In this document: piece by piece, positions 1-41,358 of the stretch
Numbering within the stretch: position 1 is the stretch's first letter
Layout: every line of letters starts with the position of its first letter
Virus record (IMG/VR): IMGVR_UViG_3300025586_000002
Length of the DNA stretch: 41,358 nucleotides
From: a virus
Reading direction: 5' to 3' (one strand)
Position numbers and translations under genes: made by a program
Notes under the pieces: generated by a model
Told to the model about the DNA's origin: nothing
The model's database searches: none
The model's input: only the letters and a program-made list of their open reading frames with translations

Positions 1-127
1 ATCAAACAACACACTTCTTAAAGGTAATACTTTATGTGGACCACACTTCGCATAATGTAAATCACAAATGTGGACCACACATAGACGGGGGGAGGGTAGG
101 GAGAGTTGAACAGGAGAGGGGGATATA
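1..127. repeat. Terminal redundancy: bases 1-127 are identical to 41232-41358 (direct orientation)
   Basis: Read directly: atcaaacaacacacttctta...caggagagggggatata occurs at both window ends. This implies a complete circular or terminally redundant genome with about 41,231 bp of unique sequence. Confidence 0.95.
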
Positions 128-489
128 TATTATGATACTACACATACACTCACTCGTACTACATGCAGACACTTACTAATAAGCTTGTAAGAGGTGCAAT
201 ATAGTTATGACAATCCAGTACCCCTTAGGGGAATAAAGTTATCAACTCTATTAGCCATTGTCTCTTGGTAGAGTTTAAGTACATCACCTATCTCATTGGT
301 CTGGTTAGCCGTTGAGTCGGGAACCCGTGATACCTCAGGTTTTAACCTTACCCCTTTATTTAGAATTCTGCAAACTAGTATGCTTGGCGTTTATTTATAG
401 TGGTCAATTCCAGACTTGTCGCTGTAAGGAAACCTACAAGCCAGTACCCTGCCACTTATTAACTAGTATGTGCTGCACCTCTTGACTAC

Positions 490-517
490 ATAATATCAGA
501 ACCGCATATCTTGTCAA
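490..517 (-). promoter_or_regulatory. sigma70-like promoter pointing leftward into the ORF-free junction region
   Basis: Minus strand: TTGACA (517-512), 16-nt spacer, TATTAT (495-490). No ORF lies downstream until the minus-strand terminator at 40762-40785 across the junction. Confidence 0.5.
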
Positions 518-634
518 TAGCAGAAGCTTATTATTCCGCTGTGAGATATTCTTTTTAAAAGCATAAAACTGTTCTTTTTGTGCTTAAAATAAGGTATATC
601 GTAAGCATTTTCGGCGTTTTAAAGTTGACAACAT

Positions 635-663
635 TTGACATCTGCCAGCGGACAAGTTATACT
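635..663 (+). promoter_or_regulatory. sigma70-like promoter heading the plus-strand gene block
   Basis: TTGACA (635-640), 17-nt spacer, TATACT (658-663). A second TTGACA lies at 625-630. The first ATG (671) sits about 8 nt after the -10, so the message would be nearly leaderless. Confidence 0.7.
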
Positions 664-670
664 TGCACAA

Positions 671-865
671 ATGCAAAAGACTCATAAACTATTTAGAAAA
701 ATAAAAATACACACTTTAGACATAGGGCTTATTAAACTTAGCTCGTTTGTTTTTGGAATGGCTACGGTTTTAATCTTTCCATCTTTGCTTGGACTAAGGA
801 CTGACACACTTATCTTGGTTGGACTTATAGCTGCTATTCATCCTATTATAGTGTGGTTCAAGTGA
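671..865 (+). CDS. small hydrophobic protein (64 aa from the ATG at 671; the ORF track starts it at a TTG at 635)
   Basis: In-frame ATG directly after the promoter. Two hydrophobic stretches (SSFVFGMATVLIFPSLLGL, LILVGLIAAIHPIIVWF). Confidence 0.4.
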   Translation: MQKTHKLFRKIKIHTLDIGLIKLSSFVFGMATVLIFPSLLGLRTDTLILVGLIAAIHPIIVWFK

Positions 866-1251
866 TGGCTAAAGGAAGAACAACAGAAAAAAGAATAGAA
901 GCATTGTTTAAGGAGTTCATGGAGAGGGCTACTTCTGGTGAGAAGATGAACATGTATCAGTATCAGCTGGATAAAGGATATTCTCATTCTTCTGCTAAAG
1001 CATATAAGTTAGCAGGAACAAAGTCTTGGTTAAAGTGTCTTGATAAGATAGACGACTCTGCTCTGGCTAATCGCCTTGTAGATATTTCTAAAGGTGGAAC
1101 CGACCAAAACTCTATTCGTGCGATACAAGAACTTTTTAAGCTTAAAGGAAGATACCCAAAAGAAGGTAGGGGGATAGGTATTAAAGACGAAATACTAGAA
1201 CTTTTTGAAGAAGGCGACTACGAAGAGCAAGAACCAAAACAACTAAAATAA
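865..1251 (+). CDS. hypothetical protein with an acidic C-terminal tail; possible small terminase subunit by position only
   Basis: ATG at 865 overlaps the upstream stop. It is the first sizeable gene of the packaging/structural operon. No diagnostic motif recognised. Confidence 0.35.
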   Translation: MAKGRTTEKRIEALFKEFMERATSGEKMNMYQYQLDKGYSHSSAKAYKLAGTKSWLKCLDKIDDSALANRLVDISKGGTDQNSIRAIQELFKLKGRYPKEGRGIGIKDEILELFEEGDYEEQEPKQLK

Positions 1252-1267
1252 ACATTATAGACAAATT

Positions 1268-2287
1268 ATGAAAGAATATATGCCAGGGCAAACAACTAAA
1301 AAAGAGGTTTTATTGATTACGGGTGGTGCAGGCTTTGTCGGCTCTCATATGGTAGAGGGGGTGTTAAAGAACACTGACTGGGATATTATTATATTAGACA
1401 GACTTGATTTGTCTGGAAACTTACATCGTTTATTAGACATTGACATCTGGGAAAAAGAAAAGAACAGAGTTAGTTTTTTATGGTGGGATTTAAAATCTGC
1501 ATTGAATGTGCCGATTAAAGCAGACTATGTATGGCATTTAGCCGCATCAAGCCATGTAGACCGTTCAATAGAAGACCCTTGGTTATTTGCGATGGACAAT
1601 GTAATTGGAACTGTTAATCTTTTACAAGCCTGCCGAGAGATGAATCCAAAAAGAATTATTTATTTCAGTACGGATGAAGTGTTCGGAACAGCACCAGACG
1701 GGGTAGACTACAAAGAATGGGATAGATATAACTCAGGTAATCCGTACTCTGCATCAAAGGCGGGGGGAGAAGAGTTTGCATTAGCGTTTGCTAACACATA
1801 CAAGTTGCCGATTATAGTGACACACTCGATGAACATCTTCGGCGAAAGACAACATCCAGAGAAGTTTATACCTTTAGTTATTAAGTGTGCGTTGAAAGGA
1901 GAGAAGGTGTTTATTCACGCTTCAGAAGATAAAAAGAGAGCAGGACAAAGACATTACTTACACGCAAGAAATATATGTGCCGCACTTTTATTCTTAACAG
2001 AGAATGGTAAGTGTTTAGACGGTTCAGGAAAACAAGGTAAATATAACATAGTGGGGGAGGAGGAAGTAGACAACCTTACATTAGCAAAGATGATTGCCGA
2101 TATACTTGGTAAGAAGTTAGAATATGAAATGGTGGATTTTCATTCCAGCAGACCAGGTCATGATTTACGATATAGTTTATCTGGAGAGTTATTAGAAAGC
2201 GAAGGATTTTCATATCCAAAGAGTTTTAGAAGTAGCTTAGAGAAGGTAGTGCAATGGTATCTTTATCGTCAAATTTGGCTGGAATAG
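1268..2287 (+). CDS. NAD-dependent NDP-sugar 4,6-dehydratase/epimerase (extended SDR, RmlB-like)
   Basis: Rossmann motif GGAGFVGSH. Also HLAASSHVDRSIEDP, STDEVFG, catalytic YSASK and HPEKFIP, all characteristic of dTDP-glucose 4,6-dehydratase-type enzymes. Confidence 0.75.
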   Translation: MKEYMPGQTTKKEVLLITGGAGFVGSHMVEGVLKNTDWDIIILDRLDLSGNLHRLLDIDIWEKEKNRVSFLWWDLKSALNVPIKADYVWHLAASSHVDRSIEDPWLFAMDNVIGTVNLLQACREMNPKRIIYFSTDEVFGTAPDGVDYKEWDRYNSGNPYSASKAGGEEFALAFANTYKLPIIVTHSMNIFGERQHPEKFIPLVIKCALKGEKVFIHASEDKKRAGQRHYLHARNICAALLFLTENGKCLDGSGKQGKYNIVGEEEVDNLTLAKMIADILGKKLEYEMVDFHSSRPGHDLRYSLSGELLESEGFSYPKSFRSSLEKVVQWYLYRQIWLE

Positions 2288-2290
2288 AAT

Positions 2291-3169
2291 ATGGATTTAG
2301 TATCTTGTGTCCATATAGAGACAACAGAAAGCTTTAATAATGGATTAGAGACCTTTGAAGGTAATTTATACATCACAGATGACTCTTGTGGTAAGTATAA
2401 ATACCCTTTTGAGGTTTTAGATTACAGAGACTTTCCGCTTTTTAAGTATTTACACAAGTCTTCTGCGTCAAAAAACTATGCTCTTTACAAATCTAAAGCA
2501 GATATAGTCTTTATTATTGACTCAGATTGTGTGATTGAACCAGATTTTCAAGATAAACATCTTGATGCACTGGACACAGAAGGTTGTTTGTGGGATAATC
2601 CTTTAGAAAACACAGGATTTTATCCAAGAGGTTTTCCTTATTCAGCAAGAGACAAGAGAGTTGTCGCAAATGTAGGTCTTTGGACAAATGTACTTGACAT
2701 AAATGGTGCGGATAGAAGTAAAAACGAGCCAAACAAACCAGAAATAACTGGAACTCGTGTATCAACTTCTTTTGTTCCATTTTCTGGTATGAATGTTGCT
2801 GTTAGAAGAGAAGCAATACCAGCATTATTCTTTCTACCGAACATAGGAAATTTTAAAAGACACGATGACATATTTGGCGGATACATATTTCAATCAATAG
2901 TAAAGAAAAAAGGAGATTGTATTACTTACGGGGAACCGTTTGTTAAACACGAAACCTTTATTATTTCAGAAGAAGATGCCGAAGACGAATTAGAGATGAA
3001 CGAGTATCAAGATAAGTTCTGTCAAGTAGTAGATACTGCTATTGCAAAGATAAAACCTACCACTTACGCAGATATGTACAAGCAGTTTGTAAGAAAAGTC
3101 AAGTTTAGTGGAAGATTTAAAGGATTTAATAAACCTATAAGAATATGGAGCAACTTATTTCGTGGGTAG
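2291..3169 (+). CDS. GT75 / reversibly-glycosylated-polypeptide (RGP, UDP-arabinopyranose mutase)-like protein
   Basis: IDSDCVI (DxD), RGFPYSARD, NVGLWTNVLDINGAD, FSGMNVAVRRE and RHDDIFGGY parallel the plant RGP blocks DDDCF, RGYPFSLR, SHGLWLNIPDYDA, CGMNLAFDRE and RYDDMWAG (recalled from memory). Confidence 0.5.
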   Translation: MDLVSCVHIETTESFNNGLETFEGNLYITDDSCGKYKYPFEVLDYRDFPLFKYLHKSSASKNYALYKSKADIVFIIDSDCVIEPDFQDKHLDALDTEGCLWDNPLENTGFYPRGFPYSARDKRVVANVGLWTNVLDINGADRSKNEPNKPEITGTRVSTSFVPFSGMNVAVRREAIPALFFLPNIGNFKRHDDIFGGYIFQSIVKKKGDCITYGEPFVKHETFIISEEDAEDELEMNEYQDKFCQVVDTAIAKIKPTTYADMYKQFVRKVKFSGRFKGFNKPIRIWSNLFRG

Positions 3170-3855
3170 TATGTACATATAACCGAACTCCACTAACAGA
3201 ACAGTTTATGGACCACAACCTGGCAAGACTTGGAACAACAAGACCAGAGTTAATATGGATAGACAATAGTTCAACAGATGGCGTGGAGAGACTATGGGAT
3301 AAGTATAACCCAGACATAATCATTAAAAGACCAAACGATTGCCTTAGCAAGTCAAAGAACGCCGCTTACGCTGTTTGTAGAGGAGACTGGATTATAGATT
3401 TAGAAAATGATTTCTTAATGCCAGATAATTGGTTGCCAGAAATGTTAGAATATGGCAAAGCGATTGAAGGCACAGGTATAATGGCAACAATGGTTGAGAG
3501 GTGGGATGCAATTTTAACATTAGAATACACAACACCAAAGTCAATTATAAATGGAAAGGAAGTTATAGTGTGTAGAGCAATAGGTCCAAGAATCTTCAGT
3601 AGAGAAGTATTCAAGAAGTGTGGATTTTTAATAGAAACATATGGACTTTATGGAGATGAAGATATTGAAATAAGTGATAGAGCCGCAAATGCTGGACTTA
3701 TAAATTATATTATTCCTTCAATAACTGGAATACACGCTGGTAATGGGGAGTGGGATATGGGAGAATATAGAGCAGCAAAAGACGAAGGACTACACCACCC
3801 AAAAGTTAAACTTCCAGAAGGACAACTTTATTTTAATCCATTTGTATGCAGGTAA
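3145..3855 (+). CDS. family-2 (GT-A fold) glycosyltransferase
   Basis: N-terminal ISWVVCTYNR, then IDNSSTDG and a DLEND DxD-like motif. Overlaps the upstream gene by 25 nt. Confidence 0.7.
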   Translation: MEQLISWVVCTYNRTPLTEQFMDHNLARLGTTRPELIWIDNSSTDGVERLWDKYNPDIIIKRPNDCLSKSKNAAYAVCRGDWIIDLENDFLMPDNWLPEMLEYGKAIEGTGIMATMVERWDAILTLEYTTPKSIINGKEVIVCRAIGPRIFSREVFKKCGFLIETYGLYGDEDIEISDRAANAGLINYIIPSITGIHAGNGEWDMGEYRAAKDEGLHHPKVKLPEGQLYFNPFVCR

Positions 3856-4274
3856 TTATTCCAGGAACATTTGATTTATTACACGAAGGACATAAAGAGT
3901 TAATCAGGTTTGCTCTGTTAATTAGTAAAGATATTATAATCACAATTAACGGCGATAAGTTTTCTAAACTTTTAGGAAAGAAAACAAGTCAGACCGAACA
4001 AGAAAGACTTAAAGGATTAAAAGATTTTATTAACTGCCCTGTTTATATTGTAAACTCTGAATCTGAATCTTTAAAAATAGCGATAGACAACGCACCTTGT
4101 TTCAGACTTACAGGAGATGACTGGGATATTAGCAAAACAAGTAAGAGGTGTGGCGTTGATAGAAGTTTTTGGAAAAGAAATAACATCTATCTTATTTATA
4201 AAGACAGAGTTCCCAACATAAGCAGCACAAAATTAAGAAATGCCCAGACCAAAAGTAATACTGTATCCATTTAA
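3846..4274 (+). CDS. cytidylyltransferase-family nucleotidyltransferase (TagD / glycerol-3-phosphate cytidylyltransferase-like)
   Basis: GTFDLLHEGH (HxGH signature) near the N-terminus and ISSTKLR near the C-terminus. Confidence 0.7.
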   Translation: MQVIIPGTFDLLHEGHKELIRFALLISKDIIITINGDKFSKLLGKKTSQTEQERLKGLKDFINCPVYIVNSESESLKIAIDNAPCFRLTGDDWDISKTSKRCGVDRSFWKRNNIYLIYKDRVPNISSTKLRNAQTKSNTVSI

Positions 4275-4806
4275 AGCAGGACCATTAGATGGAAAAAACT
4301 GGAAAGAAACACTTGATACTGGGATAAAAGAACTTAAAGACTTCAACTGGCAACTTGGTTTTGGAACATTGCTTGGAATGGTCAGAGATAAGACAGTAAT
4401 TCCGCACGATTTAGACTTAGACATAGATGTAATGATGGAAGATGAATACAAGCCGAACACAGATGCACTTCATCAAAGTTATTTAACAAAAGGATTTCGT
4501 CTTATTAAGATGCAAGAGTGGGGTGGTTTAATAATGTCGTTAGCCTATATGCACGAAAAGACGAATGTGATATTTGACATCTGTTTCTTTTATGGTATAT
4601 GGGGTGATGATTTTCTACACCTTGGAAGTGACGGAATTGTTATCAGACCGAGATGGACCTTAAAAACTATTAAACTACTTGGATACAACATACCTGAAAG
4701 ATATGATGATTATCTTACAGGAAGATATGATGATTGGAGAACTCCAGTTTCTGGGAAAAAAGATTGGTTTGATTACGCTAATAAATACTTTATAAAATAT
4801 GATTGA
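4240..4806 (+). CDS. LicD-family phosphotransferase (phosphocholine / polyol-phosphate transferase fold)
   Basis: GFGTLLGMVRDKTVIPHDLDLDIDVMM matches the LicD core GTLLGAVRhxGFIPWDDDIDV. Confidence 0.6.
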   Translation: MPRPKVILYPFKAGPLDGKNWKETLDTGIKELKDFNWQLGFGTLLGMVRDKTVIPHDLDLDIDVMMEDEYKPNTDALHQSYLTKGFRLIKMQEWGGLIMSLAYMHEKTNVIFDICFFYGIWGDDFLHLGSDGIVIRPRWTLKTIKLLGYNIPERYDDYLTGRYDDWRTPVSGKKDWFDYANKYFIKYD

Positions 4807-6067
4807 AAAACCAAAAGTAATTAACGATTTAAAACTCCAAGAAAAGATTGGTTGGACTCCACACAGTGGTCAGAAAAAGATTATAGACTGCCACGCAAGA
4901 GAGAAGATTATATGTGCAGGAAGAAGATTTGGGAAAAGTGATACTTGTGCTTATGAGATAGTAAAAGACGCACTTTTAGGAGATAGAAGAATATGGATAG
5001 CCGCACCTTCTTATGAACTTTCTAAAATAGTGTTTGACAGGGTAGTTATATTTCTTTCAAAAGTAATTAGCCCAAGTCATTTCAGAATACAGATGAAACC
5101 ATTTCCAACACTTACGCTGACTAACGGAAGTATTATTGAAGGAAAGTCGTGTGAGGCAAGGTCTGGTATGCTTGGTAGGTCTACTAACTTAGTAGTAATA
5201 GACGAAGCAGCACTTGTAGATGAGAACATCTGGCAACAATATATCAAGCCAACAACACACGAACAAAAAGGTAGAGTTGTTTATATAGGAACACCAAGAG
5301 GATTAAATTGGTTTTATGATAAGTTCCTGGAACTTCAAATAAAACACACAGCGTTTCAATTCAAGACTTCTGACAACCCATTGTTTGACTTAGTAGAATA
5401 TAATAAAGCAAGAGAGAGTCTGCCAGAAAAGGTTTTCGCACAAGAATACGAAGCAGAGTTTTTAACAGAAGCAGGATTAGTTTTTAGAGGAATAGACTTA
5501 ATTGTTGACGATACTTTGGCAGAACCAGTATTGGGAACAGCATATATATTAGGAGTGGACATAGCAAGGCATACAGACTACACAGCTTTGACTGTAATGG
5601 ACAGAACAACCAAGAAGGTAGTTTATCTCGACAGGTTCAAAGAACTTGATTATCCATACCAAAAACAACGCATTTTAACATTATCACAAAAATATAATAA
5701 CGCAAAAATAATAATAGATTCAACGGGCATGGGAGATAGCGTGGCTTCAGACCTAATGCGACAAGCGTTTGTAGAAGAATACCCACTATACAGCCATAAA
5801 GCAAAACAACAACTAATAGATAGACTTATAATCTTTATCGAACAAAGGGTTATAAGGATACCAAATAACGAAATACTTATAAATGAGTTAAAAAAATACG
5901 AGGTAAAAGTTTTAGAAGCGTCTGGAAAGTATAATTATTCAGCACCAAGAAGTGGGCACGATGATATGGTTATATCATTAGCACTAGCAACTTGGGGATT
6001 ACAGCCGAATAAACTATCAGACGTAGAAGAAACAGAAACCATAATAAAGCACAATGACTACGAATAA
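4799..6067 (+). CDS. terL: terminase large subunit
   Basis: Walker A-like AGRRFGKS and Walker B VVIDEAA. C-terminal nuclease acidic motifs GVDIARHTDYTAL and GHDDMVISLALA. The portal gene follows immediately. Confidence 0.9.
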   Translation: MIEKPKVINDLKLQEKIGWTPHSGQKKIIDCHAREKIICAGRRFGKSDTCAYEIVKDALLGDRRIWIAAPSYELSKIVFDRVVIFLSKVISPSHFRIQMKPFPTLTLTNGSIIEGKSCEARSGMLGRSTNLVVIDEAALVDENIWQQYIKPTTHEQKGRVVYIGTPRGLNWFYDKFLELQIKHTAFQFKTSDNPLFDLVEYNKARESLPEKVFAQEYEAEFLTEAGLVFRGIDLIVDDTLAEPVLGTAYILGVDIARHTDYTALTVMDRTTKKVVYLDRFKELDYPYQKQRILTLSQKYNNAKIIIDSTGMGDSVASDLMRQAFVEEYPLYSHKAKQQLIDRLIIFIEQRVIRIPNNEILINELKKYEVKVLEASGKYNYSAPRSGHDDMVISLALATWGLQPNKLSDVEETETIIKHNDYE

Positions 6068-7796
6068 TATATATAAAATCATAGCGGACGAAGTTCAAGA
6101 TTTCAAACAAAATCCAGCTCTTGTTATTGAAGGGTTTGTAAGAAATCAAAAAGAAGTTATTGAAAAAATCATTCGTCTTTATAATTCAAAGTTCAAAGAC
6201 GGAGAGTTTGACAGCGAAGGGTTTAGAAAATACTTCAAGAACATTGTAAAGAACCCTTGCAATTCTTCAACGAAAGCAATTAAGTTCTTACCAGCCGATA
6301 TAATGATTATTCCTGCTGCTGGTCAAGATGACCTTAAAGCGTGGATAATGGATAGAGATTTCAAATACTGGATGAAAGAAAAGCAGTTCGCAAAGATTCT
6401 TAACAGAATGTTTATGGACTTGCCGATTTTTGGTAGTGTAGTTTTGAAACTTGTCGGCGATAATTTACACTTCGTAGACTTGAGAAACTTAATCAATGAA
6501 CAAGCTGCTGATAAACTTAAAGATGCTTCTTATACAATTGAGCAACATTATTACTCGCTTGACGAGATGAGAAAGAAACCTTGGGATAACATTGAGGAAG
6601 CAGTTAAAATGTGGAGAGAAACTAAAAGACCTTATGTAAGAGTGTTAGAAAGATATGGTGAAGTTCCAGAATCAGAGTTCGGCGGAGATGAAAACAAATA
6701 TACTTACGCAAGACATATTGTTTATATGCCAGACACAAGGTATATGGACAGAATTGAAACCAACACAAAAGGTATTATTTTAGACGCTACTAAAATTAAA
6801 AGAGATGAGTTCCCTTACAGAGATTTCCATTTTGAAAAGATACCAGGTGCTTGGCTTGGAATAGGTAGAGTTGAACTTCTATCTGACCCACAATTAAGAA
6901 CTAACGAAATAACAAACTTACGAGTTAAATCTTCTTATGTTGCTGGATTAAACATCTGGCAAACAAGAGATGATAATGTTAAAAAGAATCTTATCAAAGA
7001 TGTTAAAACAGGACAAGTTATTACTGCGATGGACAGAATTGAGAAAGTTCCAACAGAAGAAAGAAACCTGTCAGCATTTATTGAAGAGGAAAGAAGTTGG
7101 GCTGGAAATGCAGACCAAGTAGCATTTAACTATGATGTTATTAGAGGAGAAAGAATGCCAGCAGGAACACCTCTTGGTTCAGCACAATTAGCAGCACAGA
7201 TGATTACTTCATACTTTGAACACATTAGAGAGAACATAGCATCAGATGTTAAAGAGTTAATCTTTAATGATATTATTCCACTGTTTAAAAAGACAGGAGA
7301 ACACTATATCAGACTTGTCGGAGAAGACCTTGATAAATGGCATCAACTTAAAACTAATGCCAGAGCAAATCTTGAACTGTTTAAGTTCCTTGTTCAAAAG
7401 AAAACAATACCTACCTCAATACAATTTGATGTGATGAAGAGTGTAATTAAAGACAAAGTGAAAGCAAGTAAAGATTCACCGCTAATTCCCGCAGAGTTTT
7501 ACAAAGACTTAAAGTATTCATTAGACATTGTTATTACAGGACAAGAAAGAGATTTGAGAGTAGAAGCTGCTAATATGGCAATGATACTTCAAACAATGGT
7601 AGCCGACCCAACAGTATTAACAGACCCAGTAAAGAGAAAGATATTTAGCAAACAACTTGAAGCAGTAGGAATTAGTATCAACGATATTGAACCAGAAGAA
7701 GCACAATCACAACAAACACCAATAGAGAAAAGAACACAACAAGGTGGTGGTATTTCAGCACCTAGTATGCCTCAAGTAATGCAACCTGGACTATGA
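6054..7796 (+). CDS. portal protein
   Basis: 580-aa ORF directly downstream of, and overlapping, terL and upstream of scaffold and capsid. Size and order are typical. Confidence 0.75.
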   Translation: MTTNNIYKIIADEVQDFKQNPALVIEGFVRNQKEVIEKIIRLYNSKFKDGEFDSEGFRKYFKNIVKNPCNSSTKAIKFLPADIMIIPAAGQDDLKAWIMDRDFKYWMKEKQFAKILNRMFMDLPIFGSVVLKLVGDNLHFVDLRNLINEQAADKLKDASYTIEQHYYSLDEMRKKPWDNIEEAVKMWRETKRPYVRVLERYGEVPESEFGGDENKYTYARHIVYMPDTRYMDRIETNTKGIILDATKIKRDEFPYRDFHFEKIPGAWLGIGRVELLSDPQLRTNEITNLRVKSSYVAGLNIWQTRDDNVKKNLIKDVKTGQVITAMDRIEKVPTEERNLSAFIEEERSWAGNADQVAFNYDVIRGERMPAGTPLGSAQLAAQMITSYFEHIRENIASDVKELIFNDIIPLFKKTGEHYIRLVGEDLDKWHQLKTNARANLELFKFLVQKKTIPTSIQFDVMKSVIKDKVKASKDSPLIPAEFYKDLKYSLDIVITGQERDLRVEAANMAMILQTMVADPTVLTDPVKRKIFSKQLEAVGISINDIEPEEAQSQQTPIEKRTQQGGGISAPSMPQVMQPGL

Positions 7797-8023
7797 TTGA
7801 AAAAGACTTAAACGAAAAGTTAGACGAAATATCAAAAGGAATATATGGTGTTGCTTTAACACAATATATTGACGAGCAGATTAAAAAGATAGACACAGTA
7901 AGAGATGCACCAACACTACAAGAAGTCAGAGGTAGAGAGATTGCAGTAAAGTATATGGAAAAATTAAAACAAAGAATAGCAAAAGTGGAAGAGGTTGAGC
8001 CTTCCATAAACGAGTATTTATAA
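7793..8023 (+). CDS. hypothetical small protein
   Basis: ATGA start/stop overlap with the portal gene. Confidence 0.6.
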   Translation: MIEKDLNEKLDEISKGIYGVALTQYIDEQIKKIDTVRDAPTLQEVRGREIAVKYMEKLKQRIAKVEEVEPSINEYL

Positions 8024-8053
8024 AATAATAGGGTAGGAATCCCTTAAAATCCA

Positions 8054-8578
8054 ATGATAGAAGAAAAATTAGAGACCACCGACTCTGAAAACGGTGATGA
8101 AGAGAAAACTTCTGAAAAAACAACGGAGGAAACTCCGAAAGAGGACATCGAAGCTAAAAATCGTCAGCTCTTTGAGAGGACGAAAAAAGCCGAACAGAGG
8201 GCTAAAGTAGAAGAAGCTGAGAAGTTAATTCTACAAAAGCAAACGAAGGTTAGTGAAACACCTGACTCTTCTGAGCTAGCCAAAACTGTCGTTGCTATGA
8301 AAGATTACACGCCTGCTGAAATTGATTACATTTTCAAGCAAGCGAAGTTTCTCGGCATAACTCCTACCGAAGCAATAAGCAACGAAGATGTTCAATTATT
8401 CTTAGAAGCAAAACGGGAGAAACTCCAAAGGTCGGAAAAGACGCCCGAACCATCTACTAAACAAATTCCAGACACTAAAGGCTTTGAAGAGTGGACTAAT
8501 GATACTTTGCGTGAGGCAACTCAAGCAGGTGATTATGAAGCTATAGATAAGTTTAGAGAATGGATGAGAAAAAAGTAG
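8054..8578 (+). CDS. scaffolding protein
   Basis: Highly charged, helical-looking 174-aa protein immediately upstream of the capsid gene. Confidence 0.6.
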   Translation: MIEEKLETTDSENGDEEKTSEKTTEETPKEDIEAKNRQLFERTKKAEQRAKVEEAEKLILQKQTKVSETPDSSELAKTVVAMKDYTPAEIDYIFKQAKFLGITPTEAISNEDVQLFLEAKREKLQRSEKTPEPSTKQIPDTKGFEEWTNDTLREATQAGDYEAIDKFREWMRKK

Positions 8579-8588
8579 ATAAAACACA

Positions 8589-9488
8589 ATGGCTACAACT
8601 TTAACAAAAGCAAATTTCGCTGGCTCAGGAGTATCTGCTATGGTTCCTTCCTTTTGGTCGGACATGATGCAGGTTCCTTTGAGAAAAGGTCTAGTTGCTG
8701 AGGCTGTTGCTAACAACCAATTTCGTGCAAAATTAACTAAAGGTGATACAATTCACTTTCCTTATATTGCCGAAACGGCTGCTTCAGCACACACAGCAGG
8801 TGGAACTTTCGCACCGCAAGATATATCTTCTACAGATGAAAATCTAGTAGTTGACACAGCATATCTTGTTGCTAACTACATCGAAGATTTTGAAGAACTA
8901 CAAGCTAACTACTCTTACATGCTTGACCTTGCAGACAATGCAGGATACAAATTAAGAGATGTTATTGATACAGCAGTTTTACTTGAAACTACTGCCGCTG
9001 CATCAGGACTGTTCTACGAATCAACAGGTGTACCAATTGCTCATGCTGCAACAAATCTGGCTTCTGGTGCTATTACTGCGACAACTGCAAACATTATCAA
9101 TGTGTTCGCAAACGCAAGATTAGCTCTTAGAAAACAAAATGTTGAGGAAGCAGGAGATTGGTGCGTGGTTACATCCCCAGAGGTTGCAATGTTGATTGAA
9201 CTTGTTGGAACTGAAAAAGGATTCAGCGTGGCTGATGCGACACTTCGCAACGGTTATGCAGGAGGATTCCTTGGTTTCCAAGTTTATATCTCTAACAACC
9301 TACCAGATGGTTACAACTATTTTGGAAGAAAGGGTATGATACACTCAGTTATCCAAGCCTCTCCTAATGTTCAAATCAAAGATGTTGCGAATAAACTCGG
9401 TAAAAACCTTGTTTCTTCAATACTATTTGGTGTGAAAGCATTTTTGAGAAGCAAATCAAGATACCTAGTAGTAAAAATTACTACATAG
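8589..9488 (+). CDS. major capsid protein
   Basis: 299-aa ORF after the scaffold gene, followed by a strong stem-loop. Order and size fit. No motif-level proof. Confidence 0.7.
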   Translation: MATTLTKANFAGSGVSAMVPSFWSDMMQVPLRKGLVAEAVANNQFRAKLTKGDTIHFPYIAETAASAHTAGGTFAPQDISSTDENLVVDTAYLVANYIEDFEELQANYSYMLDLADNAGYKLRDVIDTAVLLETTAAASGLFYESTGVPIAHAATNLASGAITATTANIINVFANARLALRKQNVEEAGDWCVVTSPEVAMLIELVGTEKGFSVADATLRNGYAGGFLGFQVYISNNLPDGYNYFGRKGMIHSVIQASPNVQIKDVANKLGKNLVSSILFGVKAFLRSKSRYLVVKITT

Positions 9489-9496
9489 AATCTTTC

Positions 9497-9530
9497 CTTA
9501 GTCCCTACGGGGGCTAAGATAAGGGTTTTA
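9497..9530 (+). terminator. stem-loop after the capsid gene (attenuator or mRNA-stabilising hairpin)
   Basis: 9-bp stem cttagtccc / ggggctaag (one G:U) with a tacg loop. A T-rich stretch follows only after a 7-nt gap, so this is not a canonical intrinsic terminator. Confidence 0.45.
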
Positions 9531-9548
9531 TAAAATAATAATAATACA

Positions 9549-10223
9549 ATGACATTAGCAGAACTTCAAGCCGATACACTTTTTTTGGCAAACACTGTGT
9601 CCGCACAATATGCAGACATTGCTATTAAAAGAAATCTTAATATACATTATGATATTGCTGTTTTAGACATATGGGATTCTGCGGCTGATTGGCAGTTTGA
9701 CGAAGGAATAGATGAACTACCGATAGGAACTGCAGCATTAGTAGCAGAACAAGATAACTATGCTATACCGACAGACGCAAGAGAGGTTGAAAGAGTAGAA
9801 GTAAAAGATTCAAACGGAAAGTATATCAAATTAGTTTCAATAGATTCTGCCAACATAAAAGATAGTCTTGAGCAGTTTAGAGGGAATAGTGGAACACCAG
9901 CTTATTACGATATAATAGGCAGGTCTTTAATTCTTTACCCAACACCAAGTTATAGTTCAGACGAAGGACTTTTAGTAGCAGTAAGTAAATCAGTTACACA
10001 ACTATCAGAAAGCACAGACGAGCCAAGAATTGAAAGAGAGTTTCACAGAATAATTAGTCTTGGTGCGGCATTAGACTGGTGTATAGCAAAAGGTAATCCA
10101 ACAAAGCGTGCCGAAATAGAGAGAGAACTTCTAAAACTTCAAATAAAATTAAGAAAGTTTTATGCAAACAGAAACAAAGACTACGACACCAGGATTAAAC
10201 CTGCAATGCAAAACTACGAATAA
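9549..10223 (+). CDS. putative head-to-tail adaptor/connector protein
   Basis: Position between the capsid and tail genes, and size comparable to podoviral adaptor proteins. Inference only. Confidence 0.35.
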   Translation: MTLAELQADTLFLANTVSAQYADIAIKRNLNIHYDIAVLDIWDSAADWQFDEGIDELPIGTAALVAEQDNYAIPTDAREVERVEVKDSNGKYIKLVSIDSANIKDSLEQFRGNSGTPAYYDIIGRSLILYPTPSYSSDEGLLVAVSKSVTQLSESTDEPRIEREFHRIISLGAALDWCIAKGNPTKRAEIERELLKLQIKLRKFYANRNKDYDTRIKPAMQNYE

Positions 10224-11307
10224 CATAAGTTGCACATATATTTTAAGCAACTTTACAGAGTTTCAGGTTGGTTGTTTTCAGGTAAGGATAAATAATCCCT
10301 TCATTCATTTGAATAGATTAGGACACAAGATGGAATATGTTGTTATGGGGCAACACGAATATACAGAGATAGATTCTGACATTGTAATGTATTCCAGAGC
10401 ATATACACAAGACCCATTTCGTTCTTTATGGAAACATAAATCAGACGGAAGAAAGATAGTTTATGAAATGGACGATGATATTTGGAACATACCAGAACTG
10501 AACCCAGCACACGATGGCTATGGCAAGAAGATGAAAAGTGATATTAGCGGATTGTGTAAAGAAGCAGACTTAGTTATTGTAAGCACAGAAGCATTGAAAG
10601 AAGTTGTTATAGAAGAAACAGGACAAAAGAATATAGTAGTTATTCCAAACGCTTTAGACTTAGACAAGTTTAAACTACGACCGAACAAAGAAGGATTAAG
10701 AATAGGCTGGACAGGAGGTGCAAACCATTATGAAGATTTAGACATTGTTTTACAAGCAATACACGACCTTCAAGAAGAATACGATTTTGAGTTCATTATA
10801 CAAGGATTAACCGCTGGACCGTGGGATGCTGACGCTTATTCAACAAACCTTATTTTAGAAAGAGGAGAACCGAAAGAAGCAATGCTTGCAATGAACACAC
10901 AGAAGTTAAACATTTATAAGAAGTTAAGAAAGTTAAAAAACTTCAAACATATTCCCTTTTACCCGCCAGAAATGTATGCTTCTGTATTAAAAGAAATAGA
11001 CTTAGACATTGGACTAATTCCAATAGTAGGACACAAGTTTGATAAATCAAAATCAATTATTAAGTATTTAGAATATACCGCAACAGGAACAGCAGTAATA
11101 GCATCAGAAGAAGACCCTTATAGAGATGTTATCTATACTGTTAAAAATAAATATAAGTATTGGTATAACGGAATTAAAGAGTTAATAGAAAATAAGGAGT
11201 TAAGAAATCAACTCGCTAAACAACAACACAAACAACTCTTTCCAAAATATGATATGAAAGAAGTAGTTAAACAATACGAAAAAGCATTATGTGGACTTAT
11301 AAAGTAA
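10162..11307 (+). CDS. GT-B fold (GT1/GT4-like) glycosyltransferase
   Basis: RIGWTGGANHYEDL and KSKSIIKYLEYTATGTAVIASE (E-x7-E-type block). The segment VRINNPFIHLNRLGHKMEYVV looks like the N-terminal YRxxxPxxxLxxxGHEV element. That favours the ATG at 10162 (62-nt overlap with the upstream gene) over the ATG at 10330. Confidence 0.6.
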   Translation: MQTETKTTTPGLNLQCKTTNNISCTYILSNFTEFQVGCFQVRINNPFIHLNRLGHKMEYVVMGQHEYTEIDSDIVMYSRAYTQDPFRSLWKHKSDGRKIVYEMDDDIWNIPELNPAHDGYGKKMKSDISGLCKEADLVIVSTEALKEVVIEETGQKNIVVIPNALDLDKFKLRPNKEGLRIGWTGGANHYEDLDIVLQAIHDLQEEYDFEFIIQGLTAGPWDADAYSTNLILERGEPKEAMLAMNTQKLNIYKKLRKLKNFKHIPFYPPEMYASVLKEIDLDIGLIPIVGHKFDKSKSIIKYLEYTATGTAVIASEEDPYRDVIYTVKNKYKYWYNGIKELIENKELRNQLAKQQHKQLFPKYDMKEVVKQYEKALCGLIK

Positions 11308-11480
11308 AAAAAGCAACAACATTTATAAACAAAGTAAGAGAGAAACTATTAGGTTTTCTTTTACAGGAAAATGGTGCTTATATACTTACGCAAGACGGCG
11401 GAAAGATTATTGTCAGAGATAGTAGATGGTCTAATAAAACAAAGAGTTCTACAAATTGGTCATATAAAACAAAAACATAA
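11289..11480 (+). CDS. hypothetical small protein upstream of the tail fibre
   Basis: 63-aa ORF overlapping the end of the GT-B gene. Confidence 0.5.
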   Translation: MWTYKVKKATTFINKVREKLLGFLLQENGAYILTQDGGKIIVRDSRWSNKTKSSTNWSYKTKT

Positions 11481-11512
11481 AATCATAAAATCATAAAGAG
11501 ACATTTAAAAAT

Positions 11513-14410
11513 ATGGCAACAGATAAAAAAATAACTGACTTCACAGAGCTAACACCAGTTGGAAATAATGACTGGGTAGCTGTTGTTGATACAGCAACAG
11601 ACGAAACTAAAAAAGCAAAAAGGTCTGAGTTCAAAGGAGATACAGGTTTAACTGGAGATACTGGATTGACTGGAGATACGGGAGCACAGGGTATTCAGGG
11701 TATTCAAGGTTTAACAGGAGATACTGGAGACACAGGATTAACTGGCGACACAGGAGCAACAGGAGCTTCTATTACATCCGCAGCGTTTGTTGTTGATGAT
11801 ATGGTATTTACAAAAGATGATACCAATACAGTTACATTAACAAATGCTAAAATAGATTTAAAGGGAGATACAGGAGCACAAGGTATTCAAGGTGTAACTG
11901 GTGATACGGGAGCACAGGGCATACAGGGCATTCAAGGTATTCAAGGTGAAATAGGAACTGCTGCTACCGCTGATGCTGGAACTACTACTACTGGAGTACC
12001 TGGAACATCTGCTGCAGTTGTCAACTCAGGTTCTACAAGTGCTGCTATATTTGATTTTACAATTCCAAGAGGTGATGTTGGTGCGACTGGTGCGACTGGA
12101 GACCAAGGAATACAAGGAATACAAGGCATACAAGGAATTACTGGTGACACTGGGGATACTGGTGCTACTGGTGAACAGGGTATTCAAGGAATACAGGGTG
12201 AAACTGGAACAGGAATTACAGAAGAAACAATAGGATTTACGGCAACTGGTGGAACAACACCTAAAACTTTAACAGTAGATGATAACTTTGTAGTTTCTAC
12301 TCAATTATCTGCTATAGGTGCTAATACCGCAAAGACAACAGAAAGCACAACCGTTACTTCTCCTTTAGTTAAAACAACTTATGATATTTCTATTCCTGCT
12401 GCTACAAACGCAGTTGCAGGACACGCTACAGTAGCACATATTACGGCTATTGAAGCAAATACAGCAAAGAATACTAATGTTTCCACAGCTTTAAGTGTAG
12501 GAACAGTAGGAGTAAATACGGTAGCAATCACTTCAGATGGTGGAGCAGATGATGTCACTCTTCCAGCAGCAACAGTTTCTGCCGCAGGAATGCTCACAAC
12601 GGCTAAATGGGGTGAAATAGTTGCAAATACAAATAAAGTAACTAATGCTACACATACAGGAGACGCTACAGGTTCAGGGGCACTAACTGTTGTGGCTATC
12701 AATGCTACAAATATGGCAGGGTTAGCAACTGGCATATTAAAAAATACAACAACAACAGGAGTTCCAAGTATTGCAATAAACTCTGACTTACCAGCTATGA
12801 GTGCAACAGTAGGAGGAGCAGTACCAACACCACCAAATAATACAACAACCTTTCTTAGAGGCGATGGAACTTTCGCAGCACCAGCTGGTGGTGGCGATAT
12901 GGTTCTTGCAGATATTCAATCTGTTACTGGATTAAAAACTTTTGATACAATTAAACTTGCGATTAAAGGTTCTTCAACTGGTTCAACAGCTATTGCTTCG
13001 GCTAACGCTTCAGCTACTTCTTACACAGCAACTTTACAAGCTGTTACTGGAACTTTAGCTTATCAAGCTGATGTAACTTATATCGGCACGACTTCTGTGG
13101 CTCTTAATCGGACTTCTGCTGCTTTAACTTTGGCTGGAATTACATTAACAACTCCTAATATTGGAACACCAAGTGCAGGTGTTTTAACTTCTTGCACAGG
13201 ATTACCTTACAGTGGTTTAGCAAATGGAACAGACGGTAATTTAATTACTTGGGATGCCGCTGGTGTAATAGCTGTTGTAGCAACAGGAGATGCTACACAG
13301 GTTTTAACTTCTAATGGTGTTGGTACTGCTCCAACTTTTCAAGCTGCTGCTGGTGGAGGTGGTGCTGTAGATTGGATAGTTAAAAATAATACATACACGT
13401 CAGAGAATGGAGATGGTATTTTAGCAGATACTTCAGGAAATACTTGGACTTTAACTTTACCAGTAATACCAGATGTAGGATATGTTGTTGGAATTTCAGA
13501 TAGCACAAGTTCTTTTTCTACTAATAATTTAACTATTGCAAGGAATGGAAGTAAAATAATGGGAGAATTGGAAAATTTAGTTGTAGACATAAACGATGCT
13601 TCATTCTTACTTGTTTATACAGGTGATTCTACTGGTTGGAAATTAGATACTTTTTTTCCAGTTGGCAGTCAATTAGTTAAAGCAACGGGTGCAGAAATAG
13701 ACACGGGAACAGACGATGCTAAGTTTGCTACTCCCAAAGCAATAGAAGATAGTGGTTTAGCAAAAACTTCTGAAATACCCGTTAAAGCAACAGCTGCAGA
13801 ATTAGATACAGGAGAAGATGATGCAAAGTTCGCTACAGCATTAGCAATTAAAGATTCACATAATGTTCCAAGTGTAGTTCCAAGCACAGCAGGAAAGGTT
13901 CTTACTTCTGATGGAACAGATTGGATAAGTGCAGCTATTGGAGCAGCAGATTTACCAGCAGCTTTAACACCAACAACAATAGATTTAGGTCACGCTTCAG
14001 ATACAACCCTTTCAAGAAGTGCCGCTGGAGTATTAGCAGTTGAGGGTGTAGTAGTGCCGACAATAAGTTCTGTAAGCACTTTTACAAATAAGAGAGTAAC
14101 TATCAGATATGATGGAACTACTTCTCATGCTACACCAACAATAAACACAGATAATGTAGATATGTATGGATTAACAGCACAAGCAGAAGCGATTACTTCA
14201 ATGACCACTAATTTATCTGGAACACCTACTCAAGGACAGAAACTTTGGATTCAAATAACTGGAACTGCTGCAAGAGCAATAAGTTGGGGGGCATCTTTTG
14301 AAGCATCAACGGTCGCACTTCCAACAACAACGGTAACCACTGCACGATTAGATGTCGGATTTGTCTGGAATACAGTAACAAGTAAATGGCGATGTATCGC
14401 TGTAGCATAA
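11513..14410 (+). CDS. tail fibre protein with collagen-like triple-helix tracts
   Basis: The N-terminus [15 protein letters not shown] resembles a fibre anchor. There are three Gly-X-Y tracts ([10 protein letters not shown]..., [10 protein letters not shown]...). Two copies of the motif ExDxGxDDAKFATxxAI occur near residues 725-780. Confidence 0.85.
11636..12215 (+). repeat. collagen-like Gly-X-Y triplet-repeat tracts (three blocks) inside the fibre gene
   Basis: Reiterated ggWgaYacWgg / ggYatWcaRgg 9-nt units. They also create spurious long ORFs in other frames and on the opposite strand. Confidence 0.85.
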
Positions 14411-14415
14411 ACAAA

Positions 14416-14595
14416 ATGAAAATGTTCAAAAAAAAGATAACTGAAAACCATATAACAAGACGACAATTTAGCTATTCAAAAGGAATGATTAGTTTAGAAT
14501 TCACACTGAGAGTAGATATTAAAACAGAGTTAGAAGTATTTAAGGAACTTTTGCTCAAAGCCCTTGAGGATATTGAGCAAGAGATAGATAAATAA
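14416..14595 (+). CDS. hypothetical small protein downstream of the fibre (possible fibre assembly factor by position)
   Basis: The ATG at 14416 lies just after the fibre stop. The ORF track starts it at 14386, inside the fibre gene. Confidence 0.4.
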   Translation: MKMFKKKITENHITRRQFSYSKGMISLEFTLRVDIKTELEVFKELLLKALEDIEQEIDK

Positions 14596-14596
14596 T

Positions 14597-15424
14597 ATGA
14601 GTACAGTAAAAGTATTAGTAGTAGCTGGAGGAGCTGGTGGAGGAGGAGAAAACATTGGAAACGCTGGTGGCGGTGGTGCTGGAGAATTTCTTACAGATGC
14701 AGCATATTTAGTAACTGCTCAAGCATATTCAATAACAGTTGGTGATGGGGGTTCTGCTGGTGCAACTGATACGAAAGGTAGTAACGGTACAAATTCAGTC
14801 TTTGGTACTATAACAGCTACTGGTGGTGGCGGTGGCGGTATATATGATGCTGAAGGTCCAGATACAAATGGGCTTGCAGGTGGTAGTGGTGGCGGTGCTG
14901 GACAAGCTAGTTCTGGAGTAGGTGGAACATCACAAACTGGTGGAAATGCAGGTGGAGATACAACTGGAAATAGAAGTGGTGCTGGTGGCGGTGGTGCTGA
15001 TGCTGTTGGTGGTACTGGTGGTGACCCTGACCCTGGAAATGGTGGTGTAGGATTAGCAAGTTCTATTTCTGGAACATCGGTTTATTATGCAGGTGGAGGC
15101 GGTGGTGCTGCACATTCTTCTTCATCAGACCCAGCAGAAGGTGGTACTGGCGGAGGTGGAAATGGTAGATATACTACTACTGTAGGACAAGATGGAACTG
15201 TAAATACTGGTGGTGGCGGTGGCGGTGGAGGAGAAAGTGTTGCTGGTGGAGATGGTGGTTCAGGAATAGTAATTATTAGTTATATAACAGCAGATTTTGG
15301 CGAATGCACAGGAGGAACAATCACTACTGACGGTGCAGATACAATACACACTTTTACAAGCAATGGAACTTTTACAGTAGTAGCAGCACCAGTCGCAAAA
15401 GGAAACTTCTTTATGTTCTTCTAA
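14597..15424 (+). CDS. glycine-rich tail-fibre-associated protein
   Basis: VKVLVVAGGAGGGG at the N-terminus, long GGxGG tracts, and a C-terminal DTIHTFTSNGTFTV motif typical of phage glycine-rich fibre proteins. Confidence 0.55.
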   Translation: MSTVKVLVVAGGAGGGGENIGNAGGGGAGEFLTDAAYLVTAQAYSITVGDGGSAGATDTKGSNGTNSVFGTITATGGGGGGIYDAEGPDTNGLAGGSGGGAGQASSGVGGTSQTGGNAGGDTTGNRSGAGGGGADAVGGTGGDPDPGNGGVGLASSISGTSVYYAGGGGGAAHSSSSDPAEGGTGGGGNGRYTTTVGQDGTVNTGGGGGGGGESVAGGDGGSGIVIISYITADFGECTGGTITTDGADTIHTFTSNGTFTVVAAPVAKGNFFMFF

Positions 15425-15440
15425 TGAAAATTAACGATAC

Positions 15441-15530
15441 AATACACCCTGAATTTATAATACTTATACCAATAATTATGGACTTATCTTTTAATTAAAA
15501 TATGGCAACACAAATAGCAGATAAAAATAA
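15441..15530 (+). repeat. intergenic repeat copy A (shared with 16854-16932)
   Basis: Identical 46-nt core cttataccaataattatggacttatcttttaattaaaatatggcaa at 15463-15508 and 16871-16916, plus the shared segment aatacaccctga upstream. Confidence 0.9.
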
Positions 15531-15564
15531 AGTATTTCAAGATATAATTTAAATAATAAAAATT

Positions 15565-16248
15565 ATGATATTATCAGACATATTAAAATTTATACCTAGT
15601 TCTAAGGCAATAGCTACGGAATTAGATGTAGGAGAAGATGATGCTAAATTTGCCACAGCATTAGCGATTAAGAATGCTAAAAATGTTCCAAGTGTAGTTC
15701 CTGGTGACAATGGAAAGGTTCTTACGTCAGACGGAACAGATTGGACAAGTGCAGCACCAGCGGAAGATGTAACAAAACTTCCATTAGCAGGAGGCACATT
15801 ATCAGGAGATATTCAGCTCGGAGAAACAGATATTAAATTAGACGCAGTTTTATCAGCAGATGAGAAATGGTCAGGCATAGTCATCGCTGTAACATTAGGT
15901 TCAACTGCTGCTTTAGGAGAAGTTTGTTTCTTAGCGAGTGATAGTAAGTGGGATAAAGTAGATGGGATATTAGACGGAACAGATGTTGGCTTCAAAGCAC
16001 AATTAGGAATATGTTTAGTGGCAGGTAATGCAGATGCTGCTTCTGAAATGTTACTTTATGGAAAGGTTAGAAGTGCTGGATTCCCTAATTTTACAGTAGG
16101 TGCTCCAGTTTATCTTCACGATACAGCAGGAGATTTAGTCGTAGCTCAGCCGAGTAGTGCAAACTTCGCAATTCGTATTGTTGGATACGCAATTACAGTT
16201 GAGGATTTATTATTTAATCCATCTAATGACTATATCGTCAAAGTTTAA
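15565..16248 (+). CDS. tail-fibre distal module protein sharing a junction motif with the main fibre
   Basis: Residues [48 protein letters not shown] match fibre residues [13 protein letters not shown]...TDWISAA at 39/48. LPLAGGTLSGDI is a fibre-type motif. A 16-codon fibre-like start (MATQIADK...) lies upstream in the same frame, separated by one TAA at 15550-15552. Confidence 0.7.
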   Translation: MILSDILKFIPSSKAIATELDVGEDDAKFATALAIKNAKNVPSVVPGDNGKVLTSDGTDWTSAAPAEDVTKLPLAGGTLSGDIQLGETDIKLDAVLSADEKWSGIVIAVTLGSTAALGEVCFLASDSKWDKVDGILDGTDVGFKAQLGICLVAGNADAASEMLLYGKVRSAGFPNFTVGAPVYLHDTAGDLVVAQPSSANFAIRIVGYAITVEDLLFNPSNDYIVKV

Positions 16249-16293
16249 TTATGACATATATTAAAATTTTTATTAACTAACAAAACACAAAAT

Positions 16294-16836
16294 ATGGATT
16301 ATGGTCCAAATTTAATGAGGGATGGAACTATTTCAACTATTGGACAAGGTCCAACACAGTGGTACACATTTCAAGCAAGTAATGCAAATGATGGAAATAC
16401 GGGTGGAACAGCTTATGGGATAACACTCGGTGCCCCTGCAAGCTATAATGATGGTAGAGGATTAACATTAACATTTTCTCGTGCCATATCTCCAACTCGT
16501 TTTGTACAATATGGATATAATCTTACATTTAATTATGTAATTCAGTATTATGCAAATGATACTTGGAATACTATTGATACAATAGCAAACTCGTCTGGTA
16601 CAATGAACTTAGATTTTAATCTTGATAGTGCAATATCTTCAACACAATGGAGATGGTATATTGCAAATTGGAACAACCCAGATACTAATTATTATTGTTT
16701 TGAATTTGAAGTATATGAAGAATTACCAGCAGGTCCAGCAAATCTTAAATCTTATAACGGATTATTAAAGGCAAACATTAAATCTATAATGGGGTTGGGG
16801 ATTGGTTCGGTCAAATCAGTTAATGGCTTATCTTAG
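16294..16836 (+). CDS. discoidin / F5-8 type C-like carbohydrate-binding protein
   Basis: SNANDGNTGGTAYG near the N-terminus, W-containing beta-sandwich-like pattern (NDTWNTID, TQWRWYI), and FEFEVYE at the domain end. Confidence 0.4.
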   Translation: MDYGPNLMRDGTISTIGQGPTQWYTFQASNANDGNTGGTAYGITLGAPASYNDGRGLTLTFSRAISPTRFVQYGYNLTFNYVIQYYANDTWNTIDTIANSSGTMNLDFNLDSAISSTQWRWYIANWNNPDTNYYCFEFEVYEELPAGPANLKSYNGLLKANIKSIMGLGIGSVKSVNGLS

Positions 16837-16853
16837 ATGAAACTAGGAAAAGA

Positions 16854-16932
16854 AATACACCCTGATAATCCTTATACCAATAATTATGGACTTATCTTTT
16901 AATTAAAATATGGCAATAGCAGATAAATAAAT
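16854..16932 (+). repeat. intergenic repeat copy B (shared with 15441-15530)
   Basis: See copy A. It ends in a decayed start, atggcaatagcagataaataa. Confidence 0.9.
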
Positions 16933-16934
16933 AT

Positions 16935-19520
16935 ATGGCAAAATACACAATAAACTCAATAGGCGGAATATCGCAAACATACTTTTCAGAAGGTTATCTT
17001 GGCTCCTGTGCGATAGACCCAGACGAAAAAATAAACGGAAGAATTGCTGGTGCGATTTCTCCTGTAGGATATGTAGAAGTTTCTGGTTCTGCGGAGAATG
17101 TTCTTTGGCTTACTCCGAACGACTATAATACAGATGTCTATTATTACACTGCTGGTGGCAGGTTTGGTAAAGTAGATACAAGTTATGATACAACAGAACT
17201 TTACACCTTTGACAATTCAAAAGGTAATGGACTAACATATTACAACAATTATTATTATATTGCTGTTAATACCGACATACACAGATACGGACCAATATCA
17301 AGTCCTTCTTTACAGGAATACTGGTGGACAGGTTTAATAGATACAGAAGAAGCAGGTAAGTATGAAATCAATGTAACTGCCGATGTTGCAAGACCTTCTG
17401 CTGATGCCTATTCACAAGTAATACAAAACCTACGAACAAGATTTGATACTATTTCAGTTGACTTAAAAGATACAGGTACTACTTCTTACGATGTAAAACT
17501 AACAATTCAAAACATTGAACCAACTTCTTATCTAATAGACGATGGAGTTAATTTTAGTGTTGATATACACAACCCCTCTGGTGCTATATTAGCAAGTGCT
17601 ACTCTTAATTCAAGTGGTTTAAGTTCGGCGTTTTCTACACAAGCGTTTACACTAAATAAAGCACTTTATACAACAGACGACTTTGCTGTTACTTTAGAAG
17701 TAGAAACTTCTGGTGCAGGTAAATCATTCACTGTTAGAGAGTCAGACGGAAGTGTAAAAGAAGGAACATACTTAATAGACAAAAGAACTACTTGGAAAAA
17801 AGATATAGTTTATGATAATTCTACATCTGCTTATACTGTTACATCTAAATCTTACACAAAAGCCTATGAATATACAATATCAACTGACCAAACAAAACTA
17901 ACAGAAGACCTAACTATGGAGTTTGAGATATATAATCCTGGTGAGAATGCAATTTATGAAGGTTGTTATATTAGACTTAATGGAAATGACATTACAGATA
18001 GTTCAAACTGGACTTCTAACAAACCAACATACTGGGCAGAAACATTAGTTTGGGCTTCTGCAAGTAAATTTACAAACATAAAGACAAAATATCTAGTAAA
18101 ATTACACCCATCTTTAAATTTAAAAAATGGAGATGTATTAAGTTTTTGGATGTTCGGCGAAAATGCTAGCAGTGGTGCAGCTCCAATAGGAATAAAAAAT
18201 ATAACAAGTGGTTCTTATATCTATCCATACTTCAGGTTTGAAGAAGCGTCTGATACAAAGATTTCAATATCTACCGACTCACTTGCTTTCTTATCACTTG
18301 GAGATAAAACATATCCAACAATAGGAGGTTACGAGATACCAAATCATACAATGCACTTTCATAATGATGGAGCAGTATATTTCTGCGATACACAAAGAGG
18401 TGGTGCAATAGGTAAAATAAATATGGCAGACAGACTAAGTGTTATTGATATTGAAGATGACGGTGTGCCAGATGGTTCTTTCTCAATAGGAGATTTAGTA
18501 AGGGGAGAAACCTCAAACGCAATGGCAAGTGTTATTAAAATAGATACAATTTCTACTGCAACAGACGAACAAGGATTAGTCCTGTTTGGAATTGTAGGAA
18601 CATTTATAGACGGCGAAAACATATTCGCAGAAGCAACAACAATAATAGGAGTAGTAAGTGGAACAGTTCAAAGTGGAATTGCTAATCTTAATTCTGAATC
18701 GTTAGCACTTGACTTGCCTCTAAAATATAATCCTGTAGCAATGACTTCTCTTGGAACAGACTTAATGATTGCCGCCAATTCTACAGATGGAAACTCTGCT
18801 TTATTCTTATGGGATACTTACGCAGATAGTTTTTACAGAGAGATTAAACTACCTTTTCAAAAGACAACAGCACTGTTTTCACACAATGGAACACCTTATA
18901 TCTGGGGTGGAGATGACAGTGGTTATTCACTATATGCTTATTCTGGTGGAGAAACAGTAGAGCCAATAACATACATAGATAATGGGTATATGCCCTTACA
19001 AGGTTCAATAGACGCCAACGGAAATAAGATTTTATGGGGAAGTTCACAAACATACCCAGAAACAAGAGGTTGTGTGTGGGCTTGGGGTTCAAAAGCACTA
19101 TCACCTGCTTTACACAACATAGCAAGTACAACAAGTCAGATTAGTTCAATGAGAGTAAATGATTTAGACAGCAAGTTAATGCTTTGCGACAGCACAGACA
19201 TTTATCAAAAAGGAACAACTTATGACTCTATTTGGAGAAGCGAAATCTTAAGTTTCGGCAAACCATTTGAGGTTAGTGAAGTTATTATTCCTTTAAGCAG
19301 AAAATTAGTCGCAGACGAAGTTATTAAAGTAAAGTTTCTTTATGACAATGAGACACACGAGTCTGATGAGTATGAAATTACACTAGACGATTACCCAGAA
19401 ATGTTTATTAAACTTTATCCACCACAACAAGGAGTATCAAATATGATTATAGAAATAACAATAGAATGTGGAGTAAGTATCTTATTCCCAATTCAAATAG
19501 AATATGATTTCAGAGAATAG
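16935..19520 (+). CDS. large virion/tail structural protein (nozzle or tail-hub candidate by size and order)
   Basis: 861-aa ORF in the tail module. No motif recognised. Confidence 0.45.
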   Translation: MAKYTINSIGGISQTYFSEGYLGSCAIDPDEKINGRIAGAISPVGYVEVSGSAENVLWLTPNDYNTDVYYYTAGGRFGKVDTSYDTTELYTFDNSKGNGLTYYNNYYYIAVNTDIHRYGPISSPSLQEYWWTGLIDTEEAGKYEINVTADVARPSADAYSQVIQNLRTRFDTISVDLKDTGTTSYDVKLTIQNIEPTSYLIDDGVNFSVDIHNPSGAILASATLNSSGLSSAFSTQAFTLNKALYTTDDFAVTLEVETSGAGKSFTVRESDGSVKEGTYLIDKRTTWKKDIVYDNSTSAYTVTSKSYTKAYEYTISTDQTKLTEDLTMEFEIYNPGENAIYEGCYIRLNGNDITDSSNWTSNKPTYWAETLVWASASKFTNIKTKYLVKLHPSLNLKNGDVLSFWMFGENASSGAAPIGIKNITSGSYIYPYFRFEEASDTKISISTDSLAFLSLGDKTYPTIGGYEIPNHTMHFHNDGAVYFCDTQRGGAIGKINMADRLSVIDIEDDGVPDGSFSIGDLVRGETSNAMASVIKIDTISTATDEQGLVLFGIVGTFIDGENIFAEATTIIGVVSGTVQSGIANLNSESLALDLPLKYNPVAMTSLGTDLMIAANSTDGNSALFLWDTYADSFYREIKLPFQKTTALFSHNGTPYIWGGDDSGYSLYAYSGGETVEPITYIDNGYMPLQGSIDANGNKILWGSSQTYPETRGCVWAWGSKALSPALHNIASTTSQISSMRVNDLDSKLMLCDSTDIYQKGTTYDSIWRSEILSFGKPFEVSEVIIPLSRKLVADEVIKVKFLYDNETHESDEYEITLDDYPEMFIKLYPPQQGVSNMIIEITIECGVSILFPIQIEYDFRE

Positions 19521-19812
19521 ATTACAATCAAATAACAGATTAGTTCAACTTGAAAACAAGGTTAAAGACTTATCCATAAAGATAGATAAACAACCGATAG
19601 ACAAGTTGGTTCGCAAAATGGACTCCGAAAAAGATATGCAGTTTACTGGTGGAAAGTTTCAAAAACATATTAGAGAATACTTAGATTTAGATAATAAAAC
19701 ATTAGGTAAAAGTCAAAACCCCTATAGTGGGGTTGTATTAAAAGACCCAGACAATGTGTCCTGGAAAGTAACAGTTGATGTTAGCGGAAATCTAACAACA
19801 ACAGAATTATAA
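19504..19812 (+). CDS. hypothetical virion-module protein
   Basis: 102-aa ORF overlapping the upstream gene by 17 nt. Confidence 0.55.
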   Translation: MISENRLQSNNRLVQLENKVKDLSIKIDKQPIDKLVRKMDSEKDMQFTGGKFQKHIREYLDLDNKTLGKSQNPYSGVVLKDPDNVSWKVTVDVSGNLTTTEL

Positions 19813-19814
19813 AT

Positions 19815-21512
19815 ATGAGTTTACAAACAAATGTGAATCCAGGCACAGTTCCCAAACCTGGAGAAGCGAATTATAAACCAGGCGGACAACCTGTAACGAT
19901 TGAAAGAATAACCGAAGCACTTAAAAAGATTACTTCAAGTGTTGAAGGGTTAAGTCAACCTGCATTAAAGGTGCCAGAACCAGTAAGTGATATTAAGTCC
20001 GCACAGACCATTTTTGATAAGACACCTGCTACTTGGCTTGAAGAACAAGAACAACGCAGACAAGGGGAAATAGAGCGACTAGATAAGGAACGAGAGGCTG
20101 CTAAAGAGGAAAGAACAGGACTTAAAGATAAATTAGGAGATTTCTTTAAAGGTTTAGGTTCCGCCGAAGATAAAGTCAGAGAAGAGAGAGAAGCACTTGG
20201 AGTTCCAGAATCTCTTAAAGGACAACAAACCGCAATAGAAAACATAAAAAGACTTTCAGAAAGTGCAGTTGGTCTGATGACGCAAAGAGATAATGCACTT
20301 GCTGCTATGGGACAACAAGCAATAGCAACTCCTTTTATTACAGGACAACAATCAAGAGTAGCAGACGCTTACGATAGAAGAATTAACACCTTAGGAGCAC
20401 AAGCAGGAGTAGAACAAATGACACTTCAACTCTTACAAGGACAAGTAGAACAAGCAAGAGGATTAGTTAGCGATATAGTTAATGCTTACACCTATGATAC
20501 ACAGATGGAACTACAAAGACATACTATGTTCTTAGACTTAAACTCTGAAGAGATAGCTGGACTTGATGCAGAATATCAAAACGCTCTTAAAGACTCACAA
20601 CGATATTGGGAGAACTTATACAACGAAGAGAGAGCAGATAAGGAAATGGTTCTTAACAGTATGATTCAATTCCCTAAAGCGGGTATTTCTGCTAACGATA
20701 CTCCAGAAATGGTTGCTAGGAAAATATCTTCCTTTATAGGAGTTCAACCAGACGCTGATGTTAAACAATTAGCACTACAATTCCCAGGAGTAGTAGGATT
20801 AGACATGAACCTAACAGAAGCACTAACTGCTATATCTCAAATGCCACAAATTGGAGAAGCTCCAAAAACATTTGGAACTGCTGCTGGTGGATATTATACT
20901 TGGGTATCAGACGGAAAGGGTGGTTGGACTGCTCAAAGAGTAACTGCTGGAGTTAGTCCTGGAGTTCCACCTGGAGATGAACCAATTAAATTTTCATCAG
21001 TAACAGAAAGAGTTCTTAACGATTTACTAAAAGTTTCAGACATGACTGCGTCAGAAAGAGGTAAATGGCAAACAGATATAATTGCATTTAATATGAGAGC
21101 AAACGAACCACAAGGTTGGTTTATACAAAGAATGCAGGAAGAAACTGGATATACTTATCCTAAAGCAACAATGCAAGGTTTCTGGGATGACTTCAAGAAA
21201 AGAACTGGAATAACAAAAACAACATTTCCAGAACAAGTTACTAGTGCCTTTCAGAAAACAAAAGATAATGGATTAACAAGAGAAGAAGGAATGACAACTG
21301 TTCTTATCAAGTTAGCCGAAGCAAAAGGATATAGTCCAAGTGCTGCGAGAAAAATTAAGTTATCAGATTTTCCAGCAGCAGAACGAGGGACAATAGAAAA
21401 AGCATTAGAATCTGTATATGGAAAAGAAAAGGGATTTTTACAAAGATTTGGAGAAGGTGTAAGTTTCTTTAGTAAAGACCCAGTAGGAGCAGTTAAAAGT
21501 ATTTTCAAATAA
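19815..21512 (+). CDS. internal virion / ejection protein candidate
   Basis: 565 aa with a charged coiled-coil-like N-terminal third. It precedes a very large protein, as in T7-like core-protein gene order. Confidence 0.4.
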   Translation: MSLQTNVNPGTVPKPGEANYKPGGQPVTIERITEALKKITSSVEGLSQPALKVPEPVSDIKSAQTIFDKTPATWLEEQEQRRQGEIERLDKEREAAKEERTGLKDKLGDFFKGLGSAEDKVREEREALGVPESLKGQQTAIENIKRLSESAVGLMTQRDNALAAMGQQAIATPFITGQQSRVADAYDRRINTLGAQAGVEQMTLQLLQGQVEQARGLVSDIVNAYTYDTQMELQRHTMFLDLNSEEIAGLDAEYQNALKDSQRYWENLYNEERADKEMVLNSMIQFPKAGISANDTPEMVARKISSFIGVQPDADVKQLALQFPGVVGLDMNLTEALTAISQMPQIGEAPKTFGTAAGGYYTWVSDGKGGWTAQRVTAGVSPGVPPGDEPIKFSSVTERVLNDLLKVSDMTASERGKWQTDIIAFNMRANEPQGWFIQRMQEETGYTYPKATMQGFWDDFKKRTGITKTTFPEQVTSAFQKTKDNGLTREEGMTTVLIKLAEAKGYSPSAARKIKLSDFPAAERGTIEKALESVYGKEKGFLQRFGEGVSFFSKDPVGAVKSIFK

Positions 21513-21514
21513 AA

Positions 21515-24500
21515 ATGAATATCTTTCAACAAATAGCCAACACAAAAATACCAAGGAATAATATATTCCGCCAGATTGCCAAGACACCTGTATTCAGTCC
21601 TTTGACTGGCAAGAGAATAGAAGCGACAATATCAGCTGCAAAACAAGAGAAAACTCTATTTAAAACAGTAGTTGATTTTCTTGACCGTAATATATTTCAA
21701 CCACTACCATTCACACTTAGTCCAAGAGAGAAACCAGAAGTAATGAAAGACCCAACTACTGGAGAGATTAAAGTTTTTGAAGGGTTAGCACCAGTTGATA
21801 AACTCGTGACTACAAGAGGTTTTCTAAAATCTCCAGAAGATATTAACTTCTATACAAAAAATATAGCACCGATAGCGATGATTGCACAACTCCCAGCAAG
21901 AATTGGAGAAACCTTTTTTAGATTTGCAGTACAAACTTATACTAATGTAGCCTCTGTTATAATGGGCGAAGCAATAGAAACAGAACTTCCCTTTGATGCA
22001 AGAAGAATTGCTGCAAAAGAACAAACAATTAAATCAACTGGAGAAAAATTCTTTAAACGTGTTTTTGAATTACAAGAACAAAAAAAACCAGAGACAGCAT
22101 GGGATATAATTAAAATCTCTGCACAAGCTACATTTGATGAGGTTCTGCCAGATTTATTAGATGCTTTAATTGTTGGTAGTCTAACAGACACAGCTGCAAG
22201 ACAAGTTCTTAAGTTCACTAAATATGACCCACTACTAGAGAGAAGTTTATCTGAATTAGGAATACCAAAAGACCTTATATTTAAAATGACAACAAAAGAA
22301 TGGAATAAACAAGTAGTAGATATTCTTAGAAGCGATATATCAATGCAAGATAAATATCAAGCAATTAGAGCTGCTTATTATGTTACTAAGAGATTTACAA
22401 CAGCTGGAGGACCATACCAACTTACTCCAATATATCAAAGATTAGAAGATGTGGCAAAAAGACTAATAGGAATAGACGCTCAAGTTCGGGCAATATCTCC
22501 TATTACTGGATTACCTGGTTATCAACAAGGTGGTATTGGATTAACACTTGAACCACTTAAAGGAGCTAATGTTATTAAAATGCAAGAGCTTCTACAAAAA
22601 GGAGTGTCTATAGCCGATATTGCAAGTAGATTAAAGGTTTCTACCGCAGTTATAAATACAACCATTGTTTCTGTTGGAAAAGAATTGCTTGTAAAGGAAG
22701 CATTAAAGTATAAGAGTGCAGAGGAGTTTGTGAAGGCAATAGATGATGTCAAATACAAAAGTGTTGCTAAGCAAGAAAAGGACGCTGGTTATAAACCTTA
22801 TACACTATCAAAGCAAGAAAAGGGTTTATTGGATACTATAAATCAAACTAGACCTATTGAGGGTCAAAGAACAACAGAAGATGTTAAAACCTACCTAAAA
22901 GACATCTGGAACCAAGCACAAGTAACACCAAGCGTTGTTAGAGAAGCAGCACAAATAACACCAACTACTGTTCAACCAAAAACTCTAATTAGAGAAACTA
23001 CTGGAATTATTAAACCAGAGATGACTGCGTTTAAACAGCGTATGACAGACTATATTAGAGGTATCAGAGAAGGAAGAATAGATATAAGAACAGATACTGG
23101 AGTTGTAATGAAAGAGTTTGAAGAACTACTTAAAACAAGTGGTATCAGCACGCCAGACATTGCTAAATTTATACCAAAAATAAGAGAGATTGTGACATCT
23201 AAAAACCCAGTAGAGAAGTTTGCCGCAGAATATGAAAACATAGAAAGAAGAATAAATAGCCTTATTGAGTTCACTGAAAAAAGAGCCATCTTTAAGGAAA
23301 TTATAAAGGAGATAAAAACTACTAAACCAAAAAAGATTGGTGCCAGAAGGGTTGAGAAGTTTGACTACGAAACAGTAAAAGAGTTAAAGGAATTAAAAGG
23401 AATTAGTACTCTTACAAAAGAAGAAGCAAGGTCTAGTATGCTTTCAATGCCAACAGAGAACTTAACAAACTTTGAAAAAATGAAACTAAGGATGTTAAGT
23501 ATCAAAGGTAATGGAGCAAAAAGTAGCACTGAACTTTATAGGTCTGTGTTAGACGATTTAAGAACACTAAAGAGTGTTGGGTTAGAAGCAAAGTCAGAGC
23601 AGGATTTTCTTAGAGTAGTAGAAGAAAGAGTAGCCATAGACGAAGCCGCACAATCTATAAGTAGAATTAAAGCAGATAAAAAGGACTTAAGAACTCGGTT
23701 CACTAAAGCATATCTTCGTGGGATTGGTAACATAGGTTCAATTCTTAATGCAATAGGCGGACAGGAGTTTGCAACTAAATACGACCCACAACTCGCAGAG
23801 TTAGCTATGGAAACAGCAACTTTCTTTAAAGGAAAAGAACTGATAAGTAAATCTCTTGAGATATTAGAATTCAAGAATAAGAAAGAACTTGGAAATCAGT
23901 TTATAGATTGGGCTGGTGAAGAATATAAAATCACAGACATAGACAATGTTGTAAAAGAGATAACGAAGCACGACATAATGCACATGTATCTTGGTCTAAA
24001 GAATCCAAAAACTAAAGAGATGTTTTACTATGCTTATGGTAAAGACCAAATAGAAACACTTATATCAAATCTTTCTCAAAAAGAAATGGGTTTCGCTGAC
24101 AACTTACAAGAAGTAGTTCAGTCTTATTACCCAGTAATAAATAAGTTTTTTATAGAACAACACGGCAGAGATTTAGGAGTTGTTGAGAATTATTTCCCAC
24201 GCAAAACAGAATATGAAAAATATGATGATACTTTTCGTGTTCAAAGTAATCTTCCTTCTGCTGTAAAAGAGCGAATAAAAACAACAAAAGCATTTCCAGA
24301 AACAGAATCTCCTTGGCTTCTTACAATAAAACACATAGAAGAAGCAGAACACATTTCACATCTATCAAACAAGTATCTGGAACTATCAAAACTTTTCAAA
24401 GACAGAAAAATAAAAAATCTAATAAAAGAAAAATGGGGACAAGACCTCTATGAAGAAATAATAGGTCATGTAGATAATTTAGCATTAAACCAACACATAG

Positions 24501-25630
24501 AAAAACTAGACATTGTTAGTCGTGTTTGGAATACTGGACTTAATAATTGGGTTAGAGCTAAGATAGTTTCACTATCAGTTTTTGCAAGACAGTTAGGTTC
24601 TGTAATTAACTATACAGAAAGAATGCCAACAGTAAAATGGACTAGTGGATTTGCGGAAGGTATCTCTACTCCAAAGAAAACATTTGATTATATGTGGAAG
24701 AACTTTCCAGAGTTAGAAGCTCGTTTCAATCGTGGTTATGATGAGGCAGTTAGAGATGCAGTTAGAGATTCTACAAAATTAGGACTAGGTATGAATAGTC
24801 TTACTAAAGGAACTTCTGCATTGGTTAGAACTGGTGATATGACTGCTATTATATATGGTGGTTATCCATTGTTTAAATACGAACTAGAACTACACGGCGA
24901 TTTAGAAAAAGCAAGAAGGGCTTTCTTAAATGCAACATTAGACTCGCAACAGTCTGGATTAAAATCTTCAATGTCTACTCTTCAGAACAGTGCGAACCCA
25001 ATGGCTAAGACATTTATGAGGTTTAAGAACACACTTAATCAATATACTCGTAAGTTAGGTGATGTTCTTATTCAATACCATAACAAAGAAGCAACAGCAG
25101 GAGATGTCGCAAAAACATTCTTTATTTACCAACTATATGCAGGATTTATATATATTGCTCTTGGTGAAGGAGTAAATAAACTGTTTAGCGAAGCTGGAGA
25201 AATGATTAAAGGAGAAGAAGATGATTTTGATTATAAAGAATTTGGAAGTGATGTTGTTGAACAAATACTTTTACAACCATATATGTCGTTACCACTAATA
25301 GATGAACTCTCAACCTATGCTTATAGAAAGGTTATAGGTAAAAAGACATACGGATATACTTTTGAAACACCAATGATTGGGGATATATGGAGAGCTATAA
25401 ACAAACTAGCAAAAGTAGAACCAACCTTTATGGACTTCTTAGAAGCAATGAGTGGGTTGCAGGAAATTGGAACTGGTTTAGGAACGAATGTTATGTTGAG
25501 ATACTATAATTTATTATTTGAGAAGGAAGAAGAAAATCTATTAATACCAAAAGATGACTCTATGGATATGGAATTTGACTTTGGTTTTGAAGATATAGAC
25601 TTTGGGTTTGAAAATATAGACTTTGAATAA
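21515..25630 (+). CDS. very large internal virion / DNA-ejection protein candidate
   Basis: 1371 aa and the last big gene of the structural block. The C-terminus carries tandem acidic-aromatic repeats, DFGFEDIDFGFENIDFE. Confidence 0.45.
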   Translation: MNIFQQIANTKIPRNNIFRQIAKTPVFSPLTGKRIEATISAAKQEKTLFKTVVDFLDRNIFQPLPFTLSPREKPEVMKDPTTGEIKVFEGLAPVDKLVTTRGFLKSPEDINFYTKNIAPIAMIAQLPARIGETFFRFAVQTYTNVASVIMGEAIETELPFDARRIAAKEQTIKSTGEKFFKRVFELQEQKKPETAWDIIKISAQATFDEVLPDLLDALIVGSLTDTAARQVLKFTKYDPLLERSLSELGIPKDLIFKMTTKEWNKQVVDILRSDISMQDKYQAIRAAYYVTKRFTTAGGPYQLTPIYQRLEDVAKRLIGIDAQVRAISPITGLPGYQQGGIGLTLEPLKGANVIKMQELLQKGVSIADIASRLKVSTAVINTTIVSVGKELLVKEALKYKSAEEFVKAIDDVKYKSVAKQEKDAGYKPYTLSKQEKGLLDTINQTRPIEGQRTTEDVKTYLKDIWNQAQVTPSVVREAAQITPTTVQPKTLIRETTGIIKPEMTAFKQRMTDYIRGIREGRIDIRTDTGVVMKEFEELLKTSGISTPDIAKFIPKIREIVTSKNPVEKFAAEYENIERRINSLIEFTEKRAIFKEIIKEIKTTKPKKIGARRVEKFDYETVKELKELKGISTLTKEEARSSMLSMPTENLTNFEKMKLRMLSIKGNGAKSSTELYRSVLDDLRTLKSVGLEAKSEQDFLRVVEERVAIDEAAQSISRIKADKKDLRTRFTKAYLRGIGNIGSILNAIGGQEFATKYDPQLAELAMETATFFKGKELISKSLEILEFKNKKELGNQFIDWAGEEYKITDIDNVVKEITKHDIMHMYLGLKNPKTKEMFYYAYGKDQIETLISNLSQKEMGFADNLQEVVQSYYPVINKFFIEQHGRDLGVVENYFPRKTEYEKYDDTFRVQSNLPSAVKERIKTTKAFPETESPWLLTIKHIEEAEHISHLSNKYLELSKLFKDRKIKNLIKEKWGQDLYEEIIGHVDNLALNQHIEKLDIVSRVWNTGLNNWVRAKIVSLSVFARQLGSVINYTERMPTVKWTSGFAEGISTPKKTFDYMWKNFPELEARFNRGYDEAVRDAVRDSTKLGLGMNSLTKGTSALVRTGDMTAIIYGGYPLFKYELELHGDLEKARRAFLNATLDSQQSGLKSSMSTLQNSANPMAKTFMRFKNTLNQYTRKLGDVLIQYHNKEATAGDVAKTFFIYQLYAGFIYIALGEGVNKLFSEAGEMIKGEEDDFDYKEFGSDVVEQILLQPYMSLPLIDELSTYAYRKVIGKKTYGYTFETPMIGDIWRAINKLAKVEPTFMDFLEAMSGLQEIGTGLGTNVMLRYYNLLFEKEEENLLIPKDDSMDMEFDFGFEDIDFGFENIDFE

Positions 25631-25660
25631 AACTTGCAATCGCTAACTAAAAATGATATA

Positions 25661-25906
25661 ATGGTAAATAAACTACAAACTAAATACGAAACTAAATACG
25701 AAGTTATGGCAGAACAATTAAAGAACTTGTGTAAGACGCAAGAGGAGTTGAAAGATAACTTAGAAAAATATATTACAGAAGATAGAGCGTGGAAAGATGC
25801 CTTTATAGAAAAACTTGACAAGAAGTATGCAGGAAAATATATTGAGGTTATATCTATCGGTGCGTTGATTGCTATAATCACACAAATTATTAGTAGTGCT
25901 TTATAA
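25661..25906 (+). CDS. small coiled-coil protein with a C-terminal transmembrane anchor
   Basis: The ATG at 25661 is in frame with the TTG at 25634 used by the ORF track. C-terminal hydrophobic segment VISIGALIAIITQIISSAL. Confidence 0.5.
   Translation: MVNKLQTKYETKYEVMAEQLKNLCKTQEELKDNLEKYITEDRAWKDAFIEKLDKKYAGKYIEVISIGALIAIITQIISSAL
25815..25843 (+). promoter_or_regulatory. sigma70-like promoter embedded in coding sequence, facing the lysis cassette
   Basis: TTGACA (25815-25820), 17-nt spacer, TATATT (25838-25843). The -35 is encoded by Leu-Asp-Lys codons (cttgacaag). Confidence 0.55.
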
Positions 25907-25966
25907 AAAAACTCTCCGCCTTAGTTGGATGTCGGAGAGTGAAAAAACCTAGGAACTTTTATCTTC
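25905..25966 (-). ncRNA. candidate cis-antisense small RNA of about 60 nt
   Basis: It lies downstream of a consensus minus-strand promoter (25973-26000). It ends in an 8-bp hairpin (25911-25918 with 25933-25940) that is followed by a U7 run only on the minus strand; the plus strand has A-runs there. Confidence 0.5.
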
Positions 25967-25972
25967 GTACTA

Positions 25973-26000
25973 ATTATAGCATACCTGCACACTGTGTCAA
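25973..26000 (-). promoter_or_regulatory. consensus sigma70-like promoter on the minus strand inside the plus-strand block
   Basis: Minus strand: TTGACA (26000-25995), 16-nt spacer, TATAAT (25978-25973). A second TTGACA lies 9 nt upstream (26009-26004). Confidence 0.6.
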
Positions 26001-26056
26001 GCTTGTCAAGTTTTATTTAGGGTTTTTAGTTATTAAATTAAAATAGTTGTCAAATT

Positions 26057-27217
26057 ATGATAGAACAAATTATCGCCAAATTATATAAAAAATCGCTACT
26101 TTTAAAGGGAAATGTGGTCGGAATGGGTACAGGACTAAAAATAAAAGACGGTTTAATAACGGACAAAACTTGTATTTTAGTCGGTGTTAGTAAAAAACTC
26201 ACAGCGGACGAACTTTCTAAAAAAGACCTTATTCCTAAGAAGATAGCAGGTGTTGAAACAGACATCATTGAAGTAGGAAATCTTGAGTATATGTGGAGAG
26301 GTAAGCACAGACCTTTGAAGATGGGTGCGTCTTGTTGTTGGAAAGGATTGACTGCCTGTTCGGCAGGATTACCACTGTATTCTAAAGACGGAACGCCTTA
26401 TCTTTTAATGAACAGACATTGCTCGGTTCCAGATGATAACAGAGGTATCGCACAAGTAGGAGATGCAGTAATAAATCCTGGACCAGCAGACGGCGGAAAA
26501 GTAACCGACAGAATTGGAGAGATAACACAGATAGTATTTCCAGTATCTTCTAATAGGAAAGATAACATAGATGTAGCGTTAGTTAAACTAGACGCTCCGA
26601 TGAAACACGAAGATGTTGTAGGTACAAAATATATACCTAAAACAAGGCACCTTGTAGAAGCGTTAATGCCTGGTGGTGATTTACTTAAAAGCGTTTTCGG
26701 TGGAGGTAGAACTCTTGGAACAGTTAAAACTTCTGCACCTATAATATCGGTTAATTTCTTAGCAGGTGTCTGGGGTGAAGAGAACGGACAGAGAGTGATT
26801 AGATATTTCCCTAATTCTATTTTAACTCTTAATGAAAGTAAAGAAGGTGGTGCTTGTGTGTTAGGAGGTGATTCAAGTTCTATGAGGCTTTTAGACGGTA
26901 TGCCTTTAGTCCAAACCTTTGCTGGTAGTGATGAAGTAGCAGTGTTTAACCAAGTACAGCGTTCATTAGATTGGATTAAGAACGAGTATGGTTTAGAGTT
27001 ATTCTTAGAACCACAGGTTGCCGAGGAAGGATGGATAGCATTAGGTTCGTGGATGAGTATAGATAGAACAACTGTTATTATTAAGACCCCTGCAAGGTTT
27101 AGAGATGGTGCTGGACTAGAGACCAACACATTAAAAATCCTAAAAGCAGGAACAAAACTTAAAATGGTCGGAGAGTTTATTATTAAAGATAATTACCTTT
27201 GGGTAAAAGTTCAATGA
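26057..27217 (+). CDS. trypsin-like serine peptidase with a C-terminal SH3b-like domain; candidate endolysin (endopeptidase)
   Basis: Catalytic-triad-like motifs MNRHC (His), NIDVALVKL (Asp) and GGDSSS (Ser). The C-terminal segment RFRDGAGLETNTLKILKAGTKLKMVGEFIIKDNYLWVKV is SH3b-like. Small membrane-protein genes follow. Confidence 0.5.
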   Translation: MIEQIIAKLYKKSLLLKGNVVGMGTGLKIKDGLITDKTCILVGVSKKLTADELSKKDLIPKKIAGVETDIIEVGNLEYMWRGKHRPLKMGASCCWKGLTACSAGLPLYSKDGTPYLLMNRHCSVPDDNRGIAQVGDAVINPGPADGGKVTDRIGEITQIVFPVSSNRKDNIDVALVKLDAPMKHEDVVGTKYIPKTRHLVEALMPGGDLLKSVFGGGRTLGTVKTSAPIISVNFLAGVWGEENGQRVIRYFPNSILTLNESKEGGACVLGGDSSSMRLLDGMPLVQTFAGSDEVAVFNQVQRSLDWIKNEYGLELFLEPQVAEEGWIALGSWMSIDRTTVIIKTPARFRDGAGLETNTLKILKAGTKLKMVGEFIIKDNYLWVKVQ

Positions 27218-27402
27218 TTAAGAAAATAGTTAGAGCATATAGAAATGCACCTGCTAATATAAAGTTTGCAGGACAAGAACTTAAAAGACAAGGATTTACT
27301 ATCAGAACAGGTCGTGCTTATATGGATGATTTGAATAAAAAAGCTGGAGATGTAGGTGTATCCGACTTAGTAGCTGCATTAAAAAAGAAATTTAACAAAT
27401 AA
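27214..27402 (+). CDS. hypothetical basic protein in the lysis cassette
   Basis: ATGA start/stop overlap with the peptidase gene. Confidence 0.5.
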   Translation: MIKKIVRAYRNAPANIKFAGQELKRQGFTIRTGRAYMDDLNKKAGDVGVSDLVAALKKKFNK

Positions 27403-27406
27403 CAAT

Positions 27407-27580
27407 ATGCCAAATAAAGATATGTATAATTGGAAAATAACACTTAAAAAGTTTCTACTTCTGTTTATAGAAGTACTAATACTGGGAACTGTGTCCTACA
27501 TAACAGAAAATCAACTATGGTTATTTCTGCTTCCTATCTTAGAAGCAATAAGGAACTGGTTGAAACACAGAACTAGATAG
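27407..27580 (+). CDS. holin-like small membrane protein (57 aa, not in the ORF track)
   Basis: Hand translation: MPNKDMYNWKITLKKFLLLFIEVLILGTVSYITENQLWLFLLPILEAIRNWLKHRTR. It has two hydrophobic helices and a basic C-terminus. Confidence 0.45.
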   Translation: MPNKDMYNWKITLKKFLLLFIEVLILGTVSYITENQLWLFLLPILEAIRNWLKHRTR

Positions 27581-27597
27581 AAAGTCGCTTAGAACGC

Positions 27598-27627
27598 AAA
27601 AAACCCCCTTAAACTGGGGGTCTTTTG
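27598..27627. terminator. bidirectional intrinsic terminator at the convergence of the late and early blocks
   Basis: aaaaaa-CCCCC-ttaaact-GGGGG-tctttt. The GC stem is flanked by an A-run and a T-run, so a U-tract follows on either strand. Confidence 0.8.
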
Positions 27628-27651
27628 ATTGGGTACAACCCTACTACAACC

Positions 27652-28044
27652 CTATTTCTTTAGTTCTTCGTATAGATAACCCATTGCGTTAAACAATATA
27701 CCATTAAGAGCATCTTCTTTTGTTTCTCTACCTTTATAACCTCTGTGAATTAACCAGAGGTCTAAGAAATGTCTCCACATAGATTTAATATAAGCGTCTC
27801 GATTTATACCTTTTTGCCAGTTATCAGATGCACGATAGTTGCCGTCAGATTGTATTCTGTTTTTGTGCATGTACTCGCAGTAGGACTTAATAACGATTGG
27901 GCTTAAAAACCCTTCTGGGTCGTGTTTTCCTTCTTCTGAGTCCCTGATGGCTCCGCTTGGGAATTTTCTTATTTTTTTCATATTATTTAGTTCCTCTTTT
28001 TTAGTTGTACAATGATTTAACCCCGTACCTGTTTGAAAATCCAT
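27652..28044 (-). CDS. dATP/dGTP diphosphohydrolase N-terminal-domain-like (DUF5664-type) protein
   Basis: FPSGAIRDSEEGKHDPEGFLSP, SDNWQKGI and SMWRHF match the family pattern FSTGAxRDxxxGK..SP...NWxKG...RH (recalled from memory). An alternative start exists at 27981. Confidence 0.5.
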   Translation of the reverse strand: MDFQTGTGLNHCTTKKEELNNMKKIRKFPSGAIRDSEEGKHDPEGFLSPIVIKSYCEYMHKNRIQSDGNYRASDNWQKGINRDAYIKSMWRHFLDLWLIHRGYKGRETKEDALNGILFNAMGYLYEELKK

Positions 28045-28051
28045 ATTGTTA

Positions 28052-28246
28052 TTATTTAAATGTATAATACTTTTTTACATCTGGATTTTGTGTTGCGGAA
28101 GTTAATGGCATTTTTTTTAATTTTGGGCTTTCTGGTTCTAAGTTATTTTCTTCATAAGCTATTTCAATCAACCCTATCACCTTCATAAATATCCATACTA
28201 CTAATGATAAAGGACTAATTAAAATTCTGGCTATTACTTTTTTCAT
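28052..28246 (-). CDS. small membrane protein
   Basis: AATAATATG start context. Hydrophobic segment ILISPLSLVVWIFMKVIGLI. Confidence 0.55.
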   Translation of the reverse strand: MKKVIARILISPLSLVVWIFMKVIGLIEIAYEENNLEPESPKLKKMPLTSATQNPDVKKYYTFK

Positions 28247-28482
28247 ATTATTTAATTATACTTAAAACAAGTAATGGTTAGTGTAAAGTTTTAACTATAC
28301 TTTATCCTTGAAATCGTATGATTTGAAGGAATGCTAATCCTTGAAATAGACTGGAAGTGAGGTTAAACCTTACAAGCAGTTCACTGACCTGTACAAAAGT
28401 GTATCACATAATGGAACGAGGTGGACGGGGAAAGAGTTGAACTTTCGTTGTTCTAATGAACCTTACCCTACCCGCCCGACTT
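28247..28482 (-). other. ORF-free, locally GC-enriched spacer with hairpins and direct repeats
   Basis: Minus strand: GGGCGGG pairs with CCCGTCC (7 bp, one G:U). Direct repeat atccttgaaat at 28303 and 28337. Shares gacgggg..agagttgaac and aaacct(t)acaagc with segment 84-460. Confidence 0.5.
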
Positions 28483-28698
28483 CTATTTCTTACCTTCTTT
28501 ATCTTCCTTTAAATGCTCTATCTCTTCTCTGTCTAACTCTTCTAACAGACTAAACTGTGCTCGTAGTTCTGTTATTCTATTCATTAAAGCTCTTAAAAGA
28601 GTTTGGGCGTCGGATATAACCTTCTCTTGTACTACTGCTTGTTCTTGTACTCCCTTGAAGTCTTTTTCTATTGCTTCTTTTTTTTCTTTTAGTTTCAT
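28483..28698 (-). CDS. hypothetical coiled-coil protein
   Basis: AATAATATG start context. Charged heptad-like sequence. Confidence 0.6.
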   Translation of the reverse strand: MKLKEKKEAIEKDFKGVQEQAVVQEKVISDAQTLLRALMNRITELRAQFSLLEELDREEIEHLKEDKEGKK

Positions 28699-28707
28699 AT
28701 TATTTTA

Positions 28708-28935
28708 TTATTCTTTTATAAATGTTTTCCAAAACTCTGTTCTAAAAAGTAGTCCTTCTTCTGATAAGAAGTTATTGTCTGATAAATGTTCTAATATCTC
28801 CTCTAAGTCACAAGCAGATATGTCGGGAAACGCTCTAATTAGTTCTATGCTACGGGATTGTTTCTTCATAATACTTTCCTTATTTTTAGATGGACAATCT
28901 TCCATTTCACAATTTTCACAAATATAGTTTGTCAT
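28708..28935 (-). CDS. hypothetical protein
   Basis: AAAACTATG start preceded by the 25-nt repeated leader. Confidence 0.6.
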   Translation of the reverse strand: MTNYICENCEMEDCPSKNKESIMKKQSRSIELIRAFPDISACDLEEILEHLSDNNFLSEEGLLFRTEFWKTFIKE

Positions 28936-28957
28936 AGTTTTAACCTTATTTTAATAA
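28933..28957 (-). repeat. 25-nt repeated -10/leader element (copy 1)
   Basis: catagttttaaccttattttaataa is identical at 28933-28957 and 29128-29152. On the minus strand it reads TTATTAAAATAAGGTTAAAACTATG. Confidence 0.9.
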
Positions 28958-28976
28958 CGCTCTTATGTTCTGTCAA
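28948..28976 (-). promoter_or_regulatory. sigma70-like early promoter
   Basis: Minus strand: TTGACA (28976-28971, within the last codons EIDRT* of the upstream gene), 17-nt spacer, TAAAAT (28953-28948). Confidence 0.6.
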
Positions 28977-29130
28977 TTTCATCTTTGTGTTTCATGTACA
29001 TCGTTAGTAATTCTTCCATATAGTGTTTTCCAAAATCACATCCGTGGTTTTTTAATGTGTAGTTCATTAGTTTTCTCATTTGAGTCCAATACCATTCTTT
29101 TATTTTGTCTTTTAGTGTTTCTTTTCCCAT
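28963..29130 (-). CDS. hypothetical protein (55 aa, not in the ORF track)
   Basis: Hand translation: MGKETLKDKIKEWYWTQMRKLMNYTLKNHGCDFGKHYMEELLTMYMKHKDEIDRT. It has the same 25-nt leader as the next gene. Confidence 0.5.
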   Translation of the reverse strand: MGKETLKDKIKEWYWTQMRKLMNYTLKNHGCDFGKHYMEELLTMYMKHKDEIDRT

Positions 29131-29152
29131 AGTTTTAACCTTATTTTAATAA
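29128..29152 (-). repeat. 25-nt repeated -10/leader element (copy 2)
   Basis: Identical to 28933-28957. Confidence 0.9.
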
Positions 29153-29156
29153 TTCC

Positions 29157-29305
29157 TTTAACACTGGTTAGATGTTTTTGTGGGTTGCAGGTGGCGTATC
29201 CTTCTAGAGCCACGGAGGCTTTCAACTCATATAATAGTCCCCATAAAGAGCCAATCCTTTATGAGCAAGTCCATTTTCTTCGGACATAACCTAACCAGTG
29301 TTAAA
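29157..29305 (-). ncRNA. 149-nt structured element closed by a perfect 15-bp helix (ncRNA, leader or RNase III site candidate)
   Basis: tttaacactggttag (29157-29171) is the exact reverse complement of ctaaccagtgttaaa (29291-29305). Inner hairpins on the minus strand: GTCC/GGAC, CATAAAG/CTTTATG, GTGGC/GCCAC. No ORF. Confidence 0.45.
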
Positions 29306-29340
29306 AGAACAATTAGTATGATAACTTGACATATCAAGGT

Positions 29341-29387
29341 TAACGTAATCATATCATTTTGATACGTTAATACAATAATTTGATACG
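29341..29387. promoter_or_regulatory. cluster of short repeats (possible operator)
   Basis: Direct repeat tttgatacg at 29358-29366 and 29379-29387, 21 bp apart. Inverted repeat ttaacgta / tacgttaa at about 29340-29370. Confidence 0.35.
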
Positions 29388-29443
29388 ATATTTAATCATA
29401 AGTCTATTATTGTTAAAGAACTTTTAATAAATCTACCCAAGTA

Positions 29444-29650
29444 TCATTCAAATCTATCTCTATCTCCTTCCTCCATTATCTCTTTCATTATCTCTTTTTT
29501 TTGTTGGGTGAGTTTTTCTATCCAAAAATCCACTATATCATTAAGTAGTTCAGTATCTTGTATTATTTCCCCACTTGATTTTTTGAAGAATACTTTATTC
29601 TTATCAAATTTACTTTCAAATTCCTCAATTATTTCCTCTTTTGTTTTCAT
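29444..29650 (-). CDS. hypothetical protein
   Basis: AATAATATG start context. Confidence 0.6.
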   Translation of the reverse strand: MKTKEEIIEEFESKFDKNKVFFKKSSGEIIQDTELLNDIVDFWIEKLTQQKKEIMKEIMEEGDRDRFE

Positions 29651-30057
29651 ATTATTATTATTATTACATCTATTACTTTATTCTCTATTAAATAAATTAA
29701 CATTTTGGCTCTGGCGTCTGCTTCGGTGTTATAATCATTAGCTTTATATTCTGGTTGGATAAAAGTGTCCAAATCTTCGCAAAACCATTTACCAATACTA
29801 TTATGAAATGACATATAGTCTCTTGGCAACATCTCTCCTAATTCAGCTACTGTGAAGGCGGAATACTTATTAGATTTGACAGAAGGAAATTGCTGATATA
29901 AATCACCTGCCACAGAATGCTCTCTCATCAATGAGTGATTTAAAATAATTGTTCCATCATAAAGTTTAATCCAATAAAATAAACTCTCCTGCTTCACTCC
30001 CAACTCTTTTAATTTTTTAGAAAATTCTAATGAACTAACTTGATTTTGTAGTTGCAT
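29647..30057 (-). CDS. hypothetical protein
   Basis: AATAATATG start context. 4-nt overlap with the downstream gene. Confidence 0.6.
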   Translation of the reverse strand: MQLQNQVSSLEFSKKLKELGVKQESLFYWIKLYDGTIILNHSLMREHSVAGDLYQQFPSVKSNKYSAFTVAELGEMLPRDYMSFHNSIGKWFCEDLDTFIQPEYKANDYNTEADARAKMLIYLIENKVIDVIIIII

Positions 30058-30058
30058 A

Positions 30059-30511
30059 TTATTTATTTAGTTTTTGTTTGAGTTTATGTATTTCATTATC
30101 TCTCCGTTGATACCCTTGAAAGAAAAGACCTCTAATTTTTAATGCTTCTTTAAATGTAATTTTTCTTTCTAATCCCTCCATTATCTCTTGTTTTTGTTGA
30201 GAGAGAACTCTACTACAAACTTCTAACATCAACTTCCCATTTTTACTTTCAGGGTCAAACTCTTTGGTATCTTCTCTTGTTTCATATCCGAAAGAAGGTG
30301 CTAATTCTTCATAAGTATTATGAAATAATTTTGCCCATTTTATTTTCTCGTTTGTTTTCATATTATTTATTAATTTATTATCTGGACAATCATTGTGTAA
30401 TCCTTTATTCACTCTACATTTTGGACAGTATTCTAAAAATGCTTGCATAATTTTATTATAATACTTTACATCTTTTTTACAATGCTTACAAAGTATGTGC
30501 TTTTGTTTCAT
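30059..30511 (-). CDS. hypothetical protein with an N-terminal CxxC...CxxC zinc ribbon
   Basis: CKHC...CPKC. An internal AATAATATG at Met52 (MKTNEK) could be a second start. Confidence 0.55.
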   Translation of the reverse strand: MKQKHILCKHCKKDVKYYNKIMQAFLEYCPKCRVNKGLHNDCPDNKLINNMKTNEKIKWAKLFHNTYEELAPSFGYETREDTKEFDPESKNGKLMLEVCSRVLSQQKQEIMEGLERKITFKEALKIRGLFFQGYQRRDNEIHKLKQKLNK

Positions 30512-30532
30512 TTACTACCTATTAACAGGTAG

Positions 30533-30602
30533 TATAAGAAAAGGAGAGAGCAACCCCTTTTAATAGTCCGATAAACTCGGTGGGTTTTGGATTGCTCTCT
30601 TT
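30533..30602 (-). terminator. long-stem terminator-like hairpin ending the Shine-Dalgarno-bearing island
   Basis: Minus strand: AGAGAGCAA (30600-30592) pairs with TTGCTCTCT (30553-30545) around an inner CCGA/TCGG hairpin, followed by CCTTTTCTT. Confidence 0.5.
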
Positions 30603-30662
30603 AAACCTTTGAAAGAACTTCATTCAGGTTCCTAGTTCCTAGTGTACTAGGCTATTAGGAAG

Positions 30663-31742
30663 CTATCGATAAATCTTAACCTGTTCTCTTACTGGTTCGG
30701 ATAACTTAATTGGTCTTGTCCAAACCACGCCGTGCTTTTCATTGACCCCAAACAAGAACTGTTCAGCAATTCCCATTCGTCTTAACTTTCCGATAGAGAA
30801 TAAATCTCCCCCAACAAAAGAGCCGTTGGCTATAATGTTGTTAAAGAAACCAAGACGATGATGATGTCCCATAAGCATATAATCTGCTTTTTCAGAGAAC
30901 ATTCCGAGAATTGCTTGGATGTTGTTCTTTTGGCGGTCAGCACCATAATAAGGGTATCCTGCCCAACCTCTAACGGTATCTCCGTGGTCTAGCCAGAAAT
31001 TATGATTGTTAATTGCTACAATCATATGCTGGGCTTCGGTATATTCTATTAGAATATCTTTTAGCCCAAGCAGTCTTTGCTTCATAAAGTGATATGTTAG
31101 TAAGTCAAAGTTCTCTTGTGGAGGGGCGTCTTTTGGATTAGGTGTTAGTCTGGCATGGTTTCCATAAACCCCGTAGAAACGGATTTTAGGGAAGTATCCT
31201 GTTAATATAATAATGAAGTCTGCTAAGATTTCCACTGCTTCAATGACTTGCTTACACACACCGAACTCAATGTTAGACTGCTGGTTTCCACGAAGGATTG
31301 AACCATCTACCATGTCCCCAAGACAAGTAATAACTAACTCATGGGGTTTGTTAGGGTGGTATTCAAGAAACCTTATTATCTTTTCAGCCAAAAGGGATAA
31401 CCTTTTTCTTGCGATACAAGGACTGTATTCAGAAAGTCCTCCTACTTCAACCGCTTTCACGAGTTGTCCGTAGTGCCAATCTGACAGTTCAAGAACCCAA
31501 GACTCTGGTTTCAAATCCCCTTTCCTGATTTGAGGAGGGTCAAGTCTTTTGAGTTTTGGAAGAGTATCTACCACCTGTTGTGCGATTTCTTTGACATTTA
31601 ATATAATGTCTTTCTTTTTCTGTGCAACAGCGTGATTGTGGTTCCAGTGGTATCTAAAACCACTTCTGTCAGAGAAGTCTTTGTTGCACTCTGGACACAT
31701 TACCCTTCCATTAACTTCTTTTGTATTTGGATACATTCTCAT
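30663..31742 (-). CDS. calcineurin-like metallophosphoesterase with an N-terminal classical C2H2 zinc finger
   Basis: Metallophosphoesterase motifs LSDWHYG (DxH), GDMVDG, GNHAR, LDHGD, MGHHHRL. N-terminal CPECNKDFSDRSGFRYHWNHNH fits C-x2-C-x3-F-x5-hydrophobic-x2-H-x4-H. AAAGGAGGT lies 7 nt before the ATG. Confidence 0.7.
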   Translation of the reverse strand: MRMYPNTKEVNGRVMCPECNKDFSDRSGFRYHWNHNHAVAQKKKDIILNVKEIAQQVVDTLPKLKRLDPPQIRKGDLKPESWVLELSDWHYGQLVKAVEVGGLSEYSPCIARKRLSLLAEKIIRFLEYHPNKPHELVITCLGDMVDGSILRGNQQSNIEFGVCKQVIEAVEILADFIIILTGYFPKIRFYGVYGNHARLTPNPKDAPPQENFDLLTYHFMKQRLLGLKDILIEYTEAQHMIVAINNHNFWLDHGDTVRGWAGYPYYGADRQKNNIQAILGMFSEKADYMLMGHHHRLGFFNNIIANGSFVGGDLFSIGKLRRMGIAEQFLFGVNEKHGVVWTRPIKLSEPVREQVKIYR

Positions 31743-31923
31743 TAGAATTACCTCCTTTATAAATGCCTCGTATTCCCGTTCGCCGTTTAAAGTCTATGTA
31801 AGCCTTTTCGGCTTTCGCAATAGACTGCCCGAGTTCCCAGAACTCTCTGCCGTGAACACCTACTTTCGCATACTCTTCCATTTCTTCCTTTAACTGGAAA
31901 AATAAACTTTCAAATCTATCCAC
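31711..31923 (-). CDS. hypothetical protein, paralog B of a tandem pair
   Basis: GTG start with AAAGGAGGAG upstream. About half of the residues are identical to the 31916-32104 product (MDxFExLFFxLxEE...AEKAYxDFKxxTGIxGIxKGG). Confidence 0.6.
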   Translation of the reverse strand: MDRFESLFFQLKEEMEEYAKVGVHGREFWELGQSIAKAEKAYIDFKRRTGIRGIYKGGNSNENVSKYKRS

Positions 31924-32104
31924 GGGGAACTCCTCCTTTGTGAATACCGAGAATACCTGTTTTCTTTTTGAAATCCTTATAAGCTTTCTCGGCTACACGA
32001 ACATAGTCTATTACCAACCACAGTTCTTGGCAGTTAATTCCTGCCTCACGATAGCCTTTAATCTCTTCCCTTAAATGGAAGAACAACCTTTCAAACTTAT
32101 CCAT
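31916..32104 (-). CDS. hypothetical protein, paralog A of a tandem pair
   Basis: AAGGAGGG lies 7 nt before the ATG. See paralog B. Confidence 0.6.
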   Translation of the reverse strand: MDKFERLFFHLREEIKGYREAGINCQELWLVIDYVRVAEKAYKDFKKKTGILGIHKGGVPRG

Positions 32105-32405
32105 CTGGAATCCCTCCTTCGAGGAATTGGTCTATGGAAACATTCTTATCATCGACATAGTAATCTGCTGGTATCTTGATGTTGGAGATAGCGTGGTATT
32201 TGACATTATGCTTCCGTAACCATTTGATTGTTGCTGGAATAAGCTCATCTGCTCTGGCGGTGTATACGATTATCCATACATTGACCAGAGAGTTTACCTT
32301 ATCAACAACATCTTGCCTTGGTTCGGCGTTCAAGCATTCTTCGTAAGTCCAACAAGTTTCTTTGGTAAGGGTATTATCACAGTCTATCATAATTACCTTT
32401 GCCAT
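32097..32405 (-). CDS. minimal HAD-superfamily phosphatase-like protein
   Basis: Motif I IDCDNT (DxDxT), VYTAR (motif II Thr), and a Lys plus YVDDKN (motifs III/IV). GAGGAGG lies 7 nt before the ATG. Confidence 0.5.
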   Translation of the reverse strand: MAKVIMIDCDNTLTKETCWTYEECLNAEPRQDVVDKVNSLVNVWIIVYTARADELIPATIKWLRKHNVKYHAISNIKIPADYYVDDKNVSIDQFLEGGIPDG

Positions 32406-32407
32406 TA

Positions 32408-32563
32408 TTACACCTCCTCAATATGAATTTTTTTTATCTTAATAAGAAACCTATCTTTGTCTTTTGTTGGAATAGCACGATAAACTATTCCGAACTTGTA
32501 GAACTTTTTGCCGATTTCCCAAGTCCACATTTCAAAGATTTCTCCGTAGATAAGATATTGCAT
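32408..32563 (-). CDS. hypothetical protein (51 aa, not in the ORF track)
   Basis: Hand translation: MQYLIYGEIFEMWTWEIGKKFYKFGIVYRAIPTKDKDRFLIKIKKIHIEEV. AAGGAG lies 8 nt before the ATG. Confidence 0.45.
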   Translation of the reverse strand: MQYLIYGEIFEMWTWEIGKKFYKFGIVYRAIPTKDKDRFLIKIKKIHIEEV

Positions 32564-32567
32564 TTCC

Positions 32568-32816
32568 TCATCTCCTTAAATAATGTTCTCCTTTCTTGAT
32601 TTTAGTTTTTAAATCTTCAATCTCTTCTGCGGTAATCTTTTGCTTGGTCTTCATTCGCCAGTTAATATCCATTATGAAATTCTCTATCTCTATATCATAA
32701 AGGTTATTAAACAAGGCGTGCCAAAGTTGGTGGAACTTCTTGGGGAGTAAAACTTTCTTGTCGTAGTTTCCGCGACTTTGCGGGACGGCATGGTGTTCAC
32801 TGTATTCGTGCTTCAC
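32568..32816 (-). CDS. small HNH-type endonuclease-like protein
   Basis: EHHAVPQSRGNYDKKVLLPKKFHQLWHALF resembles the HHIxPxSxGG...N...H..xHxLF pattern of small phage HNH proteins. GTG start with AAAGGAGG upstream. Confidence 0.45.
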   Translation of the reverse strand: MKHEYSEHHAVPQSRGNYDKKVLLPKKFHQLWHALFNNLYDIEIENFIMDINWRMKTKQKITAEEIEDLKTKIKKGEHYLRR

Positions 32817-32854
32817 TTTTCTCGCCTCCTTTCAATTGTTAATGTGCTATTATA

Positions 32855-32883
32855 ATGATAACAAATTACTTCCTAAATGTCAA
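32855..32883 (-). promoter_or_regulatory. sigma70-like promoter of the island
   Basis: Minus strand: TTGACA (32883-32878), 17-nt spacer, TATCAT (32860-32855), immediately followed by TATAAT (32854-32849). Confidence 0.6.
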
Positions 32884-32885
32884 GC

Positions 32886-33077
32886 CTATAATTGAATGTC
32901 TCTTGCTTTTAGTGTATAAACAGCGTTCACAGTATTATCCTGATTATTGAGGTAGTCAATCTTTACTATCTCTCCCATTACTACAACTGTCATATCTTCT
33001 CCCATTTCTGGGGACTTCTCTATCTCATGCTTTGAACTGATTTTTAAGAACCTTGTGTTGATTTTCATTGTATTCAT
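32886..33077 (-). CDS. hypothetical protein
   Basis: TAATG stop/start overlap with the upstream gene. Confidence 0.55.
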   Translation of the reverse strand: MNTMKINTRFLKISSKHEIEKSPEMGEDMTVVVMGEIVKIDYLNNQDNTVNAVYTLKARDIQL

Positions 33078-33391
33078 TAGAACAGTTCTTTATTCATATC
33101 TTCAACTGGTGGTTCCCAATTTGGTCTGTGGGTTTCATTGAAATCCATGTGTTCCGACTTGTCCTTAAAATCTTCTGGTACTTCTTTCTTAAAAGTGTTT
33201 AACTGAAAATAGAGTTTTCCGTGTTGGCTTTTTAAGAGGTCAAGATTGATATAACCTGCTTCGTTCTTGTGTTCTTTTGCGAACTCAATGAATTCATCTA
33301 CCTTGATTGCAACCTTTCCTTTAATAAAGTCTGGTGCGTTCTCGTGTGGTCGGTCAAAGAACATCCCTTTTGGGTATATTTTTTCTATCAT
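33077..33391 (-). CDS. hypothetical protein (possible ssDNA-binding protein by context)
   Basis: Lies beside the exonuclease and annealase genes. No diagnostic motif. Confidence 0.3.
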   Translation of the reverse strand: MIEKIYPKGMFFDRPHENAPDFIKGKVAIKVDEFIEFAKEHKNEAGYINLDLLKSQHGKLYFQLNTFKKEVPEDFKDKSEHMDFNETHRPNWEPPVEDMNKELF

Positions 33392-33392
33392 A

Positions 33393-34040
33393 TTATTGCT
33401 TTATTATTTTTATTGTTTGTATTTTAACTTTTTTAAACTCTCCGTCATAATATAAGATATAAGTATCTTTTATCTTCACTCCACGCCTTTCAGATAACTC
33501 CTTATACATTCCTACCTGCAACTTGTGTTCGTTTTCCTTTGAAAAAGGTATATGGTCTAACGGTTTTAGAAAGTATCCTCTTTCTTTTGAAGTGTCATTT
33601 GATGTCTTTATATCTAATATATTTACTTGTTTGCCGACCTTTTGAAATAAATCTACTGTTCCTGCGATAAGAAGTTCTGGGCAATAAACAATAACTTCTG
33701 AATACAGTGTGCCTAATTTTAACTTCTTAAACTTCTCTAAAACTTCTTTTAAGTGAGGTGCGTTTGGCTCTTGTTTGTATCTGACCCATAGTTTTATAGT
33801 GTTATGGACAGCGTTCCCGTAGTCAGAAGCAATAGAACTTTTTGTTTCCCACTCGTCTATAATCTCGTCTTTATCTCTCTTGTCTCGTTTAGCCATTGCT
33901 GTCGCTATTCTTTCTTTCGGGAACTCTGGCTTGAACTGTAAAAGATATTCTGATACAGAGGTATAACCCTCGCCTCTAAAAGAATATGTATGTGTTGCTT
34001 TGTCGAAGTTCATAGGTTGTCCTTGTTTTTTAATAATCAA
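33393..34040 (-). CDS. PD-(D/E)XK (RecB/Cas4/YqaJ-like) exonuclease
   Basis: GTVDLFQKVGKQVNILDIKTS (D...D/E-x-K) and a downstream LQVGMYKEL (QxxxY). Confidence 0.65.
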   Translation of the reverse strand: MIIKKQGQPMNFDKATHTYSFRGEGYTSVSEYLLQFKPEFPKERIATAMAKRDKRDKDEIIDEWETKSSIASDYGNAVHNTIKLWVRYKQEPNAPHLKEVLEKFKKLKLGTLYSEVIVYCPELLIAGTVDLFQKVGKQVNILDIKTSNDTSKERGYFLKPLDHIPFSKENEHKLQVGMYKELSERRGVKIKDTYILYYDGEFKKVKIQTIKIIKQ

Positions 34041-34224
34041 TAATTATTTTCTGTCCAAAATTAGGAGCCACCAATCCACATCTCCAAGTGTTGTCAATTC
34101 CCTGCTCTTGGCATACATCTTTGTATGCCCAGCCGTTTAGACCGATGAGAGGAACAAATAGTATGATTATAAGACCGAAGAAGCTCAGAAGAATGCTCAG
34201 AATGAATAACATAGTGTCTTTCAT
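34030..34224 (-). CDS. small membrane protein
   Basis: Hydrophobic N-terminus MLFILSILLSFFGLIIILFVPLIGL. Confidence 0.55.
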   Translation of the reverse strand: MKDTMLFILSILLSFFGLIIILFVPLIGLNGWAYKDVCQEQGIDNTWRCGLVAPNFGQKIIIDY

Positions 34225-34255
34225 AGATTTTAACTATTAGTTATTAAATTTATTT

Positions 34256-34735
34256 TTAGAGGTTGAAGTCATCTACTGTTTTTTCCTTCTTAGACTCACC
34301 CTTAGACTCTTTATCATTTTCTGGGTCGTCTTGTGTAGGAATAAGGAACTGCTTAATAAAGACATATTTAATAGCACCTGTAATGGCTTTGTAGATGCCT
34401 TTGTCTGTTGGGTCAGCACCTGAACCTATCCCAGACCCTTGTAGTTCTTCTCCGCTATCAAGGTCTACAAAAGTATATCCAACTCTAACATTAAAGATTA
34501 ACTGATTTCCTTTTGGGGATGGAGTAATTCCTATAATATCCATTCCTGTAGGATTAAATCTAACCTTGTGTTTCTCAAGGAGTTTCTTAATTGTCGGCGT
34601 TAGTTGTTCGTCAGACAGATAATTGTATCCTTGTGAGGTATTTTTTCCTTCCTTATTAAGCACTCCAATATCTTTTTGGATGTCAAAGAGTTTTTGGAAT
34701 ATCTTGCTTCTTTCGCCGTATATTTTTTCAGTCAT
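34256..34735 (-). CDS. ERF-family single-strand annealing protein (candidate)
   Basis: QGYNYLSDEQLTPTIKKLLEKHKV and KAITGAIKYVFIKQFLIPTQDDPEND resemble the conserved ERF blocks (xYxYxxLxxIxxxVxPxLxxxGL and GSAxTYAxRYxL...DDD). Confidence 0.5.
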   Translation of the reverse strand: MTEKIYGERSKIFQKLFDIQKDIGVLNKEGKNTSQGYNYLSDEQLTPTIKKLLEKHKVRFNPTGMDIIGITPSPKGNQLIFNVRVGYTFVDLDSGEELQGSGIGSGADPTDKGIYKAITGAIKYVFIKQFLIPTQDDPENDKESKGESKKEKTVDDFNL

Positions 34736-35066
34736 ATTTTTTTATGTTATTTAATAACTTCTCTTCTTCTTCGTCATAGTTTATGTTCTCGGTTATTGAT
34801 TTTAAAGAACAACGTATTTTTCTAATTTTCTCGGCTTCGTCTAAAACTAAATCTTCAAGGTCTTTATCATATTCAGGAGGGTCTATATTCTCCCACTTGT
34901 TACACTCTTTACACTCAGCACCTTTATCACACTCTTTTTGTTTTCCTGTTGCTTCGCTTTGTGCTATTCTAGTAAATTTATGTAGTTGCATCTCTGCTAT
35001 CTCAGGATTAGTGGTTGATGTTTGATAGATTTCGCCGTATGATTCTACTTTGATTGTAATTCGCAT
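34728..35066 (-). CDS. hypothetical acidic protein
   Basis: ORF overlapping both neighbours. Confidence 0.55.
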   Translation of the reverse strand: MRITIKVESYGEIYQTSTTNPEIAEMQLHKFTRIAQSEATGKQKECDKGAECKECNKWENIDPPEYDKDLEDLVLDEAEKIRKIRCSLKSITENINYDEEEEKLLNNIKKYD

Positions 35067-35188
35067 AGTAGTTCTTTTAGTTGTTTAATAATATCTATCT
35101 CAGAGCCTTTAATAGAAATATCGCCGCCGAGTTCTTCTACTTCTTCTTTTAAATGCTCTATATATTTTGTAGTTTGTAAATTAGACAT
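35045..35188 (-). CDS. hypothetical protein (47 aa, not in the ORF track)
   Basis: The ATG lies 12 nt after the -10 of the promoter at 35201-35228. Hand translation: MSNLQTTKYIEHLKEEVEELGGDISIKGSEIDIIKQLKELLCELQSK. Confidence 0.4.
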   Translation of the reverse strand: MSNLQTTKYIEHLKEEVEELGGDISIKGSEIDIIKQLKELLCELQSK

Positions 35189-35200
35189 ATGTTTATTATA

Positions 35201-35228
35201 AGTATATCAAATCTAAATTATTTGTCAA
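35201..35228 (-). promoter_or_regulatory. sigma70-like early promoter
   Basis: Minus strand: TTGACA (35228-35223), 16-nt spacer, TATACT (35206-35201). The -35 plus stop is encoded as cttgacaaataa (Leu-Asp-Lys-stop). Confidence 0.7.
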
Positions 35229-35508
35229 GCGTTTGTCTTATTGTTAAATTATTAAGTGCATCCATAGTTCCTTCAAACATTTCTGGCATTTCCTTTTTGG
35301 AAAACTTTTCAATCGAGAAGCACCAAAAGATGCTACTCTTTTTTAACCTCATAACATAACCTGCTTTTTCCATTTCTACTAAGAAGAACCTTACACCCTC
35401 TCTGGTTATATTAAGTTCTTTTCCTATAAAAGCATAAGTTGGCGGTTTTCCTTTCTCTAACAGGTGCTTTGTGTATATGTTGTATATTTCTTCGTATCTT
35501 GTTTTCAT
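35218..35508 (-). CDS. winged-helix/HTH DNA-binding protein (candidate transcription regulator)
   Basis: YAFIGKELNITREGVRFFLVEMEKAGYV is an HTH-like segment. Confidence 0.5.
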   Translation of the reverse strand: MKTRYEEIYNIYTKHLLEKGKPPTYAFIGKELNITREGVRFFLVEMEKAGYVMRLKKSSIFWCFSIEKFSKKEMPEMFEGTMDALNNLTIRQTLDK

Positions 35509-35537
35509 ATTATGTTCTATTATTTTCTAACATCTTA

Positions 35538-35565
35538 AGTATATCAAATATGAATTATTTGTCAA
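35538..35565 (-). promoter_or_regulatory. sigma70-like early promoter
   Basis: Minus strand: TTGACA (35565-35560), 16-nt spacer, TATACT (35543-35538). It is a close sequence relative of the promoter at 35201-35228 (both read TTGACAAATAATT, then ATTTGATATACTTA). The -35 is embedded in Leu-Asp-Lys-stop. Confidence 0.7.
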
Positions 35566-35935
35566 GCCCTGCAAGTAGTTTTGTATATTTCTTAATTATT
35601 CTTTCTAATTCGGCGGGAGTATATTTATGCACCTTATAACTTTCTCTTATAAGCCAATCACCTTTTTTAATTCCATATTTCTTTTGTATGTTCCGTAAAT
35701 AGATGTCTCTGTTTCCACTATGATAGAGATTACAACTAACACATTGGCAGTGCAGGTTGTATTCGTTAAAATAAATTGGAGTATGTTTGCCGTGCCTAAA
35801 ATGCCCAGTGTGCATAGTTTTATAATCTTGTTTTTTCTTGCAGGTAAAACAAACGCCGAAATCTCTTCTTCGGATATACTCACTGCACAATTTCCACGCC
35901 TTGTCAAACAGCTTTTGTGTTGGTGTTTTTTTCAT
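35555..35935 (-). CDS. ninG: NinG/Rap-family recombination protein
   Basis: CFTCKKK...HTGHFRHGKHTPIYFNEYNLHCQCVSCNLYHSGNRDIYLRNIQKKYG matches the NinG C-terminal pattern C..C...GH....lRF.e.N...QC..CN...GN...Y. Confidence 0.6.
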   Translation of the reverse strand: MKKTPTQKLFDKAWKLCSEYIRRRDFGVCFTCKKKQDYKTMHTGHFRHGKHTPIYFNEYNLHCQCVSCNLYHSGNRDIYLRNIQKKYGIKKGDWLIRESYKVHKYTPAELERIIKKYTKLLAGLDK

Positions 35936-35972
35936 ATTATTGTTTATAGAAATAGTTTATGCTTGTTCTAAG

Positions 35973-36001
35973 AGTTTATCACGATTAACCTTATTTGTCA
36001 A
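35973..36001 (-). promoter_or_regulatory. sigma70-like early promoter
   Basis: Minus strand: TTGACA (36001-35996), 17-nt spacer, TAAACT (35978-35973). Confidence 0.6.
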
Positions 36002-36192
36002 CCAGCGTATTTATTTCTTCAGACCGCCAACGAACTCTTTCTTACTCATCAAGTCTGTTTGATATTCAAGTCCATCACAGGTAATGGGTTAGTTAATCCC
36101 CCATAAGGTTATTAAATAAATCTCTTTGTTCCCTTGTCTCTGGGAGAGATTATACCTCATTTCCTCAAAAAACTACTCATAAAAATGTGTAG

Positions 36193-36366
36193 AAAAAACG
36201 ACAGCGAAATGGCTCACTGCTACCGCTTCTTTTTTAGGACCTCAACTCTGGCTAGTAATTTAACCCTACTAGCACAGGCATTGCAAGTATCTATTCCTGC
36301 ATAACTAGAATGCTGGGGCTTTTATTTAATGTGGTCAAATAAATATAGAAAGTCTACCCTCCCTGC
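36193..36366 (-). ncRNA. candidate small RNA of about 170 nt, bounded by a promoter and a terminator
   Basis: It starts about 7 nt after the TATAAT at 36376-36371, so the 5' end reads GCAGGGAGGGUAGAC. Internal hairpins: CTAGTA/TACTAG and GCAGG/CCTGT. It ends in a 7-bp stem, CGGUAGC/GCUGUCG (36225-36199), plus U6 (36198-36193). The wobble pairs make this stem stable only on the minus strand. Confidence 0.45.
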
Positions 36367-36370
36367 CACA

Positions 36371-36399
36371 ATTATATCTAGTATAATAAAGTATGATAA
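36371..36399 (-). promoter_or_regulatory. sigma70-like promoter inside the ORF-free locus
   Basis: Minus strand: TTATCA (36399-36394), 17-nt spacer, TATAAT (36376-36371). Confidence 0.5.
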
Positions 36400-36479
36400 A
36401 ACAGAAAACGGCACCCTCCATGACAGTAGATGCCGTTATCTGTGGTCATGGACGATTGTTTAATGTTGTTTTAAAGAAC
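36398..36479 (-). ncRNA. candidate small RNA or attenuator of about 80 nt with pseudoknot potential
   Basis: It lies downstream of the promoter at 36486-36514. An 8-bp stem, ACGGCAUC/GGGUGCCGU (36436-36408), is followed by UUUUCUGUUUU. The loop sequence GUCAUGGA is complementary to the upstream UCCAUGAC (36452-36445). Confidence 0.45.
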
Positions 36480-36485
36480 AAAACC

Positions 36486-36514
36486 AATATATCAGAAACA
36501 TCAAATCTTGTCAA
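36486..36514 (-). promoter_or_regulatory. sigma70-like early promoter
   Basis: Minus strand: TTGACA (36514-36509, inside the codons for TLDKI*), 17-nt spacer, TATATT (36491-36486). Confidence 0.65.
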
Positions 36515-36881
36515 GCGTTTTCGTGTTTTTAGTCTTAATTTGAGAATTCCCAGCGGAATAACTTCCTGCTGAAATGCGGGAATGAGCACAGAACTCGCAT
36601 CGCTTCTTTAACTGACTACTCTTCTCAATAAATACAAGTTCTAATTCACACTCACAGACTTTCCAAACAGGATACCTTCTCTTACAACGGATTACCTTTT
36701 CATAGTATCTTTCCTTTTCTGACAGAGTCTTTGCTTTCCAGTCTAAAGTATTCCCAGTTCCAAAAATTAAAAGAAGTATTCTCGGTGGTATTAAACTCTC
36801 TCCTCGTCTCGGGAAGTAGTATTTATACCCTCCTATCTTACGATACCTTAAAGGATATTTTTTTAGCTCTGGTATTATCAT
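36501..36881 (-). CDS. hypothetical Cys-containing protein
   Basis: An AATAATATG context at 36881 favours this start over the track's 36938. Cys pattern CECE...CEFC. Confidence 0.5.
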   Translation of the reverse strand: MIIPELKKYPLRYRKIGGYKYYFPRRGESLIPPRILLLIFGTGNTLDWKAKTLSEKERYYEKVIRCKRRYPVWKVCECELELVFIEKSSQLKKRCEFCAHSRISAGSYSAGNSQIKTKNTKTLDKI

Positions 36882-36995
36882 ATTATTAACTTTATTAAAC
36901 CTTGAAAACATAATATCAGATAACAGAATAAAAGTCAAATGCTATACCAACCAAAAAGACCATTTGCATGGTCTCCTTGTCGCTAAACTTCGCTT

Positions 36996-37472
36996 CTAAC
37001 GGCTTTTTACCTCTTTATAGCAGTTATTCCACGGCTTCCAACCTCTCGCTTCATATAATGAGAAAGCAAAGGAAATGTTATTAGCTGGAATCCTCAGCCA
37101 ATCTGCTGTCGGTCTGCTGTTAACAAGGTTTCCATAAAGGTTAATCTGAAATAGTCCGTGAGAGTTATCCCTTGTTCTTCCTGTAAGGTTATGAGCATCG
37201 CTATCGCCTGAGCTCTCACAGAGCATAATCGCATAAGCAATGTCTGTGTTCCAATCATATTGGGCTATTATATTATAGTAAGCGTCTATTATGTGGTCCA
37301 CATTTTTATTGCCTAGCGTTTGGCTTTTAATAAAATAAGGCGGACTTACTGCGTAGACATACATATCACTTTCATTGTAGTAGTTTATAGGTTCTTCGTC
37401 CTCGCTAAACACAGTCCTATAAAGCAAAACTACTGAGATTAAAAGAAAGGATAATAAGATTATTTTTTTCAT
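36996..37472 (-). CDS. secreted or signal-anchored lysozyme-like transglycosylase
   Basis: N-terminal MKKIILLSFLLISVVLLY. The catalytic-region pattern AIMLCESSGDSDAHN...SHGLFQIN is typical of transglycosylase-like/SLT domains. Confidence 0.6.
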   Translation of the reverse strand: MKKIILLSFLLISVVLLYRTVFSEDEEPINYYNESDMYVYAVSPPYFIKSQTLGNKNVDHIIDAYYNIIAQYDWNTDIAYAIMLCESSGDSDAHNLTGRTRDNSHGLFQINLYGNLVNSRPTADWLRIPANNISFAFSLYEARGWKPWNNCYKEVKSR

Positions 37473-37531
37473 AGTTTGCCACTCTTGGCTTGCAAGTCTG
37501 AAAGTTTATCTGTGGTGGAACTTCTAAAAAT

Positions 37532-37607
37532 AATTAGTTAATTAGTTAGTAAATTGACCTGTTCAATAAATTAAATAGTTAGTTAATAAATATAGTTAGT
37601 TAATAAA
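37532..37607. repeat. AT-rich tandem and dispersed TAGTTAGTTAA repeats
   Basis: atagttagttaataaa is identical at 37575-37590 and 37592-37607. Related ttagttaattagttagt lies at about 37533-37550. Confidence 0.8.
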
Positions 37608-37641
37608 AAAGGACTCAAAAAAGTTCAAGCCCTGTTTTTTC

Positions 37642-37670
37642 ATTTTAGCAAAACTATTAGAATATGTCAA
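37642..37670 (-). promoter_or_regulatory. sigma70-like early promoter
   Basis: Minus strand: TTGACA (37670-37665), 17-nt spacer, TAAAAT (37647-37642). Confidence 0.65.
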
Positions 37671-37686
37671 CTTTTTATCTCGGTTT

Positions 37687-37857
37687 TTACCTTCTAACAT
37701 CGTCATATTCTTTCAATTTTAAGCACAAAATACGCAGTTCCTCGCAACTAAAAGCGTTCTCAATGCCTTCTGCCACAGCGGACAGACTTAGAGGATAACG
37801 ACTCTTTCTGCTGTCTTTAATTGCTTCTGTAAGGATTTCTTTTTTAGTCAGTTTCAT
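37687..37857 (-). CDS. hypothetical protein (56 aa, not in the ORF track)
   Basis: Hand translation: MKLTKKEILTEAIKDSRKSRYPLSLSAVAEGIENAFSCEELRILCLKLKEYDDVRR. Confidence 0.45.
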   Translation of the reverse strand: MKLTKKEILTEAIKDSRKSRYPLSLSAVAEGIENAFSCEELRILCLKLKEYDDVRR

Positions 37858-37862
37858 ATTGT

Positions 37863-38090
37863 TTATAGTAAATGCTTATTATGTCTATAAAAATCGTCAG
37901 TGTGTAATATGTCCAACTCGTGTTGATACTCGTCTTCGTCAGGTACTTCGTCATAAAGACAAGTCTCCCCGCACTCCTCGCATTGTATAAGATAGATATT
38001 GCCTTCTGCTTCTTCCATCTCGTTATCAAGATAGATAAAGTCCTCGCAAGTACACTCGCAATAAAGTTCCCCTTGTTTTTCGTATATCAT
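37863..38090 (-). CDS. acidic zinc-ribbon protein
   Basis: CECTC...CEECGETC with a very acidic composition. Confidence 0.55.
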   Translation of the reverse strand: MIYEKQGELYCECTCEDFIYLDNEMEEAEGNIYLIQCEECGETCLYDEVPDEDEYQHELDILHTDDFYRHNKHLL

Positions 38091-38094
38091 AGTT

Positions 38095-38337
38095 TTATAA
38101 TTTTTTTTGAAGTTTTATCAAATCGTTATAAACATCTTTTCCATTATGTGCTTTAGCTCTCATATTTTCTACATCTTCCGCTATTTCTTTTTTTTGTTGG
38201 GAGAATAATTTTAGGATTTGGTCAGCTTTTTCGTAGCTTAATTTCTCAAAATCTAAATCAGCATTATTTCTTTTACAATACATTGCAAATTGTATTGTCC
38301 CGGCTATTTGTTGTCTTATTTCCTTTTTTGTTTTCAT
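38095..38337 (-). CDS. hypothetical protein
   Basis: Co-directional, tightly packed ORF. Confidence 0.55.
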   Translation of the reverse strand: MKTKKEIRQQIAGTIQFAMYCKRNNADLDFEKLSYEKADQILKLFSQQKKEIAEDVENMRAKAHNGKDVYNDLIKLQKKL

Positions 38338-38338
38338 A

Positions 38339-38602
38339 TTAGTTGAAATTTTCTCTGTAACTTAAAATTGCCTTTAATTGCTCTATGAATTTCTTTCTAT
38401 TTTTTATTCCAGATTCTCTTGCGTCAGCTCTCATATGATTCCATCTTGCTTCTCGCATTCCCATTGGAGTAGTGGCAAGATGCTTGGCTTCTATTTCCAT
38501 GTTAACAATTTCGACTTCAGTGTCCAAAATATCCTGCTTAATTTCCCAAGAAGATAGATGCTTATTACTTTCAGCCAATTTTTCTATTTCTTTTAGTTTC
38601 AT
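38339..38602 (-). CDS. hypothetical protein
   Basis: Co-directional, tightly packed ORF. Confidence 0.55.
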   Translation of the reverse strand: MKLKEIEKLAESNKHLSSWEIKQDILDTEVEIVNMEIEAKHLATTPMGMREARWNHMRADARESGIKNRKKFIEQLKAILSYRENFN

Positions 38603-38632
38603 ATTTCAAAGTTATAGCCATTTCCTAAGTTA

Positions 38633-39115
38633 TTAAATCCAATTTCCATAATGTATGCAATCACACAACTCATCACCCCAATTATTCAATGTAACTACAT
38701 CATCTACCAAAAAATTAGCATGTGAGCTGAAGATTTTGTAATTAGAACAACGATATTTATATACATATTGTCTTTTCCCAGTTTTTGCACTGAATTTGGA
38801 ATAAGGACAGATTGAAATCAGCTCCGTTCCTATACAAACTACTTTTTTGTAATTCTCTGCACCAACTAATTTCCCTGGTATTATTTTTCCACATTCTGTG
38901 CAGAAATGTACACCTTTATCATATTTTATAGTGTGCCGACTATATAACTCTTCTATTTCTAAATCATCGCACAAAATAAATGCTAATAGACCATCACTCC
39001 AATCATCACAAAAAATGTATCTGTCTTGTTTTATTTTTGATACAGTTCCTGTTACACCATGCCTTCCTCCATCTGTACAATAACACCTCACTTTATCTCC
39101 TATTTTAAATTGCAT
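38633..39115 (-). CDS. hypothetical Cys-rich protein
   Basis: AAACTATG start 41 nt downstream of the promoter at 39156-39183. Confidence 0.6.
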   Translation of the reverse strand: MQFKIGDKVRCYCTDGGRHGVTGTVSKIKQDRYIFCDDWSDGLLAFILCDDLEIEELYSRHTIKYDKGVHFCTECGKIIPGKLVGAENYKKVVCIGTELISICPYSKFSAKTGKRQYVYKYRCSNYKIFSSHANFLVDDVVTLNNWGDELCDCIHYGNWI

Positions 39116-39155
39116 AGTTTAATTAACTTTACATTCGACCTTTATTTATAACTTA

Positions 39156-39183
39156 AGTATATACCTTTTCTATAATTTGTCAA
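39156..39183 (-). promoter_or_regulatory. sigma70-like early promoter
   Basis: Minus strand: TTGACA (39183-39178), 16-nt spacer, TATACT (39161-39156). The leader contains AAAGGTCGAAT. Confidence 0.7.
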
Positions 39184-39205
39184 GTGTTTCTAATAGTCAT
39201 ATTTT

Positions 39206-39427
39206 TTAGTTGTTTAAAAAATTATCAATATAATAAGGTCTGTCGGTTCCTGGAGTACAACCACAAGGAGAAAAGTTATCTCTTTCGTGATAAGAACATA
39301 AAGCAGGTGTGTCATATTTACCATATTTAATAAAAATATAATATCTCCCTGTTTTAATAACATCTCCTTCTTTAAATTCACTTGCTTTTTTTGCCTTTAA
39401 TTCCTGGCGATTAAGCTGATATATCAT
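39206..39427 (-). CDS. hypothetical protein
   Basis: Co-directional ORF. Confidence 0.55.
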   Translation of the reverse strand: MIYQLNRQELKAKKASEFKEGDVIKTGRYYIFIKYGKYDTPALCSYHERDNFSPCGCTPGTDRPYYIDNFLNN

Positions 39428-39486
39428 AATATTTATTTAGTTATACTTCAACCTTTTACTTCTCATTGAAGTCAACCTCCTCGATA

Positions 39487-39708
39487 CTAGTGTAGAGGAT
39501 ATTTTGTGTATGGTACACATTCCTCGATTGCTTCAATCATCTTTTCTCCTTTGTCAATCGTAGTAATCCAATTGTTACTCATGTGTGCAATATAATATCC
39601 TTCCGGACCATAAACTGTTCTATTAACAGAACATCTTAAACCCTTGAGACCTGTAAAACTAATATCATACGTAAAATTTTTTGCTTTTGTAACATATCTG
39701 TTATTCAT
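39487..39708 (-). CDS. hypothetical protein
   Basis: Co-directional ORF. Confidence 0.55.
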   Translation of the reverse strand: MNNRYVTKAKNFTYDISFTGLKGLRCSVNRTVYGPEGYYIAHMSNNWITTIDKGEKMIEAIEECVPYTKYPLH

Positions 39709-39727
39709 CTTATTAAACTATTAACTA

Positions 39728-39889
39728 TTAAATGATTTCTGCTAAAAGTATTATGGCTCTAAGGATAAAAAATCCCGCACAATAGATTGCAAAAACCGAA
39801 GTAGTAAGACCGACCCAAAACATTACCTTCTTAAATGCCTCGCCTCTCTCTTCTAACCTTCTTTGTTTTGTTTGTTTTGTATAACTCAT
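39728..39889 (-). CDS. small membrane protein (53 aa, not in the ORF track)
   Basis: AATAATATG start. Hand translation: MSYTKQTKQRRLEERGEAFKKVMFWVGLTTSVFAIYCAGFFILRAIILLAEII. Confidence 0.45.
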   Translation of the reverse strand: MSYTKQTKQRRLEERGEAFKKVMFWVGLTTSVFAIYCAGFFILRAIILLAEII

Positions 39890-39893
39890 ATTA

Positions 39894-40046
39894 TTATTTT
39901 ATAGACTTGTAAAAATCTAAGAATTCCACCTCGCTAATACATTTTAGACCATATTTATTAAACTTGTATTCTGCTTCTATTTTGCTAAACTTCTTGCAAT
40001 CTACAAGATAATTTAGATAGTCTTCTTTTGTTATGTCTTTGGACAT
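39894..40046 (-). CDS. hypothetical protein (50 aa, not in the ORF track)
   Basis: AATAATATG start. Hand translation: MSKDITKEDYLNYLVDCKKFSKIEAEYKFNKYGLKCISEVEFLDFYKSIK. Confidence 0.4.
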   Translation of the reverse strand: MSKDITKEDYLNYLVDCKKFSKIEAEYKFNKYGLKCISEVEFLDFYKSIK

Positions 40047-40131
40047 ATTATTGAACTATTATATTTTTAAAGGTACGGCCTTTTAACTTCTCAACCTTAC
40101 CTCCCATTTTCATAAGAGGTAAAAGCAAAAG

Positions 40132-40359
40132 TCAAAACTTTACTATTCTCCCTTTGTAGCTTTCTTGCTGGTCTTTGTTATCAGAAAACCAAAAGCAATC
40201 TGGCTCGTCTGTAAAGGTTGCAGATAACGGCTCATAAAAATCAGATTTGCAGATGTTTTTCTCTCCAAAAGCTAGTGCTTCTTTGAAGATCTCAAAATCT
40301 CCTATCAACTCCTCTCCCTCTGTAAAGCTTTCTCCTATTCTCTTATAGAGTTTATACAT
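40132..40359 (-). CDS. hypothetical acidic protein
   Basis: ORF 43 nt downstream of the promoter at 40403-40430. Confidence 0.6.
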   Translation of the reverse strand: MYKLYKRIGESFTEGEELIGDFEIFKEALAFGEKNICKSDFYEPLSATFTDEPDCFWFSDNKDQQESYKGRIVKF

Positions 40360-40402
40360 TCTATTAAACTATTGTTTATAATGTCCGACCTTTACTACTT
40401 TA

Positions 40403-40430
40403 AGTATATACATATACAAAAGTTTGTCAG
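40403..40430 (-). promoter_or_regulatory. sigma70-like early promoter
   Basis: Minus strand: CTGACA (40430-40425), 16-nt spacer, TATACT (40408-40403). The leader contains AAAGGTCGGAC. Confidence 0.6.
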
Positions 40431-40435
40431 GTCCT

Positions 40436-40639
40436 TTACATTAACTTTTCACAAGCAATGAAAAAGTTTTTTAATGTTTTATTATTAGCCCTAATATCAT
40501 CTGCTTTTTCTAAACGCTTTTTCAACTCAAGTAAAAATATTGTCATATTATAACCTTCTTTTTCTATCTGCTTTCGATTAAATGGCATTTTAACTTTTGT
40601 TTCTTTACTATATTCTAAAATGATTTCTTTTAGTTTCAT
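40436..40639 (-). CDS. hypothetical protein; first gene of the early block
   Basis: AAAACTATG start 54 nt downstream of the promoter at 40694-40722. Confidence 0.6.
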   Translation of the reverse strand: MKLKEIILEYSKETKVKMPFNRKQIEKEGYNMTIFLLELKKRLEKADDIRANNKTLKNFFIACEKLM

Positions 40640-40693
40640 AGTTTTATACTTAGTTTTATGTTGCTTTATATTCGACCTTTTGCTTATACTAGA

Positions 40694-40722
40694 ATTCTAT
40701 ATTATTTTTGAAAGTTTGTCAA
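40694..40722 (-). promoter_or_regulatory. sigma70-like promoter heading the early block
   Basis: Minus strand: TTGACA (40722-40717), 17-nt spacer, TAGAAT (40699-40694). The leader contains AAAAGGTCGAAT. Confidence 0.7.
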
Positions 40723-40761
40723 GGGGTAAAACAATAAACAAGCAAATAGAAAAAACTCTGT

Positions 40762-40785
40762 CATTAAACAGAGAATAGATTTAAT
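40762..40785 (-). terminator. intrinsic terminator on the minus strand just upstream of the first early promoter
   Basis: Minus strand: CTCTGT-ttaatg-ACAGAG hairpin (40785-40768) followed by U6 (40767-40762). The plus strand lacks a U-tract. Confidence 0.55.
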
Positions 40786-41055
40786 ATAAGAGAATAAGAG
40801 AAAAGCTCCGGACCGGAGCAAAACAAAAAAACTTATACAAAAGCAGAAGCCGTCAAGGTACTACAATGCCAAAAGAGAATATAAACGCCTTAGAGAGCAA
40901 ATAAGAACGATAAATAAAATGCCTTATTCTCAAAAAGCATGTTATCGGTAAGAAAAGAGGTAAAGTATAGCAAACACGCCAACAATAGAATTAAAGTATT
41001 ATAAGATGTTAAATAATGTTAAATGATATTATAAAAATCCGGCGCCTTAAAGAAA

Positions 41056-41310
41056 TGTGAACCACATATTAAACAATAGACAATATAGAAGAGAAAGACT
41101 AAGCTAAGAAAGATATTATTCTATTAAAAGCAATAGATAGTAATGTGAACCACATAAATGAATGTAAATGTAGTCTTAATGTATCTTGTATTAGCATTTT
41201 GTCTAACCCACAACCACATACTTCGCATAACATCAAACAACACACTTCTTAAAGGTAATACTTTATGTGGACCACACTTCGCATAATGTAAATCACAAAT
41301 GTGGACCACA
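41056..41310. repeat. array of TGTGRACCACA iterons (partial inverted repeats)
   Basis: tgtgaaccaca at 41056-41066 and 41144-41154. tgtggaccaca at 41266-41276 and 41300-41310 (the same as 35-45 and 69-79). A degenerate copy, cacaaccacat, lies near 41208. The exact reverse-complement copy tgtggtccaca is at 37292-37302. Confidence 0.75.
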
Positions 41311-41358
41311 CATAGACGGGGGGAGGGTAGGGAGAGTTGAACAGGAGAGGGGGATATA
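41232..41358. repeat. Terminal redundancy: identical to 1-127
   Basis: See the feature at 1-127. Confidence 0.95.

What the first reader, a model, noticed from the sequence alone, without database searches (positions are those of the whole stretch)
1268..4806. Five-gene nucleotide-sugar / phospho-alcohol transfer cassette wedged between the terS-like gene and terL
Five consecutive, overlapping or abutting plus-strand genes sit inside the packaging/structural operon, directly upstream of terL. They are an RmlB-like NDP-sugar dehydratase, a GT75/RGP-like protein, a GT2 glycosyltransferase, a TagD-like cytidylyltransferase and a LicD-family phosphotransferase. They share the SD-less start context of the core phage genes. 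Cytidylyltransferase plus LicD is the standard logic for making a CDP-activated alcohol (glycerol, ribitol or choline) and transferring its phosphate ester onto a glycan, as in teichoic acids. The dehydratase plus glycosyltransferases would supply and attach a modified sugar. Co-transcription with capsid, portal and fibre genes suggests the substrate is the virion itself, for example the Ser/Thr-rich or collagen-like fibre or the capsid. That would extend known virion glycosylation toward a teichoic-acid-like phospho-glycan coat. Host-envelope remodelling is the alternative.
Basis: partly seen in the sequence, partly recalled or inferred. Interest (0 to 1): 0.78.

Follow-up and report, generated by a model that had tools for sequence, protein, structure and literature searches.

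The report
Phage head-operon sugar-coating gene island
An uncultured 41-kb tailed phage carries, inside its head-assembly operon, six soluble enzymes that can build a glycan with an unusual ring-contracted sugar and a phosphate-linked alcohol. Comparison with relatives suggests, without proving, that the glycan goes onto the virus particle rather than onto the host.

Summary
Five overlapping or abutting + strand genes at 1268-4806 lie between a small terS-position gene and terL. All five family calls hold:
- an RmlB-type NDP-hexose 4,6-dehydratase
- a GT75/RGP protein
- a GT2
- a TagD-like cytidylyltransferase
- a minimal LicD/FKRP-type phosphotransferase

Three refinements:
- The GT75 protein keeps the catalytic set of the metal-dependent NDP-pyranose-to-furanose mutases (MtdL, plant UAM). 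It is probably a furanose-donor maker, not a transferase.
- A sixth gene belongs to the system: a GT-B glycosyltransferase at 10162-11307, beside the capsid and adaptor genes. It is contiguous with the cassette in one relative. It is present in 9 of 9 relatives with a filled terS|terL slot and absent in 4 of 4 with an empty slot.
- In about 70 related metagenomic loci the slot is either empty or holds a different glycan-gene set (methyltransferases, aminotransferase, TOD1/MUCI70 transferases, even PEP mutase plus LicD).

No membrane, flippase, polymerase or DNA-hydroxymethylase genes exist in this complete genome. Capsid proteins of GT-B-positive phages are specifically Ser/Thr-enriched.

Best reading, at about 45%, is virion protein glycosylation with a variable "serotype" cassette. 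Host-envelope remodelling remains a serious rival. It is a new variant of a known kind.

The parts
635..663 (+). Sigma-70-like promoter candidate at the head of the rightward late operon. A divergent partner lies at 490-517 on the - strand.
   Evidence: TTGACA-17-TATACT, 11 of 12 matches. This is a consensus match only, and the host's promoter type is unknown.
865..1251 (+). Small terS-position protein (128 aa from the ATG; the ORF list starts it at GTG 853).
   Evidence: No significant family or PDB match. Its homologues lie immediately upstream of terL in the cassette-less relatives L019-L023, L064, L067, L075, L076 and L079.
1268..2287 (+). RmlB-type NDP-hexose 4,6-dehydratase (extended SDR).
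   Evidence: Pfam Epimerase 9e-44. TIGR01181 scores 2.4e-69, which is below its equivalog cut-off. It aligns over its full length to solved dTDP-glucose 4,6-dehydratases (2hun, 7.5e-49). GGAGFVG, SHVDRS, STDEVFG, NPYSASK and RPGHDLRY are conserved across phage homologues. Population variants show 8-9 synonymous and 0 non-synonymous changes.
2291..3169 (+). GT75 family protein, a probable Mn-dependent NDP-pyranose/furanose mutase.
   Evidence: Pfam RGP 8.5e-10. The best PDB sequence hits are MtdL and rice UAM. The AF2 model has pLDDT 95.4. Foldseek's top 7 hits are MtdL/UAM at 1e-16 to 2e-14, and the next GT-A scores 3e-5. D77, D79, R113, D136, R190, D193 and H220 are invariant in 52 homologues. 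They match MtdL D109, D111, R159, D195, R257, D260 and H287.
3145..3855 (+). Soluble GT2 (GT-A) glycosyltransferase, the variable-slot member.
   Evidence: Pfam Glycos_transf_2 1.3e-13. No TM segment. It is 68% identical to the GT2 of L012, whose capsid protein is only 35% identical, which points to horizontal exchange.
3846..4274 (+). TagD-like cytidylyltransferase (HxGH class).
   Evidence: Pfam CTP_transf_like 2.6e-12. The best PDB hits are glycerol-3-phosphate cytidylyltransferases 2b7l/1coz at 3-4e-6. The HEGH, GDDW and ISST motifs can be read in the sequence. The substrate is not determined.
4240..4806 (+). Minimal LicD/FKRP-type phospho-alcohol transferase (a stand-alone catalytic domain).
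   Evidence: Pfam LicD 7.4e-6 on the N-terminal motif. The 1.84-billion representative library holds 596 homologues, mostly 170-210 aa. The family profile matches the FKRP catalytic domain 284-434 at 1.2e-14. L45, G46, R49, D61 and D113 are invariant, and D57 and D59 nearly so. The AF2 model has pLDDT 96, and Foldseek's top 13 hits are FKRP.
4799..6067 (+). Large terminase, overlapping the LicD gene by 8 nt.
   Evidence: Pfam Terminase_6N/6C; phrog_2 1.3e-49.
8589..9488 (+). Major capsid protein, a candidate glycan acceptor.
   Evidence: phrog_267 3.5e-36. The Ser+Thr fraction is 0.131-0.173 in 19 GT-B-positive phages and 0.089-0.122 in 4 GT-B-negative ones (p=0.0023). Portal, adaptor, terL and scaffold show no such difference. 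The excess sits at residues ~121-180.
10162..11307 (+). GT-B (GT4-like) glycosyltransferase, the conserved sixth member of the system.
   Evidence: phrog_7162 1.3e-36, with weak Glycos_transf_1/Glyco_transf_4 hits. It is contiguous with the cassette genes in L012. It co-occurs with a filled terS|terL slot in 9 of 9 loci and is absent in 4 of 4 cassette-less loci. Its identity tracks portal identity (Spearman 0.84, n=17).
11513..14410 (+). Collagen-like tail fibre with G-X-T repeats, an alternative candidate acceptor.
   Evidence: Pfam Collagen 1.7e-18 and tail-fibre PHROGs. [16 protein letters not shown] repeats and 25% Ser/Thr.

Best explanation
The five genes are the variable part of a six-gene, wholly cytoplasmic glycan-building system. 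It is hard-wired into the late head-morphogenesis operon of a lytic-looking 41.2-kb podophage with an SU10-type portal and adaptor.

**Proposed mechanism**
1. The RmlB-type SDR converts a host NDP-glucose to an NDP-4-keto-6-deoxyhexose. This is inferred from motifs.
2. After a C4 reduction that the phage does not encode, the GT75 enzyme contracts the pyranose ring and gives an NDP-(6-deoxy)hexofuranose donor. The catalytic residues are shown to be conserved. The substrate is inferred.
3. The conserved GT-B next to the capsid and adaptor genes starts the glycan on a virion protein. The acceptor is most likely Ser/Thr of the major capsid protein, or else the G-X-T collagen-like fibre. The soluble GT2 extends the glycan. 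This step is inferred.
4. The TagD-like enzyme makes a CDP-alcohol, with CDP-glycerol as first guess. The mini-LicD transfers the phospho-alcohol onto a sugar hydroxyl as a terminal cap. The family logic is shown. The substrate is inferred.

Across the lineage the GT-B is inherited vertically. The terS|terL cargo is swapped like an O-antigen locus, which would give virions different surface glycans.
For: **Enzyme identities:**

**One system**
- In L012 all six homologues are contiguous between capsid and adaptor.
- The GT-B is present in 9 of 9 loci with a filled terS|terL slot and absent in cassette-less L019, L064, L075 and L076.

**Tied to virion genes**
- In roughly 70 related loci, sugar genes sit only in slots of the head module: upstream of terS, terS|terL, terL|portal, capsid|adaptor, and after the adaptor.
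- A Pfam census of 110 non-redundant cargo ORFs is dominated by SDR, GT2, GT4, TOD1/MUCI70, RGP, methyltransferase, CT, DegT, LicD and PEP mutase families.
- The genes overlap each other and terL, and there is no internal terminator.

**Phage-intrinsic acceptor**
- GT-B identity tracks portal identity (rho 0.84), whereas the GT2 is exchanged horizontally.
- The capsid protein, but not portal, adaptor, terL or scaffold, is Ser/Thr-enriched in GT-B-positive phages.
- The fibre has Thr-rich collagen repeats.

**Cytoplasmic chemistry only**
- None of the six proteins has a TM segment.
- The closed genome has no flippase, polymerase, GT-C or initiating phosphoglycosyltransferase.

**6-deoxy-furanose route:** L080/L111 carry an RmlD-like 4-ketoreductase (3.9e-64) directly upstream of GT75.

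**Precedent:** mycobacteriophages glycosylate capsid and tail-tube proteins with their own transferases (Freeman et al. 2023, as summarised in PMC12363180).
Against: - No direct evidence exists that any virion protein is modified. The phage is uncultured and its host is unknown.
- The Ser/Thr contrast rests on only four GT-B-negative capsid proteins and is not corrected for phylogeny.
- Soluble GT-A/GT-B and LicD enzymes also act on lipid-linked or wall-polymer intermediates at the inner face of the membrane, as TarP and pneumococcal LicD do (own knowledge). So the absence of TM segments does not exclude a host target.
- The pathway has a gap: the genome encodes no 4-ketoreductase.
- GT75 residues equivalent to MtdL S228/Q229 and loop-A R289/H292 are not conserved.
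- The GT-B has only weak similarity to characterised enzymes, none of them protein O-glycosyltransferases.
Confidence: 0.45

Rival explanations
1. Host-envelope remodelling. The enzymes act on host lipid-linked or wall-bound glycans (O-antigen, capsule, teichoic-acid-like polymer, S-layer glycan). They add a deoxy/furanose sugar and a phospho-alcohol. The effect would be to mask the receptor, block superinfection, or stop progeny from re-adsorbing to debris.
For: - The CT + LicD logic is classically a cell-wall decoration pathway, and LicD-like transferases sit in cell-surface phosphonoglycan neighbourhoods (PMC6697681).
- A licD + ispD pair inserted in some Flandersviridae phages was interpreted as host teichoic-acid modification (PMC8008677).
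- Soluble phage transferases that modify wall polymers are known, for example TarP, which appears among the weaker GT-A fold matches.
- Cargo hypervariability could mirror the variety of host glycans.
Against: - In every relative the genes lie in the late structural operon, translationally coupled to terL, and never in an early or lysogeny module.
- No integrase was found, so there is no prophage state in which conversion would pay.
- No flippase, GT-C or polymerase is present, and none of the six proteins has a TM segment.
- The GT-B co-diverges with the portal and sits beside the capsid gene in all sub-lineages. That is unexpected if its acceptor were a variable host glycan.
- The capsid-specific Ser/Thr excess has no explanation under this model.
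Confidence: 0.3
2. The genes supply nucleotide sugars only, as an auxiliary metabolic function. The phage boosts or diverts host NDP-sugar and CDP-alcohol pools, for example to sustain host glycan synthesis or to make a small glycosylated metabolite. No dedicated phage acceptor exists.
For: - The characterised bacterial GT75 enzymes MtdL and Hyg20 work in nucleoside-antibiotic pathways (PMC9937993).
- The missing 4-ketoreductase implies dependence on host enzymes.
- SDR homologues are more conserved (50-68%) than the structural proteins.
Against: Three transferases (GT2, GT-B, LicD) accompany the precursor enzymes, so a defined acceptor is implied. Strict residence in the head module and co-occurrence with the GT-B are not expected for a metabolic booster.
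Confidence: 0.1
3. DNA hypermodification. The transferases glycosylate or phospho-alkylate phage DNA bases as it is packaged, which would explain the position next to the terminase.
For: The cassette is adjacent to terS and terL. Phage DNA glycosylation by phage transferases is well known in T-even phages (own knowledge).
Against: - The closed 41.2-kb genome has no thymidylate-synthase-like hydroxymethylase, no DNA polymerase and no nucleotide-modifying kinase. The - strand genes scanned (all but one of those of 90 aa or more) gave Erf, two exonucleases, NinG, a lysozyme and a HAD-like hit, the rest had no family hit, and no unassigned - strand ORF exceeds 160 aa.
- In relatives the same gene kinds sit between capsid and adaptor, or after the adaptor, away from the terminase.
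Confidence: 0.03

Closest known systems
Mycobacteriophage virion glycosylation (Che8, Corndog, Myrna; Freeman et al. 2023, Cell Host Microbe, known here only through PMC12363180)
   Same: Phage-encoded cytoplasmic glycosyltransferases are proposed to modify capsid or tail proteins. The genes are dispensable for the basic virion plan and vary between relatives.
   Different: - Glycosylation is shown by MS there and only inferred here.
- This system adds sugar-nucleotide tailoring (4,6-dehydratase, GT75 mutase) and a CDP-alcohol/LicD arm.
- It sits inside the terminase-portal-capsid block.
- It belongs to an unrelated, uncultured, low-GC podophage lineage.
Giant-virus glycan machinery (Mimivirus R141 UDP-glucose 4,6-dehydratase and the fibril-glycosylation cluster; chlorovirus capsid glycosylation) - own knowledge; R141 is my reading of PDB 6vlo, which one search lists only as a putative dTDP-D-glucose 4,6-dehydratase
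   Same: A virus-encoded 4,6-dehydratase feeds virus-encoded transferases that decorate virion surface proteins, including collagen-like or fibre proteins. Relatives here also carry DegT aminotransferases and methyltransferases.
   Different: Those are eukaryotic giant viruses with large clusters. They have no GT75 mutase and no LicD-type phospho-transfer.
GT75 NDP-pyranose mutases: MtdL, Hyg20, plant UAM/RGP (PMC9937993)
   Same: The fold is shared (Foldseek 1e-16; TM-score 0.80 to rice UAM2). So are the DxD motif, the Arg nucleophile, the Arg/Asp pair and the His metal ligand.
   Different: - Only 17-18% identity, and about 80 residues shorter than MtdL.
- The S228/Q229 and loop-A residues differ.
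- It is paired with an RmlB-type rather than a GDP-mannose-type dehydratase.
- It is phage-borne, and the 61 homologues found include no characterised protein; all seven whose genomic context was examined lie in phage contigs.
LicD/FKRP/fukutin phospho-alcohol transferases with TagD-type cytidylyltransferase
   Same: The protein has an NTase-fold catalytic domain with a DxD plus a third Asp. It is paired with a CTP-dependent activating enzyme, which is the standard CDP-X to glycan-O-P-X logic.
   Different: The stand-alone catalytic domain is 188 aa, against about 270 aa for LicD or the two-domain FKRP. No TagF/TagB polymerase is present. The acceptor and the alcohol are unknown.
licD + ispD insertion in 'Flandersviridae' Bacteroides phages (Benler et al. 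2021, PMC8008677)
   Same: A phage-borne cytidylyltransferase + LicD pair, present in only some members of a lineage.
   Different: There the CT is IspD/TarI-type, the pair sits in the replication module, and no sugar-tailoring genes or transferases accompany it. The authors proposed a host teichoic-acid target.
Serotype-converting phage systems (GtrABC, Oac) and prophage TarP
   Same: Phage transferases that change a surface glycan.
   Different: Those are lysogenic-conversion genes with membrane components (GtrA, GtrB, GT-C) or are expressed from a prophage. None of that is present here.
BclA exosporium glycosylation in Bacillus anthracis (own knowledge)
   Same: A collagen-like G-X-T repeat protein is O-glycosylated on Thr with deoxyhexose-containing glycans, using an RmlB-dependent pathway encoded nearby.
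   Different: It is a bacterial spore protein. No mutase or LicD is involved.

Membership tests
dTDP-glucose 4,6-dehydratase (RmlB, extended SDR) | Rossmann GxxGxxG, catalytic YxxxK, and the Thr-Asp-Glu dehydratase triad | tested here: met
   GGAGFVG, NPYSASK and STDEVFG are present and conserved in 11 of 12 phage homologues, along with SHVDRS and RPGHDLRY. The protein aligns over its full length to solved RmlB structures.
dTDP-glucose 4,6-dehydratase (RmlB, extended SDR) | Score above the NCBIfam equivalog cut-off (TIGR01181, 365.1 bits) | tested here: not met
   233.9 bits. The protein is RmlB-like but not an equivalog. Its nucleotide specificity (dTDP versus UDP) is open.
dTDP-glucose 4,6-dehydratase (RmlB, extended SDR) | Catalytic conversion of NDP-glucose to NDP-4-keto-6-deoxyglucose | not testable with these tools
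   Needs an enzyme assay.
GT75 (RGP / NDP-pyranose mutase) | Pfam PF03214 above the gathering score, and a GT75 fold | tested here: met
   38.8 bits against a cut-off of 23.8. Foldseek's top 7 hits are MtdL/UAM at 1e-16 to 2e-14, and the next GT-A scores 3e-5.
GT75 (RGP / NDP-pyranose mutase) | DxD, Arg nucleophile (MtdL R159), D195, R257, D260 and the His287 metal ligand | tested here: met
   D77, D79, R113, D136, R190, D193 and H220 are invariant in 52 sequences. They were mapped through the HMMER alignment and PMC9937993.
GT75 (RGP / NDP-pyranose mutase) | Sugar and diphosphate contacts S228/Q229 and loop-A R289/H292 of MtdL | tested here: not met
   The aligned residues are G/M and non-basic residues. 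This suggests a different NDP-sugar specificity.
GT75 (RGP / NDP-pyranose mutase) | Mutase or Arg auto-glycosylation activity | not testable with these tools
   Needs HPLC/MS assays with NDP-sugars and Mn2+.
GT2 glycosyltransferase | PF00535 above the gathering score, and a GT-A N-terminal domain with acidic motifs | tested here: met
   51.6 bits against 23.3. The DNSSTD and DLEND motifs can be read in the sequence.
Glycerol-3-phosphate cytidylyltransferase (TagD) | HxGH nucleotidyltransferase fold (PF01467) | tested here: met
   47.5 bits against 21. HEGH, GDDW and ISST are present, and the best PDB hits are TagD 2b7l/1coz.
Glycerol-3-phosphate cytidylyltransferase (TagD) | Equivalog score (TIGR01518, 165.4 bits), i.e. 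glycerol-3-phosphate specificity | tested here: not met
   33.8 bits. In relative L021 a homologous CT sits with PEP mutase/Ppd, so the substrate may differ.
LicD / FKRP phosphotransferase | NTase-fold catalytic domain with GTLLG...DxD and a third carboxylate | tested here: met
   Pfam LicD scores 26.6 bits against 22.6. The profile matches FKRP at 1.2e-14 over profile positions 25-171 of 194. G46, R49, D61 and D113 are invariant, and D57 and D59 nearly so. Foldseek's top 13 hits are FKRP.
LicD / FKRP phosphotransferase | Transfer of a phospho-alcohol from a CDP-alcohol to a glycan | not testable with these tools
   Other NTase-fold enzymes (LnuA, MenT) are the next fold matches. The function is inferred from the pairing with the CT.
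Teichoic-acid polymer pathway (TagD/TagB/TagF) | CDP-glycerol glycerophosphotransferase (TagB/TagF family) for priming and polymerisation | tested here: not met
   No such family appeared in Pfam or PHROG scans of nearly all window ORFs of 90 aa or more in a closed genome.
Serotype-converting Gtr-type systems | Membrane flippase GtrA, membrane-anchored GtrB and a GT-C transferase | tested here: not met
   None of the six proteins has a TM segment, and the window has no such families.
Phage virion glycosylation systems | Glycan covalently attached to a virion structural protein | not testable with these tools
   Only indirect support is available: position, co-inheritance and the capsid Ser/Thr excess.
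Small terminase subunit | Sequence or profile match to a terS family | tested here: inconclusive
   No significant Pfam, PHROG or PDB hit. Size and conserved position directly upstream of terL in relatives support the label.

The most novel reading that the evidence does not exclude
A widespread lineage of uncultured podophages (soda-lake, polar-lake and digester samples, judging by the contig names) coats its capsid and/or collagen-like fibres with phage-made glycans. A conserved capsid-linked GT-B starts the glycan. A hypervariable, O-antigen-like cargo slot in the head operon finishes it. In this phage the finish is a furanose sugar made by a non-flavin GT75 mutase plus a LicD-added phospho-alcohol. 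In a relative it is a phosphonate (PEP mutase pathway). Virions would thus come in glycan 'serotypes'.
Probability: 0.35. Interest if true: 0.85.

Novelty: new variant of a known kind. Interest (0 to 1): 0.66.

Why it matters
Phage virion glycosylation has been shown only in mycobacteriophages. If the reading here is right, the phenomenon extends to environmental podophages and to richer chemistry: furanose sugars, phospho-alcohol caps and phosphonate caps.

It would also reveal a modular 'serotype island' in the most conserved part of a phage genome. That bears on phage antigenicity, particle stability, adhesion to mucus or particles, and escape from grazers or host lectin-like defences.

Independently of the target, two points stand:
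- This is a phage-only clade of GT75 mutases, a family with only two characterised bacterial members.
- This is a large family of minimal LicD domains.

Both are attractive as compact enzymes for glyco-engineering.

Tried and rejected
- **Cultured relatives.** Megablast of 12 kb against cultured phages found nothing. tblastn of the LicD-like protein against phages found nothing. terL is at most 33% identical to any isolate.
- **First relatives scan.** A single-sequence terL scan of viral contigs gave one useless locus. An alignment query was needed.
- **LicD homologues.** The word-indexed homologue search found only 4. The exhaustive HMMER search was needed.
- **terS identity.** Profile searches gave only non-significant HTH-like hits.
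- **Host.** The species-genome collection yielded only mis-binned MAG fragments from unrelated phyla. No tRNA genes were found.
- **GT-B function.** The PDB profile search gave only weak GT4 hits. Its cultured-phage relatives (phi92 gp164, 27% identity) sit in an uncharacterised four-transferase cluster outside the structural genes.
- **GT2.** The weak match to the flagellin glycosyltransferase GmaR (E 0.066) is not significant and was not used.
- **DNA modification.** Rejected for lack of any hydroxymethylase or polymerase in a closed genome.
- **Literature.** Freeman et al. 2023 could not be read. A search for phage GT75 found no relevant paper.

Full report
**1. Observation**

The ORF list shows five + strand ORFs at the stated coordinates:
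- 1268-2287 (339 aa)
- 2291-3169 (292 aa)
- 3145-3855 (236 aa)
- 3846-4274 (142 aa)
- 4240-4806 (188 aa)

They are followed by terL (4799-6067), an SU10-type portal (6054-7796), the capsid protein (8589-9488) and an SU10-type adaptor (9549-10223). Successive genes are 3 nt apart or overlap by 25, 10, 35 and 8 nt. No + strand terminator-like site lies between 1 and 9270.

Only 8 of 64 genes have an SD-like tetramer. GC content in the cassette (0.34-0.38) matches the genome.

The first 127 nt equal the last 127 nt. The window is therefore a closed genome of 41,231 bp, and absences are meaningful. The identical phage occurs in at least 32 sample blocks. In its natural variants SDR shows 8-9 synonymous and 0 non-synonymous changes, and GT75 shows 4 and 0. 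The genes are real and under purifying selection.

**2. What each protein is**

*ORF1* aligns over its full length with solved dTDP-glucose 4,6-dehydratases (2hun, 7.5e-49). It keeps GGAGFVG, SHVDRS, STDEVFG, NPYSASK and RPGHDLRY, which are conserved in 11 of 12 phage homologues. It scores below the RmlB equivalog cut-off (233.9 against 365.1 bits). I call it an RmlB-type NDP-hexose 4,6-dehydratase of unknown nucleotide preference.

*ORF2* is a GT75 protein.
- It passes Pfam RGP.
- Its best PDB sequence matches are MtdL and rice UDP-arabinopyranose mutase.
- An AlphaFold model (pLDDT 95.4) matches MtdL/UAM at 1e-16 to 2e-14, while the next GT-A scores 3e-5.
- The MtdL paper (PMC9937993) defines the catalytic set: DxD, Arg159 nucleophile, Asp195, Arg257, Asp260, His287.
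- The equivalents D77, D79, R113, D136, R190, D193 and H220 are invariant in an alignment of 52 homologues.
- Residues that contact the sugar and diphosphate in MtdL (S228/Q229 and loop A) differ, so the substrate is probably different.

GT75 enzymes are the only metal-dependent NDP-pyranose/furanose mutases. The likely role is making a furanose donor.

*ORF3* is a soluble GT2.

*ORF4* is an HxGH cytidylyltransferase closest to TagD. It scores far below the TagD equivalog cut-off.

*ORF5* is a minimal LicD.
- Pfam sees only the N-terminal motif.
- Exhaustive HMMER found 596 relatives, mostly 170-210 aa.
- Their profile matches the FKRP catalytic domain at 1.2e-14.
- The carboxylate triad is conserved.
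- The model (pLDDT 96) hits FKRP first.

**3. The system is larger and modular**

A GT-B glycosyltransferase (10162-11307; phrog_7162, 1.3e-36) lies between the adaptor and the collagen-like fibre. In the 58-kb relative L012, homologues of all six genes are contiguous between capsid and adaptor: GT-B, LicD-like, CT, two small ORFs, SDR, GT75, GT2.

Relatives were collected in three ways:
- through GT75 homologues
- through a terL alignment in viral contigs
- through a portal alignment in metagenomes

They show the following.

*The terS|terL slot is filled or empty.* The terS-position gene abuts terL in L019/59, L020-L023, L064, L067, L075, L076 and L079. The slot is filled in:

| Locus | Cargo between terS and terL |
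|---|---|
| window | SDR, GT75, GT2, CT, LicD |
| L008 | SDR, GT75, 169-aa ORF, CT, LicD |
| L010, L071 | SDR, GT75, small ORF, TOD1/MUCI70-like transferase |
| L017 | SDR, 205-aa ORF, methyltransferase, GT2, TOD1/MUCI70 |
| L054 | SDR, methyltransferase, 126-aa ORF |
| L070 | 137-aa ORF, 58-aa ORF, SDR |
| L077/78 | 198-aa ORF, TOD1/MUCI70 |

*Other slots of the head module also carry sugar genes:*
- Upstream of terS in L023: a glycosyltransferase and a methyltransferase.
- terL|portal in L080/L111: SDR, an RmlD-like reductase at 3.9e-64, GT75, two ORFs.
- Capsid|adaptor in L021/L024: a glycosyltransferase, a GT2::LicD fusion, PEP mutase, a split phosphonopyruvate decarboxylase, CT and PIG-L. 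This is a phosphonate decoration pathway.
- After the capsid gene in L083-L098: GT-B plus GT2, a DegT aminotransferase and others.

*Cargo census.* A Pfam census of 110 non-redundant cargo ORFs is dominated by SDR, GT2, GT4, TOD1/MUCI70, RGP, methyltransferase, CT, DegT, LicD and PEP mutase families. The rest includes homing endonucleases.

*The GT-B is the constant.* It is present in 9 of 9 loci with a filled terS|terL slot where the downstream region is visible. It is absent after the adaptor in cassette-less L019, L064, L075 and L076. Its identity to the window tracks portal identity (Spearman 0.84, n=17). By contrast the GT2 is 68% identical in L012, whose capsid protein is 35% identical.

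More distant GT75 homologues (L014-L016) also lie in phage genomes, with SDR and several GT2 genes upstream of a portal.

**4. Target**

None of the six proteins has a TM segment. The closed genome shows no flippase, polymerase, GT-C, initiating phosphoglycosyltransferase or TagF/TagB. It shows no integrase, DNA polymerase or thymidylate-synthase-like enzyme either. The - strand genes that match a family are Erf, two exonucleases, NinG, a lysozyme and a HAD-like protein; the others matched nothing.

The chemistry is therefore cytoplasmic and late.

The fibre has [16 protein letters not shown]-type collagen repeats with Thr in the Y position and 25% Ser/Thr. This recalls O-glycosylated BclA (own knowledge).

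A test I devised compares Ser+Thr content between groups. It is 0.131-0.173 in the capsid proteins of 19 GT-B-positive phages and 0.089-0.122 in 4 GT-B-negative ones (Mann-Whitney p=0.0023). Portal, adaptor, terL and scaffold show no difference. The excess lies at capsid residues ~121-180.

The sample is small and not corrected for phylogeny. Even so, the signal is specific. It fits the GT-B always lying within one or two genes of the capsid gene.

**5. Mechanism and its gaps**

- *Shown:* family membership, conservation of catalytic residues, operon structure, and the co-occurrence patterns.
- *Inferred:* the dehydratase feeds a 6-deoxyhexose pathway, and GT75 contracts the ring. The GT-B starts the glycan on capsid or fibre Ser/Thr and the GT2 extends it. 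CT and LicD add a terminal phospho-alcohol.
- *Gap:* ring contraction needs a C4 hydroxyl, yet the genome lacks a 4-ketoreductase. L080/L111 have one beside GT75, which supports the route. For this phage it implies a host enzyme, a bifunctional SDR, or independent substrates.
- The alcohol (glycerol, choline, ethanolamine or aminoethylphosphonate) is undetermined.

**6. Rivals**

Host-envelope remodelling is the main rival, and I give it about 0.3. The CT + LicD logic is classically cell-wall chemistry (PMC6697681). A licD + ispD pair in Flandersviridae was interpreted that way (PMC8008677). Against it stand the strictly late, head-module location, the absence of a lysogeny module, co-divergence of the GT-B with the portal, and the capsid-specific Ser/Thr signal.

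A pure precursor-supply role (about 0.1) does not explain three transferases.

DNA modification (about 0.03) lacks every enabling enzyme. It is also contradicted by relatives that place the genes away from the terminase.

**7. Comparison and novelty**

The closest systems are:
- mycobacteriophage virion glycosylation (known here through PMC12363180)
- giant-virus fibril and capsid glycosylation
- GT75 mutases
- LicD/FKRP
- the Flandersviridae licD insertion

I found no paper describing phage GT75 enzymes. Cultured phages have almost none: partial 30% matches in Synechococcus phage S-T4 and a 26% match in a megaphage. BFVD holds two auto-annotated examples.

The finding is a new variant of a known kind. 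It is phage-encoded glycosylation with new chemistry, in a new genomic setting, with an O-antigen-like modular architecture. The target is unproven and the phage is uncultured, which limits confidence.

Noticed in passing
window 1-127 and 41232-41358: The two ends are identical over 127 nt, the usual assembly overlap of a circular or circularly permuted genome. The unique length is 41,231 bp, so the window is a complete phage genome.
   Followed up: yes
L021 6275-11097 (also L024): A relative (terL 46% identical) carries, between capsid and adaptor, a glycosyltransferase, a GT2::LicD fusion, PEP mutase, a split phosphonopyruvate decarboxylase, a cytidylyltransferase and a PIG-L deacetylase. 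This is a phage-borne phosphonate (aminoethylphosphonate-type) decoration pathway in a structural operon.
   Followed up: partly
window 8589-9488 (capsid residues ~121-180) and relatives: The capsid Ser+Thr content separates GT-B-positive phages (0.131-0.173, n=19) from GT-B-negative ones (0.089-0.122, n=4). Portal, adaptor, terL and scaffold show no such separation.
   Followed up: partly
L080 1205-3922 and L111 1366-4114: A third insertion slot, between terL and portal, holds an epimerase-like SDR, an RmlD-like 4-ketoreductase (3.9e-64) and GT75. The reductase missing from the window sits next to the mutase here.
   Followed up: partly
window 3145-3855 versus L012 5642-6355: The GT2 is 68% identical between two phages whose capsid proteins are only 35% identical. 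This indicates recent horizontal exchange of the transferase module.
   Followed up: partly
L010 8346-8903, L017 3575-4156, L018 1781-2362, L071 3017-3613, L077 1045-1626: The gene just upstream of terL is a TOD1/MUCI70-like transferase in these relatives, where the window and L008 have the mini-LicD. These look like alternative 'last-step' enzymes in the same position.
   Followed up: partly
L012 3068-3679, and one unidentified member of the cargo set A5: HNH and LAGLIDADG homing endonucleases occur among the head-module cargo. They may help the cassettes move.
   Followed up: no
window 27652-28044 (-): A 130-aa protein weakly matches the N-terminal domain of dATP/dGTP diphosphohydrolase (E 3.3e-4, below the Pfam cut-off). 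No other sign of base replacement was seen.
   Followed up: no
window 32097-32405 (-): A 102-aa HAD-like protein matches phrog_1238, annotated 'phosphoheptose isomerase' (2e-18), with weak PNKP-phosphatase hits. It could be a sugar-phosphate phosphatase, but it lies in the early region.
   Followed up: no
window 490-663: Two near-consensus sigma-70-like promoters (11 of 12 matches) diverge here, one towards the late operon and one towards the - strand genes. This sits oddly with the SD-less, Bacteroidota-like start contexts.
   Followed up: no
L118 (phage phi92, record positions 102200-105376): The nearest cultured-phage relatives of the GT-B (27% identical) lie in an uncharacterised cluster of four glycosyltransferases (gp163-166) in phi92-like E. 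coli phages, next to the endolysin and DNA polymerase genes.
   Followed up: partly
window 26057-27217 (+) and 26398-27129 (-): A protease-like gene (phrog_20754, 1.9e-27) contains a 243-aa antisense ORF. The antisense ORF is probably spurious.
   Followed up: no

What the first reader, a model, noticed from the sequence alone, without database searches (positions are those of the whole stretch)
25815..26056. Convergent promoters around a strand-specific terminator: candidate antisense small RNA facing the lysis-cassette leader
A plus-strand TTGACA-N17-TATATT promoter is embedded in coding sequence at 25815-25843. It would start a transcript with a leader of about 200 nt running into the peptidase/holin-like lysis genes. 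Facing it, a perfect minus-strand TTGACA-N16-TATAAT promoter (26000-25973) would produce an RNA of about 60 nt. That RNA ends at the 25911-25940 hairpin, which has a U7 tail only on the minus strand; the plus strand reads through A-runs. The small RNA would be fully complementary to the plus-strand leader at 25905-25966. The arrangement resembles lambda OOP or P22 sar-type antisense control, and here it could set lysis timing. Three TTGTCAA(G) copies lie between the hairpin and the lysis gene start.
Basis: partly seen in the sequence, partly recalled or inferred. Interest (0 to 1): 0.65.

Follow-up and report, generated by a model that had tools for sequence, protein, structure and literature searches.

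The report
Antisense small RNA in lysis module
A roughly 62-base RNA gene with its own near-perfect promoter and one-way stop signal sits backwards between two late genes of an uncultured phage, is kept in related phages, and probably restrains the neighbouring cell-wall-degrading genes; this is a known style of phage control in a family not described before.

Summary
The minus-strand promoter (26000..25973) matches 12/12 with an extended -10 TG and is the only perfect match in the window (0.08 expected). It resembles the phage's early promoters. The hairpin at 25911-25940 has a U7 tail on the minus strand only.

Eleven distinct versions of the same unit occur in related metagenomic phages (protease 42-74% identical). 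Each has a 10-12/12 promoter. All 78 stem pairs are canonical, with compensatory changes. Each has 6-7 T after the stem on the minus strand and 0-2 on the plus strand. They share the core AAGUAUAAAG...CUUUU. So a stand-alone antisense sRNA gene of about 62 nt (up to about 95 nt in relatives) is well supported, and it has no Rfam match.

A different plus promoter-like site (25634-25662) is conserved in position in relatives that carry the unit. The TTGTCAA boxes are TTGACA -35 hexamers read from the other strand.

The RNA does not overlap any ribosome-binding region, so it resembles lambda OOP rather than P22 sar. The downstream gene encodes an alpha-lytic-protease/NAL1-fold protein with an SH3b domain, followed by holin-like genes. 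In some relatives the unit instead precedes an amidase gene. Control of lysis-gene expression is plausible but untested.

The parts
25973..26000 (-). sRNA promoter: TTGACA (26000-25995), N16, TGc, TATAAT (25978-25973)
   Evidence: the only 12/12 match in the window, 0.08 expected. It follows the same cTTGACAa...TGnTATA(A/C)T pattern as the eight minus-strand early promoters. It is conserved at 10-12/12 in all 11 distinct relatives.
25904..25966 (-). Predicted sRNA, about 62-63 nt: 5'-GAAGAUAAAAGUUCCUAGGUUUUUUCACUCUCCGACAUCCAACUAAGGCGGAGAGUUUUUUU, with the TSS inferred 7 nt after the -10
   Evidence: Sequence, fold. The TSS and 3' end are inferred, not measured. The 5' motif AAGAUAAAAG corresponds to the conserved AAGUAUAAAG of relatives.
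25911..25940 (-). Intrinsic terminator hairpin: 8-bp stem, 14-nt loop containing the conserved ...CAUCCAAC..., with a U7 tail at 25911-25905
   Evidence: in 10 distinct stems all 78 pairs are canonical, and 6 of 8 positions have 2-5 pair types. After the stem there are 6-7 T of 8 on the minus strand and 0-2 of 8 on the plus strand, in all 11 copies.
25942..25960 (-). A-run/U-run element (AAAAG-N8-UUUUUU) just 5' of the terminator, corresponding to the AAAG-loop-CUUU mini-hairpin of relatives
   Evidence: The closing pair is G-C in most copies, A-U in L024 and C-G in L046.
26004..26009 (-). Second TTGACA box, 9 nt upstream of the -35 (tandem box)
   Evidence: The tandem arrangement is kept in L023, L029, L025 and L030. 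Its role is unknown. The +635 promoter has a similar tandem box.
26048..26053 (-). Third TTGACA box, 3 nt from the protease ATG. In L025, L029 and L030 it has a 10/12 partner -10, making a possible upstream promoter P2. In the window that -10 is degenerate.
25634..25662 (+). Candidate plus-strand promoter TTGCAA-N17-TGaTATAAT facing the sRNA promoter. Its -10 ends 1 nt into the first ATG of the small gene.
   Evidence: A site with the extended -10 TG sits at the same position in window, L023, L030 and L025. It is absent in L031, L033 and L034, which lack the unit at this junction. The chance of at least 10/12 with TG in 66 nt is about 0.001.
25815..25843 (+).
   Evidence: observed number equals expected number; not conserved.
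25661..25906 (+). Small tail-anchored membrane protein gene: 81 aa, with a conserved internal Met at 25706 that would give 66 aa. Its stop codon abuts the sRNA's U-tail.
26057..27217 (+). Serine-protease-fold protein with a C-terminal SH3b domain; candidate cell-wall endopeptidase and the first gene downstream of the unit
   Evidence: invariant H121, D172, S274; pLDDT 89; NAL1 and alpha-lytic protease folds.
27407..27580 (+). 57-aa protein with two hydrophobic segments (holin-like), the last gene of the plus arm
   Evidence: sequence. No family hit. The holin assignment is inferred.
27603..27621 (.). Bidirectional terminator closing both convergent arms, in contrast to the one-sided hairpin at 25911-25940

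Best explanation
The interval holds a stand-alone gene for a small cis-antisense RNA. A near-perfect host sigma-70-type promoter of the phage's early class (26000..25973) starts a minus-strand transcript at about 25966. The transcript ends at the one-sided intrinsic terminator (25940..25905). The resulting RNA of about 62 nt lies entirely within the spacer between the small membrane-protein gene and the protease/SH3b gene of the plus-strand late operon.

Inferred function: it holds down or gates expression of the lysis-type genes downstream on the plus strand, in two ways that are not mutually exclusive. (a) It pairs with the intercistronic part of the plus mRNA. Pairing could begin through the complementary 14-nt hairpin loops. 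The resulting perfect duplex would be cut by a double-strand RNase, uncoupling and destabilising the downstream lysis message, as with lambda OOP. (b) RNA polymerase bound at, or firing from, this very strong convergent promoter interferes with plus-strand polymerases coming from the late promoter and from the conserved internal promoter at 25634. Heavy plus-strand transcription late in infection would in turn silence the sRNA promoter and titrate the RNA, releasing lysis-gene expression.

Shown: the motifs, their non-random occurrence, and their conservation with covariation and strand asymmetry. Inferred: that transcription occurs, the RNA ends, the timing, and the effect on lysis genes.
For: The promoter is unique at 12/12 plus TG and follows the pattern of the eight enriched early promoters (8 observed on the minus strand of the early arm against 0.7 expected for both strands).

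Eleven distinct versions of the unit occur in relatives whose flanking protease is only 42-74% identical. All have a 10-12/12 promoter, and 9 of 11 have TGn. All 78 stem pairs are canonical with multiple compensatory changes. The T-run is on the minus strand only.

The unit is always antisense to, and inside, the cluster of cell-wall-hydrolase and small membrane-protein genes. It lies before the protease gene in 9 versions. It lies between the protease and an Amidase_2 gene in 2 versions, in contigs where all genes are co-directional. That excludes a role as a terminator for a convergent arm.

No conserved minus-strand ORF follows it. A plus-strand promoter-like site faces it in the four unit-bearing relatives with upstream sequence and not in three relatives that lack the unit at this junction. 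The downstream protein has an alpha-lytic-protease/NAL1 fold plus SH3b.

Precedent: early-expressed cis-antisense RNAs occur within late genes of PAK_P3 and PAK_P4, and one matching the endolysin gene was proposed to delay lysis (PMC5563952). OOP acts through RNase III (PMC12197685).
Against: There are no expression data of any kind, and the host is unknown.

The RNA does not overlap any ribosome-binding region or more than the stop codon of a coding region. An effect on translation is therefore indirect at best.

The primary sequence of the single-stranded 5' motif and of the loops is conserved. A purely cis-antisense function does not require this and it hints at a protein partner or a trans target.

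The unit's position relative to the genes is not fixed. Several relatives lack it altogether (L015, L017, L019, L031-L033), so it is dispensable for this gene cluster.

The phage uses almost no Shine-Dalgarno sequences. The host may therefore belong to a lineage whose promoter rules I cannot check, although the strong enrichment of TTGACA/TATAAT sites in the early arm argues that they are used.
Confidence: 0.5

Rival explanations
1. It is a genuine sRNA gene, but the RNA acts in trans on host or other phage transcripts, or binds a host RNA chaperone. Its position in the lysis module is then incidental, as for a small mobile promoter-RNA-terminator cassette.
For: Primary sequence is conserved where a cis-antisense RNA needs none. 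This applies to the 5' motif AAGUAUAAAG, the AAAG...CUUU element and two loop types (CAUCCAAC and CGCAUUCAU), across relatives whose spacers are otherwise unalignable. The cassette sits at two different gene junctions. The layout of U-rich stretch, terminator hairpin and U6-7 tail is that of chaperone-dependent sRNAs (established knowledge; inference here).
Against: Among the phage's own translation-initiation regions no pairing exceeds shuffled controls. Host targets cannot be examined. In all 11 versions the cassette is antisense and inside the same gene cluster, which an incidental location does not predict.
Confidence: 0.2
2. The DNA element works only as a promoter roadblock or transcriptional-interference device. 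A very tight-binding convergent promoter throttles read-through into the downstream genes, and the short RNA is a by-product that the terminator disposes of.
For: The promoters are perfect or near-perfect consensus with an extended -10. The -35, or an extra TTGACA box, lies 3-30 nt from the ATG of the downstream plus-strand gene in every version. The terminator confines antisense transcription to 60-95 nt. Convergent-promoter interference is well documented (e.g. PMC5001618, listed).
Against: It does not explain the conserved RNA-level features: the covarying optional 5' hairpin in five versions, the mini-hairpin, and the conserved large loops of 12-23 nt, which are unusual for a plain terminator.
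Confidence: 0.12
3. It is a type I toxin-antitoxin-like pair, or an RNA 'antiholin'. The small tail-anchored membrane protein (25661/25706-25906) is the toxic or holin-like product, expressed from the 25634 promoter. The convergent sRNA overlaps the 3' end of its mRNA and triggers its decay.
For: The layout is a small hydrophobic protein gene with its own conserved promoter-like site and a convergent sRNA ending at its stop codon. This matches 3'-overlapping type I systems known from prophages (general knowledge; family survey PMC2887945, listed).
Against: In L034, L020 and L043-45 the unit is separated from the small gene by the whole protease gene. The overlap with the small gene is only its stop codon. 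The plus transcript has no terminator there and continues into the protease gene. The protein, at 66-81 aa with a long coiled-coil part, is larger than typical type I toxins.
Confidence: 0.1
4. It is a chance juxtaposition of a promoter-like and a terminator-like sequence in AT-rich DNA, with no function.
For: AT-rich genomes give many weak promoter-like matches. The folding-energy z-score of the region is only about -1.
Against: A 12/12 match is expected 0.08 times per window. The same composite unit recurs at the same type of junction in 11 divergent sequences with compensatory stem changes. A generic scan of about 143 kb (both strands) found only four other promoter-hairpin-T-run combinations.
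Confidence: 0.03

Closest known systems
Lambda OOP RNA (77-nt cis-antisense RNA from promoter pO)
   Same: It is a short RNA from its own sigma-70 promoter, convergent to a longer operon transcript, and it ends at an intrinsic terminator. It is positioned at the 3' end of the upstream gene and the following spacer, not at a ribosome-binding site. For OOP the expected action is duplex formation and RNase III cleavage (PMC12197685).
   Different: There is no sequence or Rfam relationship. OOP overlaps a substantial part of the 3' end of the cII coding region (my recollection: roughly 50 nt), whereas here only the stop codon is overlapped. The target context is a late lysis module, not the lysis-lysogeny switch.
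P22 sar RNA (68/69 nt)
   Same: It is similar in size. It sits in an intercistronic spacer, faces a strong convergent promoter, and interplay between the two promoters is expected.
   Different: sar covers the ant ribosome-binding site. Here the RNA ends 91 nt (window) or about 45-50 nt (short-gap relatives) upstream of the next start codon, so this defining feature is not met.
PAK_P4as15 and the early antisense RNAs of Pseudomonas phages PAK_P3/PAK_P4
   Same: These are phage cis-antisense transcripts expressed early and opposite late genes. One matches the endolysin gene and was proposed to delay lysis (PMC5563952).
   Different: PAK_P4as15 is about 550 nt and overlaps the coding sequence. 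Here the unit is a compact 62-95-nt RNA confined to a spacer, with an explicit promoter and terminator, and it is conserved across a phage group.
Type I toxin-antitoxin pairs with 3'-overlapping antisense RNA (e.g. txpA/RatA and bsrG/SR4 of Bacillus prophage regions; from general knowledge)
   Same: A small membrane-protein gene faces a convergent small RNA ending next to its stop codon, and both have their own promoter-like sites.
   Different: The overlap is minimal. The plus transcript runs on into further genes. The pairing of the unit with the small gene is not conserved (L034, L043).
Convergent-promoter transcriptional interference (coliphage 186 pR/pL type)
   Same: Face-to-face promoters of unequal strength sit about 300 bp apart (25634 on the plus strand against 26000 on the minus strand).
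   Different: The antisense transcript here is cut short by a dedicated terminator after about 60 nt, so the collision zone is small. No lysogeny switch is involved as far as can be seen.

Membership tests
Sigma-70-type promoter with extended -10 | -35 TTGACA and -10 TATAAT hexamers 16-18 bp apart, with TGn before the -10 | tested here: met
   26000..25973 matches 12/12 with spacer 16 and TGc. All 11 versions score 10-12/12, and 9 have TGn.
Sigma-70-type promoter with extended -10 | Transcription actually initiates there in the host | not testable with these tools
   There are no expression data and the host is unknown. Indirect support: sites of this type are enriched about tenfold on the coding strand of the early arm.
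Intrinsic (Rho-independent) terminator | A GC-rich stem directly followed by a U-tract on the transcribed strand | tested here: met
   On the minus strand there is an 8-bp stem followed by U7. On the plus strand no T follows. This holds in all 11 versions.
Intrinsic (Rho-independent) terminator | A short loop (usually 3-8 nt) | tested here: not met
   The loop is 14 nt in the window and 12-23 nt in 10 of 11 versions, which is why the consensus scan missed it. The loops carry conserved sequence, suggesting an added function.
Lambda OOP-type cis-antisense RNA | A short RNA from its own promoter, convergent to the target operon, ending at a terminator near the 3' end of the upstream gene | tested here: met
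   Anatomy. This is predicted from sequence only.
Lambda OOP-type cis-antisense RNA | Overlap with the coding 3' end of the target gene, and RNase III-dependent decay | tested here: not met
   The overlap is limited to the stop codon at 25904-25906. RNase III dependence is not testable here.
Lambda OOP-type cis-antisense RNA | Sequence or structure homology to OOP | tested here: not met
   No Rfam family reaches threshold, and the permissive search gave only noise with E values above 2.
P22 sar-type antisense RNA | Complementarity to the ribosome-binding region of the downstream gene | tested here: not met
   The predicted 5' end at 25966 is 91 nt upstream of the ATG at 26057. In short-gap relatives the distance is about 45-50 nt.
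Type I toxin-antitoxin system | A small hydrophobic toxin gene with its own promoter | tested here: inconclusive
   The protein is 66-81 aa and tail-anchored, and a conserved promoter-like site lies at 25634. Toxicity is unknown.
Type I toxin-antitoxin system | The antitoxin RNA is consistently paired with, and overlaps, the toxin mRNA | tested here: not met
   In L034, L020 and L043-45 the unit lies beyond the protease gene. The overlap with the small gene is the stop codon only.
Chaperone (Hfq-type)-dependent sRNA | A terminator hairpin with a U-tail of at least 6 and an adjacent U-rich or A-rich single strand | tested here: met
   The sequence layout is present in all versions. Binding, and even the presence of such a chaperone in the unknown host, is not testable.

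The most novel reading that the evidence does not exclude
The unit is the core of an RNA-based lysis gate. A conserved pair of face-to-face host-type promoters (25634 on the plus strand, 26000 on the minus strand) brackets a tail-anchored membrane-protein gene. Together with a compact, structured antisense RNA with conserved loops, they would form a threshold or timer switch that decides when the cell-wall-hydrolase and holin genes are expressed. Lysis timing would then be set at the RNA and transcription-interference level, upstream of the holin clock. The cassette would be a portable module that can be placed in front of different hydrolase genes (protease or amidase).
Probability: 0.15. Interest if true: 0.7.

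Novelty: new member of a known kind. Interest (0 to 1): 0.45.

Why it matters
Lysis timing in tailed phages is usually explained by holin and antiholin proteins. RNA-level control of lysis genes has been proposed from transcriptomes, but it has rarely been tied to a compact element that is supported by conservation. Here a defined promoter-RNA-terminator cassette of 62-95 nt is conserved with covariation across a group of uncultured phages. It is always inside the hydrolase/holin cluster. This gives a precise, mutable target for testing that idea, including silent -10 mutations, loop swaps and transplanting the cassette. It is also a new candidate RNA family absent from Rfam. In addition, it shows that consensus scans limited to loops of 8 nt or less miss such terminators.

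Tried and rejected
- BLAST of 24500-28500 against annotated phages found no usable relative.
- Protein-guided scans of viral contigs found nothing. The genome-contig scan gave two short contigs: L035 added one instance of the unit, but neither contig identified a host.
- A motif scan of viral contigs for AAAGYATAAAG...CTTTTNGAC gave six hits, none with a promoter or terminator, so all were rejected as chance.
- Rfam at gathering and at permissive thresholds gave nothing meaningful. No tRNA or tmRNA was found.
- MAFFT/RNAalifold on the RNAs misregistered two stems and gave a weak consensus. I therefore counted pairs on hand-registered stems and did not build a covariance model.
- A trans-target search against all phage translation-initiation regions gave best energies within the shuffled-control range. 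The loop against the start at 853 is borderline, at the 5th percentile.
- The idea that the unit is a leader or attenuator of a minus-strand gene was rejected. The 125-aa antisense ORF at 25881..25504 is not kept in relatives.
- The idea that the hairpin stops read-through from the convergent early arm was rejected. The arms already end at a bidirectional terminator at 27603-27621, and the unit is also present in contigs where all genes run the same way.
- A replication origin or primer, or a Q-type antitermination leader, was considered and set aside. I noted no iterons or other AT-rich repeats beyond the three TTGACA boxes, and there are no downstream minus-strand genes.
- A plus-strand promoter inside the spacer for the protease gene was looked for by eye. 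No convincing sigma-70-type site was seen.

Full report
CONTEXT. The window is essentially a complete genome of about 41 kb from an uncultured tailed phage. Contigs of 41.35-41.68 kb that encode the identical protease occur in several metagenome assemblies. The plus arm runs from about 0.85 to 27.6 kb. It carries sugar-modification genes, terminase, portal/adaptor, major head protein, tail fibre and a 1371-aa protein. After these come a small tail-anchored membrane protein, a 386-aa protease-type protein, a 62/67-aa protein and a 57-aa protein with two hydrophobic segments. The minus arm (27.65 to about 40.8 kb) carries Erf-type and exonuclease genes. The two arms meet at a classical bidirectional terminator at 27603-27621. 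There is no DNA-level relative among annotated phages.

THE OBSERVATION. All the motifs are at the coordinates given. The minus-strand promoter TTGACA-N16-TGc-TATAAT (26000..25973) is the only perfect match in the window, against 0.08 expected. It shares the cTTGACAa...TGnTATA(A/C)T pattern of eight minus-strand promoters in the early arm. There, hits of at least 11/12 number 8 on the minus strand against about 0.7 expected for both strands. So host-type sigma-70 promoters are evidently a real feature of this phage, and this one belongs to the early class.

The hairpin pairs 25911-25918 with 25933-25940 and has a 14-nt loop. It is followed by U7 on the minus strand and by GAAAAAAC on the plus strand. 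Its thermodynamic z-score alone is unremarkable. The consensus terminator scan misses it because of the long loop.

The late arm has one hit of at least 11/12 per strand against 1.35 expected for both strands. Relatives have nothing homologous. The 'TTGTCAA(G)' copies are two exact copies plus GTGTCAAG. They are TTGACA hexamers of the minus strand, and the first is the -35 of the sRNA promoter.

COMPARATIVE EVIDENCE. Homologues of the protease (40-74% identity) led to related contigs. In eleven distinct sequence versions the same composite unit is present on the strand opposite to the genes. These versions are window, L023, L029, L025, L030, L024, L013, L035, L034 (identical to L020), L043/44/45 and L046/47.

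Each version has the following features:
- A promoter TTGAC(A/T)-N16/17-TATA(A/C)T scoring 10-12/12. Nine have TGn and two have TG adjacent to the -10.
- A stretch of 27-52 nt between the -10 and the stem.
- A GC-rich stem.
- A run of 6-7 T in the 8 nt after the stem on the minus strand, against 0-2 T on the plus strand.

The stem sequences differ, yet all 78 registered pairs are canonical. Six of the eight positions show two to five pair types. Beyond the terminator the RNAs share several features. There is a 5' motif (A)AAGUAUAAAG, which sits at the predicted 5' end in the short forms (window, L013, L035). There is an AAAG-loop-CUUU mini-hairpin. There are two loop sequence types (CAUCCAAC and CGCAUUCAU). 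Five versions also have an extra covarying 5' hairpin.

A generic scan for 'promoter, then hairpin, then T-run' over about 143 kb of held sequence, both strands, found only four other combinations. All twelve near-identical copies of the window phage are invariant over 25631-26060. No Rfam family matches.

POSITION. In nine versions the unit fills the 89-176-nt spacer between the small membrane-protein gene and the protease gene. L035 and L046 are cut upstream, so for them only the position before the protease gene is seen. In two versions (L034/L020 and L043-45) it fills the spacer between the protease gene and an Amidase_2 gene. In those contigs every gene is on the same strand and VanY and SLT hydrolase genes lie nearby. 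In several further relatives there is no spacer and no unit (L015, L017, L019, L031-L033).

The unit is therefore a dispensable, self-contained cassette. It is always antisense and always inside the hydrolase/small-membrane-protein cluster. It is not a terminator for convergent early transcription. It is not a leader of a minus-strand gene either, because no open frame is kept after it.

THE FACING PROMOTER. A plus-strand site TTGCAA-N17-TGaTATAAT at 25634-25662 lies in the 30-nt spacer after the 1371-aa gene. A site with an extended -10 TG occurs at the same position in all four unit-bearing relatives for which that sequence is available, with the -10 ending one base into the first ATG of the small gene. 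It does not occur in three relatives that lack the unit at this junction (L031, L033, L034). The chance of a site of at least 10/12 with TG in a 66-nt window is about 0.001.

A transcript from this promoter would start after the first ATG. It would then use the conserved internal Met (25706...MAEQ...), giving a 66-aa form of the membrane protein. This co-occurrence rests on few sequences that are phylogenetically related.

THE NEIGHBOURING GENES. The 386-aa protein family has invariant His, Asp and Ser residues. Thirteen of 20 members have a NAL1_N domain and 10 of 20 an SH3_3 domain. A confident model (pLDDT 89) matches NAL1 and alpha-lytic-protease-type serine proteases. Alpha-lytic protease is itself a bacteriolytic enzyme (general knowledge). 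With the SH3b domain and the flanking small membrane proteins, a role as a cell-wall endopeptidase is plausible. No other hydrolase domain was found among the window proteins scanned. 'Lysis cassette' is therefore reasonable but inferred.

MECHANISM. The predicted RNA runs from 25966 to 25904. It is complementary only to intercistronic plus-strand RNA, touching the stop codon upstream and ending 91 nt before the protease ATG. Direct occlusion of a ribosome-binding region, as with sar, is therefore excluded.

Two routes remain, and they are not exclusive. The first is duplex formation, for which the complementary 14-nt loops offer a kissing start, followed by double-strand-specific cleavage that uncouples and destabilises the downstream message, as with OOP. 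The second is interference between a very strong convergent promoter and plus-strand polymerases. In every version the -35 or an extra TTGACA box lies 3-30 nt from the next start codon.

Because the promoter is of the early class, the RNA should be present from the start of infection. Late in infection it should be out-competed and its promoter occluded when plus-strand transcription is heavy. That would gate the lysis genes.

The conserved primary sequence in the single-stranded parts is not needed for this model. It keeps a trans-acting or protein-binding role open. I found no trans target among the phage's own start regions above shuffled controls.

A type I toxin-antitoxin-like reading (small membrane protein plus convergent RNA) fits the window. 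It does not fit the versions in which the unit lies beyond the protease gene.

COMPARISON AND VERDICT. The closest known systems are lambda OOP, P22 sar, the early antisense RNAs of PAK_P3 and PAK_P4 (including one opposite the endolysin gene, PMC5563952; review PMC12197685) and 3'-overlapping type I antitoxins. The unit works most like OOP but is not homologous to it, and it differs in being confined to a spacer.

I rate the existence of a functional sRNA gene at about 0.8. I rate the specific cis-regulatory role on the lysis genes at about 0.5. It is a new, comparatively well-supported member of a known kind of phage regulator. Interest is moderate at 0.45, limited by the absence of any expression data and by the unknown host.

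Noticed in passing
window 490-663: A divergent pair of strong promoter-like sites: minus 517..490 (TTGACA-N16-TGaTATTAT) and plus 635-663 (TTGACA-N17-TATACT). They probably mark the start of the two arms on the circular map. The plus one has a second TTGACA box 10 nt upstream (625-630), the same tandem-box layout as the sRNA promoter. This may indicate common regulation by a factor that binds TTGACAA.
   Followed up: partly
window 36514..36400 (minus strand): A second 'promoter then hairpin' unit in the early arm: TTGACA-N17-TGaTATATT, followed 48 nt later by AACGGCATCT...GGGTGCCGTT and a weaker T-run (TTCTGTTTT). It could be another small RNA, a leader or attenuator, or a very small ORF.
   Followed up: no
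whole window; exceptions at 31742 and 32405 (minus-strand starts): Almost no gene has a Shine-Dalgarno sequence. Starts are preceded by A/T-rich runs such as aataaaaATG. Only two early genes (exonuclease, and an HAD/PNK-like gene) have AGGAGG. This points to a host lineage with low SD usage, yet the early promoters are classical TTGACA/TATAAT. The host remains unidentified.
   Followed up: partly
window 26057-27217 and relatives (A1): The candidate lysin is a serine-protease-fold protein related in fold to plant NAL1 and to alpha-lytic protease, fused to an SH3b domain. That would be an unusual catalytic type for a phage endolysin. In relatives it coexists with Amidase_2, VanY and SLT genes.
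   Followed up: partly
window 25679-25703: A tandem direct repeat ACTAAATACGA/ACTAAATACGA in the 5' part of the small gene (coding TKYE-TKYE). It lies between the candidate plus promoter and the conserved internal Met.
   Followed up: no
window 1268-4806: A block of surface-polysaccharide or teichoic-acid-type genes (nucleotide-sugar epimerase, glycosyltransferases, cytidylyltransferase, LicD-like) sits between the plus-arm promoter and the terminase gene. Another glycosyltransferase lies at 10162-11307, among the structural genes.
   Followed up: no
L018 about 4880-4940 (upstream of its protease gene): A more distant relative has a different upstream gene. It has a hairpin (GAGGGAGA...TCTCCCTC) in the spacer but no recognisable sRNA promoter, so this may be an unrelated terminator.
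   Followed up: no

Follow-up and report, generated by a model that had tools for sequence, protein, structure and literature searches.

The window analysed here comprises 41,358 nucleotides of viral DNA (IMG/VR record IMGVR_UViG_3300025586_000002) and carries a block of six genes on the minus strand (30663-32816), in which Shine-Dalgarno (SD) sites of the AAGGAGG type precede all six starts by 6-9 nt. This island lies directly downstream of a recombination module (Erf, PD-(D/E)XK exonuclease and NinG/Rap genes), which adjoins it. Its features are listed in the direction of transcription:

32855-32883, minus strand: putative sigma-70-type promoter TTGACA-N17-TATCAT with TG before the -10 hexamer, a sequence match
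32568-32816, minus strand: 82-aa HNH-like protein, GTG start; SD AAGGAGG at 32825-32831
32408-32563, minus strand: 51-aa ORF; SD AAGGAG at 32572-32577
32097-32405, minus strand: 102-aa minimal HAD-IIIA-type phosphatase (HAD); SD GAGGAGG at 32413-32419
31916-32104, minus strand: 62-aa small protein, paralog A; SD AAGGAGG at 32113-32119, within the C-terminal codons of HAD
31711-31923, minus strand: 70-aa small protein, paralog B, GTG start; SD AAGGAGG at 31932-31938
30663-31742, minus strand: 359-aa protein with C2H2 zinc finger, long helix and calcineurin-like metallophosphoesterase (MPE); SD AAGGAGG at 31751-31757
30536-30600, minus strand: terminator-like hairpin with a 12-bp stem (30545-30600) and a 32-nt loop with an inner stem, followed by CCUUUUCUU
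30512-30535, minus strand: palindrome ACTACCT-GTTAAT-AGGTAGT that borders the island spacer and abuts the ATG start of the next backbone gene downstream

The gene for paralog B overlaps the start of the MPE gene by 32 nt. The gene identities proposed in an earlier note on this DNA held, except that the HNH-like protein is recognised by a motif and one weak Pfam match only. When gene callers are trained on the backbone, which lacks SDs, they skip or shorten the island genes.

The ribosome-binding sites were assessed by the duplex energy of the anti-SD ACCUCCUUA with positions -20 to -1 of each start. It amounted to -11.6 kcal/mol for the HNH-like gene, -9.2 for the 51-aa ORF, -13.5 for HAD, -12.2 for paralog A, -11.6 for paralog B and -12.9 for the MPE, compared with +2.1 to -4.7 kcal/mol for the other 59 gene starts, none of which fell below -4.7. 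These energies confirmed the earlier claim that strong SDs are found on all six island genes and on none of the 59 backbone genes, and the two GTG starts (32816 and 31923) were confirmed as well. Moreover, of the eight AGGAGG sites on the minus strand, six fall within 31443-32830, and a start-agnostic scan outside the island returned two marginal internal sites only. Chance clustering of purine-rich motifs was ruled out by the fixed spacing before six consecutive starts and by the recurrence of the pattern in unrelated contigs.

The island also differs from the backbone in composition, as the earlier note had suspected. Its GC and GC3 are both 0.393, whereas 80 comparably sized blocks of backbone genes have a GC of 0.344 +/- 0.020 and a GC3 of 0.288 +/- 0.038 with a maximum of 0.356, so that the GC3 of the island lies above all of them. 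At the 5' edge the promoter-like sequence is present at 32883-32855 and starts 2 nt beyond the upstream gene's stop codon; at the 3' edge there is a hairpin with a T-run, both as described before and both sequence matches. The promoter had also been taken as a foreign signal, which did not hold. The motif occurs at 14 sites in the window (expected: 2.5), of which the minus-strand early region contains nine, and the island promoter, of the same type as the 13 others, is therefore a backbone-type signal. Its -35 hexamer and leader are common to a related phage (L009). The 152-nt spacer holding the hairpin folds with z = -4.8; searches of Rfam gave no match in the window or in this structured 3' spacer, and no tRNAs were found. 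The hairpin is a predicted terminator only, and its loop is atypically large. No convincing target-site duplications, terminal repeats or flanking direct repeats were detected at the island.

Nucleotide searches against GenBank phages in near and distant modes gave no match, nor did IMG/VR yield a relative when scanned with the MPE or the flanking exonuclease as single proteins. Relatives in IMG/VR were recovered with an alignment-based query, many of their contigs being too short for a classification of the backbone type. The island was found at the same place in all of more than 20 independent assemblies of close relatives, and both of its junctions are also present in separate assemblies from ENA, JGI and Logan. 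An assembly chimera or a chance clustering of motifs is an a priori possibility only, given a metagenomic contig; it is refuted by these junctions, the fixed SD spacing and the pattern in unrelated contigs, and we regard it as practically out of the question. We also sought island-less relatives among contigs selected for encoding precisely the two neighbours of the island. Each of them carries the island, and the insertion ends are therefore not definable.

Among more distant phages, the core of HNH-like, HAD and MPE genes recurs together (tblastn), each with an SD, in no fewer than six divergent SD-less lineages of phages, where its genomic positions differ and the flanks are unalignable. 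In L033/L034 the backbone genes are 54-70% identical to those of the window and the MPE only 61%, whereas in L007 the backbone genes are 28-48% identical and the MPE 81%. This disagreement between cassette and backbone similarity points to lateral movement and, together with the differing positions, bears out the description of the island as a mobile module. The distant members of the MPE family occur mainly in phages of Bacillus, Enterococcus, Staphylococcus and Listeria, and a separate MPE clade has SD-rich backbones and TTG starts (the MPE tree was built from 37 sequences by neighbour-joining with a midpoint root). The claim that the cassette is of foreign ancestry, distinct in composition and expressed by itself is thus supported by GC3, SDs, GTG starts and an MPE family found mostly in SD-using Firmicutes phages.

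In L007, L009, L017, L012 and L018, whose MPEs are 81%, 73%, 61%, 52% and 50% identical to that of the window, SDs are confined to the cassette genes, and all six lineages examined have an SD before the HNH-like gene. The spacing of AAGGAGG is constant despite unalignable upstream flanks. In some lineages the site doubles as C-terminal codons of the preceding gene (...KGG), so that the protein sequence constrains it as well; SD conservation as a by-product of this overlap was rejected as a general explanation, since the SD is also intergenic in L009 and L012. In L034, L035 and L038 the MPE is SD-less in an SD-less backbone and an A-rich leader takes the place of the SD. Loss is therefore possible, which makes the retention elsewhere informative. 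SD retention could also result from repeated, fairly recent lateral transfer instead of selection in place.

Morons are autonomous promoter-gene-terminator insertions (the Hendrix/Juhala concept). Similar to morons, the island is compact, has a promoter-like 5' edge, a terminator-like 3' edge and a distinct composition, and varies in position among related phages. Unlike morons, it comprises six genes instead of one or two, uses a promoter of the backbone class and has no island-less close relative among those found; moreover, what sets it apart is how translation starts, a property that the moron definition does not include. We consider it unlikely that the island is a recent moron from a phage of an SD-using host whose SDs, GTG starts and GC are unameliorated, functionless relics. 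Such an import would agree with a GC3 that tops all comparable gene blocks, with the Firmicutes-phage affinity of the MPE and its SD-rich-backbone clade, and with the loss of the SD from the MPE in three lineages, as neutral decay predicts. However, the position shared by every close relative, on more than 20 contigs, and the persistence of SDs down to 49-61% MPE identity speak against a recent acquisition as claimed in the earlier note. The nearest cassettes (81%, 76%, 73% and 61% MPE identity) are found in SD-less backbones or in unclassifiably short contigs, and none in an SD-rich one. Every cassette gene keeps the exact SD spacing although the flanks are randomised, and the lineage-specific paralogs A and B are only 52% identical, yet both carry a perfect SD. 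The backbone-type promoter also argues against such relics.

Regarding the encoded proteins, the HAD translation contains MIDCDNTL (D8, D10 and T12; DxDxT), VYTAR and YVDDKN, the motifs of a HAD (IIIA-like) phosphatase. It matched phrog_1238 (2e-18), TIGR01689 (3e-6), PF25109 (PNKP phosphatase; 0.005) and PDB 1xpj (0.004). Since all matches lie below the curated cut-offs, no subfamily was assigned, and the substrates of HAD-IIIA proteins are not predictable. The HAD genes of L007, L009, L017 and L126 lie next to the MPE gene, and their products are 70-75% identical to that of the window. The HNH assignment of the 82-aa protein is weak. In its family alignment (A2), H8, H9, P12, S14, R15, H29 and H33 are invariant and form an HH...H...H motif in which the canonical Asn and Cys ligands are missing. 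One of the seven family members matches PF01844 weakly (E 0.0045), a profile search of the PDB returned nothing convincing, a homologue search returned only the query itself and the AF2 single-sequence model was poor (pLDDT 61). The gene is co-conserved with HAD and MPE, upstream of them in some phages and downstream in others (tblastn). Therefore, the mobilisation by an HNH nuclease that had been suggested finds no support, and the protein behaves like a functional partner of HAD and MPE. A free-standing HNH homing endonuclease element is likewise unsupported, as no island-less variant and no flanking direct repeat was found. Among the small proteins, the 51-aa ORF is conserved in L009-L011 at 53% identity, paralog A matches only four cluster representatives among 1.8 billion proteins, and L126 has a single copy of the small protein between HAD and MPE. 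NCBIfam returned nothing informative beyond the HAD matches.

The MPE matches PF00149 (4e-5, 24.5 bits at a cut-off of 21.5) and phrog_284 (3e-42), a large phage family often annotated as DNA polymerase II small subunit. It shows the calcineurin-like motifs DxH, GDxxDR, GNH(D/E), H and GHxH on an alpha/beta sandwich fold, and its catalytic residues D88, H90, D143, N195, H196, H253, H293 and H295 are invariant. The zinc finger has the pattern C-x2-C ... H-x3-5-H, with C16 and C19 nearly invariant; the profile matches C2H2 fingers in the PDB at 2e-6, and the Pfam zf-C2H2 match (0.0036) is below its cut-off. Foldseek searches with the AF2 model (pLDDT 79.7) found PolD DP1 at 1e-8 and also Mre11, and among viral models phage 'Pol II small subunit' proteins at 1e-22 as well as SbcD-like annotations. 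Bxb1 gp47, a replication exonuclease, provides an experimental precedent (PMC11795197). Accordingly, the view that this is not a described phage module did not stand for the MPE. With phrog_284 and Bxb1 gp47 it shares the fold class, the intact metal-binding motifs, the linkage to replication or recombination and the lack of a Rad50-like partner (PMC11795197). It differs from them in its N-terminal C2H2 finger and long helix and in the linked mini-HAD and HNH-like genes, and it is only ~26% identical to phrog_284 members from cultured phages. The fold class and the example of Bxb1 gp47 suggest that the MPE may have 3'-5' exonuclease activity on DNA.

Calcineurin-like MPEs also include 2',3'-cyclic phosphodiesterases, and HAD-IIIA proteins include the PNKP 3'-phosphatase, to which the PF25109 match is weak. 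HAD and MPE could thus heal tRNA or RNA ends or destroy immune nucleotides, with the SDs being incidental, and a mobile, accessory cassette would suit such a counter-defence or RNA-repair role. T4 Pnkp and Clostridium thermocellum Pnkp/Hen1 are RNA end-healing systems in which a HAD-type or calcineurin-type phosphoesterase acts on nucleic-acid ends, as is predicted here. In contrast to these systems, the island has no kinase, ligase or methyltransferase, PADLOC returned nothing relevant, and the nearest structures are the DNA exonucleases PolD DP1 and Mre11 and not RNA-repair or cyclic-nucleotide enzymes. The annotations of the nearest viral models point the same way, and in Bacteroides phages the genes for distant MPE homologues are flanked by those for SSB and DNA polymerase I. 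We therefore regard a role in counter-defence or RNA repair as quite unlikely; the modelled likeness to PolD-DP1 and Mre11 favours DNA-end processing over the destruction of second messengers, for which, as for anti-defence, no supporting result emerged.

Use of the SDs would depend on a free anti-SD in the host ribosome. Bacteroidia are SD-blind (PMC9976891, PMC7797042) and Parcubacteria have anti-SD-less members (PMC9297842); in a Bacteroidia-like or anti-SD-less Parcubacteria-like host, simple SD-driven initiation would fail. A Bacteroidota host, suggested by the A-rich SD-less leaders, was rejected as improbable. The promoters are of the TTGACA-N17-TAnnnT type and the Bacteroidota -7 motif TAnnTTTG is not enriched (57 sites compared with 57.2 expected); cultured Bacteroides/Parabacteroides phages, in contrast, lack TTGACA-type promoters, and their MPE homologue has no SD. 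Sigma-70 promoters together with SD-less genes hint weakly at Patescibacteria. The nearest named homologues of the dehydratase gene belong to Paceibacterota and Woesearchaeota at only 63% identity, and two cellular contigs with dehydratase homologues are SD-less, which is suggestive only. Host labels from MAG bins were inconsistent (Saccharofermentanales, Patescibacteria, Saccharibacteria, Myxococcales) and were not trusted.

It is conceivable that the strong SDs act as a translational switch which limits the cassette to ribosomes with a free anti-SD, for example bS21-free ones, and thereby gives it a distinct timing or a stress-linked expression. Flavobacterium johnsoniae reads strong SDs only with ribosomes lacking bS21 (PMC9976891), Parcubacteria are often without bS21 and variable in their anti-SD (PMC9297842), and the SDs stand on all cassette genes and no other gene and are retained across lineages. 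The autoregulation of rpsU (bS21) in Bacteroidia similarly concerns isolated, conserved strong-SD genes in an SD-lacking genome (PMC9976891, PMC7797042). However, the island consists of phage genes and not of a ribosomal-protein gene, and the unenriched -7 motif and enriched sigma-70 TTGACA promoters make a Bacteroidia host improbable, as do the cultured Bacteroides/Parabacteroides phages. The pairing is also shorter; its -9.2 to -13.5 kcal/mol, calculated with a 9-nt anti-SD that may not be the host's 16S tail and to be compared with a limit of -13 kcal/mol for an extended SD, is well short of the ~-20 kcal/mol of the rpsU-type mode, which was derived by a differing method (PMC9976891). No bS21 or other ribosome-modifying gene was seen among ~30 of ~65 ORFs scanned (Pfam or PHROGs), and SD loss in three lineages means that the SD is dispensable. 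Taken together, we find such a switch improbable. There is equally little probability that a mobile cassette keeps SD-dependent initiation in an SD-less host lineage, possibly Patescibacteria, such that its enzymes are made only at a particular ribosome state or infection stage.

The reading we prefer, to which we give about an even chance, is a portable module from SD-using phages that encodes nucleic-acid-processing enzymes and whose SDs are maintained by selection. Its conserved core comprises the small HNH-like protein, the minimal HAD phosphatase and the zinc-finger DP1/Mre11-like MPE, to which this lineage has added the 51-aa ORF and the duplicated ~60-aa protein. The AAAGGAGG sites, GTG/TTG starts and higher GC3 would be signs of descent from SD-using phages, and the module moves laterally among related phages whose own genes start without an SD. 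It would be transcribed from an ordinary phage early promoter and translated via SD/anti-SD pairing. In many cases the SD falls within the final codons of the gene before it, and the genes are therefore probably translationally coupled. While the signals, their conservation, the mobility of the module and the MPE fold class are shown, we infer that the SDs work and that purifying selection preserves them, the host ribosome still being able to use them; where this constraint lapsed, the host-typical A-rich leader may have replaced them. The biochemical role is read from the fold class only. The three enzymes would most likely work on DNA ends, in recombination-dependent replication or repair, as a 3'-5' exonuclease, a 3'-phosphate or nucleotide phosphatase and a nicking or cutting enzyme, respectively.

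SD-less initiation is well studied only in Bacteroidia, and the question whether a ribosome can use an SD at all arises for most uncultured SD-poor lineages. The cassette, whose SDs persist in six or more divergent phage genomes that are otherwise SD-less and are lost in three, is a natural experiment on this question. Such retention and loss imply that some of these hosts can still make use of SD pairing, and it is predicted that SD retention tracks the anti-SD status of the host. Pairs of translation initiation regions with and without SD are ready-made reporter material. If the ribosome-state reading is true, this would be phage-borne control by specialised ribosomes, and the presence or absence of the cassette SDs would be a genomic reporter of a usable anti-SD in an uncultured host. 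The cassette enzymes are a plausible, uncharacterised accessory to recombination-dependent phage replication.

The window is a nearly complete tailed-phage genome of 41,358 bases, for which no DNA-level resemblance to any GenBank phage was found and in which no tRNA or Rfam element was detected. The late region also encodes a collagen-like tail fibre, and the early minus-strand genes include an Erf annealing protein, a PD-(D/E)XK exonuclease and NinG/Rap.

Layout of the phage genome
up to ~27.6 kb, plus strand: late genes
4799-6067, plus strand: large terminase (late genes)
6054-7796, plus strand: match to a head-tail adaptor/connector (late genes)
8589-9488, plus strand: major head protein (late genes)
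1268-2287 and 10162-11307: dTDP-glucose-4,6-dehydratase-like gene and glycosyltransferase
41.3 kb down to 27.65 kb, minus strand: small early genes

Two adjacent small genes of the early region (28708-28935 and 28963-29130, minus strand) carry the same 22-nt leader, TTATTAAAATAAGGTTAAAACT, which suggests a local duplication of leader plus gene.

Six consecutive early genes, here called the island, stand apart from the rest of the genome, the backbone. To score Shine-Dalgarno (SD) sites, the 20 nt that precede a start were paired with the 16S tail ACCUCCUUA.

Island genes and their SD pairing
32568-32816, minus strand: 82-aa protein, weakly HNH-like; -11.6 kcal/mol
32408-32563, minus strand: 51-aa ORF; -9.2 kcal/mol
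32097-32405, minus strand: 102-aa HAD phosphatase-like protein; -13.5 kcal/mol
31916-32104, minus strand: 62-aa paralog A; -12.2 kcal/mol
31711-31923, minus strand: 70-aa paralog B; -11.6 kcal/mol
30663-31742, minus strand: 359-aa zinc-finger calcineurin-like metallophosphoesterase (MPE); -12.9 kcal/mol

The 59 other starts in the window scored between +2.1 and -4.7 kcal/mol and lie in A-rich contexts such as AATAAT-ATG, so that the contrast described in the earlier note holds far beyond chance. Moreover, six of the eight AGGAGG hexamers on the minus strand fall within 31443-32830, and a start-agnostic scan, which accepted every in-frame start close to the 5' end of an ORF, added only two sites elsewhere, both marginal and internal. 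The earlier note was also right about the GTG starts of two island genes; the backbone uses ATG, its few TTG or GTG starts being longest-ORF calls of which at least one (33393-34040) is shorter in public gene calls. The lower AT content that had been judged by eye was confirmed as well. The island has a GC of 0.393 and a GC3 of 0.393, against a GC3 of 0.288 ± 0.038 and a maximum of 0.356 in 80 backbone gene blocks of comparable length; its codon-usage divergence is raised but not the most extreme among the blocks.

The promoter-like site and the hairpin (30545-30600) proposed to bound the island are likewise present, at the places stated, as consensus matches. On its downstream side a perfect palindrome, ACTACCT-GTTAAT-AGGTAGT (30512-30535, minus strand), stops 3 nt short of the ATG with which backbone gene 30059-30511 begins and could form an RNA hairpin masking this start or serve as an operator. 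A 33-aa ORF within the structured 3' spacer (30522-30623, minus strand) has neither an SD nor evidence of conservation and is probably not a gene.

Many contigs from independent ENA, JGI and Logan assemblies carry the exact MPE and both flanking proteins, always in the order 104-aa gene, 63-aa gene, island, 150-aa gene, which rules out an assembly artefact. In public gene calls on near-identical contigs (L001, L108-L122) the 82-aa HNH-like gene is often missing, and the HAD gene and paralog B are called at only 97 and 56 aa, presumably an effect of tuning the callers to the SD-less majority of starts. A variant of the window phage (L003/L028, Ga0222697_1006089) has an identical MPE and 150-aa gene. 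Further downstream it carries another gene set, with a DUF5662 protein replacing the 136-aa gene, which shows mosaicism on this side of the island.

A large protein collection yielded 95 MPE homologues, down to 26% identity, and about 100 loci were fetched, in which genes are greedy ORF calls and many contigs are too short for classification of the backbone. When these were searched by tblastn with the six island proteins, the HAD protein (70-75% identity) adjoined the MPE in L007, L009-11, L017/L030-32 and L126. The HNH-like protein (40-52%) accompanied the cassette in L007, L009-11, L012/13, L034 and L037, either upstream or downstream. From this co-occurrence, HNH-like protein, HAD and MPE form a core three-gene module. 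The HNH-like protein thus behaves as a partner found on either side of HAD/MPE and not as the mobilising nuclease that had been proposed. For the 51-aa ORF, L009-11 gave the only further matches. The family of the ~60-aa protein is very small, with four cluster representatives in a set of 1.8 billion; in L126 the protein is present as a single copy between HAD and MPE. Only the window lineage has the duplicated pair, whose members have diverged to 52% identity.

The position of the module differs between phages. In L007 it comes after genes for tail and lysis, in L009 after an 836-aa protein and in L017 after a 1511-aa protein; in L012 it precedes the terminase by about 6 kb. Similarity in the cassette does not follow similarity in the backbone: the backbone proteins of L033/L034 are 54-70% identical to those of the window, but their MPE, at 61% identity, lacks an SD and sits at another place, whereas L007 shares only 28-48% in the backbone and 81% in the MPE. 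In L033/L034, the closest backbone relative found, the MPE adjoins a DNA methyltransferase-like gene, and the HNH-like gene lies about 3.5 kb away with its SD still present. No flanking direct repeats were found around the island.

Similar SD patterns were found in other lineages. In L007, L009, L012, L017 and L018 SDs (about -8 to -13.5 kcal/mol) occur only on the MPE and its cassette neighbours and almost nowhere else, with background genes carrying an SD in 0/51 cases in the window, 1/15 in L017, 0/18 in L012 and 0/14 in L018. In a start-codon-anchored comparison, AAGGAGG stands 6-9 nt before the MPE start in ten lineages of 46-81% identity, and the sequence further 5' is unalignable. Since the MPE SD is intergenic in L009 and L012, overlap with the C-terminal codons of a preceding gene does not by itself account for it. 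An SD precedes the GTG, TTG or ATG start of the HNH-like gene in each of the six lineages examined. In the SD-less phages L034, L035 and L038 an A-rich leader takes the place of the MPE SD, and in cultured Bacteroides/Parabacteroides phages the MPE homologue and its neighbours are SD-less. A neighbour-joining tree of 37 sequences with a midpoint root placed MPEs from SD-rich phage backbones (e.g. L047, L055) in a separate clade, most members of which start with TTG (L046, L047, L049, L057, L059, L061). Distant relatives (~26% identity) occur mostly in phages of Bacillus, Enterococcus, Staphylococcus and Listeria. The earlier note regarded the island as a recent acquisition, and its SDs could be functionless relics of such an import. 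This is improbable, as the island is fixed in all close relatives, no close cassette was found in an SD-rich backbone and the SDs were retained through deep divergence. We give about even weight to what is the simplest reading to fit these findings, that a portable DNA-end-processing module from the world of SD-using phages is exchanged among SD-less phages, with its SDs kept by selection.

The window holds 14 sites of the form TTGACA-N16-18-TAnnnT, compared with 2.5 expected from shuffles, and several have an extended -10 TG. Nine of them are in the early region, on its coding strand (40722, 39183, 37670, 36514, 36001, 35565, 35228, 32883 and 28976). The site at 32883, earlier taken as the island's own promoter, is one of these 14 backbone-type sites and not a foreign signal. 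The window and L009 have the -35 hexamer, leader and first SD in common. Two near-identical promoter-like sites of the early-strand sigma-70-type set of about nine (35201-35228 and 35538-35565, minus strand) lie 337 nt apart, TTGACAAATAATT...GATATACT.

A Bacteroidota host was first suggested by the A-rich SD-less leaders. However, the Bacteroidota -7 motif TAnnTTTG is not enriched in the window (57 sites vs 57.2 expected) and TTGACA-type promoters are; no TTGACA-type sites were found in the 13-kb stretches examined of cultured Bacteroides/Parabacteroides phages. Sigma-70-type promoters thus go together with SD-independent initiation in the host. Weak pointers suggest that it may belong to the Patescibacteria. 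The nearest named homologues of the dTDP-glucose-4,6-dehydratase-like protein are from Candidatus Paceibacterota and Woesearchaeota (~63% identity), cellular contigs with dehydratase homologues (L123, L125) have SDs in 0/22 and 0/24 genes, and some MPE-bearing contigs are binned with Patescibacteria or Saccharibacteria. In Parcubacteria, the anti-SD motif is reported to be detectable in only 48%, and bS21 to be often missing (PMC9297842). By analogy with rpsU in Flavobacterium (PMC9976891), the SDs might restrict translation of the cassette to a special ribosome state, an attractive idea that we consider unlikely; the promoter evidence speaks against a Bacteroidia host.

The enzyme functions are predicted from fold and gene neighbourhood. 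The MPE exceeds the Pfam PF00149 threshold, matches phrog_284 (3e-42), has invariant metal-binding motifs throughout the family alignment and carries an N-terminal C2H2 zinc finger (profile match to PDB fingers, 2e-6). Its AlphaFold model (pLDDT 79.7) is nearest to the PolD DP1 proofreading exonuclease (E ~1e-8), followed by Vps29, Mre11 and the B subunits of Pol delta and epsilon, and many phage proteins that bear the annotation 'DNA polymerase II small subunit' or calcineurin-like phosphoesterase are similar to it as well. The homologue in Bacteroides phage EMB1 is flanked by an annotated SSB-type protein and by DNA polymerase I. Bxb1 gp47, a phage protein of this class, is needed for DNA replication and has weak exonuclease activity (PMC11795197). 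The 102-aa protein has the HAD motifs and sub-threshold matches to PNKP-phosphatase-like, capsule-phosphatase and HAD-IIIA models. A role of these enzymes in counter-defence or RNA repair is unlikely, as it is not favoured by the fold evidence, and PADLOC returned nothing relevant.

According to the reading of a portable DNA-end-processing module, it would stem from phages of SD-using bacteria and have passed into a group of related phages that are SD-less, among which it would be exchanged laterally and expressed from ordinary phage early promoters. Purifying selection would keep the cassette SDs in hosts whose ribosomes can still make use of them; in hosts whose ribosomes cannot, or need not, A-rich leaders would take their place. 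Maintained by selection in a laterally exchanged module, the SDs would thus point to the module's ancestry and to a translation mode of its own rather than to a recent arrival.

What the first reader, a model, noticed from the sequence alone, without database searches (positions are those of the whole stretch)
36063..36500. 440-nt ORF-free locus containing two minus-strand units each bounded by a promoter and a terminator
This locus lies between two early genes. Unit 1: the promoter at 36486-36514, then about 80 nt ending in an 8-bp GC-rich stem plus a U-tract. The stem's loop (GUCAUGGA) is complementary to an upstream 8-mer (UCCAUGAC), so it could form an H-type pseudoknot or an attenuator switch. 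Unit 2: the promoter at 36371-36399 (TTATCA-N17-TATAAT), then about 170 nt beginning GCAGGGAGGGUAGAC, with at least two clean hairpins, ending in a 7-bp stem plus U6 (36193-36225). Both terminator stems rely on G:U pairs that become A-C mismatches on the plus strand, which argues for minus-strand function. The remaining 130 nt (36063-36190) contain further 5-7-bp hairpins before the next promoter. Dedicating this much space to non-coding units in a dense phage genome suggests regulatory or effector RNAs.
Basis: partly seen in the sequence, partly recalled or inferred. Interest (0 to 1): 0.65.

Follow-up and report, generated by a model that had tools for sequence, protein, structure and literature searches.

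The report
Orphan phage non-coding locus, masked terminator
A 565-base gene-free stretch in a complete 41-kb phage genome from saline-lake metagenomes most likely makes non-coding RNA from one strong promoter, and its first terminator is predicted to be hidden by a competing hairpin; this is a known kind of phage feature, and no relatives exist to test it.

Summary

**Unit 1 is well supported.**
- Its promoter (36514-36486) belongs to this phage's own strong promoter family.
- The hairpin plus U-tract that follows is the best in the whole genome.
- The 8-nt complement between the terminator loop and upstream sequence is rare by chance (about 0.5% of shuffles).
- A full H-type pseudoknot looks sterically implausible. 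The two 8-mers instead form a competing hairpin.
- That hairpin dominates the predicted ensemble (P 0.97-0.98) at the moment termination would be decided. Eight other terminator candidates in this genome form freely (P about 0.7-1.0).

**Unit 2 is weak.**
- Its promoter (10/12, not a family member) and terminator (-8.9 kcal/mol, U6) are each at chance level.
- Its fold is not better than shuffles (z -1.5).
- The last 190 nt show nothing (z -0.64).

**Other negatives.** There is no plausible ORF, no Rfam hit and no tRNA. The only copies found are 100% identical, so covariation cannot be tested. Relatives pack NinG against the preceding gene, so the locus is lineage-specific.

**Best reading.** This is one non-coding transcription unit with a conditional terminator, giving an RNA of about 80 nt or about 285 nt. 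It would be a new member of a known kind.

The parts
36486..36514 (-). Strong sigma-70-type promoter (TTGACA-17-TATATT with TG). Its -35 lies inside the last codons of the upstream orphan gene. Predicted transcription start is about 36479.
   Evidence: 11/12 plus TG. One search shows it aligns with the phage's own promoter family, including the shared 'AAACGCTTGACAA' also seen at 35222-35234.
36445..36456 (-). 5' arm of the competing (antiterminator) hairpin: AUC-G-UCCAUGAC.
   Evidence: inverted repeat I2.
36413..36424 (-). 3' arm of the competing hairpin: GUCAUGGA-G-GGU. It covers the terminator loop and the first 3 nt of the terminator's 3' arm.
   Evidence: Shuffle test (p about 0.003-0.006).
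36397..36436 (-). Conditional intrinsic terminator T1: stem ACGGCAUC (36436-36429) / GGUGCCGU (36415-36408), 13-nt loop, U-tract UUUUCUGUUUU (36407-36397).
   Evidence: best in the genome, -15.3 kcal/mol. (z -3.15). (stem probability 0.02 or less before the U-tract is free; 0.81-0.90 in the released 81-84-nt RNA).
36371..36399 (-). Possible second promoter, TTATCA-17-TATAAT. Its -35 abuts the T1 U-tract. Weak evidence.
   Evidence: 10/12, no TG. (not a family member).
36227..36366 (-). Body of 'Unit 2' RNA, beginning GGCAGGGAGGGUAGAC. It has an AU-only hairpin, a 6-bp hairpin and an 8-bp hairpin (GCUAGUAG/UUACUAGC).
   Evidence: z -1.5 and -0.77, not significant. GC is 0.36-0.45, against 0.20-0.29 in the other spacers sampled in 35000-37600.
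36193..36226 (-). Second terminator T2: hairpin GCGGUAGCAGUGAGCCAUUUCGCUGUCGU, then U6, preceded by an A-tract.
   Evidence: -8.9 kcal/mol. (stem forms with P about 0.7-0.8 at the decision point).
36002..36192 (-). Remaining non-coding spacer ('Unit 3'). No promoter, terminator or significant fold was found.
   Evidence: z -0.64..
35973..36001 (-). Family promoter that serves NinG on its own (TTGACA-17-TAAACT with TG).

Best explanation
The locus is a lineage-specific, non-coding transcription unit. It sits in the slot between two minus-strand genes of a complete circular genome of about 41.2 kb.

**Proposed mechanism**
- The strong family promoter at 36514-36486 fires into about 80 nt that can fold in two mutually exclusive ways.
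- One fold is a long hairpin built on UCCAUGAC:GUCAUGGA. The other is the intrinsic terminator T1.
- The competing hairpin is transcribed first. It stays more stable until the U-tract leaves the polymerase.
- T1 is therefore a conditional terminator. By default, transcription is predicted to run on to T2 (36226-36193) and give an RNA of about 285 nt.
- If something occupies the 5' arm (a protein or an RNA), T1 forms and an RNA of about 80 nt is released.
- The weak promoter at 36399-36371 may add separate expression of the distal 174 nt.
- NinG is served by its own promoter at 36001.

**What is shown and what is inferred**
- Shown by computation: the promoter's family membership, the rank of the terminator, the statistical rarity of the alternative fold, the fact that only T1 is masked, and the absence of ORFs and homologs.
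- Inferred: that the RNAs are made, that the switch operates, and what the RNAs do. Most likely they regulate phage or host expression early in infection.
For: **Promoter**
- It belongs to a family of about 10 co-oriented promoters, most of which sit 25-60 nt upstream of a gene start.
- In this block, promoters are embedded in the 3' end of the preceding gene (35565 in NinG, 35228 in the HTH gene). The promoter at 36514 therefore occupies a normal 'gene slot' whose product has no ORF.

**Terminator T1 and the competing fold**
- T1 is the best hairpin plus U-tract in the genome.
- Two overlapping inverted repeats are present (I1 and I2).
- Folding successive prefixes gives the competing hairpin from 65 to 77 nt (-14 to -19 kcal/mol). 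The terminator appears only at 80 nt or more.
- P(competing stem) is 0.97-0.98 at 77 nt, from 4 to 37 C.
- In the control, 8 other terminator candidates form with P 0.7-1.0 in the same test, while T1 is at 0.02 or less.
- Shuffles reach the native prefix energy in 0.3% of cases, and an 8-nt complement in 0.46%.

**Longer RNA and sequence links**
- The full 288-nt RNA folds with z -2.97.
- A 13-mer in Unit 1's switch (UGUCAUGGAGGGU) recurs with 2 mismatches at the 5' end of Unit 2. It is the only match with 2 or fewer mismatches in the genome.
- The 8-mer UGACCACA is shared by both units.

**Composition and coding**
- GC in the locus is gene-like rather than spacer-like.
- No ORF, coding signal or protein-family hit was found.

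**Lineage and precedent**
- In about 50 related loci, NinG is packed against its upstream gene. Gaps are mostly under 60 nt and at most 237 nt.
- Short RNAs from promoter-proximal terminators are documented in phages (PMC10914365).
Against: - There is no transcript evidence of any kind.
- There is no diverged homolog, so conservation and covariation cannot be tested.
- The masking argument rests on equilibrium nearest-neighbour folding. In the competing fold, the 5' arm of T1 partly sits in an apical loop, where it could nucleate the terminator by strand displacement. Real termination efficiency could therefore be high.
- The complementarity was noticed after the fact, so the p-values of about 0.005 are optimistic.
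- Unit 2's promoter, terminator and fold are at chance level.
- No target complementarity above chance was found in the phage genome.
- The host is unknown, and most genes lack a Shine-Dalgarno sequence. Use of sigma-70-type promoters is inferred from the motif family only.
Confidence: 0.45

Rival explanations
1. There are two autonomous small RNA genes of about 80 nt and about 174 nt. Each has its own promoter and an efficient terminator, and each acts in trans by base pairing.
For: - Both promoter-terminator pairs exist and are co-oriented.
- Terminators are rare between protein genes in this block, so defined 3' ends look deliberate.
- In the released 81-84-nt RNA the terminator fold is favoured (P 0.81-0.90).
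- The 5' 45 nt is then largely unpaired, as for a seed region.
- The genome has other strong-promoter, short-RNA, terminator units at 37670 to 37610 and at 26000 to 25911.
Against: - T1 is predicted to be masked at the decision point.
- Promoter 2 is not a family member and is at chance frequency.
- Unit 2's fold is not significant.
- No target complementarity beyond chance 11-13-mers was found.
Confidence: 0.25
2. The locus is a passive boundary. T1 and T2 are tandem terminators that end the upstream orphan-gene operon and insulate NinG. The promoter at 36514 is just an extra promoter. The rest is non-functional filler left by recombination between modules.
For: - A recombination boundary lies at 36542, just upstream of the promoter. 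The variants L006 and L008 differ upstream of it and are identical downstream.
- The locus is absent from all relatives.
- Unit 2 and the 190-nt remainder fold at chance.
- NinG has its own promoter.
Against: - A full-strength family promoter aimed directly at tandem terminators is hard to explain as filler.
- The rare alternative fold argues against filler.
- So do the two motifs repeated between Unit 1 and Unit 2.
- GC is gene-like, unlike the other spacers.
Confidence: 0.2
3. The function is at the DNA level. The overlapping inverted repeats and the TGTGGTCA half-sites would be binding sites (operators) for a phage regulator that controls the 36514 or 36399 promoters.
For: - TGTGGTY is over-represented in the genome (19 against 8.3 expected).
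- It occurs twice in this locus, and in full palindromes TGTGGTYCACA in the large control region at 41056-41310.
- Inverted repeat I2 has 15-nt arms.
Against: - Only half-sites are present here, not the palindrome.
- GTCATGGA occurs nowhere else.
- The G:U pairs and U-tracts point to function at the RNA level on the minus strand.
Confidence: 0.05
4. The locus holds an overlooked small protein gene or a decayed gene.
For: - The + strand frame 0 has only 5 stops in 590 nt.
- A gene caller called a 50-aa ORF at 36420-36572 (+) in three of the four identical contigs.
Against: - No ORF has a ribosome-binding context. GGAGG motifs are followed by no start codon at a usable spacing.
- No PHROG hits were found.
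- tblastn with 2927 ORFs from related loci gave nothing significant after correcting for the number of queries.
- The periodic Markov score is lower here than in the flanking genes.
- No + strand promoter was found in the locus.
Confidence: 0.04

Closest known systems
Phage short RNAs made by promoter-proximal (5'UTR) termination, e.g. phiKZ T102 (~71 nt) and TU237 (141 nt); Putzeys et al. 2024, PMC10914365
   Same: - A promoter is followed within 250 nt by a terminator.
- There is no ORF with a ribosome-binding site.
- Both short and read-through isoforms are expected.
   Different: - Those RNAs were mapped experimentally and lie in the 5'UTR of a gene. This one is only predicted.
- Here the next gene is about 465 nt further on and has its own promoter.
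- There is no sequence relation.
Terminator/antiterminator attenuators (B. subtilis trp-TRAP, pyr-PyrR; antisense-RNA attenuation in plasmids pT181/pIP501). From my own knowledge.
   Same: - Two mutually exclusive hairpins share nucleotides with an intrinsic terminator just downstream of a promoter.
- Termination would require a factor that occupies the 5' arm of the antiterminator.
   Different: - No sensor element, (G/U)AG repeats, PyrR loop or antisense promoter was found.
- The downstream 'cargo' is non-coding.
Satellite phage P4 immunity (CI RNA; seqB pairs with seqA/seqC of nascent leader transcripts and causes termination). From my own knowledge.
   Same: - A short RNA from the leader of an early transcript carries a sequence complementary to the same leader.
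- Pairing in trans could decide termination.
   Different: - P4 CI RNA is produced by processing and has two target sites.
- There is no sequence or Rfam relation.
- Trans action here is a hypothesis only.
Lambda PR'-6S RNA-tR' module read through by Q. From my own knowledge.
   Same: A strong promoter lies directly after a small zinc-motif gene, followed by a short non-coding transcript and a terminator.
   Different: - The upstream protein matches no Pfam family, so no Q family.
- No TAnnnT pause element lies in the first 25 nt (sequence).
- The downstream genes are recombination-type genes with their own promoters, not late genes.
Type-I 3'UTR small RNAs with an internal promoter (DapZ, MicL). 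From my own knowledge.
   Same: - The promoter -35 lies inside the end of the upstream coding sequence.
- The RNA would share the first terminator downstream of that gene.
   Different: - Hfq dependence and a conserved seed cannot be assessed.
- The host is unknown.

Membership tests
Any Rfam family (riboswitches, known phage RNAs such as pRNA, CRISPR repeats, ribozymes) | Covariance-model score at or above the family's gathering threshold | tested here: not met
   There were 0 hits over the whole window at the gathering threshold. On 35800-36700 only chance hits appeared, with E of 0.2 or more and far below threshold. No tRNA or tmRNA was found.
Phage promoter-proximal-termination ncRNA (as in PMC10914365) | A transcription start followed by a terminator within about 250 nt, with no ORF of 10 aa or more preceded by a Shine-Dalgarno sequence | tested here: met
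   By prediction only. The promoter at 36514 is followed by T1 at about 80 nt and T2 at about 285 nt. No SD-preceded ORF is present.
Phage promoter-proximal-termination ncRNA (as in PMC10914365) | Experimentally mapped 5' and 3' ends, or a discrete RNA species | not testable with these tools
   No transcriptome data are available for this phage.
Terminator/antiterminator attenuator | An intrinsic terminator plus an alternative hairpin that shares nucleotides with it and forms first | tested here: met
   Shuffle control.
Terminator/antiterminator attenuator | An identifiable sensor: ligand aptamer, protein-binding repeats, leader peptide or antisense RNA | tested here: not met
   - No Rfam aptamer was found.
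- There is no leader ORF.
- There is no + strand promoter in the locus.
- The genome holds no second sequence complementary to the 5' arm, other than Unit 1's own loop.
Lambda-type Q antitermination module | A Q-family protein encoded immediately upstream | tested here: not met
   - The upstream 126-aa protein has no Pfam or PHROG hit.
- It has no homolog among 5.8 billion proteins.
- PDB sequence hits are only weak TBP matches with E of 0.08 or more.
- The structure model is unusable (pLDDT 37).
Lambda-type Q antitermination module | Late (lysis or structural) genes downstream that depend on read-through | tested here: not met
   Downstream lie NinG, an HTH protein and ERF, with their own family promoters. 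The structural genes are on the other strand.
P4-type RNA immunity / antisense-driven attenuation | A stable short RNA whose exposed sequence pairs with the nascent leader and forces termination | tested here: inconclusive
   - In the released RNA the 8-mer sits in a 13-nt loop that costs 1.7 kcal/mol to open.
- The target in a 56-nt nascent RNA costs 1.6 kcal/mol to open.
- The duplex is worth -11 to -16.4 kcal/mol.
- The interaction is therefore thermodynamically feasible. No experiment and no conservation support it.
Base-pairing trans-acting sRNA | A conserved seed with complementary targets | tested here: inconclusive
   No complementarity above chance was found within the phage genome (11-13-mers only). 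The host genome is unknown and there are no homologs.

The most novel reading that the evidence does not exclude
Unit 1 could be a self-reinforcing RNA switch. By default the competing hairpin lets transcription from the strong 36514 promoter read through T1. Any terminated 80-nt RNA refolds into the terminator form and exposes GUCAUGGA in its 13-nt loop. That loop then pairs in trans with UCCAUGAC on nascent transcripts and blocks the competing hairpin, which forces further termination. The result would be positive feedback that flips the locus from the 285-nt product to the 80-nt product as infection proceeds. This resembles P4 CI RNA logic, but the effector would be the attenuated transcript itself and no processing would be needed.
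Probability: 0.06. Interest if true: 0.75.

Novelty: new member of a known kind. Interest (0 to 1): 0.36.

Why it matters
If the RNAs are real, this uncultivated phage from saline-lake metagenomes gives a strong early promoter slot to a non-coding product with a built-in terminator/antiterminator choice. That would add a clean, small and experimentally tractable example to the growing list of phage RNAs made by promoter-proximal termination. Their functions are almost entirely unknown.

The genome carries at least two more units with a strong promoter, a short RNA and a terminator. Such RNAs may therefore be a general part of this phage's programme.

The practical value is limited for now. The host is unknown and there are no relatives for comparative analysis.

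Tried and rejected
**Homolog searches: all negative, or only identical copies**
- blastn against 50,697 phage records found nothing.
- The same phage turned up in four metagenome contigs. The locus is 100% identical in all, and there are no SNPs downstream of 36542.
- NinG relatives of up to 72% identity were fetched from Logan/ENA, from JGI metagenomes (80 loci) and from IMG/VR (80 loci, 1.14 Mb).
- nhmmer and blastn of the locus against these gave nothing.
- The upstream orphan protein has no homolog.
- Exact and gapped pattern scans of IMG/VR gave 0 hits, or 10 chance hits that do not resemble Unit 1.
- Scans of 185,579 genomes gave 0 hits.

**Other tests**
- Pseudogene test: not significant.
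- Recoded stop codons: rejected, because TAA lies in every frame and all three stops are used by genes.
- Periodic Markov coding score: it discriminates poorly for the small early genes, and is only weakly against coding here.
- Hammerhead-like 'CUUGAUGAG...GAAAG' at about 36050: rejected, with no stem II and no Rfam hit.
- snoR124 and other sub-threshold Rfam hits: chance.
- phi29 pRNA (also 174 nt): rejected, with no Rfam hit and a different phage type that carries a terminase.
- Structure prediction of the orphan protein, to test a Q-like role: pLDDT 37 and unusable, so no fold search was run.
- RNA-RNA duplex screens between the short units: no outliers.
- H-type pseudoknot: rejected on geometry, because a 1-nt loop cannot cross 8 bp.

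Full report
**Context**

The window is a complete circular phage genome of about 41.2 kb. Its first ~127 bases recur at 41232-41358.
- Structural and packaging genes, including a large terminase, run on the + strand from about 850 to 27217.
- A block of small genes runs on the - strand from about 39100 down to 27652. It includes ERF, a PD-(D/E)XK nuclease, NinG, an HTH protein and an SLT-type lysozyme-like protein.
- The same phage occurs almost clonally in several metagenomes (JGI 3300005932, ENA ERZ273159xx/ERZ273156xx, SRR5581655).
- It has no relative in INPHARED.

**The observation**

The gene-free stretch is 565 nt, not 440. It runs from the stop codon of a 126-aa orphan CxxC...CxxC gene (36501-36881) to the NinG start at 35935. 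Evidence against coding:
- No ORF reaches 60 aa.
- TAA stops lie in every frame, and all three stop codons are used by genes, so recoding cannot open a frame.
- The small ORFs have no ribosome-binding context and no PHROG hit.
- tblastn with 2927 ORFs from related loci shows no decayed gene.
- A periodic Markov score is lower here than in the flanking genes, although that model is weak for small early genes.

GC content is 0.31-0.45, like the genes. The other spacers sampled in 35000-37600 are at 0.20-0.29.

**Unit 1**

The promoter at 36514-36486 (TTGACA-17-TATATT with TG, 11/12) belongs to a clear family of minus-strand promoters of the form 'gcTTGACAa...TGaTAtACT'.
- Most family members sit 25-60 nt upstream of a start codon.
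- They are often embedded in the 3' end of the preceding gene, as this one is.

The hairpin ACGGCAUC/GGUGCCGU plus UUUUCUGUUUU is the top hit of a genome-wide hairpin plus U-tract scan, at -15.3 kcal/mol. The 81-nt RNA folds with z -3.15.

UCCAUGAC and its complement GUCAUGGA are a single pair: one search finds only these two matches when the 8-mer is searched on both strands. They lie upstream of the stem and in its 13-nt loop. With the stems held fixed and the rest shuffled:
- A complement of 8 nt or more arose in 23 of 5000 trials.
- A prefix as stable as the native one arose in 0.3% of trials.

These values are optimistic, because the feature was noticed after the fact.

**Pseudoknot or switch**

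A full H-type pseudoknot would leave a single G to cross an 8-bp helix. I regard that as sterically implausible (inference).

The two 8-mers instead seed a long hairpin, AUC-G-UCCAUGAC...GUCAUGGA-G-GGU, with an inner AGAU/AUCU stem. It overlaps both arms of the terminator (inverted repeats I1 and I2).
- Folding successive prefixes gives this competing hairpin from 65 to 77 nt. The terminator appears only once the U-tract is available for pairing.
- At 77 nt the competing stem has probability 0.97-0.98 from 4 to 37 C. In the released 81-84-nt RNA the terminator fold has 0.81-0.90.
- As a control I applied the same decision-point test to eight other terminator candidates in this genome. All form with probability about 0.7-1.0, while T1 is at 0.02 or less.

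T1 is therefore predicted to be a conditional terminator. One caveat applies. In the competing fold, part of T1's 5' arm (AACGGC) lies in an apical loop. From there it could nucleate the terminator by strand displacement, so real termination efficiency is uncertain.

**Unit 2 and the remainder**

- TTATCA-17-TATAAT (36399-36371) matches 10/12, has no TG and is not a family member. Sites of that quality occur about 42 times on the two strands.
- T2 (36226-36198 plus U6) scores -8.9 kcal/mol and ranks about 27th of 47 candidates. It does have a perfect U6, an upstream A-tract and G:U pairs that make it minus-strand specific.
- The 174-nt RNA folds with z -1.5, and its body with z -0.77.
- The last 190 nt folds with z -0.64 and has no signals.
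- The full 288-nt RNA from 36480 to 36193 folds with z -2.97.

Two short motifs link the units.
- UGUCAUGGAGGGU, in the switch, recurs as UGGCAGGGAGGGU at the 5' end of Unit 2. It is the only match with 2 or fewer mismatches in the genome.
- UGACCACA occurs in both units.

**Known families and relatives**

No Rfam family matches, and there is no tRNA or tmRNA. Homolog searches gave the following:
- The four contigs carrying the locus are 100% identical across it. Two of them differ only upstream of 36542, which marks a recombination boundary just before the promoter.
- The orphan upstream protein has no homolog among 5.8 billion proteins.
- NinG relatives reach at most 72% identity. About 175 loci carrying them were fetched.
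- In the ~50 of these loci I checked, NinG lies tight against the preceding gene. None of the fetched loci shows similarity to the locus.
- Pattern scans of IMG/VR and of 185,579 genomes found nothing relevant.

The locus is therefore lineage-specific, and covariation cannot be tested.

**Interpretation**

My best reading (confidence about 0.45) is a single non-coding unit. It is driven by the 36514 promoter, and its first 80 nt act as a terminator/antiterminator switch. The output would be either an RNA of about 80 nt or, probably by default, one of about 285 nt ending at T2. The weak second promoter may contribute as well.

The rivals are:
- a passive tandem-terminator boundary with recombination filler (0.2);
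- DNA-level operator sites (0.05);
- a hidden small ORF (0.04).

A lambda Q-type module was considered and rejected.
- The upstream protein matches no Pfam family, so no Q family.
- Its structure model is unusable (pLDDT 37).
- No pause element is present.
- The downstream genes are not late genes and have their own promoters.

**Comparison with the literature**

Experimental maps of Pseudomonas phages show that terminators placed just after promoters commonly yield abundant short RNAs. Examples are phiKZ T102 (~71 nt) and TU237 (141 nt). That study found 42 such sites and proposed 29 ncRNA candidates (PMC10914365).

The present locus fits that kind. It differs in having an explicit competing hairpin and a non-coding 'cargo'.

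The most novel reading still open is a P4-CI-like feedback, in which the terminated RNA's loop pairs with nascent transcripts. The energetics allow it: opening costs are 1.6-1.7 kcal/mol against a duplex worth -11 to -16 kcal/mol. Nothing else supports it.

**Verdict**

This is a real and partly well-supported non-coding locus. Unit 1 is credible and has an interesting predicted switch. Unit 2 is weak as an independent gene. It is a new member of a known kind, of moderate interest, and cannot be verified without transcript data or relatives.

Noticed in passing
window 25904-26000 (- strand): This is the best promoter in the genome (TTGACA-16-TATAAT, 12/12 with TG and a tandem -35). After about 65 nt it is followed by a strong terminator (25940-25911, -12.2 kcal/mol, U7). 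It points against the + strand late-gene block, so it is a further candidate short RNA, or an antisense unit if read through.
   Followed up: partly
window 37473-37670 (- strand): The family promoter at 37670-37642 is followed at about +10 by a 10-bp hairpin plus U6 (37633-37610). After that comes a 140-nt AT-rich leader with clustered TTAACTAAC-like repeats (37533-37603), and then the SLT lysozyme-like gene. The leader shares the exact 11-mer ACCACAGATAA (37516-37506) with Unit 1 (36446-36436).
   Followed up: partly
window 41056-41310 (the two boxes at 41266 and 41300 lie in the terminal overlap and recur at 35 and 69), plus 37292-37302: The palindromic box TGTGGTYCACA occurs four times in the large non-coding region next to the divergent promoters 517(-)/635(+), and once inside the SLT gene. 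That is 13 matches against 1.1 expected. It looks like an operator or origin array. Half-sites TGTGGTCA occur twice in the studied locus.
   Followed up: partly
window 39134-39143, 40384-40393, 40671-40680 (- strand): A conserved AAAGGTCG(A/G)A motif lies about 15-20 nt downstream of the -10 of three family promoters (39183, 40430, 40722). There are 4 matches against 0.15 expected. It may be a shared leader or operator element.
   Followed up: no
window 1-128 and 41231-41358: The first ~127 bases are repeated exactly at the end of the window. The sequence is therefore a circularly closed assembly of about 41,231 bp.
   Followed up: yes
window 36501-36881 (- strand): This 126-aa protein has two CxxC motifs and no homolog among 5.8 billion proteins. 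Only weak sequence matches to TATA-box-binding proteins were found (E 0.08-0.3). The single-sequence structure model is unusable. Population variants differ in its last 40 codons, up to a recombination boundary at 36542.
   Followed up: partly
whole window, gene starts: Most genes lack a Shine-Dalgarno sequence and start after A/T-rich 'AATAAT'. Three neighbouring genes (starts at 31742, 32405 and 32816, - strand) have a perfect GGAGG. The host is unknown, and NinG-based scans of 185,579 genomes found no prophage relative.
   Followed up: partly
window 27603-27621: A G+C-rich hairpin with U-tracts on both strands sits at the point where the + and - gene blocks converge. It is a likely bidirectional terminator.
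   Followed up: no

Follow-up and report, generated by a model that had tools for sequence, protein, structure and literature searches.

A conserved G-rich motif in the non-coding junction of an uncultured podovirus-like phage genome, a candidate packaging or terminus site

The stretch of DNA analysed here (the window; 41,358 nt, IMG/VR record IMGVR_UViG_3300025586_000002) holds a 41.2-kb podovirus-like genome with two gene arms, an early one on the minus strand from 40639 down to 27652 and a late, structural one on the plus strand from 865 (or 671) up to 27580. In the plus-strand arm, the gene of a conserved 128-aa protein is followed by a sugar-modification cassette, TerL (4799-6067), the portal, the capsid, an SU10-type adaptor and tail proteins, whilst the minus strand encodes many small proteins along with Erf, two exonucleases, NinG and an SLT-like lysozyme. 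The adaptor and the portal showed SU10-type folds, and the terminase was of the T4 type. A scan of 30 proteins detected no family of initiators, helicases, primases or polymerases, and no tRNA or tmRNA was found. The relatives of TerL were 39-68% identical and all uncultured; its best cultured matches (Thermus, Tunturiibacter and T5-like phages) were 25-33% identical, with none closer than 33%.

Between 40639 and 865, only short GTG/TTG ORFs of 42-61 aa were found. A 76-aa ORF (635-865) was called on JGI contigs only (L006, L116, L118, L122, L125), and a 61-aa minus-strand ORF, which matches the GTG ORF 41124-41309, was called on JGI contigs L116 and L122; the gap 40640-864 was otherwise empty in the gene calls on other assemblies. 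An earlier reading of the sequence alone (the sequence-only reading) had reported about 1.1 kb with no credible ORF, from 40740 through the junction to 634. No credible ORF was found here either, but the extent had to be revised, as the ORF-free gap runs from 40640 to 864 and measures about 1.45 kb if the uncertain ORF 635/671-865 is left uncounted. The gap is the non-coding junction of two convergently transcribed arms, which diverge from it on the circular map. A coding hypothesis for 128-640 was also considered and rejected, as tblastx among four regions of the window's own clade (the W-clade) revealed no coding-like conservation. A 17-aa minus-strand ORF of the window was likewise discarded, having no start codon in L009 and L012 when inspected by eye. 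The features of the junction and its surroundings are collected in Table 1.

Table 1. Features in and around the non-coding junction of the window (positions 1-127 are repeated as 41232-41358)
Feature	Position	Strand	Description
First conserved late-arm gene	865-1251	+	128 aa, all-helical; small-terminase candidate by position only
G-box	87-137 (first 41 nt = 41318-41358)	+	G6 at 87-92, AGTT at 104-107, G5 at 118-122, TATTATGATA at 128-137
A-rich, T-poor tract	40740-41050	+	AT skew +0.4 to +0.5
First early-operon promoter, TTGACA-17-TAGAAT	40694-40722	-	11/12 consensus; reads into the 67-aa gene 40639-40436
Terminator-like hairpin	40746-40773	-	CUCUGUUUAAUGACAGAG then UUUUUUCUAU; hairpin 40756-40773, tail 40746-40755
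Second terminator-like hairpin	40795-40819	-	GCUCCGGUCCGGAGC then UUUUCUCUUA; same as the palindrome described earlier
Extended -10 promoter, TTGACA-16-(TG)TATTAT	490-517	-	11/12 consensus plus upstream TG; aims at G-box and junction
Late-operon promoter, TTGACA-17-TATACT	635-663	+	11/12 consensus; divergent from 517-490
Palindrome copy 1	41055-41067	none	ATGTGAACCACAT
Palindrome copy 2	41143-41155	none	ATGTGAACCACAT
Palindrome copy 3	41265-41277 (= 34-46)	none	ATGTGGACCACAC
Palindrome copy 4	41299-41311 (= 68-80)	none	ATGTGGACCACAC; 7 nt upstream of the G-box
Palindrome copy 5	37291-37303	none	ATGTGGTCCACAT; inside the SLT-like gene
Direct repeat, about 23 nt, two copies	41217-41239, 41273-41295	+	CAYACTTCGCATAAYRT.AA.CA; window position 1 inside the first copy
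Split inverted repeat, left arm	177-198	none	TAATAAGCTT..AAGAGGTGCA; pairs with 474-483 and 524-533, both 10/10; about 275 bp enclosed
Split inverted repeat, right arm	474-533	none	interrupted by 40 nt carrying the minus-strand promoter
Terminal overlap	41232-41358	none	identical to 1-127

The 128-aa protein was homologous (26-43% identity) to the product of the gene at the same place in L009, L010, L012 and L014, and in L014 this gene overlaps the start of TerL. Comparison with Pfam, PHROG, PDB and Foldseek gave no small-terminase support: E values were at least 0.17 in the PDB profile search and at least 1.9 when Foldseek was run on a single-sequence model (pLDDT 68). No IMG/VR relatives of the two flanking proteins were found, and the protein search with the 128-aa protein returned only itself.

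Sigma-70-type promoters, with -35 and -10 hexamers separated by 16-18 nt, were recognised as consensus matches only, at 517-490, 635-663 and 40722-40694. The first of these had been pointed out earlier as a good minus-strand promoter aimed into the region, and it was indeed near-consensus. A minus-strand extended -10 promoter was present at the equivalent place in L009 (1048-1020), L010 (1670-1642) and L012 (515-487), where it also stands back-to-back with a late promoter, and TTGACA promoters likewise head the minus-strand gene arm in the relatives. In one natural variant, L003, the substitution A495C affects the first base of the -10 element of 517-490.

At the other side of the junction, a GC-containing hairpin followed directly by a U-tract was found twice and on the minus strand only (40819-40795 and 40773-40746), and the 91-nt stretch carrying both hairpins folded at -17.6 kcal/mol (z = -3.6). 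A minus-strand-only terminator with a U6 tail had been proposed at 40762-40785; the hairpin and its U-tract were recovered on that strand only, but the real position of the hairpin is 40756-40773. The perfect palindrome noted at 40805-40819 was present (GCTCCGG-A-CCGGAGC, arms 7+1+7 with the central base unpaired), and this palindrome is itself the second minus-strand terminator-like hairpin, with UUUUCUCUUA as its tail. The suggestion that a minus-strand transcript would end just upstream of the first early promoter agrees with these data, as the two terminators lie just upstream of 40722-40694. The plus strand of 40740-41040, formerly described as strikingly A/G-rich, has a purine content of 65.8%, which was reached by 32 of 4,106 windows of 300 nt (the top 0.8%), but the excess is one of A over T and not of G. 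The 400 nt upstream of the G-box (described below) were A-rich, T-poor and G-poor in 12 of the 13 related lineages measured.

From the promoter 517-490 to these terminators, the minus strand carries a coherent unit of signals of about 0.9 kb, as the sequence-only reading had anticipated when it proposed an ncRNA of about 0.95 kb; a functional ncRNA found no support in Rfam, folding or shared structure. Since three relatives keep the promoter at the same place, the minus strand is probably transcribed into an RNA of about 0.9 kb, which would be non-coding and unstructured and would cross the G-box. That this RNA, extending from about 483 across the junction as far as 40805 or 40756, would be functional, for example as an early-to-late switch or a packaging regulator, appears decidedly unlikely to us. 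The quality of the promoter (11/12 plus TG), its conserved place in L009, L010 and L012, the two minus-strand-only terminators just before the early promoter and the absence of any ORF or coding conservation would fit such an RNA. So would the conserved blocks shared by L009 and L012, which include an identical 27-mer and, in a pairwise consensus fold, one hairpin with four compensatory pairs. However, a covariance model built from L009 and L012 missed the window and L010, the four-way consensus fold was empty, and nhmmer with the L009/L012 blocks found nothing else. At the gathering score, the window and four relatives had no Rfam match, and both halves of the region yielded only noise at E values up to 10. 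The folding-energy z-scores of 128-540 were +0.2 and +0.8, not significant on either strand and no better than shuffled sequence, and contigs with identical proteins, all at least 99.4% identical in the region, gave no covariation signal. Further points against a functional RNA are that the sequence of the transcript is unconserved apart from the G-box, that the -10 element is altered by A495C in one natural strain, and that, if the virion DNA ends in the junction, no transcript could be made until the genome circularises or forms concatemers. In L010, moreover, the equivalent promoter drives the gene of an 83-aa protein resembling the C-terminus of NrdD, which suggests that this site is a slot for accessory cargo. 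The segment behind the promoter (about 350-500 bp) is absent from the more distant lineages. We regard the minus-strand transcript as secondary; it could reflect either transcription that passes across the site or a promoter whose accessory gene has been lost.

The G-tract mentioned by the sequence-only reading corresponds to the two G-runs at 87-92 and 118-122, which form part of a longer motif that we call the G-box. It occurs as a single copy in the window genome and is followed by a CA-rich stretch up to about 160. The core of the motif consists of 6-9 G and then A, with 10-12 nt in all up to AGT(C/T/G). In the W-clade, a second G-run, TATTAT(C/G)ATA and (C)CCATACACAC come after the core; in more distant lineages, a C-run and ACAG do. 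The G-box was found in at least 16 lineages (the window, L009, L010, L012, L099, L020, L013, L017, L019, L036, L111, L113, L114, L014, L127 and L146), the TerL proteins of which are 39-68% identical to that of the window. In all of them it was located on the TerL-coding strand and upstream of TerL, and wherever gene calls or ORFs were examined it lay within the ORF-free gap upstream of the terS-like gene.

An HMM made from four G-box sequences and run on 0.83 Mb of unrelated loci recovered L099 (E = 8e-8), L020 (6e-3) and L013 (0.056). A metagenome scan with the strict G-box pattern produced 15 matches, of which 13 were due to chance, one was the contig of L009 itself and one, L099, was a new member. 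Many TerL relatives at about 40% identity had merely loosely similar G or C runs. The G-box was the only non-coding sequence conserved across lineages, and its flanks could not be aligned between them; therefore, the motif itself is under selection. Neither half of the region matched any of 50,697 phage records in blastn, and as far as the libraries searched show, the motif has not been described before. A possible role of the G-box as a plus-strand promoter (TTGAAC-16-TATTAT, 106-133) was discarded, since the W-clade keeps the -10-like box without the -35, and the spacing between the conserved AGTY and the box differs by several nt from lineage to lineage.

The lineages read carry different repeats immediately before the G-box: the window has palindromes, L009 has AACAATG, L010 has 36-nt repeats and L014 has 24-nt repeats. 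The common layout, from left to right, consists of minus-strand small genes with TTGACA promoters, an A-rich ORF-free gap, the lineage-specific repeats, the G-rich motif, a sigma-70-type late promoter and the homologue of the 128-aa gene. In the window, TGTGRACCACA starts at 41056, 41144, 41266 (= 35) and 41300 (= 69), with one more at 37292, and when up to one mismatch was allowed, 13 matches were counted versus 0.89 +/- 1.03 in shuffled sequences, none of 100 shuffles reaching 13. At least four TGTGRACCACA iterons had been reported; the four copies in the gap are there, but they are perfect or near-perfect dyads (ATGTGG-A-CCACAY) and not directional iterons, and the spacing between the four clustered copies is irregular (88, 122 and 34 nt). 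By their sequence, they look like 13-bp, dyad-symmetric binding sites of a dimeric protein. The core of the junction is most likely a cis-acting DNA site, composed of the G-box and, just upstream of it, these predicted protein-binding sites.

One use of such sites would be regulatory: the palindromes could be operators for a repressor-like HTH protein, for example the product of 35218-35508, and the G-box could act as an insulator or as a Rho-loading (rut) region between early and late transcription. The perfect dyad symmetry of the sites is consistent with operators, and on the minus strand the G-box is, like rut sites, rich in C, poor in G and unstructured; furthermore, the G-run pairs with a downstream C-run in L111, L113, L114 and L014, with compensatory changes and a U-rich tail on the minus strand. 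However, the window and L012 have no C-run partner, and the four clustered palindromes all lie outside strong promoters, 330-590 bp from the early promoter. The distance between the G-box and the late promoter also varies from about 60 to about 510 bp, and distant relatives have no evident minus-strand promoter between the G-box and the terS-like gene, so that there is no obvious minus-strand transcript for the G-box to stop. Overall, we regard a purely regulatory spacer as very unlikely.

The same elements could also form a replication origin, in which the palindromes would bind a phage or host initiator, the 15-bp AT-only run after the second G-run (123-137) would be the unwinding element and transcription from 517-490 across the G-box would activate or prime replication. 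Several observations point in this direction. Five copies of one site are statistically unexpected, and four of them fall within 260 bp; a G-run adjoins an AT-run, and the G-tracts of several lineages are G-quadruplex-capable; the asymmetry in strand composition is conserved and stops at the G-box; and a conserved promoter is aimed at the site in four lineages. As no recognisable polymerase, primase, helicase or initiator is encoded in the genome, host-driven initiation at a cis site would be needed. The junction also shares with iteron or transcription-activated origins (lambda ori, ColE1 RNA II, mitochondrial CSB II) the clustered repeats, a G-run beside a stretch of A and T only, and a promoter that faces the G-rich block from a distance of about 350-400 bp.

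Nevertheless, the resemblance to these origins is incomplete. Iteron origins have at least three direct repeats in one orientation and with regular spacing, and an adjacent gene for the cognate initiator, neither of which was found here, where the repeats are palindromic, irregularly spaced and not accompanied by an initiator gene. A candidate for their adjacent AT-rich unwinding element is the AT-only run, which is short and whose core, TATTAT(C/G)ATA, is kept as a sequence in the W-clade. An RNA that crosses the G-box from 517-490 would be rich in C and not in G, and C-rich RNA forms the less stable kind of RNA:DNA hybrid. Moreover, distant lineages that keep the G-box lack both the minus-strand promoter and the 350 nt behind it, and conservation of the motif tracks the terminase genes in position and orientation. 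An origin is judged unlikely, though it is still a serious rival. A mixed scheme, in which the G-box would be a transcription-coupled initiation site where the 517-490 RNA stalls or forms an R-loop in the G/C block, priming DNA synthesis by a host polymerase or licensing cutting by the terminase, seems highly improbable to us.

To our knowledge, the ends and the packaging signal are normally unknown for phage genomes recovered from metagenomes only, and 'circular' contigs are taken at face value. The window consists of a unit genome of 41,231 bp followed by a repeat of its own start, and the 127-bp terminal overlap that had been claimed for it proved to be an exact match. As 127 is a standard value of k in assemblers, the overlap is probably an artefact, produced when an assembler closes a circle by k-mers, though it may instead be a true short terminal repeat of 127 bp. 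The junction was crossed by independent contigs from Logan, ENA MEGAHIT and JGI assemblies, at 99.4-100% identity. Two other circular-looking assemblies of the same genome are cut elsewhere, L003 at about 20 kb and L116 at about 28.4 kb. The first base of an independent MEGAHIT contig, L008, coincides exactly with window position 1, which lies 86 nt before the G-box, and the first 196 nt of this contig are identical to the window. This coincidence is a hint of a terminus, but it was weighted lightly because of the cuts of those two assemblies, the common value of k and the clustering of contig breaks nearby: six contig ends of other assemblies lie at or near 40362-40991, a very AT-rich stretch (GC 24-25%), which weakens the significance of the start of L008.

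Of the two alternatives left by the sequence-only reading, the one of an origin and/or pac region flanked by divergent promoters was the better; its packaging part is favoured by the comparative data, but its 'iterons' were wrong in detail, since they are palindromes and no initiator gene accompanies them. The junction is most likely a packaging and end region and not a structured RNA gene. Packaging is favoured over an origin by the presence of a single-copy, conserved G-box upstream of the terminase genes and by the lineage-specific repeats that flank it. More precisely, the G-box and its repeats may constitute a DNA-packaging recognition or terminus site (cos, pac or the boundary of a terminal repeat), an assignment that we prefer tentatively and hold at somewhat less than an even chance. 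It draws on the single copy of the motif, its fixed orientation, its place before the terminase genes and at the boundary of the early and late arms, and the fact that each lineage read has its own repeats. The combination of lineage-specific repeats with the G-box resembles a specific binding site adjoining a conserved cutting site.

According to this packaging model, the terminase would recognise and cut replicated DNA at the G-box, either at a site of the cos/pac type or at the edge of a short terminal repeat. Conserved machinery, TerL or a portal-proximal complex, would recognise the conserved G-box, and the lineage-specific repeats would be bound by the small subunit, which evolves fast, or by some other DNA-binding protein of the phage. 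From the G-box, packaging would proceed rightward through the terS-like gene, with the early arm packaged last and injected first, and the two minus-strand terminators (40819-40746) would stop transcripts coming from the right before the early promoter. Several facts count against packaging: the other assemblies of the genome have their cuts at different places, the length of the overlap is a common value of k, no similarity between the 128-aa protein and known small terminases was detected, the G-box of the window has no dyad symmetry, many TerL relatives at about 40% identity have only loosely similar G or C runs, and an origin fits the same features about as well in several respects.

The junction is thus an ordinary kind of element, a phage non-coding region with packaging, origin and transcription signals, that carries a new conserved motif. 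The G-box is a short and easily searched mark of the junction in at least 16 lineages of an uncultured podovirus-like group, where it may serve as a landmark for orienting and comparing the genomes and as a testable candidate packaging or terminus site for the whole group. It changes no current phage biology unless the transcription-coupled scheme were true, in which case a phage without recognisable replication genes would rely on an RNA-DNA element of the ColE1 or CSB II kind at its packaging site.

The architecture of the junction was compared with those of well-known phages, and its closest analogue is the left end of T7 (NC_001604). There, the 160-bp terminal repeat includes CCCCCATAGGGGG, CCTAAAG repeats form an array, the host promoter A0 points leftward and the first gene comes only at 925. 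In both regions, a gene arm is headed by about 0.9 kb of non-coding DNA, with a short terminal segment (carrying C5-ATA-G5 in T7), an adjacent array of short repeats and a host-type promoter directed back at the end of the genome, as A0 is; the gap also sits where the arms diverge, as the ends of T7 do. In contrast to T7, the site of the window lies between two convergent arms and beside the terminase genes, its repeats are palindromic and its terminal repeat is putative; there is no sequence similarity, and the TerL proteins are unrelated at the family level used.

In lambda, the cos site has the layout cosQ-cosN-cosB and is located upstream of Nu1/terS. The G-box is likewise a single-copy site just upstream of the position of a small-terminase gene, with a conserved core that adjoins phage-specific, putatively protein-binding repeats. 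Unlike cosN, the G-box of the window (87-137) has neither rotational symmetry nor a complementary C-run, although some relatives pair the G-run with a C-run, and any cohesive ends would be putative. Unlike cosB, the repeats of the window are separated from the terS-like gene by the core, which is the opposite arrangement.

In the phage relative L010, an uncultured contig, a small gene lies between the G-box, the candidate packaging or terminus site, and the late promoter, behind the counterpart of the window's minus-strand promoter; in the window the same promoter has no ORF behind it. The 83-aa product has a Pfam NRDD match on record, and its sequence resembles a stand-alone version of the C-terminal part of NrdD, the anaerobic ribonucleotide reductase, comprising the zinc ribbon and the glycyl-radical segment. 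When L003, another assembly of the window's own genome (from sample ERZ27316110), was compared with the window over a 2.2-kb junction stretch, the sole difference was A495C, a change at the first T of the minus-strand promoter's -10 hexamer. The features of the junction and of the neighbouring genes are listed in the table.

Features of the window and of the relatives L010 and L012
Feature	Location	Strand	Description
83-aa protein gene	L010:1070-1321	(-)	two CxxC pairs and the sequence RISGYLRP
Split inverted repeat	window 177-198 with 474-483 and 524-533		two perfect 10-mers per side; about 275 bp enclosed
Large palindrome, CCCTATTATAGCATA ... TATGCTATAATAGGG	L012:487-549		near-perfect; made by divergent promoter pair
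Five-gene sugar-modification cassette	window 1268-4806		between terS-like gene and TerL
Fifth palindrome copy, ATGTGGTCCACAT	window 37291-37303		perfectly symmetric

The right arm of the split inverted repeat is broken by exactly the 40 nt that bear the minus-strand promoter, and the repeat could be what an inserted element left behind, or could form a long-range helix in a plus-strand RNA. In the relative L012, the two divergent promoters mirror each other, with a common 5-bp G-run lying between their -35 boxes; the palindrome is built around AATCAA-GGGGG-TTGATT.

In both the window (658-673, ATG at 671) and the relative L009 (1076-1091, ATG at 1089, the terS-like start), 7 nt separate the end of the late promoter -10 box from the ATG, a spacing that may leave the first late mRNA of both phages without a leader. 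This arrangement was not seen in L010 or L012. Downstream, the cassette encodes an NAD-dependent epimerase/dehydratase, RGP-like and family-2 glycosyltransferases, a cytidylyltransferase and a faint LicD match. Its content differs in L009, L010, L012 and L013, and in L014 and L015 the terS-like gene directly overlaps TerL.

Six contig ends of other assemblies fall within less than 900 bp, at window positions 40362, 40459, 40497, 40873, 40991 and 1, the last being exactly the window's first base. As GC is just 24-25% around 40400-40700, low coverage is the simple explanation for this clustering.

A scan of 30 window proteins turned up nothing recognisable as a DNA polymerase, primase, helicase or replication initiator. 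On the late arm, three large proteins (861, 565 and 1371 aa) gave no PHROG match. The fifth palindrome copy lies within the SLT-like lysozyme gene of the early arm, 3.8 kb away from the cluster.

Short contigs with TerL relatives (L126-L128, L134, L146, L147, L155 and L157, from genome_contigs) were binned with MAGs from the candidate phyla radiation (Dojkabacteria, Paceibacterota, Parcubacteria, Saccharibacteria and Peribacteria) and with one "Firmicutes" MAG, which is no more than a weak hint at the hosts.
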